From contig OZ320313.1 of assembly GCA_976226885.1 (NCBI GenBank), forward strand, positions 141,298,001-141,362,000: a stretch of 64,000 nt of DNA. Reading direction: 5' to 3'. Source of the stretch: Iphione sp. A-MEVVRFRX5. Its lineage: Eukaryota. This document shows positions 1 to 64,000 of the stretch, one piece after another (positions within the stretch are counted from its first letter, which is position 1; each line of letters starts with the position of its first letter). Under the pieces are notes generated by a model. That model ran no database searches, was not told the DNA's origin, and saw only the letters and a program-made list of their open reading frames with translations. The translations under genes and the position numbers were made by a program.

Positions 1-209
1 GTGAGCACATAATTAGTGCACATCAATGCTCCCTTGACAAATATCTTGTATGTGATATAGTTGACAGACTTAATGAAACAGTTTGTTCTTTCTCAGGCCA
101 GGAACCAACAACTACAATAGGTATTGTAGTTTTAAGTGAGTTCAATAAAGCACAACCAACTTCAGGCCTAGTTTCCAGTCCGTTTTATTGGCCACAGAGG
201 ACTTATAAA

Positions 210-733
210 TTCAGTGCAACGTCCCATCATGGATATGTCTGCAAAGCGGACCCATCTCAAATGCGGACAATTTGGACAAGAACTGACTTTATGTCTATAG
301 TTAAGCATTATAGGAGGACGTCTTTAATCAGGACACCCATTTTAGGGGAGCATCCCCCCTATGGATGGTGTTGTCTGTTTCCCTCAATATCCCCCTACAA
401 GAGACATGTTGTTGCGTGAATTTGGATCAGCAGGGAGGCCTCAAAAGTCATTTTCAAAGGTATCACCAATGTACAATGTGTTGTCGCACAAATTTGGGTA
501 GGATTTCAACCCTATGAAGTCTAATTATGACAAACAGACCCTCATATCACTTTAAGGGCTCTTTAAGGAATACAGTTGTCATTTATCCAATATACACATC
601 TCATATATGAGTAGTAGTATATATACTAATAAGTGATCTATAATCAGGAAATGATAATGATCTGAATATAATCTGAAATGTGGACGATTTAAAGCAGAAC
701 CAAGGGTGTCTGTAATTGGGACGTCTGACTGTA
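210..733. mobile_element. Degenerate Tc1/mariner-pogo (Tigger-like) non-autonomous element
   Basis: Imperfect terminal inverted repeats: left ttcagtgcaacgtccca (210), right tgggacgtctgactgta (ends 733) with a ctg-TA end. Internal taatcaggacac-type motifs recur at about 2.7-3.3 kb. Confidence 0.35.
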
Positions 734-802
734 CATGTATATAACAGAATAGTCGCCACATGACCAGAAACAAGTGTGTCCATTCAGAATCCAGTACTCC
801 GT

Positions 803-1325
803 ATACCGACGGCCCTCCTTTACCGGAGGGGTGCCGGAATGCGAAAATATGTCCGGTTGGGAGGGGGTCCGGAATGGCGACCCGAGCACCATGCGTCTCC
901 TGGTGGGGAAAACTGTCAAATTCCATGGAGAAGGTGTCAAAAACGGCAAATTTTAAGGAGAATGTGACAAAAAACGGCAAAATTCATGGAGATTGAGGCA
1001 TATTCCATGGAGAAAGTGTCAAAAACGGCAAATTTCAAGGAGAATGTGACAAAAAACGGCAAAATTCATGGAGATTGAGGCATATTCCATGGAGAAAATG
1101 TTAAAATTCCCTGATATTTTTTCTTTGTTCTCTCTAGTCCGGTTAACTGAGAGTATTTCCTATGTTAAATGCTCAAAAATGCAGCTAAATTTCGTCCTAA
1201 TACGGAAAGGCAGGGTCCGGTTAAGTAATATAATTTTAATAGAAAAAACCTTGGTTATTCAAATACCATCCGGTTATACAATGATTCCGGAAGGGAGGGG
1301 TCCGATAGAGGGGGGCCGCCGGTAT
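803..1325. mobile_element. MITE-like element with 25-bp imperfect TIRs and an internal tandem repeat
   Basis: 803-827 ataccgacggccctcctttaccgga matches the reverse complement of 1301-1325 at 21/25. Ends read TA-CCG...CGG-TA, consistent with a TA target-site duplication. Confidence 0.5.
923..1105 (+). repeat. 82-bp tandem duplication (about 2.2 copies) built from aaaacggcaaa-containing subunits
   Basis: ccatggagaa recurs at 923, 1005 and 1087 with near-identical sequence in between. Confidence 0.85.
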
Positions 1326-3480
1326 TTGCTACATTGTAACCATGTAACTCCAGAATAGAAAGTTTAAGATACATTGTATTAAACTTACAACAGCTTCAGC
1401 CAATCAGAATCCTGAAAACCAATACAAAGTAACATTTTTTGCAGTGGTGCCACTGCCACAGTTTAACTGAACAATCAAAGCTTAGGAACTGTGATACATT
1501 GTAACAATACTTTATCCAGGGGTCTCAGTGGTGCCACTGCTCTAGGGATCACTTCCTTTTATGGGAATGGCCAAACCTTATATGGAAGACTGTAGCACAA
1601 CTCAAAGACGACAAAAGTTAGTTGATCTTTATTTCAGCAGAGTAGATACATACAGGTAGATCTTTGGACCTTCCCGAAAAGACAGGAGAAATCCGAGCCA
1701 TTATATACCAGTAGTTCATGGCCCTTCGGTCATAGTTTGGAACTTTACTGTCAAAGTTTATAACCCTTGGTCATAGTGTATGGAAACTCTCACCTATGTC
1801 CCTGACCTAGGTCATTCCTGGTCAGTTTTCAAATTAACCCCTGACCCTAGGTCATAACACTACTTGATAGATGTATTTTCCAGGTGTTAGCTGTCAACAC
1901 CCTATCAGCAGTCTACCAAGATCTCCATTACATGCTAAATTTTTATTTGATCCCCAAGTCAGCTGAATATATTTTATTGCTGTCTGCTCTGCCTTAGAAT
2001 GTCAGTGTCGAGACCTTCAGTAGCACCACTTAGTAAATATGGCCCAGCTGTTGTATCCACACAAGCAGTACTTCAATACTTATAACTGTACACTATACAA
2101 GGAACTCCATTTCTCATTTTAACACTTTCATTTTAATGTTCATTTCATCAATAAAACATATTTAACACACTGTGTTACAAGAGCCCCTTGCAGTTGTGCC
2201 ACAGACTAGCACTCAGTTGACCGCAAACCTGATATATTGTAGCAAGATGCAGATGGCATCAGTGGTGCCACTGGCATGTACTCATGACCTCTCTCTCATA
2301 ACTGCTACAACACCAACTCCCTTTACGGTATGATACATGGATTTGGTCATGTGTAGCTATGATATTAAGGATTGTCCCATCAAAGTTTAGATAATTTTTC
2401 TTAAGAAGGAATTAAACTAGAACTACGGAAAGATGGGAATTTTAAGGTAGGATACATACCAGCTTGTCAAGTTTGCTTGACTCTGACCTGATGTTGCAAA
2501 AGGCACCTGTCAATGATGGGTCAATTGTTGAAAATCAACCCTTGGTTACAGAAAGTTTTCAGATTATGACACAGATCTTGATACATTTACGTTACGCTGG
2601 CATATTTGAGCTGAATTATTATTTTTTAATAAAAGCAGCTTATGTCAGATTATTTGAGATAATTCACCCTGCAGTGTAACAATTATATTATTTAGTATAT
2701 GATCCATCGATGGAGGACGTCTCTAAACAGTGAGGAATGGCAGCAAAAGGACACTTCGATTCTTCGATTGGAACCCCATTGCAGGGAGGAGCCAGATGTT
2801 TTTGCGGCTCGGTGGTCTCTCCCCTTACAAGGAAGCTTAGAGCAATTAGGTGTGAGAAGACTATCCGTGTCACACGTATTTCTGTGTTATTGATTACTTA
2901 TCATCCACAATGTCTTTAATAAGGACACGTTTAGTCAGAGACAATTTAGAAAGAGTCATAATTTCCCAATTAGAAACGTTCCACTGTATTTATTGGGAAT
3001 TTAAATGGTGTTCATCAGCGTTCATATTTCCCACAACTACACAAAACATGAAATAGCAGCATACACAAATACCTTTACAAGGGACACATTTCAGATTTAC
3101 ATAACACATGCAATACATTGGTCTGGAGACGCAACTTATTTTCATTTGCAGACAAACCTCGAAATCCTGACACCGCAACTCTGAAGAAATTCCGCTTCCA
3201 AACAGTTTTTGCTGTACCCAAGGATATTGCTATACACTAGAAAGCCTCTAATCAGGACACCCTTGGTTCTTTTTCAAACTGTTCTAACACTTGTGTCATG
3301 ACGTCCCCTATAGGGCACAATGGACTCAAGCGGGGCATGAGTCTCAAGACTCAAAAACGTTCCAAAATAGTAGAATTGTAAAAAGTGTTTTATCATTTCC
3401 AGAATTACAGATTTGACATTTATTTGACTCTAAACTGAAATGTGATTATCATTTCTTTTAGTTAAAATGCTGGTTTAGTG

Positions 3481-4439
3481 TGACAATGACAATGACAATG
3501 AGTTTATTCTCTAGATCCCCTTTTCAGGGTATGAGAGTACACAGTATATGATGACAAGCAAATAACAACAAACATCAAACAAAACATATTTACAATGTTG
3601 GATAGCACCAGGTGTCATCACTGGATTGGTTATTGTTTCAGACTGCATGCACCATATTTTGACATATATGAACTAAGAGCAGCATATTTATCATGTTTTC
3701 ATTTTCAATAAAACCTATAAACTTCAATATGAGAACTTGTTTAGTAACTCTTTGGAAATTTAGCCATGATGATTTTGATAAATTCGACAAGACTAGTTAA
3801 TTCTTTAACATTTTTTGTGTTAAACAGTTGTGATAATTTAATAGCATTAGGTCTGCACCTGTAATGTTTCTTAATGTATCTTGCCCTATGTTCCTTCAGT
3901 GATGGACATACTAGGATATAGTGAAATTCGTCACCCTGCTCGTTTAGTGTGCAGAGATTACAGAGTTGATTCCCATTTTCGATACTAAATCTACTGTTTG
4001 TTACAGGCAGTTTATGGTTGCCACAGCGGAATTTGGTTAAAGTTACTCTGTTACGTACGTCTAAGTTAAGAAGGTAGTTTTCAAAGCCAAATTCTTGCTT
4101 GAAAATTCTGTAATTGGTACATAGCTTGTTTCTATGGGTTTCACTCTTCCAGTTTTGACTATCTATGTCTTTGATTCTTAGGTCTATGGAATGCTTTAGC
4201 CAGTCTGGGTTAAATTTGGATTCCTCGGTCCAGACTGCCAATAGACCACATCTGTCTAGTGTGCATTTGATTTTGGAAATCCACTTTGATTTAAAGGCAC
4301 AGTAAATTCGCTTTTTGCGGGGCAAGTAAATTTCTATAAGTGAGTGAAGGACAAAGATGTGATCTAATGTGCTATAGTTTGCCCTAAACCCAGCTTGTTC
4401 CTCTCCTAATATATGACTCTCCTCAAGATAACTAGTCAA
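3481..4439 (-). mobile_element. Non-LTR retrotransposon relic (RTE-X/CR1-L2-like) with internal deletion
   Basis: ORF 3741-4439 has early RT motifs (EEQAGFRANYSTLDHIF...IYCAF) joined directly to the C-terminal region (KFRCGNHKLP; CNLC...DEFHYILVC zinc knuckle). The 3' end has AATAAA plus an (ATTGTC)n tail at about 3481-3508. Confidence 0.8.
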
Positions 4440-4622
4440 GCGAGTGTTTAGGCATGCTGTGAATAGTTTGCCTAAGCAGCTGAGGAGGGTAGTTCCCCAG
4501 TGTGTTTACTGATCTCATCTAAGCCCAGTGGTAGTTTCGTATTTATTATAATAATGATTTTTCACATGTAAAACACTGAAATGGAGAGAAATTATAATTC
4601 TCATTGTTAGAACAGTGGTTAA

Positions 4623-4726
4623 GTTCACTTTTTGCTTGTAGCCATCAGGATTAAGCCCCTCAGCCTCGGGCCTATCAGCCCTCGACTTCAGGGCTTAATC
4701 CTGAGGGCTACAAGCAAAAAGTGGAC
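4623..4726. repeat. Short foldback (hairpin) element
   Basis: Arm 4623-4658 gttcactttttgcttgtagccatcaggattaagccc pairs almost perfectly with 4691-4726 gggcttaatcctgagggctacaagcaaaaagtggac. Confidence 0.8.
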
Positions 4727-4855
4727 TTTGGGACTCGTCCCAAAATGAGCAGATGTAGTCCTGTTGGAGAATTCTTTGAATTTCGGAAAAGTAGAATCTT
4801 TCCTCACAAAGATGCCCCTATTTGTAGGATATTTATGTTTAACTTCAGAGAGAGA

Positions 4856-5965
4856 TGTAGAATACAAGACACGACGCCATGCTGCTGTAAAACCGGAAGT
4901 GCTTTATTATTATAATCTCGTTCAGACATGACAATCCCTCCTTTCTTCGGATAAAGAACTTCTCACAGATACATATCTTTATCATAGAACACACCATTAC
5001 TTTATGAGTAATACATCTTTGGACCTTTACCATATTACTCTATACATACAAGCAATAACATTCTGAGTGTGAACATAGTGAGAGGTACACTAGGTTGTTA
5101 CATAGTCTTTTAAATAATCTGGTTTTCTACATGATCTGCTTGGACGATCAGGTACTCTTGGTGATACATCTTGTGAGGGACTATGTAGTGGACTTTGCAC
5201 AGGCACACTAACATCTGGCGGGTCAACAGTCTCTTGTTCTGAGAAACTCAGACGCCTTGGAGGGGTTTCAATTACCTCTGCCTGACCCTTAGGTGTACCC
5301 TCTACATACTTCTTGACATGGCTGACATGTCTTTTGTAGGTAACACTTTCTGGTGTGCTCACAATTATCTGAGGCCCACATCTACCAGTTACTTTAACTG
5401 GAGTTGCATGAAAAGGAGATGACAGCTTGTTGTCTTTGTTTTGATTTTTAATTAAAACTGAGTCTCCAACTTGGAGATCCTCGTCAGCTGTCTCAGTGCG
5501 ACTTTTATTAGTTCTTTCTGACATTTTGAATTTTCTTTCTCTGTCAGTATCTCTCATCTCCCCATCAAAAGCTCTTGGTCTCAGGGAAGGAAGATTAGTT
5601 CGCACTTTCCTGTTGAACAGAGCTTCAGCTGGACTAACCCCAGTAGTAGAATGAGGTGTGGTGCGGTACGCACGCAGGAAGAGTTTAAGCTCTTTCCTCC
5701 AGTCCTTCTTTTCAGCTTGGAAGGCTCTCATAGACTTTAACAGAGTGCGATTAATTCGTTCAACTTCACCATTTGCCTGAGGCCAATATGGAGTGGTTAG
5801 TCTGTGTGAAATGTCTAACCTTTCAAGATACTGCGAGAATTTATCAGCTTTGAACTGCGGTCCATTATCTGTGGTGATGGAATAGGGTATTCCGAAAAGG
5901 TCAATGGACTCTTCAACTGCCTCAATGACTTTGTCAGTGGTAGTGGTCTTCATTGGCCTCTCCAA
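4856..5965 (-). mobile_element. Mag/SURL-type Ty3/Gypsy 3' fragment: integrase, 3' UTR, PPT and short LTR
   Basis: Integrase remnant 5090-5965. Polypurine tract aagaaaggaggga (4935-4947) is followed by TGTCATG...CTACA (4933 to 4856) containing AATAAA. Confidence 0.85.
5090..5965 (-). pseudogene. 5'-truncated Gypsy (Mag-like) integrase core and C-terminus
   Basis: ITTDNGPQF, TTPYWPQANGEVERINRTL, YRTTPHSTTGVSPAE, and a terminal RxxRxxRKPDYLKDYV typical of Mag-clade pol. Confidence 0.9.
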
Positions 5966-6080
5966 GTAAACCCTAAATATCCTACACTATTACAGGCTTT
6001 TCCCAATTGAAGAAGTTTTCTAACACAATACTGTGTATTAATCCCTCAGTAATGATTGTTGTGTGTTTTGGTCGAAGGGT

Positions 6081-6193
6081 TTAAGCCTACACTCTTACTT
6101 TTTGTTCAACAATCCCAGCCCATCACTCGAGGTCGCAGACCAAGAGTGAACGGGCTGGGATTGTTGAACAAAAAGTATAGAGTGTAGACTTAA
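6081..6193. repeat. Near-perfect foldback (hairpin) element
   Basis: 6081-6121 ttaagcctacactcttactttttgttcaacaatcccagccc pairs with 6152-6193. Inner pairings are tcactc/gagtga and ggtc-gca-gacc. Confidence 0.85.
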
Positions 6194-7127
6194 ACACTGC
6201 TCTGACAATGATATATTGCTGAATTTGATTATTTCTAAAGGTTTTTGGTCAAAATTTGAGCAAACTTACTTTGAATCTGAACATAGATTAGTCAATGGAC
6301 GCCATTTTGGTTGTTTACTTTATAGACAAGGACTTTCATTGGCCAAAAAAACTCTCCCGAATTCACGTTGGTGTGAGAGTTCATTTTATTATCATGTGGC
6401 CTATCCCATCTTGTTGACAAGCAAACATATAGACGCCATAATGAAATTTGGAAATGATGTATTCAATGTATGTTTGTATTCAATACTCAAAGTTGGTTTC
6501 TTCCAGTTTCCTCTTTATTTAGTGTTTATAACCTATTCCACTGTATAAGTTTGTCATATTTCAGTTTCAAAATTGCAAGTCATTGATACAATTTATAAGG
6601 CAAATGTCATTGGTTTTGCAAAAGACAATATGGCAAGGTAACTAGTCAAATTGTAACTTTGAGAAGTAAAATGTATATTGTAAAGTGTATAGATAGAAGA
6701 TTTGTAAGCATAAGCCTCTATGAGCAGTAAAGAGCTGTAATGAAAAGTTTGGAATTTGCTCATTATTCAGAAAGGTCATACATGTTGCATTCATGTATCA
6801 TCATGTCCAGTGTGTGCCCAATACGCAAGGAACTCCCTGTATGGTTAATTGTAAGAATGCCTTTGTGTTGATATTGTTGAATCTGCAACCATTGTTTCAC
6901 CAAGTGTCACATCGGAATATCTAGAGGATTATTGATGGTGAATACTAAGGGTGATGGTTAGGGTTAATTGAATAACCTTTAGGGTCAGGTTTATGTAATT
7001 GCTTAATCATGTCGATACATATTTAAGGAGGGATCTAACATGGCCGGGGGTGCACGTTCTATCTTTTAACATTACCTAAGGAGTGCATTGGTCTAGAGCG
7101 ACCAATACACGGTTCTTTTTCCCATTG

Positions 7128-7467
7128 CAGGCCCGTAGCCAGGAAGTCTTGTGGGGGGTATCTCAAATTAGAGAGGTGGAACTCTTAGTTTGAGAGGTGG
7201 AGCTTCTGATTAGGGAGGTGGAACTCCTTATTAGAGAGGCCTTAGTTCCTCTCTCTCTCCCTCTCTCTTTCTCTCTCTTTCCCTCTTTCTCATGATACAC
7301 CCTTGGCTATAGGCCTAGAGAGACAAGGGGGGACACCTATTTTGGTGAAGCGTTATGGCATATGTGGTGAAGCATTATTGGGTATCCCATGTCCCCCCCC
7401 CCCTCTGGCTCTAGAGGTGGAAGTCCTGGGTTTTGATACTCCCGATACCCCCTTGGCTACGGTCCTG
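7128..7467. mobile_element. MITE-like element with CAGG termini
   Basis: Left caggcccgtagccagg, right reverse complement caggaccgtagccaag. Internal roughly 21-bp gagaggtggaactc repeats (x3) and a (CT)n tract. No clean TSD. Confidence 0.5.
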
Positions 7468-8769
7468 TATTGTAAATAATTCTAAATACTACAAAACAAA
7501 ATGGTGGACGTCATGTCGTCTCAGACTTTCAACAGGGAAATATGAAAGAGAAAGGGTGTCATAGGTGTTACAGATAAGTGAAGTGACTGTAAAGAACACT
7601 TTTTCATATGTTATGGGCATTGTTTTCTGTTATAATACCTGTAATCTTCATATTTCTACTGCCATCTTGCTCGAATTCTGTCCAAAAAAACGACATATTG
7701 AGTAACTGTAAGTCATGTGATCTATGGCATTGAACCAGAATGCAGAATGATTGTTTACTTCCTGTGTGCTAGAGGTTGACGCTATTCACAAAATGCAAGG
7801 AAGAAACCAGTAGAGTCAACCTCCAAATAAACAGAGGCTGAAGAAGAACCTATTGGTGTAGTGTATTCATTAAATTTTGTTATACCCATCTAATATTTTT
7901 GGTGCCGTCACCAGGATCAGCCAAAGGAAGAATATACAGACCTAACGTGGGTCCACCTAGAGAAACTACTGATCAAAGAATTTGCCTTAGTCACTACACT
8001 GTAACACGTGCCTCTGTGTTAGTGGTATTTCCATAAGATAACATTATGTGTTCAAGTTACGAAGTACTGCCTGCGTGGATTTAACAGCTGGGCCATGTTA
8101 CTATGGTTTGCACAATTGTGATAGTGACACTGGCAGCAATTGGTGGAGTAGATGGTAATTAAACATGCAAAGTTGATGTATGGACATGAGGATGAGCACT
8201 ACTAAATGGAATTGTTGGGAAACTGCTTACGACGTGTTGACAGGTAACATCCAATATATAGCAGAAGTCCATTTCTCAAAGATACAAAACCTCTCCTCAA
8301 AATAGATGACTCAGGAATCCCACTCCTCAGTTACGGCAAGGCAGGCTTCCTGTCCCTATACTGGGCTATGAGTCCCCATCACCAGGCCAGGGATCAACTA
8401 ATAGGGTGGCTATTAATAGACCTTTCCCTTGGATATCAGCTGGCTATAAATAGACCTTCTCCGTGGATACCAGCTAAAGCTAAGGCCTAAACAAAAAATA
8501 TGTTTCCGGTAACCCAACTGACCCTGTTTTTTGTCCTACTAGAATATTTTATTGTTTTTGTTACATCTTTGGCATGAATAATAATAGATGCTATACATAT
8601 GCTGTACACCATTTTGCTCCTCAGATCATTAGCTTTCATTTGATATAAGTTTCATTAAGATCTGAGCCGTAGAACTTATTTCACCATAGATGCAACAGGC
8701 CGGCTAAATATAGAACGTTGCCCTGGCGACAGGCTGGCTAAATATAGACCATCCAGGAAACCTTACACC

Positions 8770-9230
8770 TGAGATCCTGATCTATAAATACACATGGACC
8801 CCTCTCCTCTCCTTGTTTGGACATGAAATCTTAGCCCCCACTGGGGGAGATGACTCAGTGGCCTCCCCTTCAGACCGCCACTCCCTTATTAGGAGATGCT
8901 CCTGAGCTAATCAATCAGAGCAGGGCTCCCCTCTAGCTAATGAGAGAAAACTAGGGTGTATAGAAGCAGCCAACAAACCCTCATTGGGTATTCCATCCAT
9001 GGGATCACCACCAGCAGACACCAGAAGAGACCAGACCAGAACACTCCTGCACCTAGAGCCTACAAGAGACCTCCAGCCAGCTACACTACCATATTCAGCT
9101 GATACTCTACTCTACACAGAGACTTTGGCTCTCCACCTTGGTTTGCATGTTAGTAGCTCTGGTCTGAATAAACCGTCTGTGAGACAAGTTGATAACAGCT
9201 TTATTAAGCTTTCTCCTGAAAGCAAGTAAC
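8770..9230 (+). mobile_element. Possible solo LTR
   Basis: TATA-like tgtatagaag (about 8958), AATAAA (about 9168) and a 3' end ...aagtaaca. The 5' boundary was not identified. Confidence 0.3.
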
Positions 9231-11649
9231 AATGCAAGACCAGTTTCTGAGTCGCAGCTTTATTGTTCTCTTCCTCATTAATAAGCAACAAAGGGCACAT
9301 TCACAATAACACATTTTATTGAGCCTCACTGGGGAAAGAGACATCAGAACCTAACACTGTAGACAGCCCTGGATTGTGGAGACGAAGGAAATTCAGGACC
9401 TAAGAGAAGTCTCTCACAAACTACCCTGAAGGTCCCAAGTGCATGATTTTGATAACTCAACATGGTCATATATCATGTCATTATAATCCAGGGGTCAGGG
9501 GTTAAATTGAGAATTGACTGGAATTGACGCAGGTCAGTCTGAAAGTGACCATATACTCAAGGGTCATGATTTATTGGTATATAATAATCATGATCTTTTC
9601 CAACTTTTTGGAGAACTCCAAAGACTTGGCCTGTATGTGTCTACCCTGCTGAAATAGACATCAACTAAACTGGAAGCCTGAGTTGTATTGTGTTACAACT
9701 CAATTTGGTGCCATGAGCAGGATTTCAAAATTATTAATTTAGTAGACACCAAAGAAATGAATGTATGAGCCTCATTGCTGATGTAGCTTAGAAAGGTACT
9801 GATCCCATTCTTCATGGCACACACCGGTGTCCGTCAGCCGGATATTCACACTTCCATGGAGCCAAGAGGGCCGTCAACCTACACCTGTACTGGCTGTTCT
9901 GTTGCAGACCCTCAAAGACTTCATGGACAGAGTGGTGGTCATTGAGCCCAAGCAGCACGGATGTCCTGGCTGGACAGCACTGCAAGCACTGCAGCCTGTC
10001 CAGGTACCATTTCTAAAGGGTACTGGAAATGCACCAACAACACCACCATCTGAGTTACTATCCCTTGCGGTATTGCCAGTGACACCAGAAGCACTGCCCA
10101 CTCCATTGATGGCAGTGGATGGAGGAACGCATCAAGTCACTCTGTCATCAATAATCAGACAAGCTGAGGCTGAACTGGAGCAGACGAGACCTGGATCACC
10201 AATGAGGTCAGGCACCAGGAACCTGCCAAGGGACTGTGCAACATCAGACTAGATGATCTGTTGACGTTCATGTGGTGGAAGGCCATCAGCAGTGATGAAA
10301 ACTTCCCTAAGAGACATGACAACCAACTTATAGTGTAGTCAGTGTGACTGAGATTCTTATCCAGCTGATAGAGATGAATTTTATATGGCTTGCCCTTGCT
10401 ATTCTTCAATGTGGCAATGTTCAGGGCTCATTCGAGTGCAACCAGGTTGTGGCCTGCCAGCTGATTCCCTCATGTTTATATACCCATGGTTGTTATGGGG
10501 ACCTGTTGAGGTCTCGCATTGTCAAGTCACTATGGCAAGTTCGTAACCACTATGACACAATTTCAACGTTTGTCTCATAAGGGACAATTTTATATGTACG
10601 TTTTCCTGTGAGTAAGGCCAAAGAATTAGAAACTTGTCAGCACTTTAGGGAAAAACACCTTCCCTCTATCTACCTATCTTTGTAGGGTTTATAGTGGAAG
10701 TTTTTTTTCGTGCCCAGCTTCTCACCATTTCCGTTTTGGAAAAGAACTAGTATGACCAAAGGAGGAGACGTAGTGGTAAATCAATTAAAAATATCACAGT
10801 GCAGTTCCATTTGTAAACAGCTGTACCCCAAGTACCTAGGTTTGTGGGGTCATCAAAGGCATTTAACCGTATCCGGAGTGTGGAAAATGAAGCTTTTTGA
10901 ATAGGTAACTGTGGTTTGATATATTATTTTTTGCTGAAGGGTTGGAGATGCTTGATAATGCTATATTTTCATGTGAAAGCCCTTGAATTGCATGTTATTT
11001 TGAAAACATTGTCATTTTATTTTTTGGTCGCCATGGCAATGAAACAGGATCTAAAGTATGATATAATTTTGAATATTTAGATTTGATTTACCGTAGTTTC
11101 CTATACTGGCAGGCAAACATTGAAGAATATTGTTCCTAGAAGAAAATGTTCAGTTCAGAAAGTGTTCAGCTGGTGATTTCCAATGTTCTGATACCTAATT
11201 TGTCTCTGTATGTGATCTAAAACACATTTTATCATGACCTATAAGTATACATGTTTCAGCCAAAATTACTGCATCAACATTGACTTCGGCATCACTGATG
11301 CAGATTTGATGCATCATGCAAAATATCAAAAAGAGATATAATCATGATTGGTTAAGAAGTACCACTCCTAGCAATGCAAAACTTTGGATTTGCTCATCAT
11401 TCTTATGACAAAAATTTATAAAAGATAGTCTTTATTACATACAAGTTGTATGTAAAATCAGAAATATTATGTAATAATAACATGTTATTTCGTGTCTTAA
11501 TAATAAAGGTTATAGGACATTGAATGCCATCTTCCTAACACTGTTCCCACTTATAGATTATCAAAAAGCTTCTGATAAGCTGGAGGGATAATTCCTTAAG
11601 TATTCTATAGGAATAGTTTGATAATATAACAATAATTTACTCCGTGGTG

Positions 11650-13445
11650 GGTGCCCGCACACTGAAATGGGTAGACAGCTACCTTAACGATTGGAAGCAA
11701 TATATACAATGTAATGACACAAAATCAGTCCTAAAGAATATCGAGTATGGGCTACTACAGGTTAGCCACTTAGGTTCCATATTGTTCAGTCTAGTGATCA
11801 ATCCCTTGCCTTAAAACTTAGTAGTAACTAAATGTATACTATATGCAATGTCACCATCTTCTGTCATGGAGCCAATGCCCTATCGTTAAGAGTCAAGCTG
11901 CAGCATTGGATAAAAGACATCACTGAGTGGTGCAACTCAAATGGCCTGAAATTGTACATAGGTAAATCATATTACATGACATTTGGTAAAGCCAAGAATT
12001 TTGACCTCGATCTGTCACTTACAGGATTACCAATAAAGAAGGTAGGGGTGAGCAAGTTCCTACCATTAAAGATAGATGAAGATTTGTCATGGAAGCACCA
12101 GATATCAACAGTAAAGGAAAATGCCGGGCCATGTGGTTACATGCTGTCCAAAGTGTGAAATGGCTAACTTACCAAGAAAGAGTCTGATTGTTCAAAAGTT
12201 TCATGATTCCACATTTTGATTACCTGCTGTTTTGTATTTGCATTAGCAATAAAGGATTGTTATATGAGCTGCAGCTTGAATTTGATGGGATCAGCAAGAT
12301 ATAAAAAATCATTATCTCTCAAGTGCAGTATGAATCTAACAACATTAGATGTTACAGGACGAAATCAGCTAAAACATCTAATGCATGGACTACAACTGTT
12401 AACCCTATCCAGGTGGGTGATACCCTGAAGCATTCCCGGATGAATGACGGGTGATGCCCTCAGGCACTCCCGTGTGAAAGCCAGGTGATGCTTTGAGGCA
12501 TTATTTGACTGTCAATGTTTCTCCAATGAATTATCATTGAAATAATGGATGGATTTTGATGAGATTTGGGCAAAATATAGAAAAATAATCATTCTGTATC
12601 ATGACTTATACAGAAATAATAAATTCTGAAGGGAACTTGATATTTTCCCATGTCTTATTTCCCTGTGTTTACATAGGAAACAACTGACATACGAAGTAAA
12701 TTACATTCCTGGTATGAAACTTCAAGTAATATTCTCAAATAAATGCACATTTATGCTCCAAATACCTTCATAAATGAATGTCCATACTGAAGTCTCCTTA
12801 GACAATTGAATAAATGTTACTTTAGAAGGCTTATAAGACCCAAATTGTCCCTGCATACAAAAATGATGTTCTGGTACAAGCCCGCCACCTGTAGAAAAGT
12901 GTCAAAATTATCCCCGCCCTGTGAGTCCATGACGTACCATCAGGTGCCACCTGGATAGGGTAAAGATTATGGCCAATGGTAAAAACCATAAAGGGAACAA
13001 GGTCAGTAACTACAAGTATGATTGAACAGAAATTACTAAACACAACAAAGTACTTGAGAAGTTTCTGACAGATTAGTTCAGGCCTGTGGAATAATCTGAG
13101 CCCAATGTACAAATCACTGCCCAGTGTAAAAGCCTTGAAAAATAGACTTAAGTTACGTGAATATGTCAACTAGCAAGAAAATATGCTACTGTAATGTTAA
13201 ACCGTTGCAACATTCATATCATTGTCTTGTAATACAGATTTGTGTGTGGTAATTATGTCATTGGAGTAATTGTAAGACCTACTAGAAGGTGTAATATGAA
13301 CATAAAACGCAAATGTTACATTCACTATGACTTGCTGCAGCAACCCATGTGATTGTATATATGTTGTCAACTGTTCACCAGAAGATCTCTATGTATGCCA
13401 TGGCACAAAAGGAGACGTTAATAAAATTCTATTTTATTCTATTCT
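11650..13445 (+). mobile_element. Decayed CR1/L2-group LINE (RT fragments and 3' end), probably interrupted
   Basis: WCNSNGLKL...KS, KFL..KIDEDLSWKHQI (11832-12158), and GLWNNLSP...VKALKNRLK (about 13080-13160). The 3' tail is aataaaattctattttattctattct at about 13420-13445. Confidence 0.65.
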
Positions 13446-13879
13446 TTTCACCAAATTTCATGTGATAGTGGATAGCTTACAGAATGATCTTGAGTTGTGT
13501 CAAAAATTAAAGAAATCCATCAAATATCAATAAACGTAACCTGTGGCATTAAAATTATCGATCTATATGGTTCACTCTGCCAATTGACTGTCTGGATAGC
13601 GTTAAGGCTTGGATAAAAGTGGTGGAGCACACATTGACCACTTTAGCAGGCAATGAGGCTGGAGAATTGGTGTTCAAAAAGACATTAACACAGAGAACAG
13701 TAGATGGTGTGGTGGCCGATTATTTTTTATGACTGGCCATCAAACATCCAGTATATTTATGGCTGCAATACAAGCAAGAGCTCGCTACACATTTTGGCAA
13801 AGTAGTATCCAAAGTACATGCAAATTAGAGTGTGCTTAGAAAGTGCAAACAGAAATCTAACAAAAGCATTTATGTTTCA

Positions 13880-15005
13880 CAGAATGACTGTTAGAACTTG
13901 CACCGGATGCTTATACCCCTGAGCAATTAGAAAATGATATTGTTAAGTTACAGCTCGTAGAATGTTTCGCAGATGGGCTTAAGTCTCACACAATTGCAAG
14001 AAAGGTGTTAATGGAACACCCTTTGACATTTTGAGATGCCATAAACTTAGCAGGAAGGGAGCATGATGTGCTGTAGAAGTTCTCTTTAGGAAATCAGGAA
14101 GAGACCCCAATGGAGGTGGATAAAATAGAGGAGAAGGGAATATTCAATGCAACTGTTATAGTTGTGAAAAATCGGTCCATATGAGCCAGGAATGTCGGGT
14201 AAATGGGCGTTGATATATATGGGAGCCGATGTGTCATTCATCAAAACTCACGTATGTATACACTGAAATTAAAAACTGGGGATTGGCTACTGAGCCTAAC
14301 CCAACTGAGATGGATCTTCAAGGGGCAGGAGGAGTATCACTGCAGCAGATTGGATAAATGACAATTAACTTCACCATTTCACCTATTTTCCTTGAAGGGG
14401 AGTTTCATGTCATTACACTGCACATATAAAACATTGCCCCAAAGTAGTACTGACCATGGGGAGGAGCTCTCATTGCTGTGAGATATTTTCAAGGTCTTAT
14501 AATGTGCTAACTTCCATATGTTATTCACGAAAGACTAAACAAAAGAAAATGACCCCACTTTTGACTACTTTTTCAATCAAGTGTATCCCTAAGGTGATGT
14601 GCTGTGTGCATGGTAGTCTGTCCTTTGACTTCCCCCACTAACCTAAGGGGGGAACAATAAACTTTTGAGGTGGGTTCACCTACCTTTGACTCATCTCTCG
14701 GTCTTCCTCCAACCACTGCTGTAGCCGAAGGCGCTTGCTACAGTAATAAATCATTTCTTAAATTTTAGATTGGGATTGGTTAACTCAACATACTGATGAA
14801 ATTAATGCTACTGAAGAATTTTTACAACTAAGTGAGATACAGATACCGTTGGTAGCAAATGTTTTTGACACTTGTTCTGAGGAGTAGTAATCATCAAGTA
14901 CCTTGGAAGAGGAGTCAAAGCTGGCACACCTCTTACCTGTCATGCCAGTCTATTTGAATTTAATGTCATACTATTTGGGTTGTGTAATGCCCCTACCAGA
15001 GCAGA
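13880..15005 (+). mobile_element. Highly decayed Gypsy gag/protease/RT relic
   Basis: Gag-like LQLVECFADGLKS..ARKVL...ETPMEVD and knuckle CYSCEKSVHMSQEC (13.9-14.2 kb). Protease-like LQGAGGVSLQQIG (14.3 kb) and DWLTQH...LSEIQIPL (14.8 kb). RT-like LFGLCNAP (about 14970-14995). Confidence 0.65.
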
Positions 15006-15240
15006 AACGGAACTGAGTGAGAGAACTAAACAATACTTACAAACGCAAGTGCAAAGGGTATGGGAGGAACCATTAGATATTTTAGGGGAACAACCTAAAC
15101 AAGTTTGGGAGGTAAAATAAACCTCTTTTGGGTCACAGATTCTATTCAGAGCCTAATTAAAGTGTATTACAAATGATAACTGACTTAGAGACCAAAACTA
15201 GTAGATCAAGCTCTTCAAATTCATCCTATTCATCAGAGGA

Positions 15241-16060
15241 TTAATGCCACATCTTATTCCCCACACCACATCTTAACGCCACATCTAATTCCCAACAGTT
15301 CGGGGAGGTACATGACTCAGCAACCCTCCTTTTCAGCCAGCCAGAGAGTGCGACAGTCCCATCCTTCACTAATTGAGGCAGCAAAGTCCAATACTTCACA
15401 CCTGCATAACTCAGACACTGTGTGTAGCGTGTGCTCCTGGGCCAGTTAATTGCCACTCATCTTGTCTTGCTCTCCCTTTCCCATGGGAGTAGGTTTAGCT
15501 TCACCTGGTTATTTACAGCCTTGACACCCCTTGTGTGAATCAAGTCACACAGACGGGGAATGTCATGTCTCCTGGATAGTCTCATTGCAGACAGGAACTC
15601 ACCGGTTTGGAGACATTCATGGTTCATCTAATGAGATGCACTTGCAATTTGACCATTTTGGTGGTTGGCAGACCGAACCACGTCACGGAGTGGTAATGGA
15701 AATGTGTCAAGACCAAGGCTTTAAACAGCATCCATTGGGTCTGTGTAGGTAGACACGATTTGGTCCTACCAATGCATAAGGACGCCGACCATGTGCACCT
15801 CATTACTGCCTTAATGCTACTCCTCATCCGCAGCCGCCCATCCACAATGTACCCTAGAAATGTTGCGGATTCCTTACATTCAAGGGGTATTCCCTGTAGG
15901 CATAAGTCCAATGGGATACCAGCTGCCCTACCCATTGAAGTACTGAAGAGCCAAGTGAGTGACTTTCACCAGACACAGGGTCACCACAATGTAGGACACT
16001 TTGACCATACTGACTCATCAGGAGGTGCGAGGTAATGGTGCCTCGCTCAGTCATATGATA
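15241..16060 (-). mobile_element. CR1/L2-group LINE RT C-terminal relic inserted in the Gypsy relic
   Basis: ATFLGYIVDGRL, LFKALVLTHFHYHSVTW and LSYAGVKYWTLLP match the thumb and 3' region of L2/CR1 ORF2. Confidence 0.7.
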
Positions 16061-16149
16061 GGGATCATTCAGCTTGTGAAGATTTATGGACTGGTATTAG
16101 GTTTAATGAACACGAAATTTCTAAGGCATATGTCTCTATACATGCTGAA

Positions 16150-16765
16150 AGAATGATCAGGGCATTCGAAGAATGATTGTACTTAGTAGAAGATACTATA
16201 ATTCAGTTGGAGATTAAAGTGGCACACATAATGGTTAGAAGGTTGACACCAGAAGTACTACCCCTACATGAACTGACATATAGTTCAATCCGGCTCATGT
16301 CCACTATAATCTACCATGGCATTGCCATTCGCATTGGAAAACGTGGGAGTACTATGCCAATATTTAAGGCCACTACCTGTGTTGACTTAGTGACTATAAA
16401 GATGCCTTTAGTGGACCCATGGGCAAGGTTGATTTTGTATGAGGTAGTTAACATGTCTGTGCCTACTCAAAATTGACCTGCCATTGTTAAGTAACACTTA
16501 AATTTTCCTTCTTTGGTGTGACTGCTGATGGGAGAAAGTTTACACTTGTTACTGGGGATGATTTGGTTCATTGTGAGGACATCTATGCGAAGTATTGTGT
16601 GCTGACCTCTTCCTTGTATGAGATAAACGGACATCACTATGGTGTCATTGCACTGTTCCACTTGGAAACCAATAAGGTTAATTAGTTGTGTCAACAAGAA
16701 ACTGTGATGGATGAACATTTGCCCATGGTAAGATATGTTTAACAGGGCAGATGGATTGCCCAGTC
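16150..16765 (+). pseudogene. Envelope-like (baculovirus F / errantivirus env type) relic
   Basis: IIQLEIKVAHIMVRRLTPEVLPLHEL and IKMPLVDPWARLILYEVVNMSVP, then in another frame FTLVTGDDLVHCEDIYAKYC...IALF...LC...PMVRYV.QGRWI. The order and Cys spacing fit F-type fusion proteins. Stops and frameshifts are present. Confidence 0.6.
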
Positions 16766-16812
16766 CCCTCACTCACAAGAAAAAGTGGACGCACCTGATC
16801 GTTCCCCCTAAA
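16763..16812 (+). repeat. About 50-bp dispersed repeat, second copy at 20886-20935
   Basis: gtcccctcactcacaa(g/c)aaaaagtgga(c/t)gcacctgatcgttccc is present at both sites. Confidence 0.75.
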
Positions 16813-16829
16813 AAAAACAGTAAATGTAC

Positions 16830-16975
16830 CTGTATTGGTCCAATACCAATTCTGTACAGTTAGATACTGGCAGTAATGGCAAATAAAAGTCATTACCCAG
16901 CCTGTATTGGTCCAATACCAATTTTGTATAGTTATGTACTGGTTGTAATACCAGATAAAAACCATTACCCAGTCA
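16830..16975 (+). repeat. About 71-bp tandem duplication within a palindrome-rich repeat (about 16.8-17.5 kb)
   Basis: cctgtattggtccaataccaatt...cattacccag occurs twice in tandem. Confidence 0.7.
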
Positions 16976-17865
16976 ATAGTAGCCAATACCTTGTGTGTTT
17001 TGTATGATCTAAATGATGTACTGGCCCAGTATTGGCCCAGTATTGGCATTCTTTTTTAGTAGTATGCCTGCCACCTAGTGGTGAAAATTCAAAAATCGAA
17101 AATCAACAGTCAAAAACTGGTAGGTGCAGCACAGGAGACAATAGAATTGGCATTTTACAGGTAAATATAGTTTTCTTTCTCAACAAGTTTGTGTGATATT
17201 GAACTTAAGTAACCAGTAATTCATTATTCACTTGAATATATTTGCAGAATGGTTGTAAAATACTGGTACTCTTGGAATTAGTAGTGGGTGATAATAGGAA
17301 GCTTATGATTTGTGATGAGAACTCCCACTAAGGATTACTGTAATGGGCCTGTACTGGGCTGATGCCGGACCTGTACTGTGCCCATACTGGATAGCCGGTA
17401 CCGGCCCGTTACACAGCCAATTTGCAAATCTGTACCAGCCCGGTACTGATATCCTGTACCGGACCGTTACCGTAAACTGTACCGGCCAGGTATCGGTCTA
17501 TTACAGTCATTTTTACTGGGGAGGGAGGAGGGCAAGGGGCAAAGTGGGCTGAATGGTAGAGCTGAGGCATAGCAGGAGGGTAGGAGGAAGAGAGGAAAGT
17601 AGCCAGAAAGGGGGTGGTATGGCAAAGAAAGAGAGAGAGAAGTAGAAGAAGAAGAAGTTGCTGTCTCTGTCATCTGGACCTGGGGTCCAGGAGTCTTGTC
17701 CTACTGTCTAATGCCTTGATAAATCCATCTATGAGGTCCTGATTTTGGTCATAGAAGGTATATAGCCTGTGTAGGCCTAGGAGTCCATCCTCCTGGGCAC
17801 TCTTGATGATGTGTGCTGCTAAGGCTGGGGCAGATAGGAGAGCTAGTTCCTCGTCACTGCCATAC

Positions 17866-19296
17866 CTATCTATGGGAAAGTGGATTAGGTTTCGGGCAAT
17901 TTGTTAATATGTGGGGAATGGAGAATACTGCCCCACAGCTACATGGCTGATATTCCAGAAGATTGATTATCCGTTGGTATCCCAGTCTCAGTCTTGCAAT
18001 TGAAGTCTGCATGTGCCTTGGTATGGTCTCTCTAGGTAGTGGGCATACCTTAATTAAGTAGCTGTGCCATTCCCAACTTCGGGAGGGGAGCACTGGGTCT
18101 AACTTGTTCCTCCATTTTATGTTGATTGATTTCTTGATTGATGTGAGGATCTGTTGGAGTGATGGATTGGTGGGCATGATTATTTTTGGAGATTGTGCTG
18201 CTTGCTTGGCCGCCATATCAGCTGCCTCATTGCCTGCTATACCAGCGTGGGATGGTATCTAGTGTAGTGTGGTGTGGATTCCTTGTGAATTCCTTTCCAA
18301 GAGTGCATATTGGATCCTTCTGGCCAACACATGCTCACTTTCTCTGTCCTGTATTGACAGAATAGCATTATGTGAGTCTGTATGTATCACAACTGTAACA
18401 GATATTGACATAGATGCCATCTGGTGGCAATTTAACTACTTGTAACTGGTTGAATGTGTAGCTACTATTCTACTGTTTTTAATAAACTACTTCCTGTCAG
18501 CCATCTTGCCTTTTATGTACACTAGTCATCTGCCCACACATTTAATGAACATTACAACAACCGATTCATTCTGATATGTGCTTAGTGCAATTCAGATGGC
18601 GGCAAGTTCGATGGTGAGGCTAGAGGCCTCATCACTGACCCTAGGGCCCTTTCCCAGTTGGGGTAGGTGACAAATGCGGCACCTGCCTGTCCTGATTTTT
18701 GGTCCACACTGCCATCTGTATAAATGTGTCTTGCTCTTGGTGTCAGCTCCCTGATTTCATCAGTTTCTGCAGCTGCTATGGTACGGAGTTGTAGGCTATG
18801 GGGTTAATTTCAGACTTTTTGTGCCTTGGTAGATTTGTCACAAGTGCAAGTGGCACGTACTGGTTTCCAGGGGGGAAGGTTGAGTGGTTCCGGTTGCAGC
18901 ACAAGATGTCCACCTATCTCCTTGGTGCTGTAAATGGCTGCTTTGAAGGCCCATGCTAGCTCACCCTTTGTTGGTCTTACTGCCTCTAGTTCATCCTTGA
19001 TCTTTTAAGCAAAGCGTGTGTTTAGTTTACTGGCTGTGCGCAATAGGAAACAAGAAGTGATCTGCAGTACCCGGTCCTACTCTTTCTTTGATAGGGAGCA
19101 GGTTCGCTTCTGACTGGAGGTTTTCGATTCTTGTCCGCAGTGGTGCTGCAAACATTTTCCTCAAGGCGGTGTTTTGAATCTTGTCCAGTTTCTGGAAGAG
19201 TGAAACCAGTGCAAGCGTAGTTCTAAAGCAGCTTACCAGGTGGCAGTATGTGTAGGCATCTATCGACAAAATTTTTTCTGCCAAAGCGTGGTACAT
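17866..19296 (-). mobile_element. I-group (Nimb/Ingi-like) LINE relic with RNase H domain
   Basis: LDKIQNTALRKMFAAPLRT...LQSEANLLPIKER, then RNase H motifs VVIHTDS (about 18380) and IPSHAGIAGNEAADMAAK (about 18210-18260), then IARLRLG and a CSC...HILTNC knuckle. Confidence 0.85.
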
Positions 19297-19551
19297 TTAC
19301 GTTTGTGGGGGCTCGTTGGAATTCGGGGCCTACATTAGGTACATGTTTAACGTTCTTTTTCTCTTGATATAAATTTCTTATATAAAGTAGCACGGAAATC
19401 CTCATTTTCCCTTGGACTGTAACGCGTTTAAGGGACCACTCGGAGGTCAGTAGAACGTAAAAGGATTGTAAATTTTGAAACGGATTAAGTAACCCCTTAA
19501 GTACCTCACTTCATTCATGATTTATCACCATGCTTCTGACCGTACGCTCTG

Positions 19552-19593
19552 ATTGGCTAAAAGTGGAGCCAGCGCCCCCGGAGCTAAACCAAT
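19552..19593 (+). promoter_or_regulatory. Two opposed CCAAT boxes upstream of the HPD first exon
   Basis: ATTGG at 19552-19556 and CCAAT at 19589-19593, 60-100 bp before the ATG. Confidence 0.4.
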
Positions 19594-19652
19594 CAAAATG
19601 AATGTGTCTGTACCATGCCTTCCAGTAGGACACTAGGCTGCAGACGGACACG

Positions 19653-37353
<17,701 letters not shown>

Positions 37354-40300
37354 CGGATACTGGCTTGACACTGTAGACCACTTCTTCTGGAGAGTGGACA
37401 ATAGCTGTTGTGACTGCACAACTGCAGAGCTTCAAACGGTCACAAGTTTCCGATGAATGAATTCTGTCGGTTTTTTTTAAATGCAGGATATGTGTGGCAG
37501 TAATTAGTGTCTTACAGCAGTACATACACAGTTTGGTAGAGGAAGGTGATGACCACAAATATTGGTCATCTTTGTTGTCATTTTGCACAGTTTGAAACTG
37601 CACAAGTTTCCCATGAAAAACGTTGCAAGTGGAAGACGTCAATTTACCAGATTTTTACCTATCGTGTCAGGCAAATATAGTTTTCTTTTTTGTGACACTC
37701 CTAAGGGCGCCAAGTCTCTCCTCAAGGGCAGCAGCCAATAGATTTCCTTTTCTTGATCTCGATTCGACACTGCTGCACTATTTGGAAATCATCGTACAGC
37801 TGTTAAGATGTGGGAAGCACATCACCTTGCAATTTCAGTATGTAGGTGTAGTCCAACGTTTCTTGGTGTGCATTTTGAACAGAACTACTTAATGGAATGC
37901 CATATGCTTGTCTGCGAGTAGGATTCAAAATTTAGAAATTTGCCCTTTTTAATTCTTCATAATTGGCGTTTAAGACATTTTTTTTCGACATATCGGAAAA
38001 GCTTGAAGTACACTTTCTGTGCATAATGAAGGAAGGTAGTTCTGTCAGAGAATTTTCCTCAGTTGGCCAGTAACTTTCACTCAGAGTATATAATTGTAGA
38101 CGTTTCTGAGTTGATTGTAACGTATTGTTAATTCACTGACCATGCTACTTAACTCTAGTTGCCAAATGTTTAAGTTGTCTTTCCCCTCTAGTGAAAGGAA
38201 GGTCTACCTGAACGAGATGCATCTTCAGTGTATCGATCATCTATCTGCGTGTGTGCGTGTGTGTGTATGCATGTGTGTGAATCGATCTCCCTATAATATA
38301 CCGTAAGCAGTATTGGACTGATGAAGCAAGTTGATAGTGCAGTCTGTACAGGAGTGAGACTTTCTACCAGTAATTCTGTACCTGACCTTTCCGGATCTGA
38401 TTGGCCTATTGCTTGGAGGCGTGGATATCGTCCATCCTCCGCTTGTCTCTGATTGTTGGTACCACTAAAATCCTTATATATCTCCTTGTTGTAGACGATT
38501 TTTCGCTGGTTGGCAAGGATCTATTGCTAGGAAATATTTTAGCGGCTTCAACTCTTAGAGACAAGTTATTGGATAATGTGCAAACATTGAGCGCTAGATA
38601 AATTGCCGTTGGCAATGCCATACCCAGGTCAGTGGATAATTGTAACCAAAATCTTCGAATTAATCTAAAAGCATAAAAAACGTTGAAGACTAACAGCAAA
38701 TGTCAGTACTGAAACTTATGAAATATTTCATCTTGAAAACCTTCCCACAAATTCTCTCTTCACGCACGCTTCTGAAAGATCTGTTGTGTTTGTTACACTG
38801 ACTCTGCTTCCTCTCTGCACATCAGTGTGCTGTTGTCGACGGTTTGAAAATGTGTGCAAGGGTTTATGGATACCCGATTGTGGAAGAAAAAAGGATGATA
38901 GCATGTGAGATAGTAAATGTAAATACGTCGAATTGTCCAACAATCAGACCTGCTATTTTTTGCTATACATTTTACCAGCGGTACACACTTAAAGGGAAAA
39001 AAGATCTGAGGAGATTAGCGTCATGAAAAGAGTACTTCTAGGATATTTCATCAAATGGACATCGTAATTATCTCTAGGTTTTGCTCAATGTTGAACTGCT
39101 ACCCTGCGAGTGTAAAGGCTATGGTTTACAGCAGCCTTGTTGGCGTTTTGTCCACTTTGGTCAAGAAGGGATTTTCCGCCATTCTTTGTTAGTTATTTTC
39201 CTGTTTCCAAATATTCATGCTGTGTTAGTTTTGTAAATGTTTTTTTTTGTTTTTTTTGGGGGGAGAGAGACCACCGTATGCTTATGATTCAGTTTACGGG
39301 ACCAGAGCTCTAGCAGTGATGTGATCAGGGCCGGTAGAGAGGTAAACTATGAGTCGGACGTTGCTCTTGGCAGGGCTACAAAATCAGCTGCTGTACTTGT
39401 TTTGCTTCCCTTAGAGCGAAAACTCGATGTAATTTTCATACCCCAAAACTCAATACCGTTAAATCATTATACTAGGCTCAGTGTTGTTTGAAATGGCATA
39501 ATAATGCACACAATATACAAAAAGGTTGTAATATTACGTTTCAACAATTAATCATGTACGTGGGTACATCAAATAATTGTATGGCATAATGTGGCGACTT
39601 CACATTACTAATTAAGACCCTGCCTTGCTGTGTAATAACACGGAAGTCTGTTCAGCGGATTGACTATGGATATATATGTCTCTCTGCCGGCCCTAAAGGG
39701 AGTGTACAGTAACTATCGAGTTGGAAAGCATTAACAAATAACGCTTGTAACTCGCAGAAGCCCTCGGCAGCTACGTCTATGGGTGGGGCGCCCTTCCCGT
39801 GAGAGGAGGCAACCGTCACCCTTGATCTTGTGTATCTCTGGCAAGTGCCTGGTCCGAGAGACCAGTGAAGGTTTAGGGGAGTCGGCGAGTAGGATCTAGG
39901 AGAGGAGGGGATCCTTAGTGCAGAGAAATGCGAGAACAACATGCGGGGAGGTTGGGTAGAACTTCAGGGCAATGGAAGTTTTATCATGATAAGGCAACAT
40001 TGACAGTGCGATATAGAGCAGAACGTGTCTATCTGAAGAAGAAAGTGAACGTTGACTGTTATTTTTGTAGACGGCATAGCAAACTGACCCTTCGTTGAGC
40101 AGCAAAAAGATGCCCTCTCTAGAAAAAATATTTAGTATGGGTTTCACTGGTGCCAGCAGTGGTGTTGATATAATTTCAATATCATGAGATTCCACCTTCA
40201 AATTCCCGCTCTTGGCTGTACATTCCCTCCTCAGTGAAGGGTTGATTTTATTTGGAAATGCTACATCTCAGGTGAGCACCAGTGTTGTGAAACGAACCAA

Positions 40301-41079
40301 CATTTCAGTTATTATGAATTATGAATCAGTAGAGATTGGTGAAGGTAGATCTGAACTGGGCTGTAGGATGCTTTCAAAGCGAGATCCATTTCAAGGGAAC
40401 CCTTATCGTTTGGTTTGTTGAAAGGTGTTTTCTATTCCTAACTGAAATAACATGATTTATTTCAAATATGTTTTCGGGCGAAGACTGCTCATGCACACAC
40501 ACATGCATACACATACATATTTTTGTTTGCACCCAAGTATGTGTATGTCCTTTTTAAGCTTTGCAGCTAGCCTTACCTATACTTTCCTCATATAGTATCA
40601 AGCAGTTCACCCTCTGGTATCGCACGAAAGATGTGCCATAATTTTTACCCGCTACCACTAAAGACAAATTGAATTTCATTGGCGATTTCGGAATGCAGTG
40701 TTTGACATATACACGTGCACTGTATTTTAAGATACCGGTATACTGTTGTCTTTTGTCCTCCGTTCCGCTGCAATTTGTGATTATACCTTTACAGTGCTTA
40801 TGTTACAAATATACATCATAACAGCTTTGTGGGTAAACTTTTTGGCCAATCATTAAAATCAGATTAATCCTAGCCAAACCGAGTTTAATTGTAGGAAATG
40901 GATCGAATCTCTTCGTTGATCGATTTTGTTACTGTCGAATGTCAGTAATTACTTGTTAATAAATGGATTTGGGGGATCACCTCTTTGATCTTTGTTTAAT
41001 GGAGTGATTATCAGGTGTGTGTTTACAGGAAAATATTGCAGGATACAAAGTATTGTTTGCTATAGGTATACTTTTGCTA

Positions 41080-41607
41080 GGCGGGGTTTCCATGTGCACA
41101 TGCTGCCATAGGCTGCGTTTCCACAACCATTGAAGATAATCCAATAACCACTGTACAAACACTAAACATAGAGTATTTCCATGCACATGGTATTTTTCTA
41201 CTGTGAAAGCACAGAAAACACAAGAAGAAAACAAAAATCAAGCAAATTAGCCGTAAGGCAAATATCTGGCTGACATGATCAGAAATGGTGTATTTCATGG
41301 AAACTCAGCCCAAAAATGGCAAATTACATGGAAATTCAGCCAACAAATCGTATATTTCATGGAAAGTAGGCTTTAAACATGACATTTTTTTTGTAGGAAA
41401 CTTAGCTAAAAAGGTTATTTCACTATCACTTTCCTTATACTACTGTGGAAAACATGCCATGTGGGACATGTTCCATTTTGAAAACACAGTGTACACGCAC
41501 ACATTATGTTGCATGGAAATACTCCTAGTCCTATCCTCTGTCCCCCAAAAACATGCTGGAAACACATTTACACACCTGTGAAAACACACGCACATGAAAA
41601 CCCGGCC
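41080..41607. mobile_element. PIF/Harbinger-type MITE
   Basis: Ends ggcggggtttccatgtg / cacatgaaaacccggcc with flanks cta/tta. Internal repeats resemble those of the 27928-28289 copy. Confidence 0.7.
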
Positions 41608-44199
41608 TTAAAGAAGATGTCTTCTTGTATATGACTTCATCGTGGAAACTTGGTTATCAGATGGACACCTAACAGCAAAATTCATGTTTATTTTTTTCCT
41701 TTATATTGCTCAAATCCTCTTGATTCCTGTCTAGCTACATGCTTATTTTCCTTCTTGTCTCTTCTGCTAAATTTTTCAAAAAGCAGTTTCCTAAAAAGTG
41801 ACTTCAGGCCACAAAGCCTTTAAATGCCTGCCACTTCATAATGAAGCTTTGGTACCAGAGGCTTCAGTAAAAGAAGTATACTTGTACCATGTGTTCGAAT
41901 ATTAAAAGCCCTCACCAGATGCAAGTAGATCCCTATACAGTAGTTGACCCAAATGTCACTCCTAGCAATGTGGGGTGTTCTAACAGCTCCTTAAATCTGT
42001 GATATTGCACATGTGCCACAACGGGCCCTTCACTTTACAGCTCACGGCTGTGCCTTCCACTATATTAGAAACACTGAATTGAAACGTGCGTAAACGTATC
42101 CTTGGAAAGATATTTTGGCCACTGATGACTGTAAATGCATGAAATGTTGCTTCAAATAATAGTTGTTGGCCCTACAGTAATTATATATGCATCAGGGGAT
42201 AGGAGGAGCTGTAACACATATTCAGTGTCTTTTGCATGCAAAATACATATGGGGGTCCAAAATGCATATGTAAATGCTTATGTAATTAATGGACAGCCCA
42301 TATTGATTGTGCAGTTATTAGTTGCATCTAAGAACGAAATTAATATGTTTTGGAAGCAACCAGGTCTTGGGTAAAACTTTCTCTTGTTCAGAACATCAGT
42401 CAGTTCTTATTCCAGTTTGAAGTTAAAATGGATCTAAGGAAACAGGTCAGTTTTCACACTACTTCCATAAAGCCCAGACTAATGCCATTCTTACAAATTG
42501 TTATGCTCAGAGTGCCTAATATTCGTTATACGTTTGATTCCTTAAAACTAGTTTTATGGCATATATTAGCTCTTATTATCAACAGTTAATCAGATAATGA
42601 AGAATGAGTAAGGGGAAGATGAAGGCCATACTTTATAAACTAAAGATTTTATCCATGTCCGGAAATTCAGGCCAAAGAGCAAAATTTCTATCGATCAAAA
42701 TATAATCACAGTGAACATCACCTTCCCGAAACATCTACAGTACGGATGTGTCCCGAATGCAGATGATTCAAGATGTCTATAATCAGGACAGCAAATTTAG
42801 CTACACATACCCCTGTGGATAGGTTTAGACCACGAATCGCTCGGTTTAAACTGAAGTACCATATGCGAATTGTATTAAGTCTGCACACCTCTGGTGACAT
42901 CTTAGAGGAATATCCCTTTCAGCTTGGACATCTGAGAGGGCGCACCAACACCTCTGTCAGTATAAACCTGCCTGTTAGCAGTCTAAACCCGCTGATTTGC
43001 GGTCTAAACCCGCAAATTTACAGCCAGCCAATCATCAGTCAACCAAGGAAAATAGCCATACCATAACTTTCTAGGATCAATTTCATAGAAGCTATGGCTG
43101 TTTGAACATCACTCCTGATTTGTGGTAAAATTACGTGCTTTGTACTGCTAATTGTGATTGTCAGTAAAAATAATTTTACTAGGAATCAATGGCATTACTT
43201 CATACAGCTATAACTTTGTTGATACTGATTTTCATTTTTCATTTTCATTTCATTGTATCTTTAACCAGGAACTAGATATTCTCTATTAAATGCAACAAAG
43301 TTCATATGAAGGCTAGAGTACCTAAGGCAGAAAAAATGAGCCATAGTATGTCTATGTCCATTATGTTGGATATATGATGGCTTGAAATATCCCCACTTAT
43401 CACTGTCAAAAAAGGATTCACACCGATTTCGCTATTTGATGGATTGCTGGCAGTTAAAACAATCCATTGCAGCACTTACGTTCATCTTTTTTCGACAATG
43501 TTGCAAAATAACATACTTTCATTGGTTGAAAGTCTGTTATTACATGACAAATGGCAAAACATGTTGTAGCAGTGCGGATGACTCTTTGGCAATAGGTGAA
43601 TTGCTGTAAAAATGACACCTATTAGTGGTAAAACAAAATAATATACATGTAGTTACAACTTCGTAGATAATGAACCCAGAAGGACATGCATCTCACTGTT
43701 TTCATTTAACTCACCTTTAAAATTAACTTTGTTGCATAAAAATCTGACTATTAGAAGTGAAGTTAAGTCTTGGATTACACTAAGTGAGGGAACTCGGTAA
43801 AAAAATGAGTTAGTCCCTGAACTATGTGTGCATACATTCAATCTTCCAGCAGTTTTGGTAAAACCTCCTCTAGACTCTAGACTCTAGGGTTCCAGCTAAT
43901 CCTGGCACCAACATTTCACAAGGTCCTAAAAAGTGGACAAACATTTCCAACATTGACCATACTGGTCAATCGCATGGAATTATTCTAACGCAAACCATTT
44001 TTGTTATCAGAAAACCTAGAGTGAGCAATCAAATCTGTTGACCTCCTGATTGATAAGCTTGAAGCCTGCATACATGTAATCTGTTTTTCTTATGATTTAG
44101 TTTTATATGCTACTACCCCAAATTCACAAGAACATAGTTCCATGCAGAACGTCAGATGAGCATTGAGCAGTACATCGAGCATATACGATCTCATGGTAC

Positions 44200-44615
44200 T
44201 TAGTGTATAATGGACGTCACTTCAATACATGTATATACATGATGGTCCCCAACGAAGCCAACCGGCAGATGAAAGATCGACCCCTCGCTACAGGTCGTTA
44301 CAACTTAGGTATCATGATGTCACAAGTGCCAGGCATCCAGAGTCTCGTAAAGGATCACTGATAACATCTTTGTTGTTCATAAAGTGACTCGACACAAAAT
44401 AAAATGGCTTTACACTGTTTTAAAGGACTAGTTCCGCTTAGCACTGATACGAAGAACACAAGTTCCTGCCAGAAAAAAATTTTGTTTTCACCACTTACAG
44501 TACTTTGTAGTAAGGCTTTACTTCAGTATTTCTATCTGTACACTGTGCAATATTTTACCCTTTAAGAACATCTCTTCTAACAACACATCATCACCTTTAT
44601 CCGAACTGTGTTACA
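44200..44615 (-). repeat. 3' LTR of the minus-strand Gypsy, with PPT at 44616-44627
   Basis: On the minus strand ggaggggaggga is followed by TGTAACACAGTTCGG. 44294-44610 is a diverged direct repeat of 51421-51674. The distal boundary is uncertain. Confidence 0.8.
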
Positions 44616-47600
44616 TCCCTCCCCTCCTTGGAAGTAATGCGCAGCATTACGTAGTTTATTTCCCACCCTCGAACCAAAATTTCATCTAAATTCAGCCCTT
44701 GATGCTGAAGGCATCTCAAGTCAATATGCCTGAGACACCATGCTTCAATAGGGGACAGGACCACATCTGTTACTACCAGGTGGTAGGCATTATAGGTGTA
44801 ACTGGAATACACTGGACTGGATTCATTGGGGGGAGGATATCACAGGATTCAACCACTGTGATGAGTTTTACAAAACATTCCTTGTCTCTTTCATCAATTA
44901 ACAGTGACCTCATTAGCACCTTTGAGACAATGAAGTCACTTGTGACATTAGTTCCCCATTTTCCCGTTACAGGCAATATACAGCACCTATTAGAGTTAGC
45001 TTTTTCCAGAACTTACTTTTTTGCAGGTGTGGAAGATACTCACACATTTTGGATATTCAAGAGGAAGAGTAGAGGAGTGGCATGGCCCGGGTCTGTCACT
45101 ACCATACTAACCAAGAATGACCTGCACCATGCCAAAGAGATGCTCGCTTGGTGGGACAAGCCTAGCCCAGGGGCAACCATGAGGACATTTTTTGGAACGA
45201 ATATTTACAACTGAAAGTTATCCGTTATAGTGACCCAAGGGTTCTAGGACTGCTGCGTCTTTCTTACAGAAAATTCTTCAATAAAACCCCTTACTGTCTA
45301 AAAACATTTCTGCAAGGCAAGAGAGCAAACTAGGCAGTACCATGTTCTTGAAAAACAGGAGACAATAACGACGTACCAAGAACATTTACCACTTATGGTT
45401 AATTTGTCAATTACATCTTAATAACCACAGCCTGAGCAAGCAACAACTTGGTAATACAGGTCATTACAATGATACATGTAGCGCTACAATACACGGTTAA
45501 CAACATCATTACTTATGAGTAAACACTTATTAAAGGTCAAGCAAGAGTATCTGTCTCTCCTGCCAAGTCTGTAATTTTACCGTTCCTCTTTAACGAAACA
45601 CAGAAAAGGGTTGTTCATTCTGCATATACAGCTCTGTGGGGGCTTTAGCATTGGTAGGGTGATAAATCTCAAATCCCTTGGGACCTTGCTTAAATTTCAC
45701 CGTGCTACCATTAACACATTGAATTCACATGGAAAGAGCAACCAGGATGGTGACTACCCAATTACCTTGGTCAAGATATGTGCCTAGGGATCATCTCATC
45801 TAGGAAAAATCCTCACAACCCTCTTGGCCTGTTTATCTTTCATGGGGAACATCATTGGCCAACCAAAATAAATGTCAATAAAGGTCAGGAGATACATGTA
45901 CCCAGCTTCGGATTCCTGATATGGTCCACAGGTATTAACTTCTACCTTCTGAAATGGGAAGACAATGCTCTCCATTTCCCAAAGAGGTCTCAACTGCCTC
46001 CTCAAGTTCCGAGTATTACATGGAACACACACAGAAATATGAGCAACAACATCTTGAACAAATTCTCCCTGTAATATAGTGCTCATACATGGTCATACAT
46101 TTTATCTATCCCATATGTCCCATGCCATCATGTTCCTAATCCAGCACTACACTACGAAACACCTTAGGTACTATTAACCACAGGCAAACTTCCGGATGCT
46201 AGCTAACATAGTACCATAACTACTCCACCTTCCTGTGTTTGAAGCATGTCCGCTCCCTGCGAGTTGGTATTGGGAGTATCCAAATTCATGTTATTCCTGC
46301 TCAATATGGATGAGGAGTCCTCATGGGGCCCTGACTCCGAATCTGTAGAAGCCTGGTCAAGTGGAGCCACCCCACCCTCTTTTCTTGGGGCAATCAATTG
46401 TGGGTCCATTTGACCTGACCAGAGTCTACTCAAAGTATCGGCCTGGACATTCTCCTGACCAGGGATGTATTAAATCTCACAGTCATATTTAGAAAGTTGC
46501 ATAGCCCATTGCTGGATCTTAGCAGGAACAAGAACTTTTATGGCTTATGGTCTGTATGGATTATGAACTTATGCCCATACAAGTAAGCCTGAAACTTCCG
46601 GATCGCAGAGACAATGGCAAAGCCTTCCTTTTCAATCATGGGCCACCTCTGTTGAGTCTTGCTCAGGTGGTGCGACATGTACTGGATAGGTCTTTCGCTG
46701 TTGTCAAATTCTTATGCTAACATGGCTGCAATGCAGGTGTCACTTCTATCAGTATGAAGGATGAATACTCAATCAAACATAGGAAAGGCCAGCAACAGAG
46801 GATTAGTTTTTTCTTCAGTTGCTTCAAAAGCGAGCTGACATTCTTCAGTCCACTGGAACTTGGCACGTTTTCTAGTCATAGCAATCAATGGCACTACAAT
46901 CTGTGCAAAGGGGGGAACGTACCTACGGTAGAAACTAGCCATCCCAATAAAGGAATGAACACCCTTTATGTCCGGAGGCAGTTCCAACTGCAAAATGCTG
47001 GTAACTTTTCCTTCATCCAGCTGCACCCCGTCAGGTGTAATGACATGCCCAAGGTGCTGCGGACAGAAGTGACATTTGCTTCCCTGCAGCTTTAACCCAG
47101 CATTGCGTAGTCGATCAAACACCATTTGCAGATGGCATAAGTGTGTGGACTGGTCCAGAGACCACACCAATATGTCATTGATAGAATTAACGTACCATTA
47201 ATTCCATCTAGGCCTTGAGCCATCAGTTCGCAAAACACACTGGGGGCGTTACACAAGCCAAATGGCATTACATTGAATTTGATCAACCCAGCATGACAAG
47301 CAAATACCGTTTTGGGTCAAGAGGCTTCTTCCATGGGAACCTGATGATACCTGCTTCGGAGGTCAAGGTTAAAAAAACAAGTGCTACCTCCTAAATTCAC
47401 GAGGATATCATCAATATGGGGCAAAGGCCAATTAAACTTTGTCATCACATCATTGACTTGTCTAATCTACACAAAACCGCATGGAGCCATCTCTTTTCTC
47501 CATGAGCACAATCAGTGAAGCCCAGGGACTGCGACTAGTATGAATTATTCCCGTATACAACATCTCTTGGATCTTTTCTTCCACTACTGTCTGACACGAT

Positions 47601-48961
47601 AGCAGAGTATAATAGGGTTTCTGTGCTATAGGCTCATGATCTCCCATATGTATCTCCATAGTGACAAGATGAGTGCATCCGAACTCCATGTCAGAGGCTC
47701 AAAACAAATCCTTGTTATTCACAAGTAACTCCTCCAGAGTTGTCACCAACTCATTAATGACCTGTGGAGTGTGTTACATCATGGTCTGGATAAGTCCCAG
47801 CTCCACGCAAGCCTCATCCGTCACGGGTTCGGTTTCAGCGATGACATTCCCTGTCCTAATCATCAAGGTATGGGTGGTGGTACTCACTATTAGAACAGGC
47901 ATATTTGCTGTTTCATGCAGGTCAAACAATTCGCTACTATGACTCCAGGTTCCTCTGACAGGTAACTCTGTTGTGAGCCCTTCACTATCATAGCAGTGGG
48001 TAATCCTTCAATGGAAGTCCCCTTTTGCCTACATCATCCGAACATCAATACAGCAGTGTCTGGGGGCAGCACCATGTCAGCCTCTGCTCGCACAATGGCT
48101 TCAATTTGTTGTTTGCTGATCATAGGAATAAGCAATGACCCACACCTCACAAAACCTTGTTCCAGCAACAACTGCATCGGGTGTTGACTCAACCAGTCCC
48201 ACCCAAGGATGAACGTATGCTGAGAGTGAGTAATTACTTGGAACTCAGCAGCAAACGGCGCGTCCGTAAGATGGTAAACTTAATTGGGGTAGTGCCTTCT
48301 TGTTTGATCTCACCACCATCCATGCCCCGTAAGGCAGTGGTTGATGGGCCTACAGTAGAGGCGAAGGCTTCCTCAAACTATGGTCTACATCCTCCCTAAC
48401 TACCGATACATCAGCTCCAGTATCCAATAGAGCACGGTACCCATAAGGACCTATCTTGGTCTTAATTGTTGGCCTATCTGACATCCTGTACTTCACTATG
48501 AATCAATTACTTAGAGGGAGTTTTATTTGGACACTGAGACTAGAAGTGTCTGTACTTCTTACAACCATAACATTGGACCTTCTTAACCACTTTGAGAAGC
48601 AACATTTGGGGGCCACCCTCCTTTTGTCCCCTTAACTTAGCTTTCATGGCATAGCAATTCTTTGCCACTTGCTTCGGCTTCCCGCAACAATAACAATTTC
48701 TCTAAAACCGTTTCTGCCTGCATCAATGGCATCCACTTCCATAGGGGTGTGCTCATCTCAGCCTCTCAAAGTGATATGCAGGAGGACTTCCGTTTCTCCT
48801 CCCACACATCTAACAGTGGCAACGAAATCTTCTGGACCCTCCCGTATGACTTTTCTAGCTACCAAAACCTCAACCAATTGATGTTGCATGGCAGCTTGTC
48901 ACATATCCTCCTCAGTGAAAGTATCACTTGCAAGGTCTAACAACCGTTCAGAATACATGTA

Positions 48962-49596
48962 CAGTAGAACCCCTCAACAACGGACACTGAAGGGACTGTA
49001 GCCAAAGCGTCCGTTGTCGGGGGTGTCTGCTGTGTCTGGGCTACCCCTTCTATCTCGGTAGGGGATCAGCGGCAGAAGGTAGGTTATCAATGGCAGAGAG
49101 TAGGATGGCAACAACAGAAGGTAGGACAGCAGTGGCAGAAGGTAGGATGGCAGCCGCAGAAGGTAGGACAGAAGGGGCAGAAGGTAGGATGGCAGTGGTT
49201 CCTCCAAGGTGACAAGACAAGGTCGCAACTCTCCCAGGTGTGGGGACTCATCAAAGGCATGGACCGTCAGGACAAGGTCGCGCTTCTCTCAGGTGTGAGA
49301 GTCCTTCAAAGAAGGGTGTCAGGACAAGGTCATGCCTCTCTCGGGTGTGAGAGTCCTTCAAAGAAGGTGTCAAGAAGGTGACTGACGGGTGGGTGTCTGC
49401 TGTAGACCCTGTAAAATCAGGGTTAGGGACTGTCTAGGGACTGTCCGAAGGTGGGGTGTCCGCTCTCTCTGAGTGTCCGCTGTGTCCAGGCGCCATTAGA
49501 CATGATAAAGAGGGTTTCTGTTTGGGACTGGCACCAGGGCATCCGCTGTAGGAGGCATCCGCTGTGTCCGGGCGTCCGTAGAGAGGGGTTCCCCTG
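48962..49596. mobile_element. Tc1/mariner-Tigger-like MITE inserted in gag
   Basis: TA-cagtagaacccctc ... gaggggttcccctg-TA (TA at 48960-48961 and 49597-49598). Internal 21-bp and roughly 52-bp tandem repeats. Removing it restores the gag frame KQKSNETVYMYSERLLDLA. Confidence 0.85.
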
Positions 49597-51226
49597 TACA
49601 CAGTTTCATTTGATTTCTGCTTACACTTCCTGAGGAGTCCCTTTGCATGTACCAGATCAATCACCTCATCAAACCTTTGGGACAGTTGGTTGCAAGACCT
49701 TTCCCATTTGGGAGGCGTTAAGACTGGTTCCACTACCTGTAGGTTGCCTCCCCACAGTCACTCGTCCTGTTCCTGGATATATCAAATGATGTAATCTGCC
49801 ACTGGGCCTTTGGCTGTCAGCTGTGCTAATCACTGCTTGAAACAAATAGTGGCTTCTGGTTGAGTTGTGAACCATACCCTGGCATGTTCAATTGCTTTCA
49901 GCCAAGGCTTAAAATTCTTTGGTTTCCTGTCAAAACTAGAAACTGACTGTTTAGCTCCTTGGATGCTTAGATTTTCAGTAACTTTTGCAAGGTGTCAATC
50001 AATACCCCAAAAACACTGTTGTAAATTGGGATTTGGTTCGTGGGGATCAACGTTCATGTGGCGTGGAGGACCTGGATCTTGTGGCTCTGCCATAAGGAAG
50101 GATTACAAAGGTAAAGCCTGCCATTCAGCTTCCTTCCATACCGTGATAAGCTCGGAGGTCCCACAGCCTGGTATTAATTTACAAGCTAGGTAGCCCATCA
50201 CACCTATTAGGATGGCGAGTACCAATATCATGATAACAAGGTACCCCACAGATCGGGAGTCCAATTCTAAAGTGGTCATATCTATCTTTAATTACAAGGT
50301 GACCTCCAGAATCTTACCCTCAAGATCCTGACTTAAGTTTGACTTGGCAGAAAAGTGATCAGAACCCTTGCTCACCTTTCATTCCCATGGCTGCACTGTA
50401 GGGTCTCCTTGTTCTGCTGATGTAGTCCCTTCTACCCAGGAGATGCAGTTCTGTGGGTGGCAACAGGTTACGACCCCAACCAATGCTGGCATACCAAAGG
50501 AAGTGCACAACCTCCTGGTACACCTGTCCCAACCACAGCACCATCTGGCTCCTCTGCATCTGATATTCGACATCTTCCACCAGCCTCTCCTCGCGTCATC
50601 GGTTCAGGATGTGATGTAGGTCTTGTGGCTCAGTGTCGTGGAGGTGTTTTGGGCTTGTCGCTGTCCTGCCCACCTCAGCAGTGGGTAACTGCAGCTGTCC
50701 AGACCCCTCGTGTCCCTCTGTAGTGATTTATACTGTTAACCGGCCCATGCAAAAGTCAGGGGACATGCCGTTAATGCCCTCCGGTGCCGTCTGCCTCTTG
50801 GCTGCCCTTGGTAGCTGGAGATGCACCACCCTTTGCTTAGCTTGCTTGAAGGGGGTGAGTCTCGTCAGGTCAAGCGCCTTTTCTTCAGAGGCAAAGGTGC
50901 CCTTCGGTGGTTCCCACTCGCGAACACATCTAAGAGGATCGAGGCAGTCCTTAGTGACCAACAGCAATCTTGCTGGCCATCCCAAGACACCAAAAGATCA
51001 CTCCACGTCTCATTTGGGACTCGCCGAAATGAGTGTGAAGCGGCTGGCATCCTTCAATGTGGCACGGCGTGTAAGTGGTATGATGGTTTGTGGCTTCTGC
51101 AATCTCCCTAATGAAGGTTGGCGTGTCCGTGTCCAAATCAGGTTTGCTACATCCTAAGTAATACTGTCTTAGCTGATCCTGGTCATGGCATGAAAAGAGA
51201 TGGGTGTAGCACAAAGCCAACACCAC

Positions 51227-51674
51227 AGTGTCAGGTTTGATATCAGACTTTTATTCTTCTTCAGCAACTAGTACAGTGAGCCAGAAATTCAGCAGCAGCA
51301 GGAAGGCGAGTCTGACAAGAGTGTTGGACTGCTCATGTTATATACTCCACCTGCTAACAGTGACAACGCAGTTTACTTGTGCCGGACGTAGTCTTTCATT
51401 ACATGTCAACTACACATCAGGTTGTTACGACTTAGGTATCATGACATTAAAAGCGCCCGGCATCCAGGGTCTCATAAAGGATCACTGATCCTTCATTGTT
51501 CATAAAGTGACTCAACACAAAATAGAATCTGCCAGATGAAAAATTTTGTTTTTGCCACTTACAGTACTTCGTAATGAGGCTTTACTTCAGTATTTCTGTC
51601 TGTACACTATACAATATTTTACCCTTTAAGAACATCTCTTCTAACAACACATCATCACCTTTATCCGAACTGTG
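51227..51674 (-). repeat. 5' LTR of the minus-strand Gypsy
   Basis: Homologous to 44294-44610. On the minus strand it ends AATAAAAGTCTGATATCAAACCTGACA and is followed by a degenerate TGGTG PBS. The outer TGTAA is missing. Confidence 0.75.
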
Positions 51675-51699
51675 AGAGTGAAGTGAAACACTGTCTGCC

Positions 51700-54600
51700 A
51701 GAGTTACCCCCTACTGAGGTGGGTAGGACGGTGAATCACGCAGACCAACCCCAAGACATGGAGCTGAATGACCTGTGCCATGTACTGAACTAACGAAGGG
51801 GCAAGGAGCGATTGACTGACAATGTACAACACTGGACCAAGCGAATTCTGACGGTGCTTCAAACTGGACAGGTGTCACAGGAGGTCACGCACTTTCTATG
51901 GTATGCCAGTGTTGGCCGTTGCCGGAACTTTGTGCCACCTGAAGAGCTACATCAGCTGGCAAGACATGACTAGGCTGCAAGACAACAACTCCATCACTCC
52001 ACAACCATGAAAATAAAAGGTGAGCGATAGTTTTGATCACTTTTCTGCCAAGAAATAGTCTGGGATTTGTGGAGGGTAGGATCCTAGAGAGACCTTCAAA
52101 AATTAAAAGAAAATGAATGCCTTGAAATAAGATTCTCAATCCTTAGGATACCTTGTTTTGATGATTATTGTATTTGTGGTCCTGGTAGGAATCTGGGCTA
52201 CCTGGCATGCAAGTTAATACCAGGATGGAGAATGGATGAGAGTCACTGTTCGGAAGGAGCCTGAACCCCATCCCTTAGCTTAAGAAGCTCAGACCTGCCA
52301 GACCCCATGAAAAAATCCAAAATTACAACAGTGTTTCCAGAGTATTGACAGGCATCTTGCCAAGGTCACTGAAAATTTAAGTATTCAGCTAAGCAGGTTG
52401 TACCTATTTTTGATGGGAAGCCAAAGAATTTTAAGCCATGGATGAAGGCCATTGAACATGCTACCCTAGGATTTGTCACTCAACCTCAGGCAGCCATATG
52501 CTTTAAGCAGCATTTAATACAACTAACTGCTGAGGGGCCGGTGGCTGATTATATCATTCAGTACATTAAGGAAGAAGACAACCGATTAAAGGGAGATGAC
52601 CCCCAGATCGTAGAACCTGTGTTGACACCACCTGAATGGGAAAGGTTCTGTAATCAACTCCCTCCAAGGTTTGGGGAAGTAATTGATCCCGTTTATGCTA
52701 AAGGACTATTAAGAAAGTGTAGGCTGTGTATGTGTATTCTGAGCGGTTGTTAGATCTAGCCTATGATGCATTTACCGAGGTAGAAATGCATCAGACTGTC
52801 ATGCAACAGAAGCTAGTTAAATTCTTTACCAATGGGTTGAAAAATGCCCAGGTTGCCCAAAAAATCATTCACGAAGCCCCGCAGGATTATGTTGCTGCAG
52901 TGAGGTGTGTGGGAGGAGAATCTGAGGTCCTCAGGCACATTACACTGAGGGGTCAAGATGAGCATACTCCTATGGAGGTTGATGCCATTGAGGCAAGTAA
53001 AAAGCAATTTAAAGGGAATTGTTACTGCTGTGGGACGCCGGTCCATGCAGCCAAAAACTGTTATGCTGCTAAGGCCAAGTTGAGGGATCAGAAGGAGGGT
53101 GGTCCTCAGACTCCACTTCCCAGGGTAGTGAAGAAGGTTCAGTGTTATGGTTGCAAGAAATACAAACACTTCCAGTCTCAGTGTCCTAGTAATACCACAA
53201 CCGATTAGGAGATCCTTGTAGAAGTGCAGGATGATGGACAGGCCAACTATTAAAATTAAGATCAGACCTTATGGGTACCACGCCCTGTTGGATACAGGGG
53301 CAGATGTGTCTGTAGTTAGGGAGGATGTGTATCGAAGCCTGAGACAAAGAGAGCTTGCCACTGCTGTGGGTCCTTTAGCCACAGCCTTACAAGGTGTGGA
53401 TAGGGGTGAATTGAAACAGGAAGGGACCACACTTATTGAATTTACCATGTTGGGAAAACCATTTTCCACCGAATTCCATGTAATAGCATGACCAAGGCCA
53501 ACTTTTATCCTTGGATGGAATTGGCTAGGCCAACATCCCATGCAGCTGTTACAGAGCAGGGATTTGTGAAGTGTGTGTCATTACTAATTCCCATGATTGG
53601 AGAACAGCAAATTGAAACAAAAGTATGTGCGGAGGCTGATACAGTTTTGCCATCCAGTACCAGTGTGCTGATGTTTGGGAAGTGAAGAAACAAGGGAGAT
53701 GCTAGTGAAGGATCCCCCATTGCTATGATTGTTTAGGGTACCTGCCAAAATTATCTGGCTGAGGAACCTGGAGTCATAGTGGCAAACTGTTTGACCCAAA
53801 CCACCATGATGATTGTGCCCGCCCTGATAGTCAACACCACCACACGGACCCTAATGATTAGGACAGGGAATGTTATGGCCAAAATGCTGCTGTTTGCATG
53901 GAGCTAGGGTTAATCCAGACCACCCTGCAACCCACTCCAAGGGCCATCACGGAGTCAGTAATGACTCTAGAGGAGTTGCTGGCTAATAACGAGGACCTCT
54001 TTGCGGCCTTGGATGTGGAGTTGGGATGCACTCACTTGGCTACCATGGATATTGACATGAACTTATAGCACAAAAGCCTTATCATACTCCCCTGTCATGA
54101 CAAGCAGTAGTGGAGGAAAAGATCCAGGGAACATTGGATGCTCGGATAATCTGCACTAGCCGAAGCCCATGGGCCTCACCTATCATGTTGGTGGAGAAGA
54201 AGGACAGCTCCATGAGGTTTTGTGCAGATTATAGAAGGGTTAATGATATCACCATCAAGTTTAATTGGCCCTTGCCTCACATCAATGATATCCTAGCTAA
54301 ATTGGGAGGTAGCACATGTTTTTTGACACTTGACCTTAGGAACAGGTATCATCAGGTTCCCATGGAAGATACCTCTTGGCCCAAGACAGCTTTCGTATGC
54401 CACACCTGTTTTGTGAATTTAATGTGATGCCATATGGATTGTGTAATGCACCCAGTGTATTTTGTGAACTGATGGCCAAAGTCTTGGACAGAATTAATGG
54501 CACATTCACAACGGCTTATACTGATGACATATTGGTGTGGTTGCCTGATCAGTCCACACACTTGCGTCATCTGCAAATGATGTTTGATTGGTTACGTAAT

Positions 54601-56380
54601 GCAGGACTCAAACTGAAAGCAGAGTAAGTGTGACTTCTTCTGTCCACAATTGCAGTACCTGGGGCATGTCATTACACCCCATGGTGTGTAGGCGGACCAA
54701 GTTAAGGTTGCTAACATTGCGGAGCTGGAGCTGCCTACCAATGTTAAGGGAGTCTGTTCTTTTATTGGGATGGCTAGTTTCTATCGGAGGTATGTTCTGG
54801 CTTTCACAAAGAAGCAGAGCCGTTGATTGCCATGACAAGGAAGCATGCTGAGTCCCATTAGACCTCTGAGTGCCAAGTAGTTTTTGAGACACTGAAAGAC
54901 AAACTTACTAATCCTCCATTATTGGCCTTTCCAATGTTTGCCTGTGTTTTCATCCTGTACACTGATGTGAGTGATGCCTGCATCTGAGCCATGTCGGCAC
55001 AAGAATTTGATAATGGCGAGAAGCCTATTCAGTATATGTCACACCACCTTAGTGAAACTCAACAGAGGTGGCCCATAATCAAGAAGGAAGGCTTTGCCAT
55101 TGTCTCTGCAAATCTGAAAGTTTATAGTCCGTACTGATCACAAGCCATTAAAGTTCCTGTATAAGTCTAAACAGAAGAATGCTAAGGTCCTACAATGGGC
55201 TATGCAACTTTCTGAAATACCATCCTGCTGTGAACGATAATGTTGAGCAGATGCACCAAGTTTGGAATGATGTCATGACTAAGTTGGCTTAGGGAGATAT
55301 GGCATACTTGGAAAGGCCCATACCCTCTGCTTTGTTGGTTTTGCATATGAGTATGAACGAGTCAACAAGGTATACCTCATGTATGCAAGGGACCCAGTAT
55401 TGCTCCAACCACAGTTGAGGTATTATGGGGAGGAGCATCATAAGCTTGCTTTACAGTGACATCATCAGGCAATGACGGTGGTTCATAGGAATGTCACTAA
55501 GGCACGACGGTGCATGAAGAAGTACCATGACCAACGAGCCACCAATGTGTCCTTTGAAATAGGGGATCCAGTGTATGTACAGAACCCCCTGCATTGTCAT
55601 AAGCTTAATTTGAGGTAGTAAACTTAATCATGAAAAAGCTTACTCCTGTCAACTTTGTGATAAAAGATCAGGTGACGGGGAAGTTGATGAAGGTCCATAG
55701 TGATCGTTTGCACTTGACTAACCTTGACTGGCAGTTGCCGAAATGTGATGGTGGGAGACTGCACCATTGTGTTGCATTAGCCGGAGATGGGATGCCTTCC
55801 AATTTAGATGGAAGTTTGTCCAGGCCATTGAATGGTTCCAATGGGTTATATTCCCCAGATGAGATTTCCCTTGCCTAGTTATTTGAAAGAGAATGGCAGC
55901 ATGAAATTTGTGATCTGCAGAATGACCCAATCTTCAACAGGAAGAGGGACAGGTCGAGGTGGAGGGCCCAGTTGCTGGAAACATTGATCCACCAGGTCAG
56001 GTGCATCAACCTGATGAGATAGTACCTGGTCCCGAGGCCGAGGACCATGGTGAAGGGTTAGGAGTGTTGTGTGACCAACTGGTCACCCATACAGTAAGGT
56101 AACATGAGGCTGGAGAGGAGGCTATTGCTCCAGTCAAAACGCTGGTTATCCCACTAGTGGGAGGGGAGCAACCTTGGTGGAGACAAGGTGATCTGCCAGA
56201 GGACCCAGTGCTGTGGGCAGACAGGACACATCCCCCCACTTATGCCAACAGAAGGAATCAGGGACCCAAAGGGAACCACGTTATCATACTGGGCAGTTAT
56301 GAAAAGGGAACAAACCTTGGCAAGTGAATTGCCACCTATGCAGAAACGGGCCTGTCAAGAATAGACACAGGGGCCATGGT
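51700..56380 (+). mobile_element. Decayed Ty3/Gypsy element related to the minus-strand copy, interrupted by the young element
   Basis: ORF0 relic 51758-52036. Gag 52442-53208 (PMEVD, CYCC...H..KNC). Protease ALLDTGADVS at 53231. RT SRSPWAS/YTDDILV 54110-54900. RNase H about 54950-55200. Integrase core deleted, C-terminal VHSDRL at about 55700. Confidence 0.9.
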
Positions 56381-56382
56381 AT

Positions 56383-56569
56383 TGTTGCGGGCTCCACTCA
56401 GCGGAGCCCGCTGTTGGCGGAAGTTGAGAATTTGGGGCTCCGCCCGGAGTAGCATTCTGTATATAAGTCGGGCCGGGCGGAGCTTCGTTGTCATTAGTGT
56501 CCTGTCTCTTAAGGAATAAACTTCATCAACTGTTATCTTGGAGTCATGTCCCTTCGATCGGGGCAAACA
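56383..56569 (+). repeat. 5' LTR (about 190 bp; 5' boundary 56383 or 56412)
   Basis: TGTTG start, TATATAAG 56460-56467, Inr TCATT 56491-56495, AATAAA 56515-56520, end GGGCAAACA at 56569. A 9-bp hairpin gcgggctcc/ggagcccgc lies at 56387-56411. Confidence 0.8.
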
Positions 56570-57808
56570 ATTGGTGACAGCGGTGGGATCCCTGCCCTAG
56601 GGGCTGAGGCGGAGGAGGAGGCGGAGGTAGTCAAGCTCCGGGCGGAGTCGGCAGAGCCGGCGGAGCCCGGCGAGTCAGCGGAGGTCGCCGAAGAGCTGCC
56701 GGAGCCCGCCTGGCTCCGCCCGGAACCCGCCACTGACTGGGACGCACAGTCCATGGAGGGGAGCCAGCCTCTGGGTAGCGGGGATGCCCAAACAAGAGAT
56801 GAGGTGGGGCATGGGACTGACGAGGAAGAAAGAGAGCACGGAGCCCCTACCTCATCCGCCCCACACACATTCAATGAGGACACTGATGACCACCCTCCTC
56901 CGGAGGAAGACGAAGGAGAGGGGGAGCCGACCGACCAGGCAGCTGAACCGCTTTGGACTAGCTTCGTCCGGGAGCTGAGTTCTGCCCTTCGACCGGAAGG
57001 AGGAAGTAAGAAGAGCCTGGTGAAACCTGACACTTACGATGGGAGTACGCCCTTGCGGGACTTCCTACAACATTTTGAGCTGGTGGCCCTGGCAAACCAT
57101 TGGGGGGCCGGAGAGAAAGCCATCCAGTTAGGCATCACCTTGAGGAAGTTGGCTCGGGCGGTCCTACGGAGTTCGGGGATCGATGTGGAGAAGCCCCGAG
57201 CTTACCAGGAACTGGTGGCCGCCCTCATGGAGAGGTTCCAGTCCAAGCACCAGACAGATGCATACATCCAGCAACTGAAGGGGTGTCGGCAGGGGAAGGC
57301 CGAGGCCCTGGCGGACCTTGCAGACGAAATTGAGCAATTGGTACAGCTGGCCTACCCCGAGGCGAAGGGGGCCTGGAAGGACCGGATGTGTCGCGAATAC
57401 TACGTCGGGGCCCTCAGCAACGAGAAGATTCGGAAGTGGGTGACCCAGGCCCGAGTGGCAACCTTCCGTGAGGCGTTGTCAGCATCGCAAGTAGCGGAAT
57501 CTTACTATCAGCACAAGTCCGAAAGGGTGGGACCCAAGCGTGTGCATAAGCTGGAAGTGGCCACAGAGGAAGCTCCAACCAACAAGCCCACCCCCGGGAC
57601 CGAGGCTACAGCGGCGGGCTTCGAGCGGCTGGAGCTCCTGCTCCAACAGCTACTGGCAGGCCAACAAGGGGTGGAGAAGGAGAATCGCCGGCCAAATAAC
57701 AAGAAATGCTTCAATTGCGGGGAACTCGGGCATTTCAAGCGCAACTGTCCCCAGCCCTTGAAGGAGCAACCGTCGGGAAACAGGGCGGCGGCCGCCCCTC
57801 GCCAGTAG
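56546..57808 (+). CDS. gag: Gag (420 aa): acidic N-terminus, capsid-like domain, CCHC zinc knuckle
   Basis: KPDTYDGSTPLRDFLQHFELVALANHW, LMERF, LKGCRQG...LADLADEIEQL..LAYP and CFNCGELGHFKRNC. Confidence 0.93.
   Translation: MSLRSGQTIGDSGGIPALGAEAEEEAEVVKLRAESAEPAEPGESAEVAEELPEPAWLRPEPATDWDAQSMEGSQPLGSGDAQTRDEVGHGTDEEEREHGAPTSSAPHTFNEDTDDHPPPEEDEGEGEPTDQAAEPLWTSFVRELSSALRPEGGSKKSLVKPDTYDGSTPLRDFLQHFELVALANHWGAGEKAIQLGITLRKLARAVLRSSGIDVEKPRAYQELVAALMERFQSKHQTDAYIQQLKGCRQGKAEALADLADEIEQLVQLAYPEAKGAWKDRMCREYYVGALSNEKIRKWVTQARVATFREALSASQVAESYYQHKSERVGPKRVHKLEVATEEAPTNKPTPGTEATAAGFERLELLLQQLLAGQQGVEKENRRPNNKKCFNCGELGHFKRNCPQPLKEQPSGNRAAAAPRQ
56572..56589 (+). other. Primer binding site TGGTGACAGCGGTGGGAT (probably tRNA-Leu)
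   Basis: 18 nt, 2 nt after the LTR end. The complement ATCCCACCGCTGTCA-CCA has a Leu-like T-stem (ATCCCAC) and an A discriminator. Confidence 0.8.
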
Positions 57809-57819
57809 AGAGGGCGGCC
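57775..57819 (+). other. -1 programmed ribosomal frameshift signal at the gag-pol junction
   Basis: G GGA AAC heptamer in the gag frame (57775-57781), an 8-nt spacer, then stem ggccgccc(ctc) / (gag-a)gggcggcc (57790-57819). Pol is in the -1 frame. Confidence 0.8.
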
Positions 57820-60111
57820 AGTCCCCAACCCCACTTGGAAGAACATCTCCGGATGATTCAGCTGTCCTGTGGGCGGGAGGTCACTCTGGAAGGGGAGAGT
57901 GGCCCCACAACGAACATCACGCTACCTAGTGAAATCGACGGTCGGATAGTCCCCTGGTTAGTGGATACCGGAGCGTCGCTGACCCTGCTGTCGGAAGAAG
58001 TCGCCGACACCCTGCCGCTCGGAGAATTGGAGCCGACAGTGGGGTGGATTTTGTGTGCAGACAGGAAACCCCTACGAGTGAAGGGGAGGACGAGGTTGAA
58101 GGCGAGTTTCCAAGGGATCGAGCTGGAAGTCAAGGCTTGGGTTGCCCAAATCGACTGCCCCGCCATCTTGGGGCTGGATACGCTTCGCAAATGGAAAGCA
58201 CAGGTGGACACGGAGGGGGCCGCACTGCGGGTGCGGGTCCCCGAGGACAACGGCGCGAGTGGATGCCGGGCAGAGTTGGCGGAAGATTGCCACCTGGATG
58301 GGAGGAGTGCAGTGCAGGCCCCCTTGCGATGGGCGGGGCTGGAGACCGACACTGGACCCGTGGTGGTGGAAGCCTCCCCCGAGTGGGAGGGTGGCTCGGG
58401 GATGCTACTGGCACGGACGGTGTGCCAGGCGGGAAGTCAGTCCGGAGTGGCGGAAATAACCAACCCTGGCCCCGTGGGGCGTCGACTGAGAAAGGGAACC
58501 ATTGTCGGCAGGGTCCAGCGGGTGGATGGGCCGGTGCAGGCCGTTCCGGAGTGCGAAGAGGTGGCGGACGAGGACGTGGAGCTAGGACCAGCGCTCAGGA
58601 CCCTGCTAGAGCGCCTACCACCCATGACTACAGATGAGCGGCAAGGGATCGAACAGATGTTGCGGTGTAACGCGCGCTGTTTCCAGGAGGACGGGCAACC
58701 ACTTGGGCACACTGACACGGTTCAGCATTGGATTGACGTACAAGGACATGCCCCTATCCGGCAGAGGGTACGCCGCCTTCCCCCGGTGAAGAAAGCGCTG
58801 GTACAGCAAGAAGTGGACCAGATGCTGCAGCAGGGGGTACTAGAGGCCTCTACCAGCCCGTGGGCGTCTCCCGTGGTTCTGGTCCGGAAGAAGGACCAAT
58901 CCTGGCGATTTTGCATCGACTACCGTGCCCTTAATCGAGTAACGAAGAAGGATGCCTACCCCCTCCCGTGGATTGATGAGACATTGGACGCGTTGGAGGG
59001 AGCACGGTTTTTCTCGGCAATCGACCTGGCCAGTGGCTATTGGCAGGTAGGGGTGAGACCAGAGGATCGAGAGAAGACGGCTGTTTGTACTCCCGGTGGG
59101 CTCTACCAGTTCCGGGTCATGCCCTTCGGACTGTGTAATGCGCCCTCCACCTTCGAGCGGTTGATGGAGGCGGTGCTCCGGGGCCTGGTTGGACAGTCTT
59201 GCCTGGTCTACCTGGACGATGTGATCGTGATAGGGAGGACGGTAGAAGAAATGACCCGCCGACTCGACGAAGTCTTCAGCCGCCTGGGGGAGGCCGGACT
59301 TAAAGTAAAGCCGCAGAAGTGTCAGCTGTTCCAGAGGGAGGTGGCCTATCTGGGGCATCGTGTGTCTGAAGAGGGGGTCCAGCCCGACCCTGAGAAGATC
59401 CGGGCCATCCAAGAGTGGCCTCCACCGCGCTGCATCACGGAATTGAGGAGCTTCATCGGACTGTGCTCCTACTACAGGAGCTTCGTGGAGGGGTTCGCAA
59501 TGCTGGCGGCCCCCCTGCACGGACTCTTGGAGAAAGGAAAGGAGTATCGCTGGGATACCGAATGTCAGCAGGCGTTTGAACAATTGAAGGGACGGTTGGT
59601 GACGGCCCCCGTCTTGGCGTACCCGCGACCGGAGGGACAGCTAGTGCTGGACACCGATGCGTCAGCAGCTGGAATCGGAGCCGTACTGTCACAAGAACAG
59701 CAAGGACAGGAGTGGGTGTTGGCCTACGCCAGTCGAAGTCTCGCGCGTCCAGAGAAGAACTACTGTGTCACCCGGAAAGAACTGTTGGCGGTAGTCTTCG
59801 GCCTGCGTAAGTTTTGCTCTTATGTTGGAGGGCGAAAGGTGGTCATCCGGACGGACCATAGTTCATTACGTTGGCTATGCAGCTTCAAGGAACCGGAGGG
59901 ACAGTTGGCCCGTTGGCTCGAGGAAGTCCACTGTTATGACTTGGAGGTGATACACCGCCCGGGAAGAAAGCACGGGAACGCCGATGGCCTTTCGCGAGTC
60001 AAGTGCCCCCAGTGTGGACGGGACCCGGAGGAGGATCTGCCGACCCTGGGGCAAGTCGGTGTTGGTGGCCCCTGCCACATTGGACTCCCTAGCCCAAGCC
60101 CAGAAGGCTGA
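57775..60111 (+). CDS. pol: Pol part 1: aspartic protease, reverse transcriptase, RNase H
   Basis: LVDTGAS; SPWASPVVLVRKKD; IDLASGYWQV; VMPFGLCNAPSTF; YLDD; DTDASAAGIGAVLSQ; RTDHSSL; NADGLSR. Confidence 0.95.
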   Translation, partial: GKQGGGRPSPVERAASPQPHLEEHLRMIQLSCGREVTLEGESGPTTNITLPSEIDGRIVPWLVDTGASLTLLSEEVADTLPLGELEPTVGWILCADRKPLRVKGRTRLKASFQGIELEVKAWVAQIDCPAILGLDTLRKWKAQVDTEGAALRVRVPEDNGASGCRAELAEDCHLDGRSAVQAPLRWAGLETDTGPVVVEASPEWEGGSGMLLARTVCQAGSQSGVAEITNPGPVGRRLRKGTIVGRVQRVDGPVQAVPECEEVADEDVELGPALRTLLERLPPMTTDERQGIEQMLRCNARCFQEDGQPLGHTDTVQHWIDVQGHAPIRQRVRRLPPVKKALVQQEVDQMLQQGVLEASTSPWASPVVLVRKKDQSWRFCIDYRALNRVTKKDAYPLPWIDETLDALEGARFFSAIDLASGYWQVGVRPEDREKTAVCTPGGLYQFRVMPFGLCNAPSTFERLMEAVLRGLVGQSCLVYLDDVIVIGRTVEEMTRRLDEVFSRLGEAGLKVKPQKCQLFQREVAYLGHRVSEEGVQPDPEKIRAIQEWPPPRCITELRSFIGLCSYYRSFVEGFAMLAAPLHGLLEKGKEYRWDTECQQAFEQLKGRLVTAPVLAYPRPEGQLVLDTDASAAGIGAVLSQEQQGQEWVLAYASRSLARPEKNYCVTRKELLAVVFGLRKFCSYVGGRKVVIRTDHSSLRWLCSFKEPEGQLARWLEEVHCYDLEVIHRPGRKHGNADGLSRVKCPQCGRDPEEDLPTLGQVGVGGPCHIGLPSPSPEG

Positions 60112-61897
60112 GCCCGAAGTGGCGGCCCTCATTCAAGCCTGGGAGGCAGAAGAGCCCCTCCCTGGACTGACTGGTAGTGATTCCCCGGAGGGGAGGTGGC
60201 TGAAGAGCGAGTCACGGCGGCTGAAGATGAAAGACAATCTGCTTTGTCGACGCTGGGAGGCAGAGGACGGAACGCTGTGCTACCAGGCTTATGTGCCCCA
60301 GCCATTGAGATACGACATCTGGTGTGAAGTCCACGCGGGAGCGCTGGGGGGGCACCTCAGCGCCGAGAAGACAGAAGGTGCCCTCCGCCGGAAATATTGC
60401 TGGCCAGGACTCCGACACGATGTGGAACGTTGGGTGAAGGCTTGCCGTGAGTGCCAGCAGCGACAGGATCCGGCTCGCCGGCACCGGGCTCCCCTTCAGC
60501 TTCGGGTGGCCCCGGCCCCGTGGGAGTTCATAGCCGTGGATGTGTGTAGACCTTTCCCCGAGACAGAGCGAGGAAACAAGTACATCATTGTGGTGGCGGA
60601 TCACTTTACGAAGTGGACGGAGGCATTCCCCACTCCGGAGGTCACGGCGGCGAAGACAGCAGACGTCCTACTCCGAGAAATCATCTGTCGATACAGCCCC
60701 CCCCGTATTCTTCATTCCGACCAGGGCCGGAACTTCAAGGCGGCAGTGATGCGGGAACTCCTACAGATGCTGGGCATTCAACGGTCACGCACCACTCCGT
60801 ACCATCCCCAGAGTGATGGAGTCGTCGAAAGGTTCAACTGCACCCTCTTAGGAATGTTGGCCAAGGTGGTCCGGGAAGATCAATCCGACTGGGACCTCCG
60901 AGTGCCCTTCATTCTGGCGGCCTACCGGGCTACCCCGCACTGTACCACCGGGTTCTGTCCGAACTGGTTAACCTTACAACGCGAGACCACGCTTCCGGTG
61001 GAGCTGATGGTGGGCAGCCCCCGAGACGAGCCACAATCAGCTTCCGACTATGCCAAGCAGATTAGGGAGCGCTACATTCAAGGCCACCAGTTAGCCCGGC
61101 GCCACTTACAGAAGTCGGCCGAGCATCAGAAGGATTGGTACGATCAGCGAGTTTGTGAGCAAGAATTCGACGTTGGCGATCAAGTTTGGGTCTACTCACC
61201 GATAAAGAAGAAGGGGCGGTCCCCCAAATTGCAAAGTCGCTGGTTAGGACCGTGGACAATTCAAGCCAGGCTCAGTGCTGTCATCTACCGCATCTCTCGA
61301 AACCAGAAGACTCGGGTTGTCCATGCAGATCTGCTAAAGAAAGCGATCTCTCCTAGTTCAGAGGAAGAAGAAAGACTCGGGCGAGTGTGTGTCATCACCC
61401 TGATGCCGGACACGGATGCGGCCCCGGGGGGTGCGGGCCAACCTACTGTGCCCCTGCCCCGCTGGTACCGCTGTAGGCCTAAGACAACTGGCCAGCCGCC
61501 TGTGGTTCCCCACAGGAGCACCAGGGACAACAGGATGCCCCCGCCCCAGCAACGCCCTCCAATACAACGGATCCCCCAAGGCTGGGTGGACTTGGTGGCC
61601 CGGGAACTCCGTCTCCTGAGTGACCGGACTTGCCAAGTCCTGCTCCAATCGCGGGAAGTCGCGGGACGGAAGAGAGGAGAGAAGCCAGGCCCCTGCCCGG
61701 GGACCTACCGTCGGGCATGGCAGAGACTGCGAGGAATCAGGAGGAGGTTGCAGAGACAGTATGGCGGACGCGCGGTGCAGCACCTGGTGGAGACCCTCTG
61801 GAGGAAGATCGGAGAAAGAAGACACCCAGCCTGGGGTCGGCGACAGTTGAAGACGTCGAGCGGAACTCGCCCTGAGCCCTGGCGGAGCACACCCTAA
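60074..61897 (+). CDS. pol: Pol part 2: integrase (HHCC, DDE, GPW) plus a C-terminal extension of about 185 aa; separated from part 1 by a +1 frameshift
   Basis: VHAGALGGHL...CRECQ; AVDV, HSDQGRNF, DGVVERFN; RWLGPWTI; VVHADLLK. Confidence 0.92.
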   Translation, partial: ATLDSLAQAQKAEPEVAALIQAWEAEEPLPGLTGSDSPEGRWLKSESRRLKMKDNLLCRRWEAEDGTLCYQAYVPQPLRYDIWCEVHAGALGGHLSAEKTEGALRRKYCWPGLRHDVERWVKACRECQQRQDPARRHRAPLQLRVAPAPWEFIAVDVCRPFPETERGNKYIIVVADHFTKWTEAFPTPEVTAAKTADVLLREIICRYSPPRILHSDQGRNFKAAVMRELLQMLGIQRSRTTPYHPQSDGVVERFNCTLLGMLAKVVREDQSDWDLRVPFILAAYRATPHCTTGFCPNWLTLQRETTLPVELMVGSPRDEPQSASDYAKQIRERYIQGHQLARRHLQKSAEHQKDWYDQRVCEQEFDVGDQVWVYSPIKKKGRSPKLQSRWLGPWTIQARLSAVIYRISRNQKTRVVHADLLKKAISPSSEEEERLGRVCVITLMPDTDAAPGGAGQPTVPLPRWYRCRPKTTGQPPVVPHRSTRDNRMPPPQQRPPIQRIPQGWVDLVARELRLLSDRTCQVLLQSREVAGRKRGEKPGPCPGTYRRAWQRLRGIRRRLQRQYGGRAVQHLVETLWRKIGERRHPAWGRRQLKTSSGTRPEPWRSTP

Positions 61898-61963
61898 CGG
61901 GGCGGAGCCCGCCCAGAGACCGAGCTCCAGGCGGAGATTACACCGCACTCTGCCGCCATCCAG

Positions 61964-62064
61964 CCAATCAGAAGCAGACGCGGGAAAGTTCGACCAATCA
62001 GCGACTGGCGGAGCTAGCCCTGAAGGGATATAAGCTGGCGGCCCTAGAAGAGGCGATTCATTCC
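61964..62064 (+). promoter_or_regulatory. Internal RNA pol II promoter for ORF3
   Basis: CCAATCA at 61964 and 61994, TATAAG at 62029, and a perfect Inr TCATTCC at 62058-62064 (A is 31 nt from the TATA). Confidence 0.75.
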
Positions 62065-62265
62065 GTCCATCGCCGCGCTCCACCCACCCAGAGATACTTC
62101 CCGAATATTTCCCGCCCGGAACTGAGTACGTCTGCGGAGGTTTCCGCGGAGTTCGACCGGAGTTCGTCCAAGTCGCTGCCGGAGCTCGCAGACAGGCGGA
62201 GCTCGCTACACAAAGTCAGCGGAGCTCGCCCGGCGGAGCTTGCCCTACCAGAACCCGAGAAGACC

Positions 62266-64000
62266 ATGACATCCAGAGGGAGAGCCCAGTACTGCCAGTA
62301 CTGTGGCTACATTTCTGACAAGCCGGGCAATTTCGATAGGCACATGTTAACCCATGGGAAGCAGGGGTTCGTCCGCCGCTGTCCGGTGCCCCGTTGCCAG
62401 GGGGCACACTTCGGCCGCCAGGATGACTTCCGGCGGCACCTGGAGAACAAACACAAGCAAGACGCCGACAACCCCCTCGTCCTGGGCCAGGACGTAGACC
62501 TGGAGTTTATAGACCTGGTCAGTGGCCAGAACGTGCCTGTCCCAGAGTGTCGCCGAGAGGAGTACCAGCGGCAGCTGAAGGTGGAGGCGTACGAGCGGGA
62601 GAAGGAAGCAGCCATGATCCGGGGGGAGGCCCCCCCACCGCGACCCAAGTTAGCTCGGAAGCCCCCCCGGGGAAGGAAGGCGTCAGCTGCCGCAGGCCGC
62701 CCTCCTCCTCCCCCCCGGGACGACAACCCAGAGGAGGACGAGGATGTGGAGGAAGAGACGGGGGCTACGGAGGGGCCCCGCCTGCGCCCCCGAGTCGGGC
62801 GTGGGGGACAGGTCTCCTCCACCGTGGCCACACCAGGGGCAGGCCACCCACCAGTCACCCCGGGTTCTTCGGCCTCAGTAGACATTCCGCTGTTCGGGCT
62901 CGACGTGTCGCCAGAGGTTCCAGAGGTGCGGATCGGCCGCAAGGTCCGCAAGTCTACGGGAAAAGCGGCTAACCGAAGTACATCAGCAGGAGAGACGCCC
63001 ACCGTTCCTGCACCGGCGAGCCCGGCCGCACCGGGGTCCGCCTCTGCCGCCTCCACGCCTGGGGCTGCTCGGGTGCGCGGCCTTCCCCCCACCAGATCCC
63101 GACCCGCCGAGTCGTCTGGGGAGTGGCCAACCCCCTCCATCCCTGGGAAGGACTTGGACTTCCAGGCCATGCGGGACGAGGCCGATCGAAGGAAGAGGAG
63201 GTACCAGCCACAGACCTCTCCCGTCACCCCGGCTAGTCTCCCCTCACCTGCGAAGAAGGTCGCCAACATTACGTCCTCCACGATGTCGCCGCTACACCGG
63301 GCGGTGATTGCCGCGGGGATTCGGGACCGCACCCCCCAGTCCACTCCCGCTTCCACTAGTTCGTCCTACAGTGAGGCGGCATGGGAGCTGGACGCGCGAC
63401 TAGGAGAAGGGTGGGAGAACGTGGAGAGGGAGAAGCGGCCCAAGGACATGGTGGTGATTGGATCGGATCCGGAGTCCGAGGACGAAACCCAGGTGGAAGA
63501 CGCTACCGCCGCCTCTGAACCATTGGCCGAGCAGCTCAGCGCGAGCCTGGGGACCCCCTGTGGGCGCATCCGCTACGCCCGGCTGGATGTGGCAGGGGGG
63601 ACCCCGGCGGATGATACAGCAGCTGAGGACGTTCCCTTGTCTGAGGGGGAAGCCGCCCTCACCCTGGCGGAGCTCGCGGGGGAAGAGCTCCGCCCGGAGC
63701 ACCCGGCGACAGAGACCGAACCTGGCGGAGCTCGCCCCGAGCCGGCGGAGCCCGCCCCTACCCAGCCGCCGGAGACGACTGTTCAGCCCTCAGAGCCTGG
63801 CCGGGCTCCGCCGACGGGGCACCAACCAGAGGCACCTGAGCAGCCGCTGACGACGCCGGAGCCCGATACCAGGGCTGAGCCTACCCCCCCCCGGCACTCC
63901 CGGGACGGCGCACTGAAGCAGGGGCAGGGGAGACCCTGCCCAAGGAGATCCCCCCGGCACTCCCGGGACGGCGAGGGGAGGAGCCGGCACCTACCCTGCC
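62266..64000 (+). CDS. ORF3: tandem C2H2 zinc-finger protein with a long Pro/acidic disordered tail (at least 578 aa, 3' incomplete)
   Basis: ACCATG start with no stop to the window end in my codon-by-codon translation. ZF1 is CQYCGYISDKPGNFDRHMLTH and ZF2 is CPVPRCQGAHFGRQDDFRRHLENKH. Basic patches RKPPRGRK and RRKRR. Confidence 0.88.
   Translation, partial: MTSRGRAQYCQYCGYISDKPGNFDRHMLTHGKQGFVRRCPVPRCQGAHFGRQDDFRRHLENKHKQDADNPLVLGQDVDLEFIDLVSGQNVPVPECRREEYQRQLKVEAYEREKEAAMIRGEAPPPRPKLARKPPRGRKASAAAGRPPPPPRDDNPEEDEDVEEETGATEGPRLRPRVGRGGQVSSTVATPGAGHPPVTPGSSASVDIPLFGLDVSPEVPEVRIGRKVRKSTGKAANRSTSAGETPTVPAPASPAAPGSASAASTPGAARVRGLPPTRSRPAESSGEWPTPSIPGKDLDFQAMRDEADRRKRRYQPQTSPVTPASLPSPAKKVANITSSTMSPLHRAVIAAGIRDRTPQSTPASTSSSYSEAAWELDARLGEGWENVEREKRPKDMVVIGSDPESEDETQVEDATAASEPLAEQLSASLGTPCGRIRYARLDVAGGTPADDTAAEDVPLSEGEAALTLAELAGEELRPEHPATETEPGGARPEPAEPAPTQPPETTVQPSEPGRAPPTGHQPEAPEQPLTTPEPDTRAEPTPPRHSRDGALKQGQGRPCPRRSPRHSRDGEGRSRHLPC

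What the first reader, a model, noticed from the sequence alone, without database searches (positions are those of the whole stretch)
61882..62238. The element's own zinc fingers are predicted to read GCG-GAG, the hexamer arrayed around its promoters: a candidate self-regulating retrotransposon
Seen: GCGGAG occurs 9 times on the + strand in 357 bp around the internal promoter and 5' UTR (61882, 61902, 61931, 62008, 62134, 62146, 62196, 62219, 62233), often as GGCGGAGCTCGC. It also occurs 3 times in the LTR (56401, 56438 reverse, 56477). By eye I found only about one copy in 3.5 kb of pol; my rough chance expectation for 357 bp at about 65% GC is 0.2-0.3 per strand. Established C2H2 code: ZF2 helix R(-1) D2 D3 R6 resembles the Egr/Zif268 RSDELTR finger and predicts GCG. 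ZF1 K(-1) N3 R6 predicts GA(G/T). Fingers bind antiparallel, giving 5'-GCG GAG-3'. Inference: ORF3 binds its own LTR and internal promoter, as an activator, a repressor or a shield against silencing.
Basis: partly seen in the sequence, partly recalled or inferred. Interest (0 to 1): 0.93.

Follow-up and report, generated by a model that had tools for sequence, protein, structure and literature searches.

The report
Retrotransposon zinc-finger gene and its motif array
A jumping gene of the Ty3/gypsy kind carries an extra gene for a two-zinc-finger protein, and the six-letter DNA word those fingers are predicted to read is piled up around the element's two promoters; this suggests, but does not prove, that the element regulates itself.

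Summary
GCGGAG occurs 9 times, all on the + strand, in 61882-62238. Dinucleotide shuffles give a mean of 0.41, and none of 5000 reached 9. It is the most over-represented hexamer there.

The stretch lies between pol and a third gene, ORF3, of a Ty3/gypsy element. It holds two CCAATCAG boxes, a TATAAG box and the ORF3 leader.

ORF3 belongs to the element. Its closest relative, found in two young copies (L001/L002), carries a homologous ORF3 with two N-terminal fingers between integrase and the 3' LTR. More distant relatives (L006, L007, L012) carry finger ORF3s too.

ZF2 (R,D,D,R) has the contact residues of the engineered GCG module RSDDLVR. ZF1 (K,G,N,R) resembles the GAC module DPGNLVR, with Lys at -1.

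Nothing tests binding. The finger linker is non-canonical. The distant relatives' fingers lack base-reading residues. The motif extends to about 13 bp (GGCGGAGCTCGCC), longer than a two-finger site. In the relatives a splice-acceptor-like site sits just before the ORF3 start.

Verdict: a candidate self-regulating circuit like foamy-virus Tas, partly supported, about 0.4.

The parts
56383..56569 (+). 5' LTR, about 187 bp. The 3' end is fixed by homology; the 5' end is inferred from TGTT...AACA inverted termini. It holds TATAAG at 56462-56467 and three GCGGAG sites (56401 +, 56438 -, 56477 +).
   Evidence: The LTR end and primer-binding site align with the L001 LTR end, which was defined from its LTR pair. 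The 3' LTR lies beyond the window end.
56572..56589 (+). Primer-binding site, TGGTGACAGCGGTGGGAT.
   Evidence: 17 of 18 bases match the L001 sequence directly after its LTR. The assignment to a tRNA-Leu 3' end is from memory and was not tested.
56609..56719 (+). Second GCGGAG cluster (5 + and 1 -), in the leader or the N-terminal part of gag. It is partly a 9-bp microsatellite-like repeat, GGCGGAGCC.
   Evidence: All five + sites are in frame as Ala-Glu. Five of the 8 Ala-Glu pairs here use GCGGAG; none of the other 15 Ala-Glu pairs in gag, pol and ORF3 upstream of 63667 does.
56546..57808 (+). gag: capsid-like region and a CCHC zinc knuckle. The true start is uncertain, because the first ATG lies inside the LTR; the next in-frame ATG is at 56750.
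57706..61897 (+). pol: protease, reverse transcriptase, RNase H and integrase. It is read as two ORFs (57706-60111 and 59984-61897) because of one frame change between RNase H and integrase. The last 180 or so codons are not conserved.
61882..62060 (+). Candidate internal promoter: four + strand GCGGAG sites (61882, 61902, 61931, 62008), CCAATCAG at 61964 and 61994, and TATAAG at 62029.
   Evidence: This is sequence evidence only; no transcription data were available.
62134..62238 (+). Five + strand GCGGAG sites in the presumed ORF3 leader, several extended to GCGGAGCTCGCC.
   Evidence: No significant RNA structure was found (z = -0.39).
62266..64000 (+). ORF3, open for 578 codons to the end of the window. 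It has two N-terminal fingers, then a tail rich in proline and acidic residues, with basic clusters RKVRK (residue 225) and RRKRR (residue 308).
   Evidence: There is no stop in this frame but 13 in each other + frame. The codon-position GC pattern looks coding, most clearly in codons 1-110.
62293..62355 (+). ZF1 (C10-H30): C-x2-C-x12-H-x3-H. Helix positions -1, 2, 3, 6 are K, G, N, R.
   Evidence: Pfam zf-H2C2_5, 28 bits on the full protein and 34 bits on the first 100 residues, against a cut-off of 27; best solved match is the BCL11A finger 5-6 pair.
62380..62454 (+). ZF2 (C39-H63): C-x4-C-x13-H-x4-H. Helix positions -1, 2, 3, 6 are R, D, D, R.
   Evidence: The Cys and His columns are conserved across four ORF3 families. 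Pfam does not call this finger on its own.
63667..63811 (+). Fourth GCGGAG cluster (3 + and 2 -), inside the ORF3 coding region. The sites are in mixed reading frames, so the motif is a DNA-level feature.

Best explanation
The 357-bp stretch is the regulatory region in front of a third gene of a Ty3/gypsy LTR retrotransposon. It has a CCAAT/TATA-type promoter and the ORF3 leader. Both are studded with same-strand copies of GGCGGAGC, and the same word brackets the LTR TATA box. ORF3 encodes a probably nuclear protein: two N-terminal C2H2 fingers and a long disordered tail rich in acidic residues and proline. The most likely working model is that the motif copies are binding sites shared by the element's two promoters. 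The element's own ORF3 protein would read them: finger 2 on GCG, finger 1 on GAG. That would couple ORF3 expression to LTR activity in a feedback loop, as in the foamy-virus Tas and internal-promoter circuit. What is shown: the enrichment, the promoter-like anatomy, that ORF3 belongs to the element lineage, and that the finger residues match engineered GCG and GAN modules. What is inferred: binding, nuclear location, whether the effect is activation or repression, and use of the internal promoter.
For: Enrichment: 9 seen against 0.41 expected, 0 of 5000 shuffles reach it, and GCGGAG is the top hexamer. The motif also lies on both sides of the LTR TATA box, and 15 bp upstream of the internal TATAAG, where a near-copy (GGCGGCCC) follows it. 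ORF3 is a lineage feature: it is in the sister family L001/L002 inside near-identical LTRs (integrase tree SH-aLRT 98), and in L006, L007 and L012. ZF2 contact residues R,D,D,R equal those of the GCG module RSDDLVR. ZF1 shares P1, G2, N3 and R6 with the GAC module DPGNLVR, with Lys at -1. The predicted order 5'-GCG GAG-3' equals the top hexamer. The finger pair aligns with BCL11A fingers 5-6, which are part of that protein's DNA-binding finger domain (its role there is from my own knowledge) and have a similar long linker. The motif is absent from relatives whose fingers differ. L001 has its own family-specific repeats shared by the LTR and the ORF3 upstream region, and it keeps R-1, D3, R6 in ZF2 while its LTR U3 region is an array of GCG-rich units. 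Only 6 of 24 sites contain the Sp1 core GGGCGG.
Against: There is no binding, expression or localisation data. The prediction was made after the motif was seen. Arg-rich fingers and G-rich promoter words are both common, so a chance match is more likely than 1 in 4096; my rough estimate is 1 in 300 to 1 in 16. The linker is GKQGFVRR (8 residues), not TGEKP. ZF2 has an extra residue in its hairpin, and two fingers alone usually bind weakly. Conservation extends to about 13 bp (GGCGGAGCTCGCC), which points to common descent of the copies or to a larger reader. Part of the array at 56641-56683 is a 9-bp slippage repeat. ORF3 fingers in L006, L007 and L012 lack base-reading residues. The L006 LTR shows no motif that matches its fingers. 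In the relatives the ORF3 ATG directly follows a splice-acceptor-like site.
Confidence: 0.4

Rival explanations
1. The GGCGGAGC copies are binding sites for host factors, such as Sp/KLF-like GC-box proteins or another host zinc-finger protein. They would work with NF-Y at the CCAAT boxes and TBP at the TATA box. ORF3 would do something else. This would resemble the array of Su(Hw) sites in the leader of Drosophila gypsy.
For: The anatomy is a textbook host-type promoter: two CCAATCAG and a TATAAG. Six of 24 sites carry GGGCGG. GGGCGGAG occurs in the SV40 GC boxes bound by Sp1 (from memory). The 13-bp consensus is longer than a two-finger site. Arrays of host-factor sites in gypsy leaders are known (from my own knowledge).
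Against: Eighteen of 24 sites lack the GGGCGG core, and the base two positions upstream of GCGGAG is unconstrained. The motif does not occur in arrays in the other 56 kb of the window or in related elements. The exact match to the element's own finger code would be a coincidence.
Confidence: 0.3
2. The array has no dedicated reader. It is a by-product of local duplication and slippage of a GC-rich unit (GGCGGAGCYCGCC) in fast-evolving non-coding and low-complexity coding parts of the element.
For: TRF finds 6-, 9- and 14-bp units. The flanks are conserved over about 13 bp, as expected for copies by descent. All sites in two clusters share one orientation. Clusters lie in low-complexity coding sequence rich in Ala, Glu and Pro. 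Related elements also carry tandem repeats in the same places: 64-bp units in L001 and 178-bp units in L006.
Against: The nine sites in 61882-62238 have irregular spacing (12 to 126 bp) and are not a tandem array. The sites sit next to both TATA boxes, including one in reverse orientation. The motif is held in mixed frames inside ORF3 and against codon usage in the gag cluster.
Confidence: 0.15
3. ORF3 is expressed from a spliced subgenomic RNA driven by the LTR, as env is in gypsy and in retroviruses. Its fingers would serve an RNA- or protein-binding role such as RNA handling, packaging, or nuclear import of the pre-integration complex. The 'internal promoter' would then be incidental.
For: A pyrimidine tract followed by CAG or TAG ends 1-5 nt before the ORF3 ATG in L001 (score 10.8; background 0.09 per kb), L006, L007 and L012. 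L006 has only 78 bp between integrase and ORF3. L007 finger 2 gives a weak, far sub-threshold Pfam match to the dsRNA-binding jaz type.
Against: The acceptor-like site in the window is the weakest (score 4.8, 14 nt before the ATG), and no good donor was found in the leader. The window and L001 both have CCAAT boxes upstream of ORF3. The window fingers carry classic base-reading residues. The ORF3 leader has no significant RNA structure. Splicing and an internal promoter can coexist.
Confidence: 0.15

Closest known systems
Foamy virus (Spumaretrovirinae) Tas transactivator with its internal promoter
   Same: A retroelement with a second promoter inside the genome, upstream of an accessory gene. 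The protein made from that gene binds both the internal promoter and the LTR promoter (abstracts of PMC8670036 and PMC4929722). The anatomy proposed here is the same: a promoter downstream of pol, an accessory nucleic-acid-binding protein, and shared motifs at both promoters.
   Different: No sequence similarity: Pfam finds only C2H2 families in ORF3. Tas is not a zinc-finger protein (my own knowledge). The host element here is a Ty3/gypsy retrotransposon with no env. Binding and transactivation are untested.
Additional ORFs of plant LTR retrotransposons, for example maize Grande gene 23
   Same: An accessory gene lies between pol and the 3' LTR. [quoted passage not shown]
   Different: In that review the nuclear examples are antisense and the sense ORFs are env-like, and zinc fingers are not mentioned. 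Here the ORF is in sense, comes from an animal-type gypsy lineage, and carries C2H2 fingers.
Su(Hw) binding-site array in the leader of Drosophila gypsy
   Same: A dense array of sites for a zinc-finger protein lies in the leader, just downstream of the 5' LTR of a gypsy-type element (my own knowledge). The 56609-56719 cluster sits in the corresponding place.
   Different: Su(Hw) is a 12-finger host protein and its sites are AT-rich. Here the candidate reader is encoded by the element, and the array also occurs in the LTR and in front of ORF3.
Egr/Zif268-type and Sp/KLF-type fingers, and engineered GNN finger modules
   Same: ZF2 (RQDDFRR) has the -1, 2, 3, 6 residues of the GCG module RSDDLVR. 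ZF1 (KPGNFDR) shares four of the seven helix residues (-1 to +6) — P1, G2, N3, R6 — with the GAC module DPGNLVR. ZF2 has the C-x4-C spacing of Egr1 finger 1, with weak PDB alignments at E about 1.
   Different: There are only two fingers, a non-TGEKP linker, a 13-residue spacer in ZF2, and an H-x4-H ending. No significant homology to Egr or Sp proteins was found.

Membership tests
Ty3/gypsy (Metaviridae) LTR retrotransposon | gag with a CCHC knuckle, followed by pol in the order protease, reverse transcriptase, RNase H, integrase | tested here: met
   Pfam hits in that order: zf-CCHC, Retrotrans_gag, Asp_protease_2, RVT_1, RT_RNaseH, Integrase_H2C2, rve, Integrase_p58_C. The integrase nests among gypsy integrases.
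Ty3/gypsy (Metaviridae) LTR retrotransposon | A pair of long terminal repeats, and a primer-binding site next to the 5' LTR | tested here: inconclusive
   Only the 5' LTR is in the window. Its 3' end and the primer-binding site are fixed by alignment to L001, whose LTR pair is complete. No 3' LTR occurs before base 64000.
Classical DNA-binding C2H2 zinc-finger pair | C-x2-4-C-x12-H-x3-5-H spacing with a profile match | tested here: inconclusive
   ZF1 meets it (zf-H2C2_5 at 28-34 bits against a cut-off of 27). ZF2 has x13 and gets no Pfam call of its own, but it aligns as a finger with BCL11A finger 6 and its Cys and His are conserved across families.
Classical DNA-binding C2H2 zinc-finger pair | Canonical TGEKP-type linker, 7 residues from His to Cys | tested here: not met
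   The linker is GKQGFVRR, 8 residues. L001 has a linker of about 17 residues.
Classical DNA-binding C2H2 zinc-finger pair | Sequence-specific DNA binding | not testable with these tools
   Only a code-based prediction was possible. The AlphaFold2 single-sequence model was unusable (pLDDT 43).
Sp/KLF GC box | GGGCGG (or GGGTGG) core | tested here: not met
   Only 6 of 24 GCGGAG sites carry GGGCGG, and GGGGCGGGG is absent. The common core is GGCGGAGC, in 14 of 24 sites.
Tas-like autoregulatory circuit (works like; not homologous) | A functional internal promoter upstream of the accessory gene | tested here: inconclusive
   Two CCAATCAG and a TATAAG lie 235-300 bp upstream of the ORF3 ATG, but there are no transcript data. 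In the relatives a splice acceptor offers another route.
Tas-like autoregulatory circuit (works like; not homologous) | The accessory protein binds both the LTR and the internal promoter | not testable with these tools
   The shared motif at both promoters is shown. Occupancy is not.
env-type ORF3 of errantiviruses | Envelope or fusion-protein domain, signal peptide, transmembrane segment | tested here: not met
   Pfam finds only zinc-finger families. The protein is hydrophilic and rich in Pro, Ala, Arg and Glu.

The most novel reading that the evidence does not exclude
ORF3 is a sequence-specific C2H2 regulator encoded by a retrotransposon. It reads GGCGGAG-type sites in its own LTR and in its own internal promoter, and its fingers co-evolve with those sites from family to family. 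This would be the first Tas-like autoregulatory circuit described in a Ty3/gypsy (Metaviridae) element, in a lineage of animal retrotransposons that carry a zinc-finger gene where others carry env.
Probability: 0.3. Interest if true: 0.85.

Novelty: new variant of a known kind. Interest (0 to 1): 0.62.

Why it matters
LTR retrotransposons are usually thought to depend on host transcription factors and to be targets of host zinc-finger repressors. An element that brings its own sequence-specific finger protein, with matching sites at two promoters, would reverse that picture. It would give a simple, testable case of a feedback loop encoded by a transposon, and a natural system for studying co-evolution of fingers and sites. 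It would also add a new kind of accessory gene, beyond env, to animal gypsy elements. Even if binding fails, one result stands and deserves annotation: a clade of gypsy elements carries a conserved N-terminal zinc-finger ORF3. I found no description of it in seven literature searches, and it has almost no detectable homologues among 1.8 billion representative proteins.

Tried and rejected
- ORF3 homologue searches were nearly empty. The word-indexed search found nothing. The full HMMER scan gave only a generic finger pair from a blowfly protein and a spurious repeat protein. A two-sequence profile found only the second L001-family copy.
- An exact look-up of the window's gag found nothing.
- A JGI metagenome scan with the ORF3 N-terminus found nothing. 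The scan with integrase gave only distant loci, 44% identity or less.
- No second copy or solo LTR of this family is in the window, so sites could not be compared between copies.
- The idea that the internal region is a duplicated LTR plus leader was rejected. The alignment shows matches only at the motif copies.
- The RNA-structure idea for the leaders was rejected: z = -0.39 and -1.72.
- Rfam and tRNA scans were empty.
- The AlphaFold2 single-sequence model was too poor to use for a fold search.
- The covariation test was inconclusive. L001 keeps the GCG-type finger 2 and has GCG-rich U3 repeats, but its finger 1 (D,Q,W,Q) cannot be decoded. L006 shows no match between its fingers and its LTR.
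- L003, L004 and L005 (integrase relatives) show no finger ORF3.
- No contig looked human.
Full report
**1. The observation**

GCGGAG occurs at all nine stated + strand positions in 61882-62238 and never on the - strand there. The stretch is 63.3% GC.
- In 5000 dinucleotide-preserving shuffles the mean was 0.41 copies (maximum 4), and none reached 9.
- Against a second-order Markov model trained on the whole GC-rich element, GCGGAG is the most over-represented hexamer (0.26 expected). GGCGGAGC is the most over-represented 8-mer (5 seen, 0.026 expected).
- The three LTR copies are real.
- Pol has none on + and one on - in 4.2 kb.

One has 5 + and 1 - sites at 56609-56719, just downstream of the primer-binding site. 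The other has 3 + and 2 - sites at 63667-63811, inside ORF3. In total the element has 24 sites in 7.7 kb, against 6 in the other 56 kb of the window.

The array in the finding is not a tandem repeat. Spacings run from 12 to 126 bp, and TRF reports only a 14-bp unit with 1.9 copies.

**2. What surrounds it**

Bases 56383 to 64000 are a Ty3/gypsy LTR retrotransposon that is much richer in GC (about 0.6) than its surroundings (about 0.42).
- Pfam finds gag (CCHC knuckle, capsid-like region), protease, reverse transcriptase, RNase H and integrase, in that order.
- Pol is read as two ORFs because of one frame change between RNase H and integrase, so this copy is slightly damaged.
- The 5' LTR ends at 56569. 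It is followed by a primer-binding site at 56572-56589 that matches, at 17 of 18 bases, the sequence directly after the LTR of the related element L001.
- The LTR start at 56383 is inferred from TGTT...AACA termini.
- The 3' LTR lies beyond the window.
- No other copy of the family is in the window.

**3. The stretch itself**

It begins at the last codons of the pol reading frame. That frame is not conserved over its last 180 or so codons. The stretch contains:
- four GCGGAG sites (61882, 61902, 61931, 62008);
- two copies of the 8-mer CCAATCAG (61964, 61994; 0.007 expected);
- TATAAG at 62029, one of only two in the element, the other being the LTR TATA box at 56462;
- five more sites at 62134-62238;
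- the ORF3 ATG at 62266.

The internal TATA box has a GGCGGAGC core 14 bp upstream, and the LTR TATA box has one 17 bp upstream. A further copy follows the LTR box, and a near-copy (GGCGGCCC) follows the internal one.

This is the anatomy of an RNA polymerase II promoter plus leader, but it rests on sequence alone. A forced alignment of the LTR plus leader with this region shows similarity only at the motif copies, so it is not a duplicated LTR.

**4. ORF3 is a real gene of this lineage**

The frame is open for 578 codons to the window end, while each of the other two + frames has 13 stops. The codon-position GC pattern looks coding, most clearly in codons 1-110.

Residues 10-63 form two C2H2 fingers.
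- ZF1 passes the Pfam threshold.
- The pair aligns best with BCL11A fingers 5-6 among solved structures (E about 1e-4).
- The rest of the protein is rich in Pro, Ala, Arg and Glu, with acidic blocks and two basic clusters.

ORF3 has almost no detectable homologues. Its integrase's nearest relative, P0003, is 49% identical over the integrase core and is its sister in the tree with SH-aLRT 98. P0003 lies in an 11.7-kb element (L001) with LTRs 99.9% identical. A second copy (L002) has identical LTRs.

Both copies carry, between integrase and the 3' LTR, an ORF of 611 residues. It starts MASR (the window's starts MTSR) and has two fingers at the same positions and a disordered tail.

More distant members of the same 12-row integrase clade (SH-aLRT 84) also have an ORF3 with N-terminal fingers (L006 and L007). 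So does L012, from a metagenome. Three other relatives examined (L003, L004, L005) do not.

ORF3 is therefore an accessory gene of a gypsy sub-lineage, not a captured host promoter next to the insertion.

**5. The finger code**

With the first zinc-binding His of each finger as helix position +7, the residues at -1, 2, 3, 6 are:
- ZF1: K19, G21, N22, R25;
- ZF2: R51, D53, D54, R57.

Published tables of engineered modules give RSDDLVR for GCG, DPGNLVR for GAC and RSDNLVR for GAG (PMC7317221 Table 1; PMC5260015).
- ZF2 (RQDDFRR) has exactly the contact residues of the GCG module.
- ZF1 (KPGNFDR) has P1, G2, N3 and R6 of the GAC module, with Lys instead of Asp at -1. By the standard code (my own knowledge) this changes the 3' base from C to G or T.

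Fingers bind antiparallel to the DNA strand, so the prediction is 5'-GCG GA(G/T)-3'.

Several caveats apply.
- The linker has 8 residues and is not TGEKP.
- ZF2 has one extra hairpin residue.
- Two fingers usually bind weakly.
- The prediction was made after the motif was seen.
- Arg-rich fingers and G-rich promoter words are both common. I put the chance of a coincidental match between about 1 in 300 and 1 in 16, not 1 in 4096. This is my own estimate.

**6. The shape of the motif**

Aligning all 24 sites gives GGCGGAGC in 14 of them, with weaker conservation out to GGCGGAGCTCGCC. That is longer than a two-finger footprint. It points to copies related by descent, to a larger reader, or to two readers.

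Only 6 of 24 sites contain the Sp1 core GGGCGG, and the base two positions upstream of GCGGAG is unconstrained. Most sites are therefore poor classical GC boxes.

In the cluster after the primer-binding site, all five + sites are in frame as Ala-Glu. Five of the 8 Ala-Glu pairs there use GCGGAG; none of the other 15 Ala-Glu pairs in gag, pol and ORF3 upstream of 63667 does. Part of this cluster is a 9-bp slippage repeat. In the ORF3 tail the sites are in mixed frames. The motif is therefore a DNA-level feature, but repeat expansion contributed to it.

Neither leader folds significantly better than shuffled sequence.

**7. Comparison across families**

GGCGGAGC is absent from the related elements. 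L001 has its own repeats:
- a CG-rich array (CGCGCG eight times; units like TTACGCGCGCG) just upstream of a homologous TGTATATAAG box in U3;
- CCCTGCC...GCAGCCTAC-type units, both in the LTR and in three 64-bp tandem repeats upstream of ORF3. These repeats also carry inverted CCAAT boxes.

L001 finger 2 keeps R-1, D3 and R6 (a GCG-type finger). Finger 1 is D,Q,W,Q, which I cannot decode. This is compatible with co-evolution of fingers and sites, but it is not a test.

L006 fingers (R,E,D,I and S,G,A,T) and the L007 and L012 fingers lack typical base-reading residues. L007 finger 2 gives a weak, far sub-threshold Pfam match to the dsRNA-binding jaz type (12.8 bits against a cut-off of 22.6). 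The AT-rich L006 LTR has no matching array.

Promoter reading, if real, is therefore a property of the window/L001 branch and not the ancestral role of ORF3.

**8. How ORF3 is expressed**

In L001, L006, L007 and L012 the ORF3 ATG lies 1-5 nt after a pyrimidine tract ending in CAG or TAG. L001 scores 10.8 on a rough acceptor score, against a background of 0.09 such sites per kb. L006 has only 78 bp between integrase and ORF3. This suggests a spliced subgenomic RNA, as for env.

The acceptor-like site in the window is the weakest (score 4.8, 14 nt before the ATG), and no convincing donor was found in the leader. The window and L001 both have CCAAT boxes upstream of ORF3. Both routes may exist, and transcript data would decide.

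**9. Best reading and rivals**

- Most likely, about 0.4: the motif copies are binding sites shared by the LTR promoter and an internal promoter, and the element's own ORF3 protein reads them. This would be a feedback loop that works like foamy-virus Tas with its internal promoter (PMC8670036, PMC4929722).
- About 0.3: host factors read the sites and ORF3 does something else.
- About 0.15: the array is a duplication or slippage by-product.
- About 0.15: ORF3 is expressed by splicing and has an RNA- or protein-binding role.

**10. Novelty**

Accessory ORFs between pol and the 3' LTR are known.
- They include env in errantiviruses and additional ORFs in plant elements. [quoted passage not shown]
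- I found no report of a C2H2 finger ORF3 in gypsy elements in the searchable library. That library is incomplete and does not include Repbase annotations.
- I rate this a new variant of a known kind.

**11. Limits and compliance**

- No contig fetched looked human.
Copies were only compared.
- The host species is unknown. The relatives come from unnamed ENA metagenome assemblies.

Noticed in passing
L001:14615-14817 and L001:6221-6330: The sister element has three exact 64-bp tandem repeats upstream of its ORF3, each with a CTGCCATTGGCAG palindrome (an inverted CCAAT box). It also has a CG-rich array (CGCGCG eight times) just upstream of the LTR TATA box. Similar CCCTGCC...GCAGCCTAC units recur in its LTR.
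   Followed up: partly
L001:14945-14966, L006:11620-11645, L007:5415-5436, L012:7515-7540: In four related families the ORF3 ATG lies 1-5 nt after a pyrimidine tract ending in CAG or TAG. This looks like a 3' splice site and suggests a spliced subgenomic RNA.
   Followed up: partly
window 59984-60111: The RNase H and integrase parts of pol are in different frames with a 128-nt overlap, so this copy has one frame change in pol and is probably not autonomous.
   Followed up: no
window 52726-55878: A different, more AT-rich gypsy-type element lies directly upstream of the GC-rich element: gag with two CCHC knuckles at 52726-53208, reverse transcriptase similarity at 54056-55198, and an integrase tail at 55630-55878.
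   Followed up: no
window 3741-5965 and 46422-47593: Other transposon remnants: a reverse-transcriptase C-terminal fragment (3741-4439, -), an integrase (5090-5965, -) and a gypsy RT/RNase H (46422-47593, -). The window is largely made of transposable elements.
   Followed up: no
L006:3919-5039: About six copies of a 178-bp tandem repeat lie between the 5' LTR/primer-binding site and gag of this related element.
   Followed up: no
window 61340-61897: The integrase reading frame runs about 180 codons past the conserved integrase end (relatives cover only about 67% of the ORF). This may be a chance open frame in GC-rich sequence, so the spacer in front of ORF3 may be about 900 bp.
   Followed up: no
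window 56546-56750: The first ATG of the gag frame lies inside the LTR, upstream of the primer-binding site. It is unresolved whether gag starts there or at the next in-frame ATG (56750), and so whether the 56609-56719 motif cluster is coding.
   Followed up: partly

Follow-up and report, generated by a model that had tools for sequence, protein, structure and literature searches.

What question does a promoter-like sequence raise when it lies between the pol gene and the 3′ open reading frame of a retrotransposon? The window analysed here (64,000 nucleotides of contig OZ320313.1 from Iphione sp., to which all coordinates refer) contains such a sequence upstream of a frame designated ORF3. A reading made from the sequence alone (the sequence-only reading) had proposed that ORF3, in contrast to the usual splicing of 3′ ORFs such as env, is expressed from its own promoter by a dedicated subgenomic mRNA, independently of gag-pol. 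We asked whether the site is a promoter, what lies downstream of it, and what its product would do.

The Element and Its Families

The site lies inside a young Ty3/gypsy LTR retrotransposon. The 5′ LTR comprises 187 bp (56383..56569, + strand) and the 3′ LTR is just beyond the window end (L021 1998-2184); the pair differs at 4/187 bases, and the target duplication of this copy is the 4-bp GTAT. The Ty3/gypsy assignment is indicated by direct LTRs of the form TG...CA, a primer-binding site after the 5′ LTR, a G-rich tract before the 3′ LTR, and gag followed by pol with the domain order PR-RT-RH-INT in a Pfam scan; the best RT-RH relatives outside this genome are gypsy-type Pols, at up to 66% identity. 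The gag gene (56546..57808, +; 420 aa) encodes a capsid-like region and a CCHC knuckle, with its ATG within the LTR, and pol (57700..61897, +) encodes protease, RT, RNase H and integrase, followed by a basic helical segment. The LTR core promoter (56460..56495, +) comprises TATATAAG, a GCGGAG word at 56477 and a TCATT initiator with predicted +1 at 56493; AATAAA is at 56515, and no CCAAT box was found in the 5′ LTR of the window.

The element is present in the genome in multiple copies (40 scored DNA matches at 92-100%; 150 scored protein matches). Three families were compared, each represented by one copy with an unbroken frame: family 1, to which the window copy belongs (L071), family 2 (L076-L077) and family 3 (L092). 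The zinc-finger regions of these three copies are 52-59% identical to that of the window.

Core Promoter Motifs at the Internal Site

The motifs named by the sequence-only reading can be read directly from the window. TATAAG, 23 nt and TCATT occur both at the LTR (56462, 56491) and at the internal site (62029, 62058); CCAATCA occurs twice at a distance of 30 bp, at 61964 (within AGCCAATCAG) and at 61994 (within GACCAATCAG); and the internal initiator, described as lying about 205 nt before the ORF3 ATG, has its predicted +1 at 62060, 206 nt from the first ATG after the TATA box (62266). The TATAAG-N23-TCATT pattern has two matches in the window vs 0.03 expected (0/100 shuffles reach two) and the CCAATCAG pair has one vs 0.01 expected (1/100 shuffles), both patterns having been picked after the sequence had been seen. 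The LTR TATA box in full is TATATAAG at 56460, 33 nt upstream of the initiator A; the internal GATATAAG at 62027 is in the same register, so that the two geometries are equal for the full TATA boxes as well.

The layout is that of a TATA/CCAAT core promoter for RNA polymerase II, with CCAAT at TATA-65 and -35 and a C-purine step at +30/+31 in 25/25 diverged copies. On the plus strand, CCAAT box 1 (AGCCAATCAG, 61962..61971) keeps its CCAAT in 21/25 of these copies and CCAAT box 2 (GACCAATCAG, 61992..62001) in 24/25. Between them is a GC-rich word ending in GCGGGAAA (61978..61987), the last two A of which are present in 25/25 copies; its reverse strand resembles an E2F site. Downstream are the TATA box GATATAAG (62027..62034; TATAAR in 23/25) and an initiator-like TCATTCC (62058..62064; predicted +1 62060; C-purine in 25/25, YYRNWYY in 19/25). 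From 62060 to 62265 (+) there is neither an ATG nor a stop codon, and this stretch is the predicted 5′ UTR of an internal mRNA as well as a Pol coding linker.

Two possible origins of the site were rejected. It is not an LTR remnant or duplicate: matches to the LTR are only 12-32 nt long and surround GCGGAG words, and there is no LTR match at that place. Nor does it appear to be a copied host histone promoter, given that the four histone genes read have no double CCAAT at 30 bp. The histone genes of the host are nevertheless built from the same parts, H3 carrying TATATAAG and the H2A/H2B pair ACCAATCAG. Between H2A and H2B in that histone cluster (L123) lie repeated TTTGGACCGTCCCC words and a single CCAAT box, and the H2A leader is apparently long. 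For cell-cycle genes, excerpts of a published study describe spaced CCAAT boxes in arrays to which NF-Y binds (PMC1802594).

Conservation of the Probable Promoter Block

The fixed-spacing CCAAT-CCAAT-TATA layout has 662 matches in the genome, and the reversed control has none; 20 of the first 100 listed matches were retrieved as sequence. Across the three families, the 48 codons of the block show a three-way amino-acid identity of only 44%, and synonymous third positions are identical at 11/20 sites in the block vs 114/477 in PR-RT-RH-INT (Fisher p=0.0035). The block ranks first among 48-codon windows of Pol for third-position invariance (0.46, vs mean 0.21, sd 0.07 and maximum 0.42 in 450 other windows); between families 1 and 2 alone, 17/21 synonymous third positions are identical, vs 40-51%. 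Invariance by codon position is 0.52/0.62/0.46 (first/second/third). Since the first and second positions are more invariant than the third, the encoded helix is kept as protein, and because this constraint also acts, part of the conservation of the block needs no promoter.

Both Asn codons of the block are AAT in all three families, vs 0/12 conserved Asn elsewhere, and TAT is used in all three, vs 2/27 conserved Tyr elsewhere. Together, the rarer codons AAT, AAT, TAT, GAA and RTT, shared by the three families, spell CCAAT, CCAAT, TATAA, the E2F-like word and the initiator.

The same pattern is seen among copies. Based on similarity of the zinc-finger protein, 32 stretches were picked, of which 25 aligned without gaps at ≥90 of 180 bases; these 25 were retained by similarity to a motif-bearing reference, and their median identity over the block is 56%. 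Seven were left out: four lack the region (L082, L088, L089 and L134), and three (L090, L131 and L133) keep TATAA and are gapped upstream. The encoded residues differ among the 25 copies while the CCAAT, TATAAR and C-purine letters stay; exact TCATT is found at the internal site in only 4/25. Third positions within the motifs are kept in 22-25 of 25 copies vs a mean of 65% elsewhere (p=0.002), although the p values for conservation overstate independence, because the copies are related. Judged from these alignments, the block is conserved both as DNA and as protein, and it is probably a functioning internal RNA polymerase II promoter, from which we infer a subgenomic mRNA.

ORF3 Is the C-Terminal Third of Pol

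In the copies representing families 1, 2 and 3, single open frames of 2,413, 2,633 and 2,410 codons, respectively, run from the protease through the integrase, the promoter block and the zinc fingers to near the 3′ LTR. Among the best 80 family-1 protein matches, 12 frames have at least 2,400 codons, although a stop interrupts the match in one of these, and 30 have at least 1,900; among the 29 family-1 loci with the motif, 12 are open back to the integrase and the others are broken at scattered places. The frame of the window copy shifts near 60,057 and near 61,880, and its ORF3 frame meets a stop codon some 45 nt beyond the end of the window; ORF3 seems to be a separate gene in this copy because of the broken frame and the early stop. 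In unbroken copies, “ORF3” forms the final third of Pol in one continuous reading frame, which also contains the probable promoter. The part of the sequence-only reading that made ORF3 a gene independent of gag-pol thus falls away.

The stretch from the integrase end to the ATG is stop-free in 0/400 shuffles for each family, and the promoter and leader alone in 10, 22 and 5 of 400 for the three families; the TATA-to-ATG distances of 237, 252 and 465 (families 1, 2 and 3) are all multiples of three. Read-through from the integrase into the fingers therefore looks to be under selection. One family-3 copy (G000:C2:83935985-83940874) has two zinc-finger regions 4.5 kb apart in one frame of 3,444 codons, an in-frame internal duplication.

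In the window the tail (62266..64000, +) encodes two C2H2 fingers, a long helix and a long disordered part rich in Pro and Glu. In unbroken copies it comprises 794-1,122 aa, counted from the ATG equivalent to 62266, and ends in a 110-aa C-terminal domain that is folded in a structure model. Its identity as an env-like 3′ ORF was rejected based on the two C2H2 fingers in Pfam and the absence of a hydrophobic segment from the tails of all three families (highest 19-residue hydropathy 0.76-0.97). Env-bearing elements of the errantivirus or Tor type have a signal peptide and a transmembrane anchor, and a 3′ ORF separate from pol; neither feature is found here.

The C-terminal domain (L071 8319-8717, Pol residues 2281-2413) is conserved and beta-rich, with a pLDDT of about 90 in the model, and matches no Pfam family. 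Its best VIA-align hit, a phage tail-completion protein (Z 7.5, rmsd 4.2 over 99 residues), is within the range of common arrangements; the best viral Foldseek match has E 0.003, and Atlas matches have a low recognition score.

No relatives outside this genome were found at E<=0.001 for ORF3 residues 1-130 or Pol residues 1250-1700, the tail locus was not found in metagenome contigs, and none of 120 outside Pol proteins matches the tail; the 34 outside Pols with a recognisable integrase end have no tail over 250 aa. One 197-aa protein from a short ENA contig (P0001, E 1.6e-54) matches the basic helix and the promoter-coded peptide, and the other 56 matches are generic C2H2 proteins. Because outside relatives are lacking, the conservation tests are confined to one genome.

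The Zinc Fingers and Their Predicted Target

Both fingers are classical C2H2 fingers, with a Pfam zf-H2C2_5 match above cut-off and eight ligands invariant in 7 rows. The finger model has a pLDDT of 79 and helices at 20-30 and 52-63; sequence matches in the PDB include CTCF and BCL11A, and Foldseek matches are weak (best E 0.09). Finger 1 (62293..62355, +) has the recognition helix (-1 to +6) KPGNFDR, or RPGNLRR in family 3, with N at +3, R at +6 and R, K or H at -1, and its predicted triplet is GA(G/T). Finger 2 (62380..62454, +) has the helix RQDDFRR in the window and RRDD(F/L)RR in the three families, with the predicted triplet GCG. Excerpts of published module sets give RSDDLVR for GCG and RSDNLVR for GAG (PMC7317221, PMC5260015). 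At positions -1, 2, 3 and 6 the helices of the element match these modules: RRDDFRR of finger 2 resembles RSDDLVR, and N3/R6 of finger 1 resembles RSDNLVR. In the antiparallel reading, the pair is predicted to bind GCGGA(G/T). A caveat to this prediction is that the interfinger linker is one residue longer than usual.

The predicted GCGGA(G/T) matches the word enriched at both promoter regions. There are nine GCGGAG words in a cluster that extends from the LTR into the initial 150 nt of internal sequence (56401..56719, both strands; three in the LTR and six in 5′ gag) and nine around the internal promoter and leader (61882..62238, +), in all three codon phases. In all three families GCGGAG ranks first or second by frequency among the hexamers of the LTR and internal promoter taken together. 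The LTRs contain 16-31 such words per kb, the 400 bases that open the internal region 12-22 and the surroundings of the internal promoter 21-30, vs 0.3-0.8 in PR-INT and 0.09 in the host flank. For each region, 0/100 shuffles reach the observed count, and for the internal region so do 0/300 synonymous recodings; around the internal promoter the words occupy all codon phases and both strands. Downstream of that promoter the tail shows mild enrichment in families 1 and 3. The words at TATA-81 and -21 are shared by position, exactly in 10/25 and 14/25 copies, and in 20/25 and 21/25 if CpG decay is allowed. In the LTRs of all three families, U3 contains two to five GCGGAG words upstream of the TATA box, and one lies between the TATA box and the initiator. 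Double sites of the CTCCGCCCGGAG type are candidate dimer targets of the two-finger domain.

A Proposed Two-Promoter Circuit

The LTRs of the three families have no NF-Y-type CCAAT box (L071 has one ATTGG in poor context). The simplest wiring is therefore that host factors fire the internal promoter and that the protein made from it targets this promoter and the LTR alike. Basal activity of the internal promoter would come from host NF-Y, possibly assisted by E2F, the LTR being without a CCAAT box; internal transcripts would start near 62060 and end at the AATAAA of the 3′ LTR; and ribosomes would initiate at the ATG at 62266 to produce a zinc-finger protein of 800-1,100 aa without the Gag-Pol frameshift. 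This protein would bind the GCGGAG clusters, feed back on its own promoter and activate the LTR, in the manner of foamy virus Tas. The same sequence would also be produced, at a low level, as the tail of Gag-Pol, and it is proposed that the tail frame stays open because of this second form. The whole circuit, in which the internal promoter drives the element’s own two-finger protein, which acts through GCGGAG at both promoters and switches the LTR on, is the account that we favour, if narrowly.

The best-surviving alternative accepts the promoter and differs in the outcome: the zinc-finger protein would repress the LTR or limit copy number, as p22-Gag of Ty1i does, or host GC-box factors would read the GCGGAG words. 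All of the promoter evidence fits this equally well, and the many GCGGAG words downstream of both TATA boxes, together with the one between the LTR TATA box and initiator, are placed where a bound protein could block initiation. There is also a precedent, in that excerpts on Ty1i describe an internal promoter within an ORF, the in-frame product of which restricts the element (PMC5834202). However, the LTR U3 has little besides its two to five GCGGAG words upstream of the TATA box, and the finger helices match the enriched word. GGCGGAG, for its part, also resembles a GC box and could be recognised by host Sp/KLF factors. A further point against this alternative is that the tail is acidic and proline-rich, a composition common in activation regions, and overall we consider it unlikely.

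Predicted Translation Start and Splicing

The first ATG after the TATA box is in frame and directly ahead of finger 1 in all three families (+237, +252 and +465), and at +237 in 29/29 family-1 copies with the motif. The chance of an ATG-free leader of such length is about 0.19 in family 1, 0.23 in family 2 and 0.02 in family 3; as evidence the leader is weak in families 1 and 2 and stronger in family 3. There is no conserved splice acceptor adjoining the ATG: a CAG 15 nt upstream is found in only 2/29 family-1 copies. C-rich pyrimidine-AG (CAG) sites, which are possible acceptors, occur at -68/-74/-74 in the three families and at about -385 in two. Across the LTR and the 1.5 kb that follow it, families 1 and 2 have no strict donor-like word, and family 3 has two. 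Of the original proposal, then, the internal promoter is probable and gains from the synonymous-site conservation in three families, the ATG-free leader to an in-frame ATG and the lack of a conserved acceptor by that ATG.

An account in which the zinc-finger protein is made from a spliced LTR transcript, or in which the block is an enhancer of the LTR and not a start site, appears improbable. Splicing is the usual route for 3′ ORFs in the excerpted texts on such elements (PMC5408684, PMC4402516), and the C-rich CAG sites at -68/-74/-74 would be available to it. Those sites, however, contain just two or three T within 17 nt, a CTCCGCC site falls at the same place, the CAG nearest the ATG is rarely present, and the strict donors are confined to family 3; for an enhancer, a TATA box and initiator at a fixed 31-nt spacing would not be needed.

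Least probable is that there is no promoter and that the tail acts only within Gag-Pol or after protease cleavage from it, for example by tethering integrase to the element’s DNA, with the motifs as by-products of a conserved N-Q, Y-K, I-H helix: the frame open from integrase to fingers in three families (0/400 shuffles each), the leader length differences in multiples of three, and the free third positions retained in Ala, Glu and His codons of the block are all in keeping with it, whereas protein constraint leaves synonymous sites free and yet the five rarer codons recur in all three families, CpG decay cannot yield the AAT of the second box or the TAT, neighbouring residues vary (Q/E, I/V, H/R/Q) as the promoter-like letters remain constant, and a Met codon directly precedes finger 1 in every family.

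Comparison with Known Systems

In the usual view, a simple LTR retrotransposon depends on host factors acting at a single LTR promoter, and a self-encoded transactivator together with a second promoter is a mark of complex retroviruses. If the favoured circuit of internal promoter and self-activation is correct, an invertebrate gypsy clade with hundreds of copies would have this complex-retrovirus logic by way of a captured zinc-finger pair; moreover, as the finger code gives the target, the circuit could be put directly to the test using short reporter fragments and a domain of 70 residues.

One close likeness is to foamy viruses, for which excerpts describe a TATA and cap-site promoter conserved inside a coding gene, in their case env, with the DNA-binding regulator Tas downstream; Tas occupies its own promoter before it binds the LTR (PMC3798896). 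An internal TATA box and cap site conserved in coding sequence upstream of a regulator are found here at the level of sequence. The differences are that the present element is a Ty3/gypsy element without env, that its promoter is in pol, that its putative C2H2 regulator is in frame with Pol, and that the circuit is predicted. As Spumaretrovirinae are defined by env and a separate tas ORF, both lacking here, the element may work alike and is not a member.

Among invertebrate LTR retroelements, Tor3b and Tor4b of Oikopleura dioica also have an internal promoter, Penv, upstream of the 3′ gene (PMC4402516, in excerpt); it was mapped by 5′-RACE, its start in Tor3b is within pol, and it replaces splicing for the 3′ gene (PMC4402516). 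Penv drives a transmembrane Env, whereas the product here carries zinc fingers, is free of hydrophobic segments and extends the Pol frame without a break. In yeast Ty1, the Ty1i promoter is likewise inside an ORF and yields a truncated polyprotein form, p22-Gag, with a regulatory role (PMC5834202, in excerpt). It is TATA-less and belongs to a Ty1/copia element, where it lies in GAG, and p22 prevents particles from assembling (PMC5834202); in contrast, the putative promoter described here has TATA and CCAAT boxes, is in pol, and has a predicted DNA-binding product. The LTR retrotransposons of bdelloids resemble the present element in having a non-env 3′ coding region, but there ORF3 is an open reading frame of its own, of the esterase, exonuclease, coiled-coil or transmembrane kind, and is typically spliced, and that text does not contain “zinc finger,” “C2H2” or “internal promoter” (PMC5408684).

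A literature search that lay mostly outside subscription journals and Repbase reports gave, among the papers listed, no account of an internal promoter in pol driving a zinc-finger tail in gypsy elements. What appears to be new is a probable promoter written inside the Pol frame, with a CCAAT architecture. We offer more tentatively the broader view that these copies represent a clade of animal Ty3/gypsy elements with an NF-Y/TATA promoter inside the Pol frame, in which one sequence would serve as promoter, 5′ UTR and protein and would free the last third of Pol to act as a zinc-finger transcription factor specific for a word in the element’s own LTR; this would be an independent, foamy-like two-stage switch that the host cell cycle would gate, and its reader would in addition exist as an integrase fusion. 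For annotation, very long Pol tails, usually regarded as junk extensions, may conceal a second transcription unit, and one broken copy can mislead by presenting a false separate ORF3.

Other Features of the Element and Its Surroundings

In all three families gag begins within the 5′ LTR and its frame passes through the primer-binding site (window 56546-56589; L076, L092), with the encoded sequence MSLRSG.TIG.S.GI. The primer-binding site itself (56572..56589, +), which we take to be tRNA-Leu-like, is thus within the gag frame. A GGGAAAC slippery word at 57775 is followed by a hairpin-like stretch, GGCGGCCGCCCC...GGGCGGCC, that holds the gag stop; the arrangement is similar in three families (57775-57830) and is likely to be a -1 frameshift signal.

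Further along pol, a 234-codon open frame (57933-58634) overlaps the post-protease region in most family-1 copies, with 179 codons in family 2 and no frame as long in family 3. Third-position invariance is high (0.42) at Pol residues 240-300, which could reflect an overlapping signal. An Arg/Trp-rich helical segment between the integrase and the promoter (window ~61,560-61,850; Pol residues 1341-1435) is conserved at the protein level, and its synonymous sites are saturated.

The copies are flanked by 4-bp target duplications, almost all of which fit NTAT or ATAN (GTAT, ATAT, ATAC, ATAG, CTAT, ATAA), which points to an integration preference. In L040 (G000:C1:39022600-39032599) and L016, the 3′ LTR is preceded by the same eight bases as flank the 5′ LTR, with no purine tract there, and this copy has a short duplication in the promoter region. 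The window element is nested in an older, decayed LTR element (51400-56382; L021 2185-3500), the downstream part of which looks env-like by eye, and at about 44,300-50,400 there is a related element in inverted orientation.

What the first reader, a model, noticed from the sequence alone, without database searches (positions are those of the whole stretch)
62266..64000. Gypsy element carries a third, non-env ORF encoding a tandem C2H2 zinc-finger protein
Seen: an uninterrupted frame of at least 578 codons downstream of integrase, where env normally sits. It has a strong ACCATG context, two C2H2 fingers at the N-terminus, a charged helix (CRREEYQRQLKVEAYEREKE), NLS-like basic patches and a long Pro/Glu/Ser-rich tail. 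No signal peptide or transmembrane segment is visible. It is absent from the ORF track only because it has no stop in the window. Established: known extra 3' ORFs of Ty3/Gypsy elements are mostly env-like or of unknown function, and I do not recognise a described family with a transcription-factor-like C2H2 ORF here. Inference: a captured or element-evolved nuclear regulator.
Basis: partly seen in the sequence, partly recalled or inferred. Interest (0 to 1): 0.9.

Follow-up and report, generated by a model that had tools for sequence, protein, structure and literature searches.

The report
Gypsy retrotransposon with zinc-finger third gene
A GC-rich Gypsy-type retrotransposon carries, where an envelope gene would sit, a real third gene for a soluble protein that starts with two C2H2 zinc fingers; its nearest sampled relative has a similarly placed and built gene inside its terminal repeats, so this is probably an undescribed, fast-evolving accessory gene of unknown function.

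Summary
The frame at 62266-64000 is open for 578 codons, and for 708 from 61876. None of 2,000 composition-matched simulations reached 578, and the other five frames carry 8-17 stops. It starts at the first in-frame ATG, has two correctly spaced C2H2 fingers (aa 10-63), a confident charged helix, and no signal peptide or TM segment.

It lies in a Ty3/Gypsy element: 5' LTR 56383-56569, PBS, gag, PR-RT-RH-IN. No 3' LTR occurs before the window ends.

The key evidence is the nearest sampled relative (RT-RH 64%, IN 45% identical, same PBS). Four copies in another assembly carry an ORF between IN and the 3' LTR that also opens with two C2H2 fingers at the same offset. Two young copies have near-identical LTRs, their own target-site duplications and unrelated flanks. 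Four more distant relatives have the 3' LTR 12-290 bp after IN.

Caveat: sequence similarity between the window's ORF3 and the sister gene does not exceed that of a generic finger protein, so common origin rests on position and architecture. That gene evolves much faster than gag-pol (31% versus 83-91% identity).

The function is inferred, not shown: a nuclear nucleic-acid-binding regulator. No such Gypsy ORF3 was found in the literature searched.

The parts
56383..56569 (+). 5' LTR of the GC-rich Ty3/Gypsy element, about 187 bp, with TGTT...AACA ends, TATATAAG at 56460 and AATAAA at 56515
   Evidence: Read directly from the sequence. The TATATAAG-to-AATAAA arrangement matches the L001 LTR. 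The end is fixed by the conserved PBS. G+C rises from about 45% to 59% here.
56572..56589 (+). Primer-binding site, 18 nt, differing at one base from the L001 PBS; the tRNA was not identified
   Evidence: In both elements the PBS lies 2 nt after the LTR's terminal CA.
56546..57808 (+). gag, 420 codons from the first ATG, which lies in U5; a second in-frame ATG with a CCATGG context is at 56753. No breaks.
   Evidence: Pfam zf-CCHC at 32.4 bits, with weak Retrotrans_gag and Ty3_capsid matches. It is 28% identical to L003 gag. In-frame ATGs are listed.
57706..61897 (+). pol (PR, RT, RNase H, IN with H2C2, rve and p58_C domains), plus an Arg-rich tail of about 180 aa without homologs. It reads in two frames: one frame change between RNase H and IN, and no in-frame stops.
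   Evidence: Pfam hits. RT-RH is 64% and IN 45% identical to L001/L003, whose pol is one continuous 1194-aa ORF in L003. The tail is shown.
61898..62265 (+). Spacer between IN and ORF3, with CCAAT at 61964 and 61994, TATAAG at 62029, eight sense-strand GCGGAG copies, and a pyrimidine-rich stretch ending in AG 15 nt before the ATG (candidate splice acceptor)
   Evidence: The spacer shares 40 distinct 7-mers with the LTR/leader, against 12.1 +/- 4.6 in shuffles (0 of 500 reached 40) and a mean of 12.2 for gag-pol pieces.
62266..64000 (+). ORF3, partial: 578 codons, with the stop beyond the window
   Evidence: No relatives were found among predicted proteins. The gene in the sister family has the same position and build.
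62293..62454 (+). Two C2H2 zinc fingers (aa 10-63)
   Evidence: Pfam PF13909 at 28.0 bits against a cut-off of 27, PDB two-finger modules, and the ligand spacing found by pattern search.
62554..62622 (+). Charged alpha-helix (aa 97-119)
   Evidence: AF2 blocks with pLDDT 79-91. A comparable confident charged helix lies at aa 154-186 of the L001 protein.
63667..63750 (+). Third cluster of the GGCGGAGC-type word (3 copies), inside the ORF3 coding sequence

Best explanation
ORF3 is a genuine third gene of a Ty3/Gypsy LTR retrotransposon lineage. It is neither an envelope gene nor a chance open frame. It encodes a soluble protein with, in order: an N-terminal pair of C2H2 zinc fingers, a charged helix, basic NLS-like patches, a long disordered Pro/Ala/Ser/Glu-rich stretch, and an acidic block. 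The nearest sampled relative family carries a gene of the same build between IN and the 3' LTR, and that gene was mobilised with the element. The simplest reading is a single gain in the common ancestor of the two families, followed by very fast divergence. What is shown: the frame, the fingers, the absence of membrane features, the position in the element, and the situation in the sister family. What is inferred: the protein enters the nucleus and binds nucleic acid through the fingers to regulate the element's own expression. It would act either as a DNA-binding activator, or as an RNA-binding factor for the genomic RNA in the way CERV of Cer1 works. Candidate targets are the sense-only GGCGGAGC-type arrays in the LTR/leader, in the spacer upstream of ORF3 and in the ORF3 3' part. 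Expression would come from a subgenomic message, either spliced to an acceptor just upstream of the ATG or started at the CCAAT-CCAAT-TATAAG block in the spacer. My confidence is about 0.8 that it is a real element gene and about 0.35 for the specific regulatory role; the figure given is for the whole statement.
For: The open frame is far beyond chance. Codons 1-130 show coding-type periodicity. The fingers are supported, and the absence of a TM segment or signal peptide. The element context is set by the LTR, PBS, gag and pol, with no LTR copy before the window end. The sister family is the best match in both RT-RH (64%, next best 59%) and IN (45.5%). L001 has 747-bp LTRs 99.87% identical enclosing a 611-aa ORF that starts with Met-x-Ser-Arg, has its first Cys at residue 10 and carries two fingers. 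L003 is a second insertion with 100% identical LTRs, its own 4-bp target-site duplication and unrelated flanks. L009 has an intact 800-codon version and L008 a broken one. The start context GCACCATGGC is invariant in all four copies. In the more distant relatives L002, L005, L006 and L007 the 3' LTR starts 12-290 bp after IN. Between L001 and L003, pN/pS is 0.38 for the ORF3-like gene, 0.11 for gag and 0.03 for RT-IN. The two proteins share a charge layout and composition, and both have a confident charged helix. The GGCGGAG word occurs 14 times against 1.9 expected, mostly in the sense orientation, in three clusters and in different reading frames. LTR/leader and spacer share an excess of words. 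The precedent for a non-env nuclear regulator in this position is CERV (PMC10309623), and ORF3s of LTR elements are usually expressed from spliced messages (PMC5408684).
Against: The window ends before the stop codon, PPT and 3' LTR, so this copy is not shown to be LTR-bounded. No second copy of this exact family was found anywhere. Sequence similarity to the sister gene is not above generic: hhalign gives E 2e-4 and 46% probability, a plain HMMER profile misses the window's ORF3, and an unrelated blowfly C2H2 protein scores better against the same profile (E 1.5e-5, 80%). Finger 2 spacing also differs, C-X4-C here against C-X-C in the sister. The pN/pS estimate rests on only 14 differences. 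Two of the four sister copies are broken. The excess of words shared between LTR and spacer is not reproduced in L001 (26 observed, 31 expected), so the target-array idea has support in this element only. Both structure models are of low confidence. No expression data exist, and the tail shows weak codon periodicity.
Confidence: 0.55

Rival explanations
1. Counter-defence factor. ORF3 is an element gene, but its job is to interfere with host silencing, for instance by competing with host factors that bind the element. On this view it does not regulate the element's own expression directly, and an arms race drives its very fast evolution.
For: Within the sister clade the ORF3-like protein is about 31% identical where gag, pol and IN are 83-91% identical. 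Its middle is hypervariable and carries repeat expansions, while both ends are conserved. pN/pS is higher than for gag and pol.
Against: No domain or homolog points to any defence pathway. Fast evolution fits relaxed constraint on a disordered protein equally well.
Confidence: 0.15
2. Passenger or decaying capture. A host zinc-finger gene fragment was picked up and is carried without any role for the element. The frame is still open only because the capture or the insertion is recent and the sequence is GC-rich.
For: Two of the four sister copies are broken. The tail lacks codon periodicity. G+C is 67%. Similarity to the sister gene is no better than generic.
Against: No simulation reached 578 open codons. 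A gene of the same build persists across two sister subfamilies whose gag-pol differ by 11-14% at the DNA level, and it keeps the zinc ligands, the start context and a C-terminal block of about 100 residues at 51-57% identity. L009 keeps 800 open codons although its gag and pol are each split. No host parent was found among 1.84 billion representative proteins.
Confidence: 0.12
3. Not part of the element. The Gypsy copy is truncated at its 3' end after IN, and 61898-64000 belongs to a neighbouring GC-rich gene or to another mobile element. The sister family's zinc-finger ORF would then be an independent acquisition.
For: The 3' LTR is not in the window. A CCAAT-CCAAT-TATAAG block precedes ORF3 and could be a stand-alone promoter. 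Sequence homology to the sister gene is unproven.
Against: G+C stays high without a break from 56383 to 64000, in a host background of about 40%. The GGCGGAGC-type word and an excess of shared 7-mers link the spacer to the LTR/leader of the same element. The frame opens 22 nt before the IN stop. Two independent gains of an ORF starting Met-x-Ser-Arg, with the first Cys at residue 10 and two fingers, at the same place in the two closest sampled relatives, is less parsimonious than one gain.
Confidence: 0.1
4. Integration-targeting factor. The fingers tether the pre-integration complex to particular genomic sequences, as DNA-binding or chromatin-binding modules do in other retroelements.
For: The two-finger module is of the DNA-binding type. 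The 7 nt directly 5' of the LTR are identical in the window and in L001.
Against: It is a separate protein, not fused to IN. L003 has a different flank. Three insertion sites are far too few to show a preference.
Confidence: 0.08

Closest known systems
CERV of Cer1, the C. elegans Ty3/Gypsy element (PMC10309623)
   Same: [quoted passage not shown] Both are lineage-restricted with no homologs elsewhere and have no membrane features. CERV is nuclear and regulates the element's own genomic RNA, and it is made from a spliced message.
   Different: No sequence similarity was detected: neither whole-database search with ORF3 returned anything but generic finger matches. The zinc-finger mentions I saw in that paper concern gag's CCHC fingers, not CERV. 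Splicing, nuclear location and function are untested for ORF3.
Non-env ORF3s of bdelloid rotifer LTR retrotransposons: GDSL lipase, DEDDy exonuclease, coiled-coil and TM types (PMC5408684)
   Same: They are family-specific extra ORFs downstream of pol that were gained in recent branches and are missing from earlier ones. This matches the pattern seen here, where more distant relatives lack the gene.
   Different: Those are enzymes or membrane proteins. None is a zinc-finger protein, and Pfam finds none of those domains in ORF3.
Env genes of errantivirus-type Ty3/Gypsy elements in metazoans (PMC13524379)
   Same: Same position after IN, and expression from a subgenomic message is expected.
   Different: ORF3 has no signal peptide, TM segment or fusion-protein domain.
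Accessory regulators of complex retroviruses, meaning transactivators and RNA-export factors. This is named from general knowledge as a functional analogy only; no sequences were fetched or compared.
   Same: They are small nuclear nucleic-acid-binding proteins encoded 3' of pol, made from subgenomic RNA or an internal promoter, and acting on repeated target elements in the element's own LTR or RNA.
   Different: They are unrelated in sequence and fold as far as the searches show. This is an analogy, not membership.
Two-finger C2H2 DNA-binding modules: BCL11A fingers and Tramtrack (PDB 9e6s, 2drp)
   Same: They are the best solved-structure matches to aa 4-64, and both fingers align.
   Different: The E values are only 0.0015-0.03. 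There is no canonical TGEKP-type linker and no KRAB, BTB or SCAN partner domain.

Membership tests
Ty3/Gypsy (Metaviridae-type) LTR retrotransposon | gag with a CCHC knuckle, then pol in the order PR-RT-RNase H-IN | tested here: met
   Pfam hits in that order. The closest proteins are metazoan Gypsy pol proteins.
Ty3/Gypsy (Metaviridae-type) LTR retrotransposon | 5' LTR with TG...CA ends followed by a PBS | tested here: met
   LTR at 56383-56569 and PBS at 56572-56589, the PBS differing at one base from the L001 PBS.
Ty3/Gypsy (Metaviridae-type) LTR retrotransposon | Matching 3' LTR, PPT and target-site duplication | not testable with these tools
   These lie beyond base 64000. No copy of the LTR occurs inside the window.
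Env-type ORF3 (errantivirus-like) | Signal peptide, TM anchor and a fusion glycoprotein domain | tested here: not met
   Maximum 19-residue hydropathy is 0.76 and the N-terminus is hydrophilic. There is no Pfam env domain.
C2H2 zinc finger | Ligand spacing C-X2-4-C-X12-13-H-X3-5-H, present twice | tested here: met
   Ligands at aa 10/13/26/30 and aa 39/44/58/63.
C2H2 zinc finger | Score above Pfam's curated cut-off | tested here: met
   PF13909 scores 28.0 bits against 27, a narrow margin. PF00096 scores 18.0 against 25.2 and does not pass.
C2H2 zinc finger | Beta-beta-alpha fold | tested here: inconclusive
   The AF2 single-sequence model has pLDDT 52. The secondary structure is compatible with the fold, but confidence over the fingers is low.
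ORF3-like gene of the sister family (L001, L003, L008, L009) | Located between IN and the 3' LTR on the sense strand | tested here: met
   The window ORF3 starts 368 bp after the IN stop. The sister genes lie 2.3-2.9 kb after IN and inside the LTR pair.
ORF3-like gene of the sister family (L001, L003, L008, L009) | Met-x-Ser-Arg start, first Cys at residue 10, two fingers, then a charged helix and a long disordered tail with an acidic block | tested here: met
ORF3-like gene of the sister family (L001, L003, L008, L009) | Sequence similarity above that of unrelated C2H2 proteins | tested here: not met
   hhalign gives E 2e-4 and 46% probability for the window ORF3, against E 1.5e-5 and 80% for a blowfly finger protein. 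hmmsearch finds no hit.
ORF3-like gene of the sister family (L001, L003, L008, L009) | Conserved C-terminal block of about 100 residues | not testable with these tools
   The window ends at codon 578, before the expected C-terminus. The block itself has no Pfam or PDB match.
CERV-like regulator (Cer1) | Detectable sequence homology | tested here: not met
   The searches with ORF3 returned no such protein.
CERV-like regulator (Cer1) | Spliced mRNA, nuclear location and a requirement for genomic RNA export | not testable with these tools
   No transcript or protein data are available. Only a candidate acceptor AG lies 4-15 nt before the ATG in each lineage.
Host KRAB/BTB/SCAN zinc-finger gene | Partner effector domain and long arrays of linker-joined fingers | tested here: not met
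   There are only two fingers, no partner domain in Pfam and no canonical linker.

The most novel reading that the evidence does not exclude
A lineage of animal-type Gypsy retrotransposons has evolved its own sequence-specific zinc-finger regulator. The regulator would recognise arrays of a short word, GGCGGAGC-type in this element, placed in the LTR/leader and in front of its own gene. That would form a self-contained autoregulatory circuit comparable to those of complex retroviruses. The fingers and their target words would co-evolve so fast that orthologs become unrecognisable within a family. It would be the first retrotransposon-encoded C2H2 accessory protein, the same protein class that hosts use to silence such elements.
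Probability: 0.2. Interest if true: 0.8.

Novelty: new variant of a known kind. Interest (0 to 1): 0.55.

Why it matters
Extra genes in LTR retrotransposons are usually assumed to be envelope genes, and the few characterised exceptions have changed how these elements are understood. CERV, for example, controls nuclear export of the Cer1 genomic RNA.

A C2H2 finger protein encoded by the element itself would be notable, because C2H2 proteins are the class hosts use to recognise and silence retroelements. An element-encoded one could act as an activator, an RNA chaperone or a decoy.

The sister family also shows how such genes escape detection. The gene evolves about five times faster than gag-pol, is missed by homology searches, and in one copy the automatic gene caller annotated the antisense strand instead. 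Accessory genes of this type may therefore be systematically overlooked in animal genomes.

Tried and rejected
- **Protein searches with ORF3.** The whole-ORF3 word-indexed search found nothing. The exhaustive HMMER search of 1.84 billion representatives gave two marginal hits. One is a translated tandem repeat and is spurious. The other is a generic blowfly finger protein.
- **Exact look-ups.** The window's pol and IN ORFs are not on record.
- **Search with the L001 finger region.** It found only a second copy in the same assembly.
- **Other libraries.** PHROGs and NCBIfam gave nothing. Rfam and tRNA scans of the window and loci gave nothing, so the tRNA matching the PBS is not identified.
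- **Promoter scan.** The bacterial-type promoter scan does not apply to a eukaryotic element.
- **Structure models.** The ORF3 N-terminus (pLDDT 52) and the L001 protein (pLDDT 40) were too poor for fold searches, so none was run.
- I dropped it and did not reroute it.
- **First finger pattern too strict.** My first pattern missed L001 and was replaced by profile searches.
- **Rejected: a second word parallel in L001.** The idea that L001 has a parallel word, AGCCTAC, shared by LTR and spacer failed the global shuffle test.
- **Rejected: sequence-proven orthology.** The idea that the window's ORF3 is a sequence-proven ortholog of the sister gene failed the generic-finger control.
- **Uninformative loci.** L010's contig ends 400 bp after pol. 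L004 has no LTR pair.
- **Host organisms.** The host of the window and of assembly ERZ25767047 could not be identified.

- My notes and some script outputs list the tool-called bounds of ORF pieces of split genes, which bracket the breaks.
- The alignment tools printed consensus lines on their own.
- All related loci were endogenous retrotransposon copies reached through the finding's own proteins.
Full report
**1. The observation**

The frame at 62266-64000 (+) translates into 578 codons without a stop. It is open from 61876, giving 708 codons, and 62266 is the first in-frame ATG. The region is 67% G+C, which makes open frames cheap, and a 349-aa antisense ORF overlaps it. Even so, the other five frames of 61898-64000 carry 8-17 stops. 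None of 2,000 composition-matched simulations reached 578 open codons; the maximum was 466.

Codons 1-130 have the same codon-position G+C pattern as gag and pol. The tail does not.

The N-terminus holds two correctly spaced C2H2 fingers at aa 10-63. Pfam PF13909 passes its cut-off narrowly, 28.0 bits against 27. The best solved-structure matches are the two-finger modules of BCL11A and Tramtrack, at E values of 0.0015-0.03. The charged helix at aa 97-119 is the only confidently modelled part. There is no TM segment or signal peptide.

**2. The element**

Upstream lie a gag with a CCHC knuckle and a pol with PR, RT, RNase H and IN. pol reads in two frames, with one frame change between RNase H and IN and no in-frame stops. 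In the relative L003, pol is one continuous 1194-aa ORF.

G+C jumps from about 45% to 59% at about 56383. There a 187-bp LTR begins with TGTT and ends with AACA, and it carries TATATAAG followed by AATAAA 55 nt later. Two bases after its end comes an 18-nt PBS that differs at one base from the PBS of the nearest relative, at the same distance from that relative's LTR end.

Nothing resembling this LTR occurs between IN and the window end. ORF3 is therefore either internal to the element or beyond a truncation. The element sits at the 3' side of an older, decayed retroelement.

**3. Relatives**

ORF3 has no detectable relative among predicted proteins or in JGI metagenomes. The IN search returned only metazoan Gypsy elements, the best at 45% identity.

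That best hit, P0003, is also the best RT-RH match, at 64% against 59% for the next. Its locus L001 is an 11.7-kb element with 747-bp LTRs that are 99.87% identical. Between IN and the 3' LTR it carries a 611-aa ORF. That ORF starts Met-Ala-Ser-Arg, has its first Cys at residue 10, carries two C2H2 fingers, and continues into a long Arg/Ala/Ser/Glu/Pro-rich tail.

Three more copies were found in the same assembly.

| Locus | LTRs | ORF3-like gene | Source calls |
|---|---|---|---|
| L001 | 99.87% identical, 4-bp target-site duplication | Intact, 611 aa | 28, 34, 35, 104 |
| L003 | 100% identical, own 4-bp target-site duplication, flanks unrelated to L001 | One frame break | 37, 49, 74, 104 |
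| L009 (older subfamily) | Remnants 83-90% identical | Intact, 800 codons; the gene caller annotated the antisense strand instead | 72-77, 87 |
| L008 (older subfamily) | Remnants 83-90% identical | Broken | 72-77, 87 |

All four copies keep the start context GCACCATGGC. The gene is thus part of the transposing unit in the sister family. In four more distant relatives (L002, L005, L006 from a spider, and L007) the 3' LTR starts 12-290 bp after IN, leaving no room for such a gene. The pattern fits a gain in the common ancestor of the window's family and the L001 family.

**4. How strong is the link between the window's ORF3 and the sister gene?**

By sequence it is weak. BLASTP gives 36.6 bits over the fingers. 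HMMER finds nothing, either pairwise or with a profile of three sister proteins. hhalign gives E = 2e-4 and 46% probability over aa 1-83. As a control, an unrelated blowfly finger protein run against the same profile scored better, at E = 1.5e-5 and 80% probability. Sequence therefore does not prove common origin.

What does link them is shared layout:

- the position in the element;
- the Met-x-Ser-Arg start and first Cys at residue 10;
- identical ligand spacing in finger 1;
- a short hydrophobic block after finger 2;
- a confident charged helix containing an RREE patch;
- the same charge layout: a basic first half, an acidic block around aa 400-500, and a basic end.

Loss of sequence similarity is expected. 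Within the sister clade, gag, pol and IN are 83-91% identical, but the ORF3-like protein is about 31% identical. Only the first 130 residues (46-49%) and a C-terminal block of about 100 residues (51-57%) can be aligned. Window and L003 are already down to 28% in gag and 45-55% in pol. I put common origin at about 0.75.

**5. Constraint**

Between L001 and L003 the ORF3-like gene shows 6.5 synonymous and 7.5 non-synonymous differences, giving pN/pS of 0.38. The values are 0.11 for gag and 0.03 for RT-IN. This suggests purifying selection weaker than on the core genes, but 14 differences are too few to be firm. Conservation of the zinc ligands and of both ends across subfamilies, and 800 open codons in L009 although its gag and pol are each split, point the same way.

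**6. Expression signals (inference)**

The 368-bp spacer holds two CCAAT boxes, a TATAAG, and a pyrimidine-rich stretch ending in AG 15 nt before the ATG. L001 has a textbook acceptor 4 nt before its ATG, with tandem repeats carrying CCATTGG upstream. L009 has an AG 12 nt upstream. Either a spliced subgenomic RNA, which is the usual route for ORF3s (PMC5408684), or an internal promoter is possible. No donor could be pinned down.

**7. Possible targets (inference)**

The most over-represented words in the window element belong to one GGCGGAGC-type word. GGCGGAG occurs 14 times against 1.9 expected, with 5 antisense copies; TGGCGGA occurs 11 times against 0.9 expected, with none antisense. GGCGGAG is confined to the LTR/leader (5 copies), the IN end and spacer (6) and the ORF3 3' part (3). 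It occurs in different reading frames, so it is not a peptide repeat. The LTR/leader and spacer share 40 distinct 7-mers, against 12 +/- 5 in shuffles. The same test is negative for L001, so this supports a shared regulatory word in this element only.

**8. Comparison with known systems**

The closest functional precedent is CERV of Cer1. It is a non-env, nuclear, lineage-restricted protein in the env position that is needed for export of the genomic RNA (PMC10309623). Rotifer LTR elements show family-specific non-env ORF3s of other types (PMC5408684). The metazoan env survey mentions no zinc-finger ORF. No paper in the library links a Gypsy ORF3 with C2H2 fingers. Repbase and Dfam could not be searched.

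**9. Verdict**

- **Observation:** confirmed.
- **Interpretation:** supported as to what the ORF is. It is a third, non-env, zinc-finger gene of a Gypsy lineage.
- **Function:** remains an inference.
- **Novelty:** a new variant of a known kind, namely LTR retrotransposons with a non-env accessory ORF3.
- **Interest:** moderate to high for transposon biology, limited by the missing 3' end, the lack of other copies of this exact family, and the absence of expression data.

Noticed in passing
window 52400-56300 (+): An older, heavily decayed retroelement at about 45% G+C lies directly upstream of the GC-rich element, with a retroviral protease fragment at 53231-53491 and RT fragments at 54110-54627.
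   Followed up: partly
window 44291-44610 and 51418-51674: Direct repeats 86-94% identical lie 7.1 kb apart and may be the LTR pair of another old element. Between them are a 21-nt tandem array (49057-49194), a 50-nt repeat family (49211-49367) and a weak RT fragment (46769-47170, minus strand).
   Followed up: no
window 5090-5965 (-): An integrase-core (rve) fragment from a further decayed element. The first 56 kb of the window look like retroelement debris, with no recognisable host gene, tRNA or Rfam family.
   Followed up: no
window 61334-61897 (+): The IN reading frame continues for about 180 residues after the last IN domain as an Arg-rich tail with no homolog. The L003 pol ends right after the IN domains.
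   Followed up: partly
window 61876-62265 (+): The ORF3 frame is already open 22 nt before the IN stop and stays open through the spacer for 130 codons. That length alone is compatible with chance.
   Followed up: partly
window 56376-56382 and L001 6214-6220: The 7 nt directly 5' of the LTR (ATGGTAT) are identical in the window and in L001, while L003 differs. This could be a target preference or a coincidence.
   Followed up: no
L009 13265-15667 (+): The ORF3-like gene is intact at 800 codons in an old copy whose gag and pol are each split. The automatic gene caller annotated a 502-aa antisense ORF instead. The middle of the protein is a large Pro/Ser/Thr/Ala repeat expansion.
   Followed up: partly
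L001 6076-6136 and 17976-18036: A perfect 61-nt repeat lies outside both LTRs, about 85-145 nt from each. This is unexplained; the element may have landed in a local repeat.
   Followed up: no
L001 14615-14902; L001 13623-14285: The spacer upstream of the sister ORF3-like gene contains a 64-nt tandem repeat of about 4.5 units, each with a CCATTGG box, and a second diverged 276-nt repeat pair.
   Followed up: partly
L001 20283-22301; L010 1284-5570: Neighbouring mobile elements of other classes: an RT plus tyrosine-recombinase-like pair next to L001, and an endonuclease-RT LINE-type ORF next to L010.
   Followed up: no
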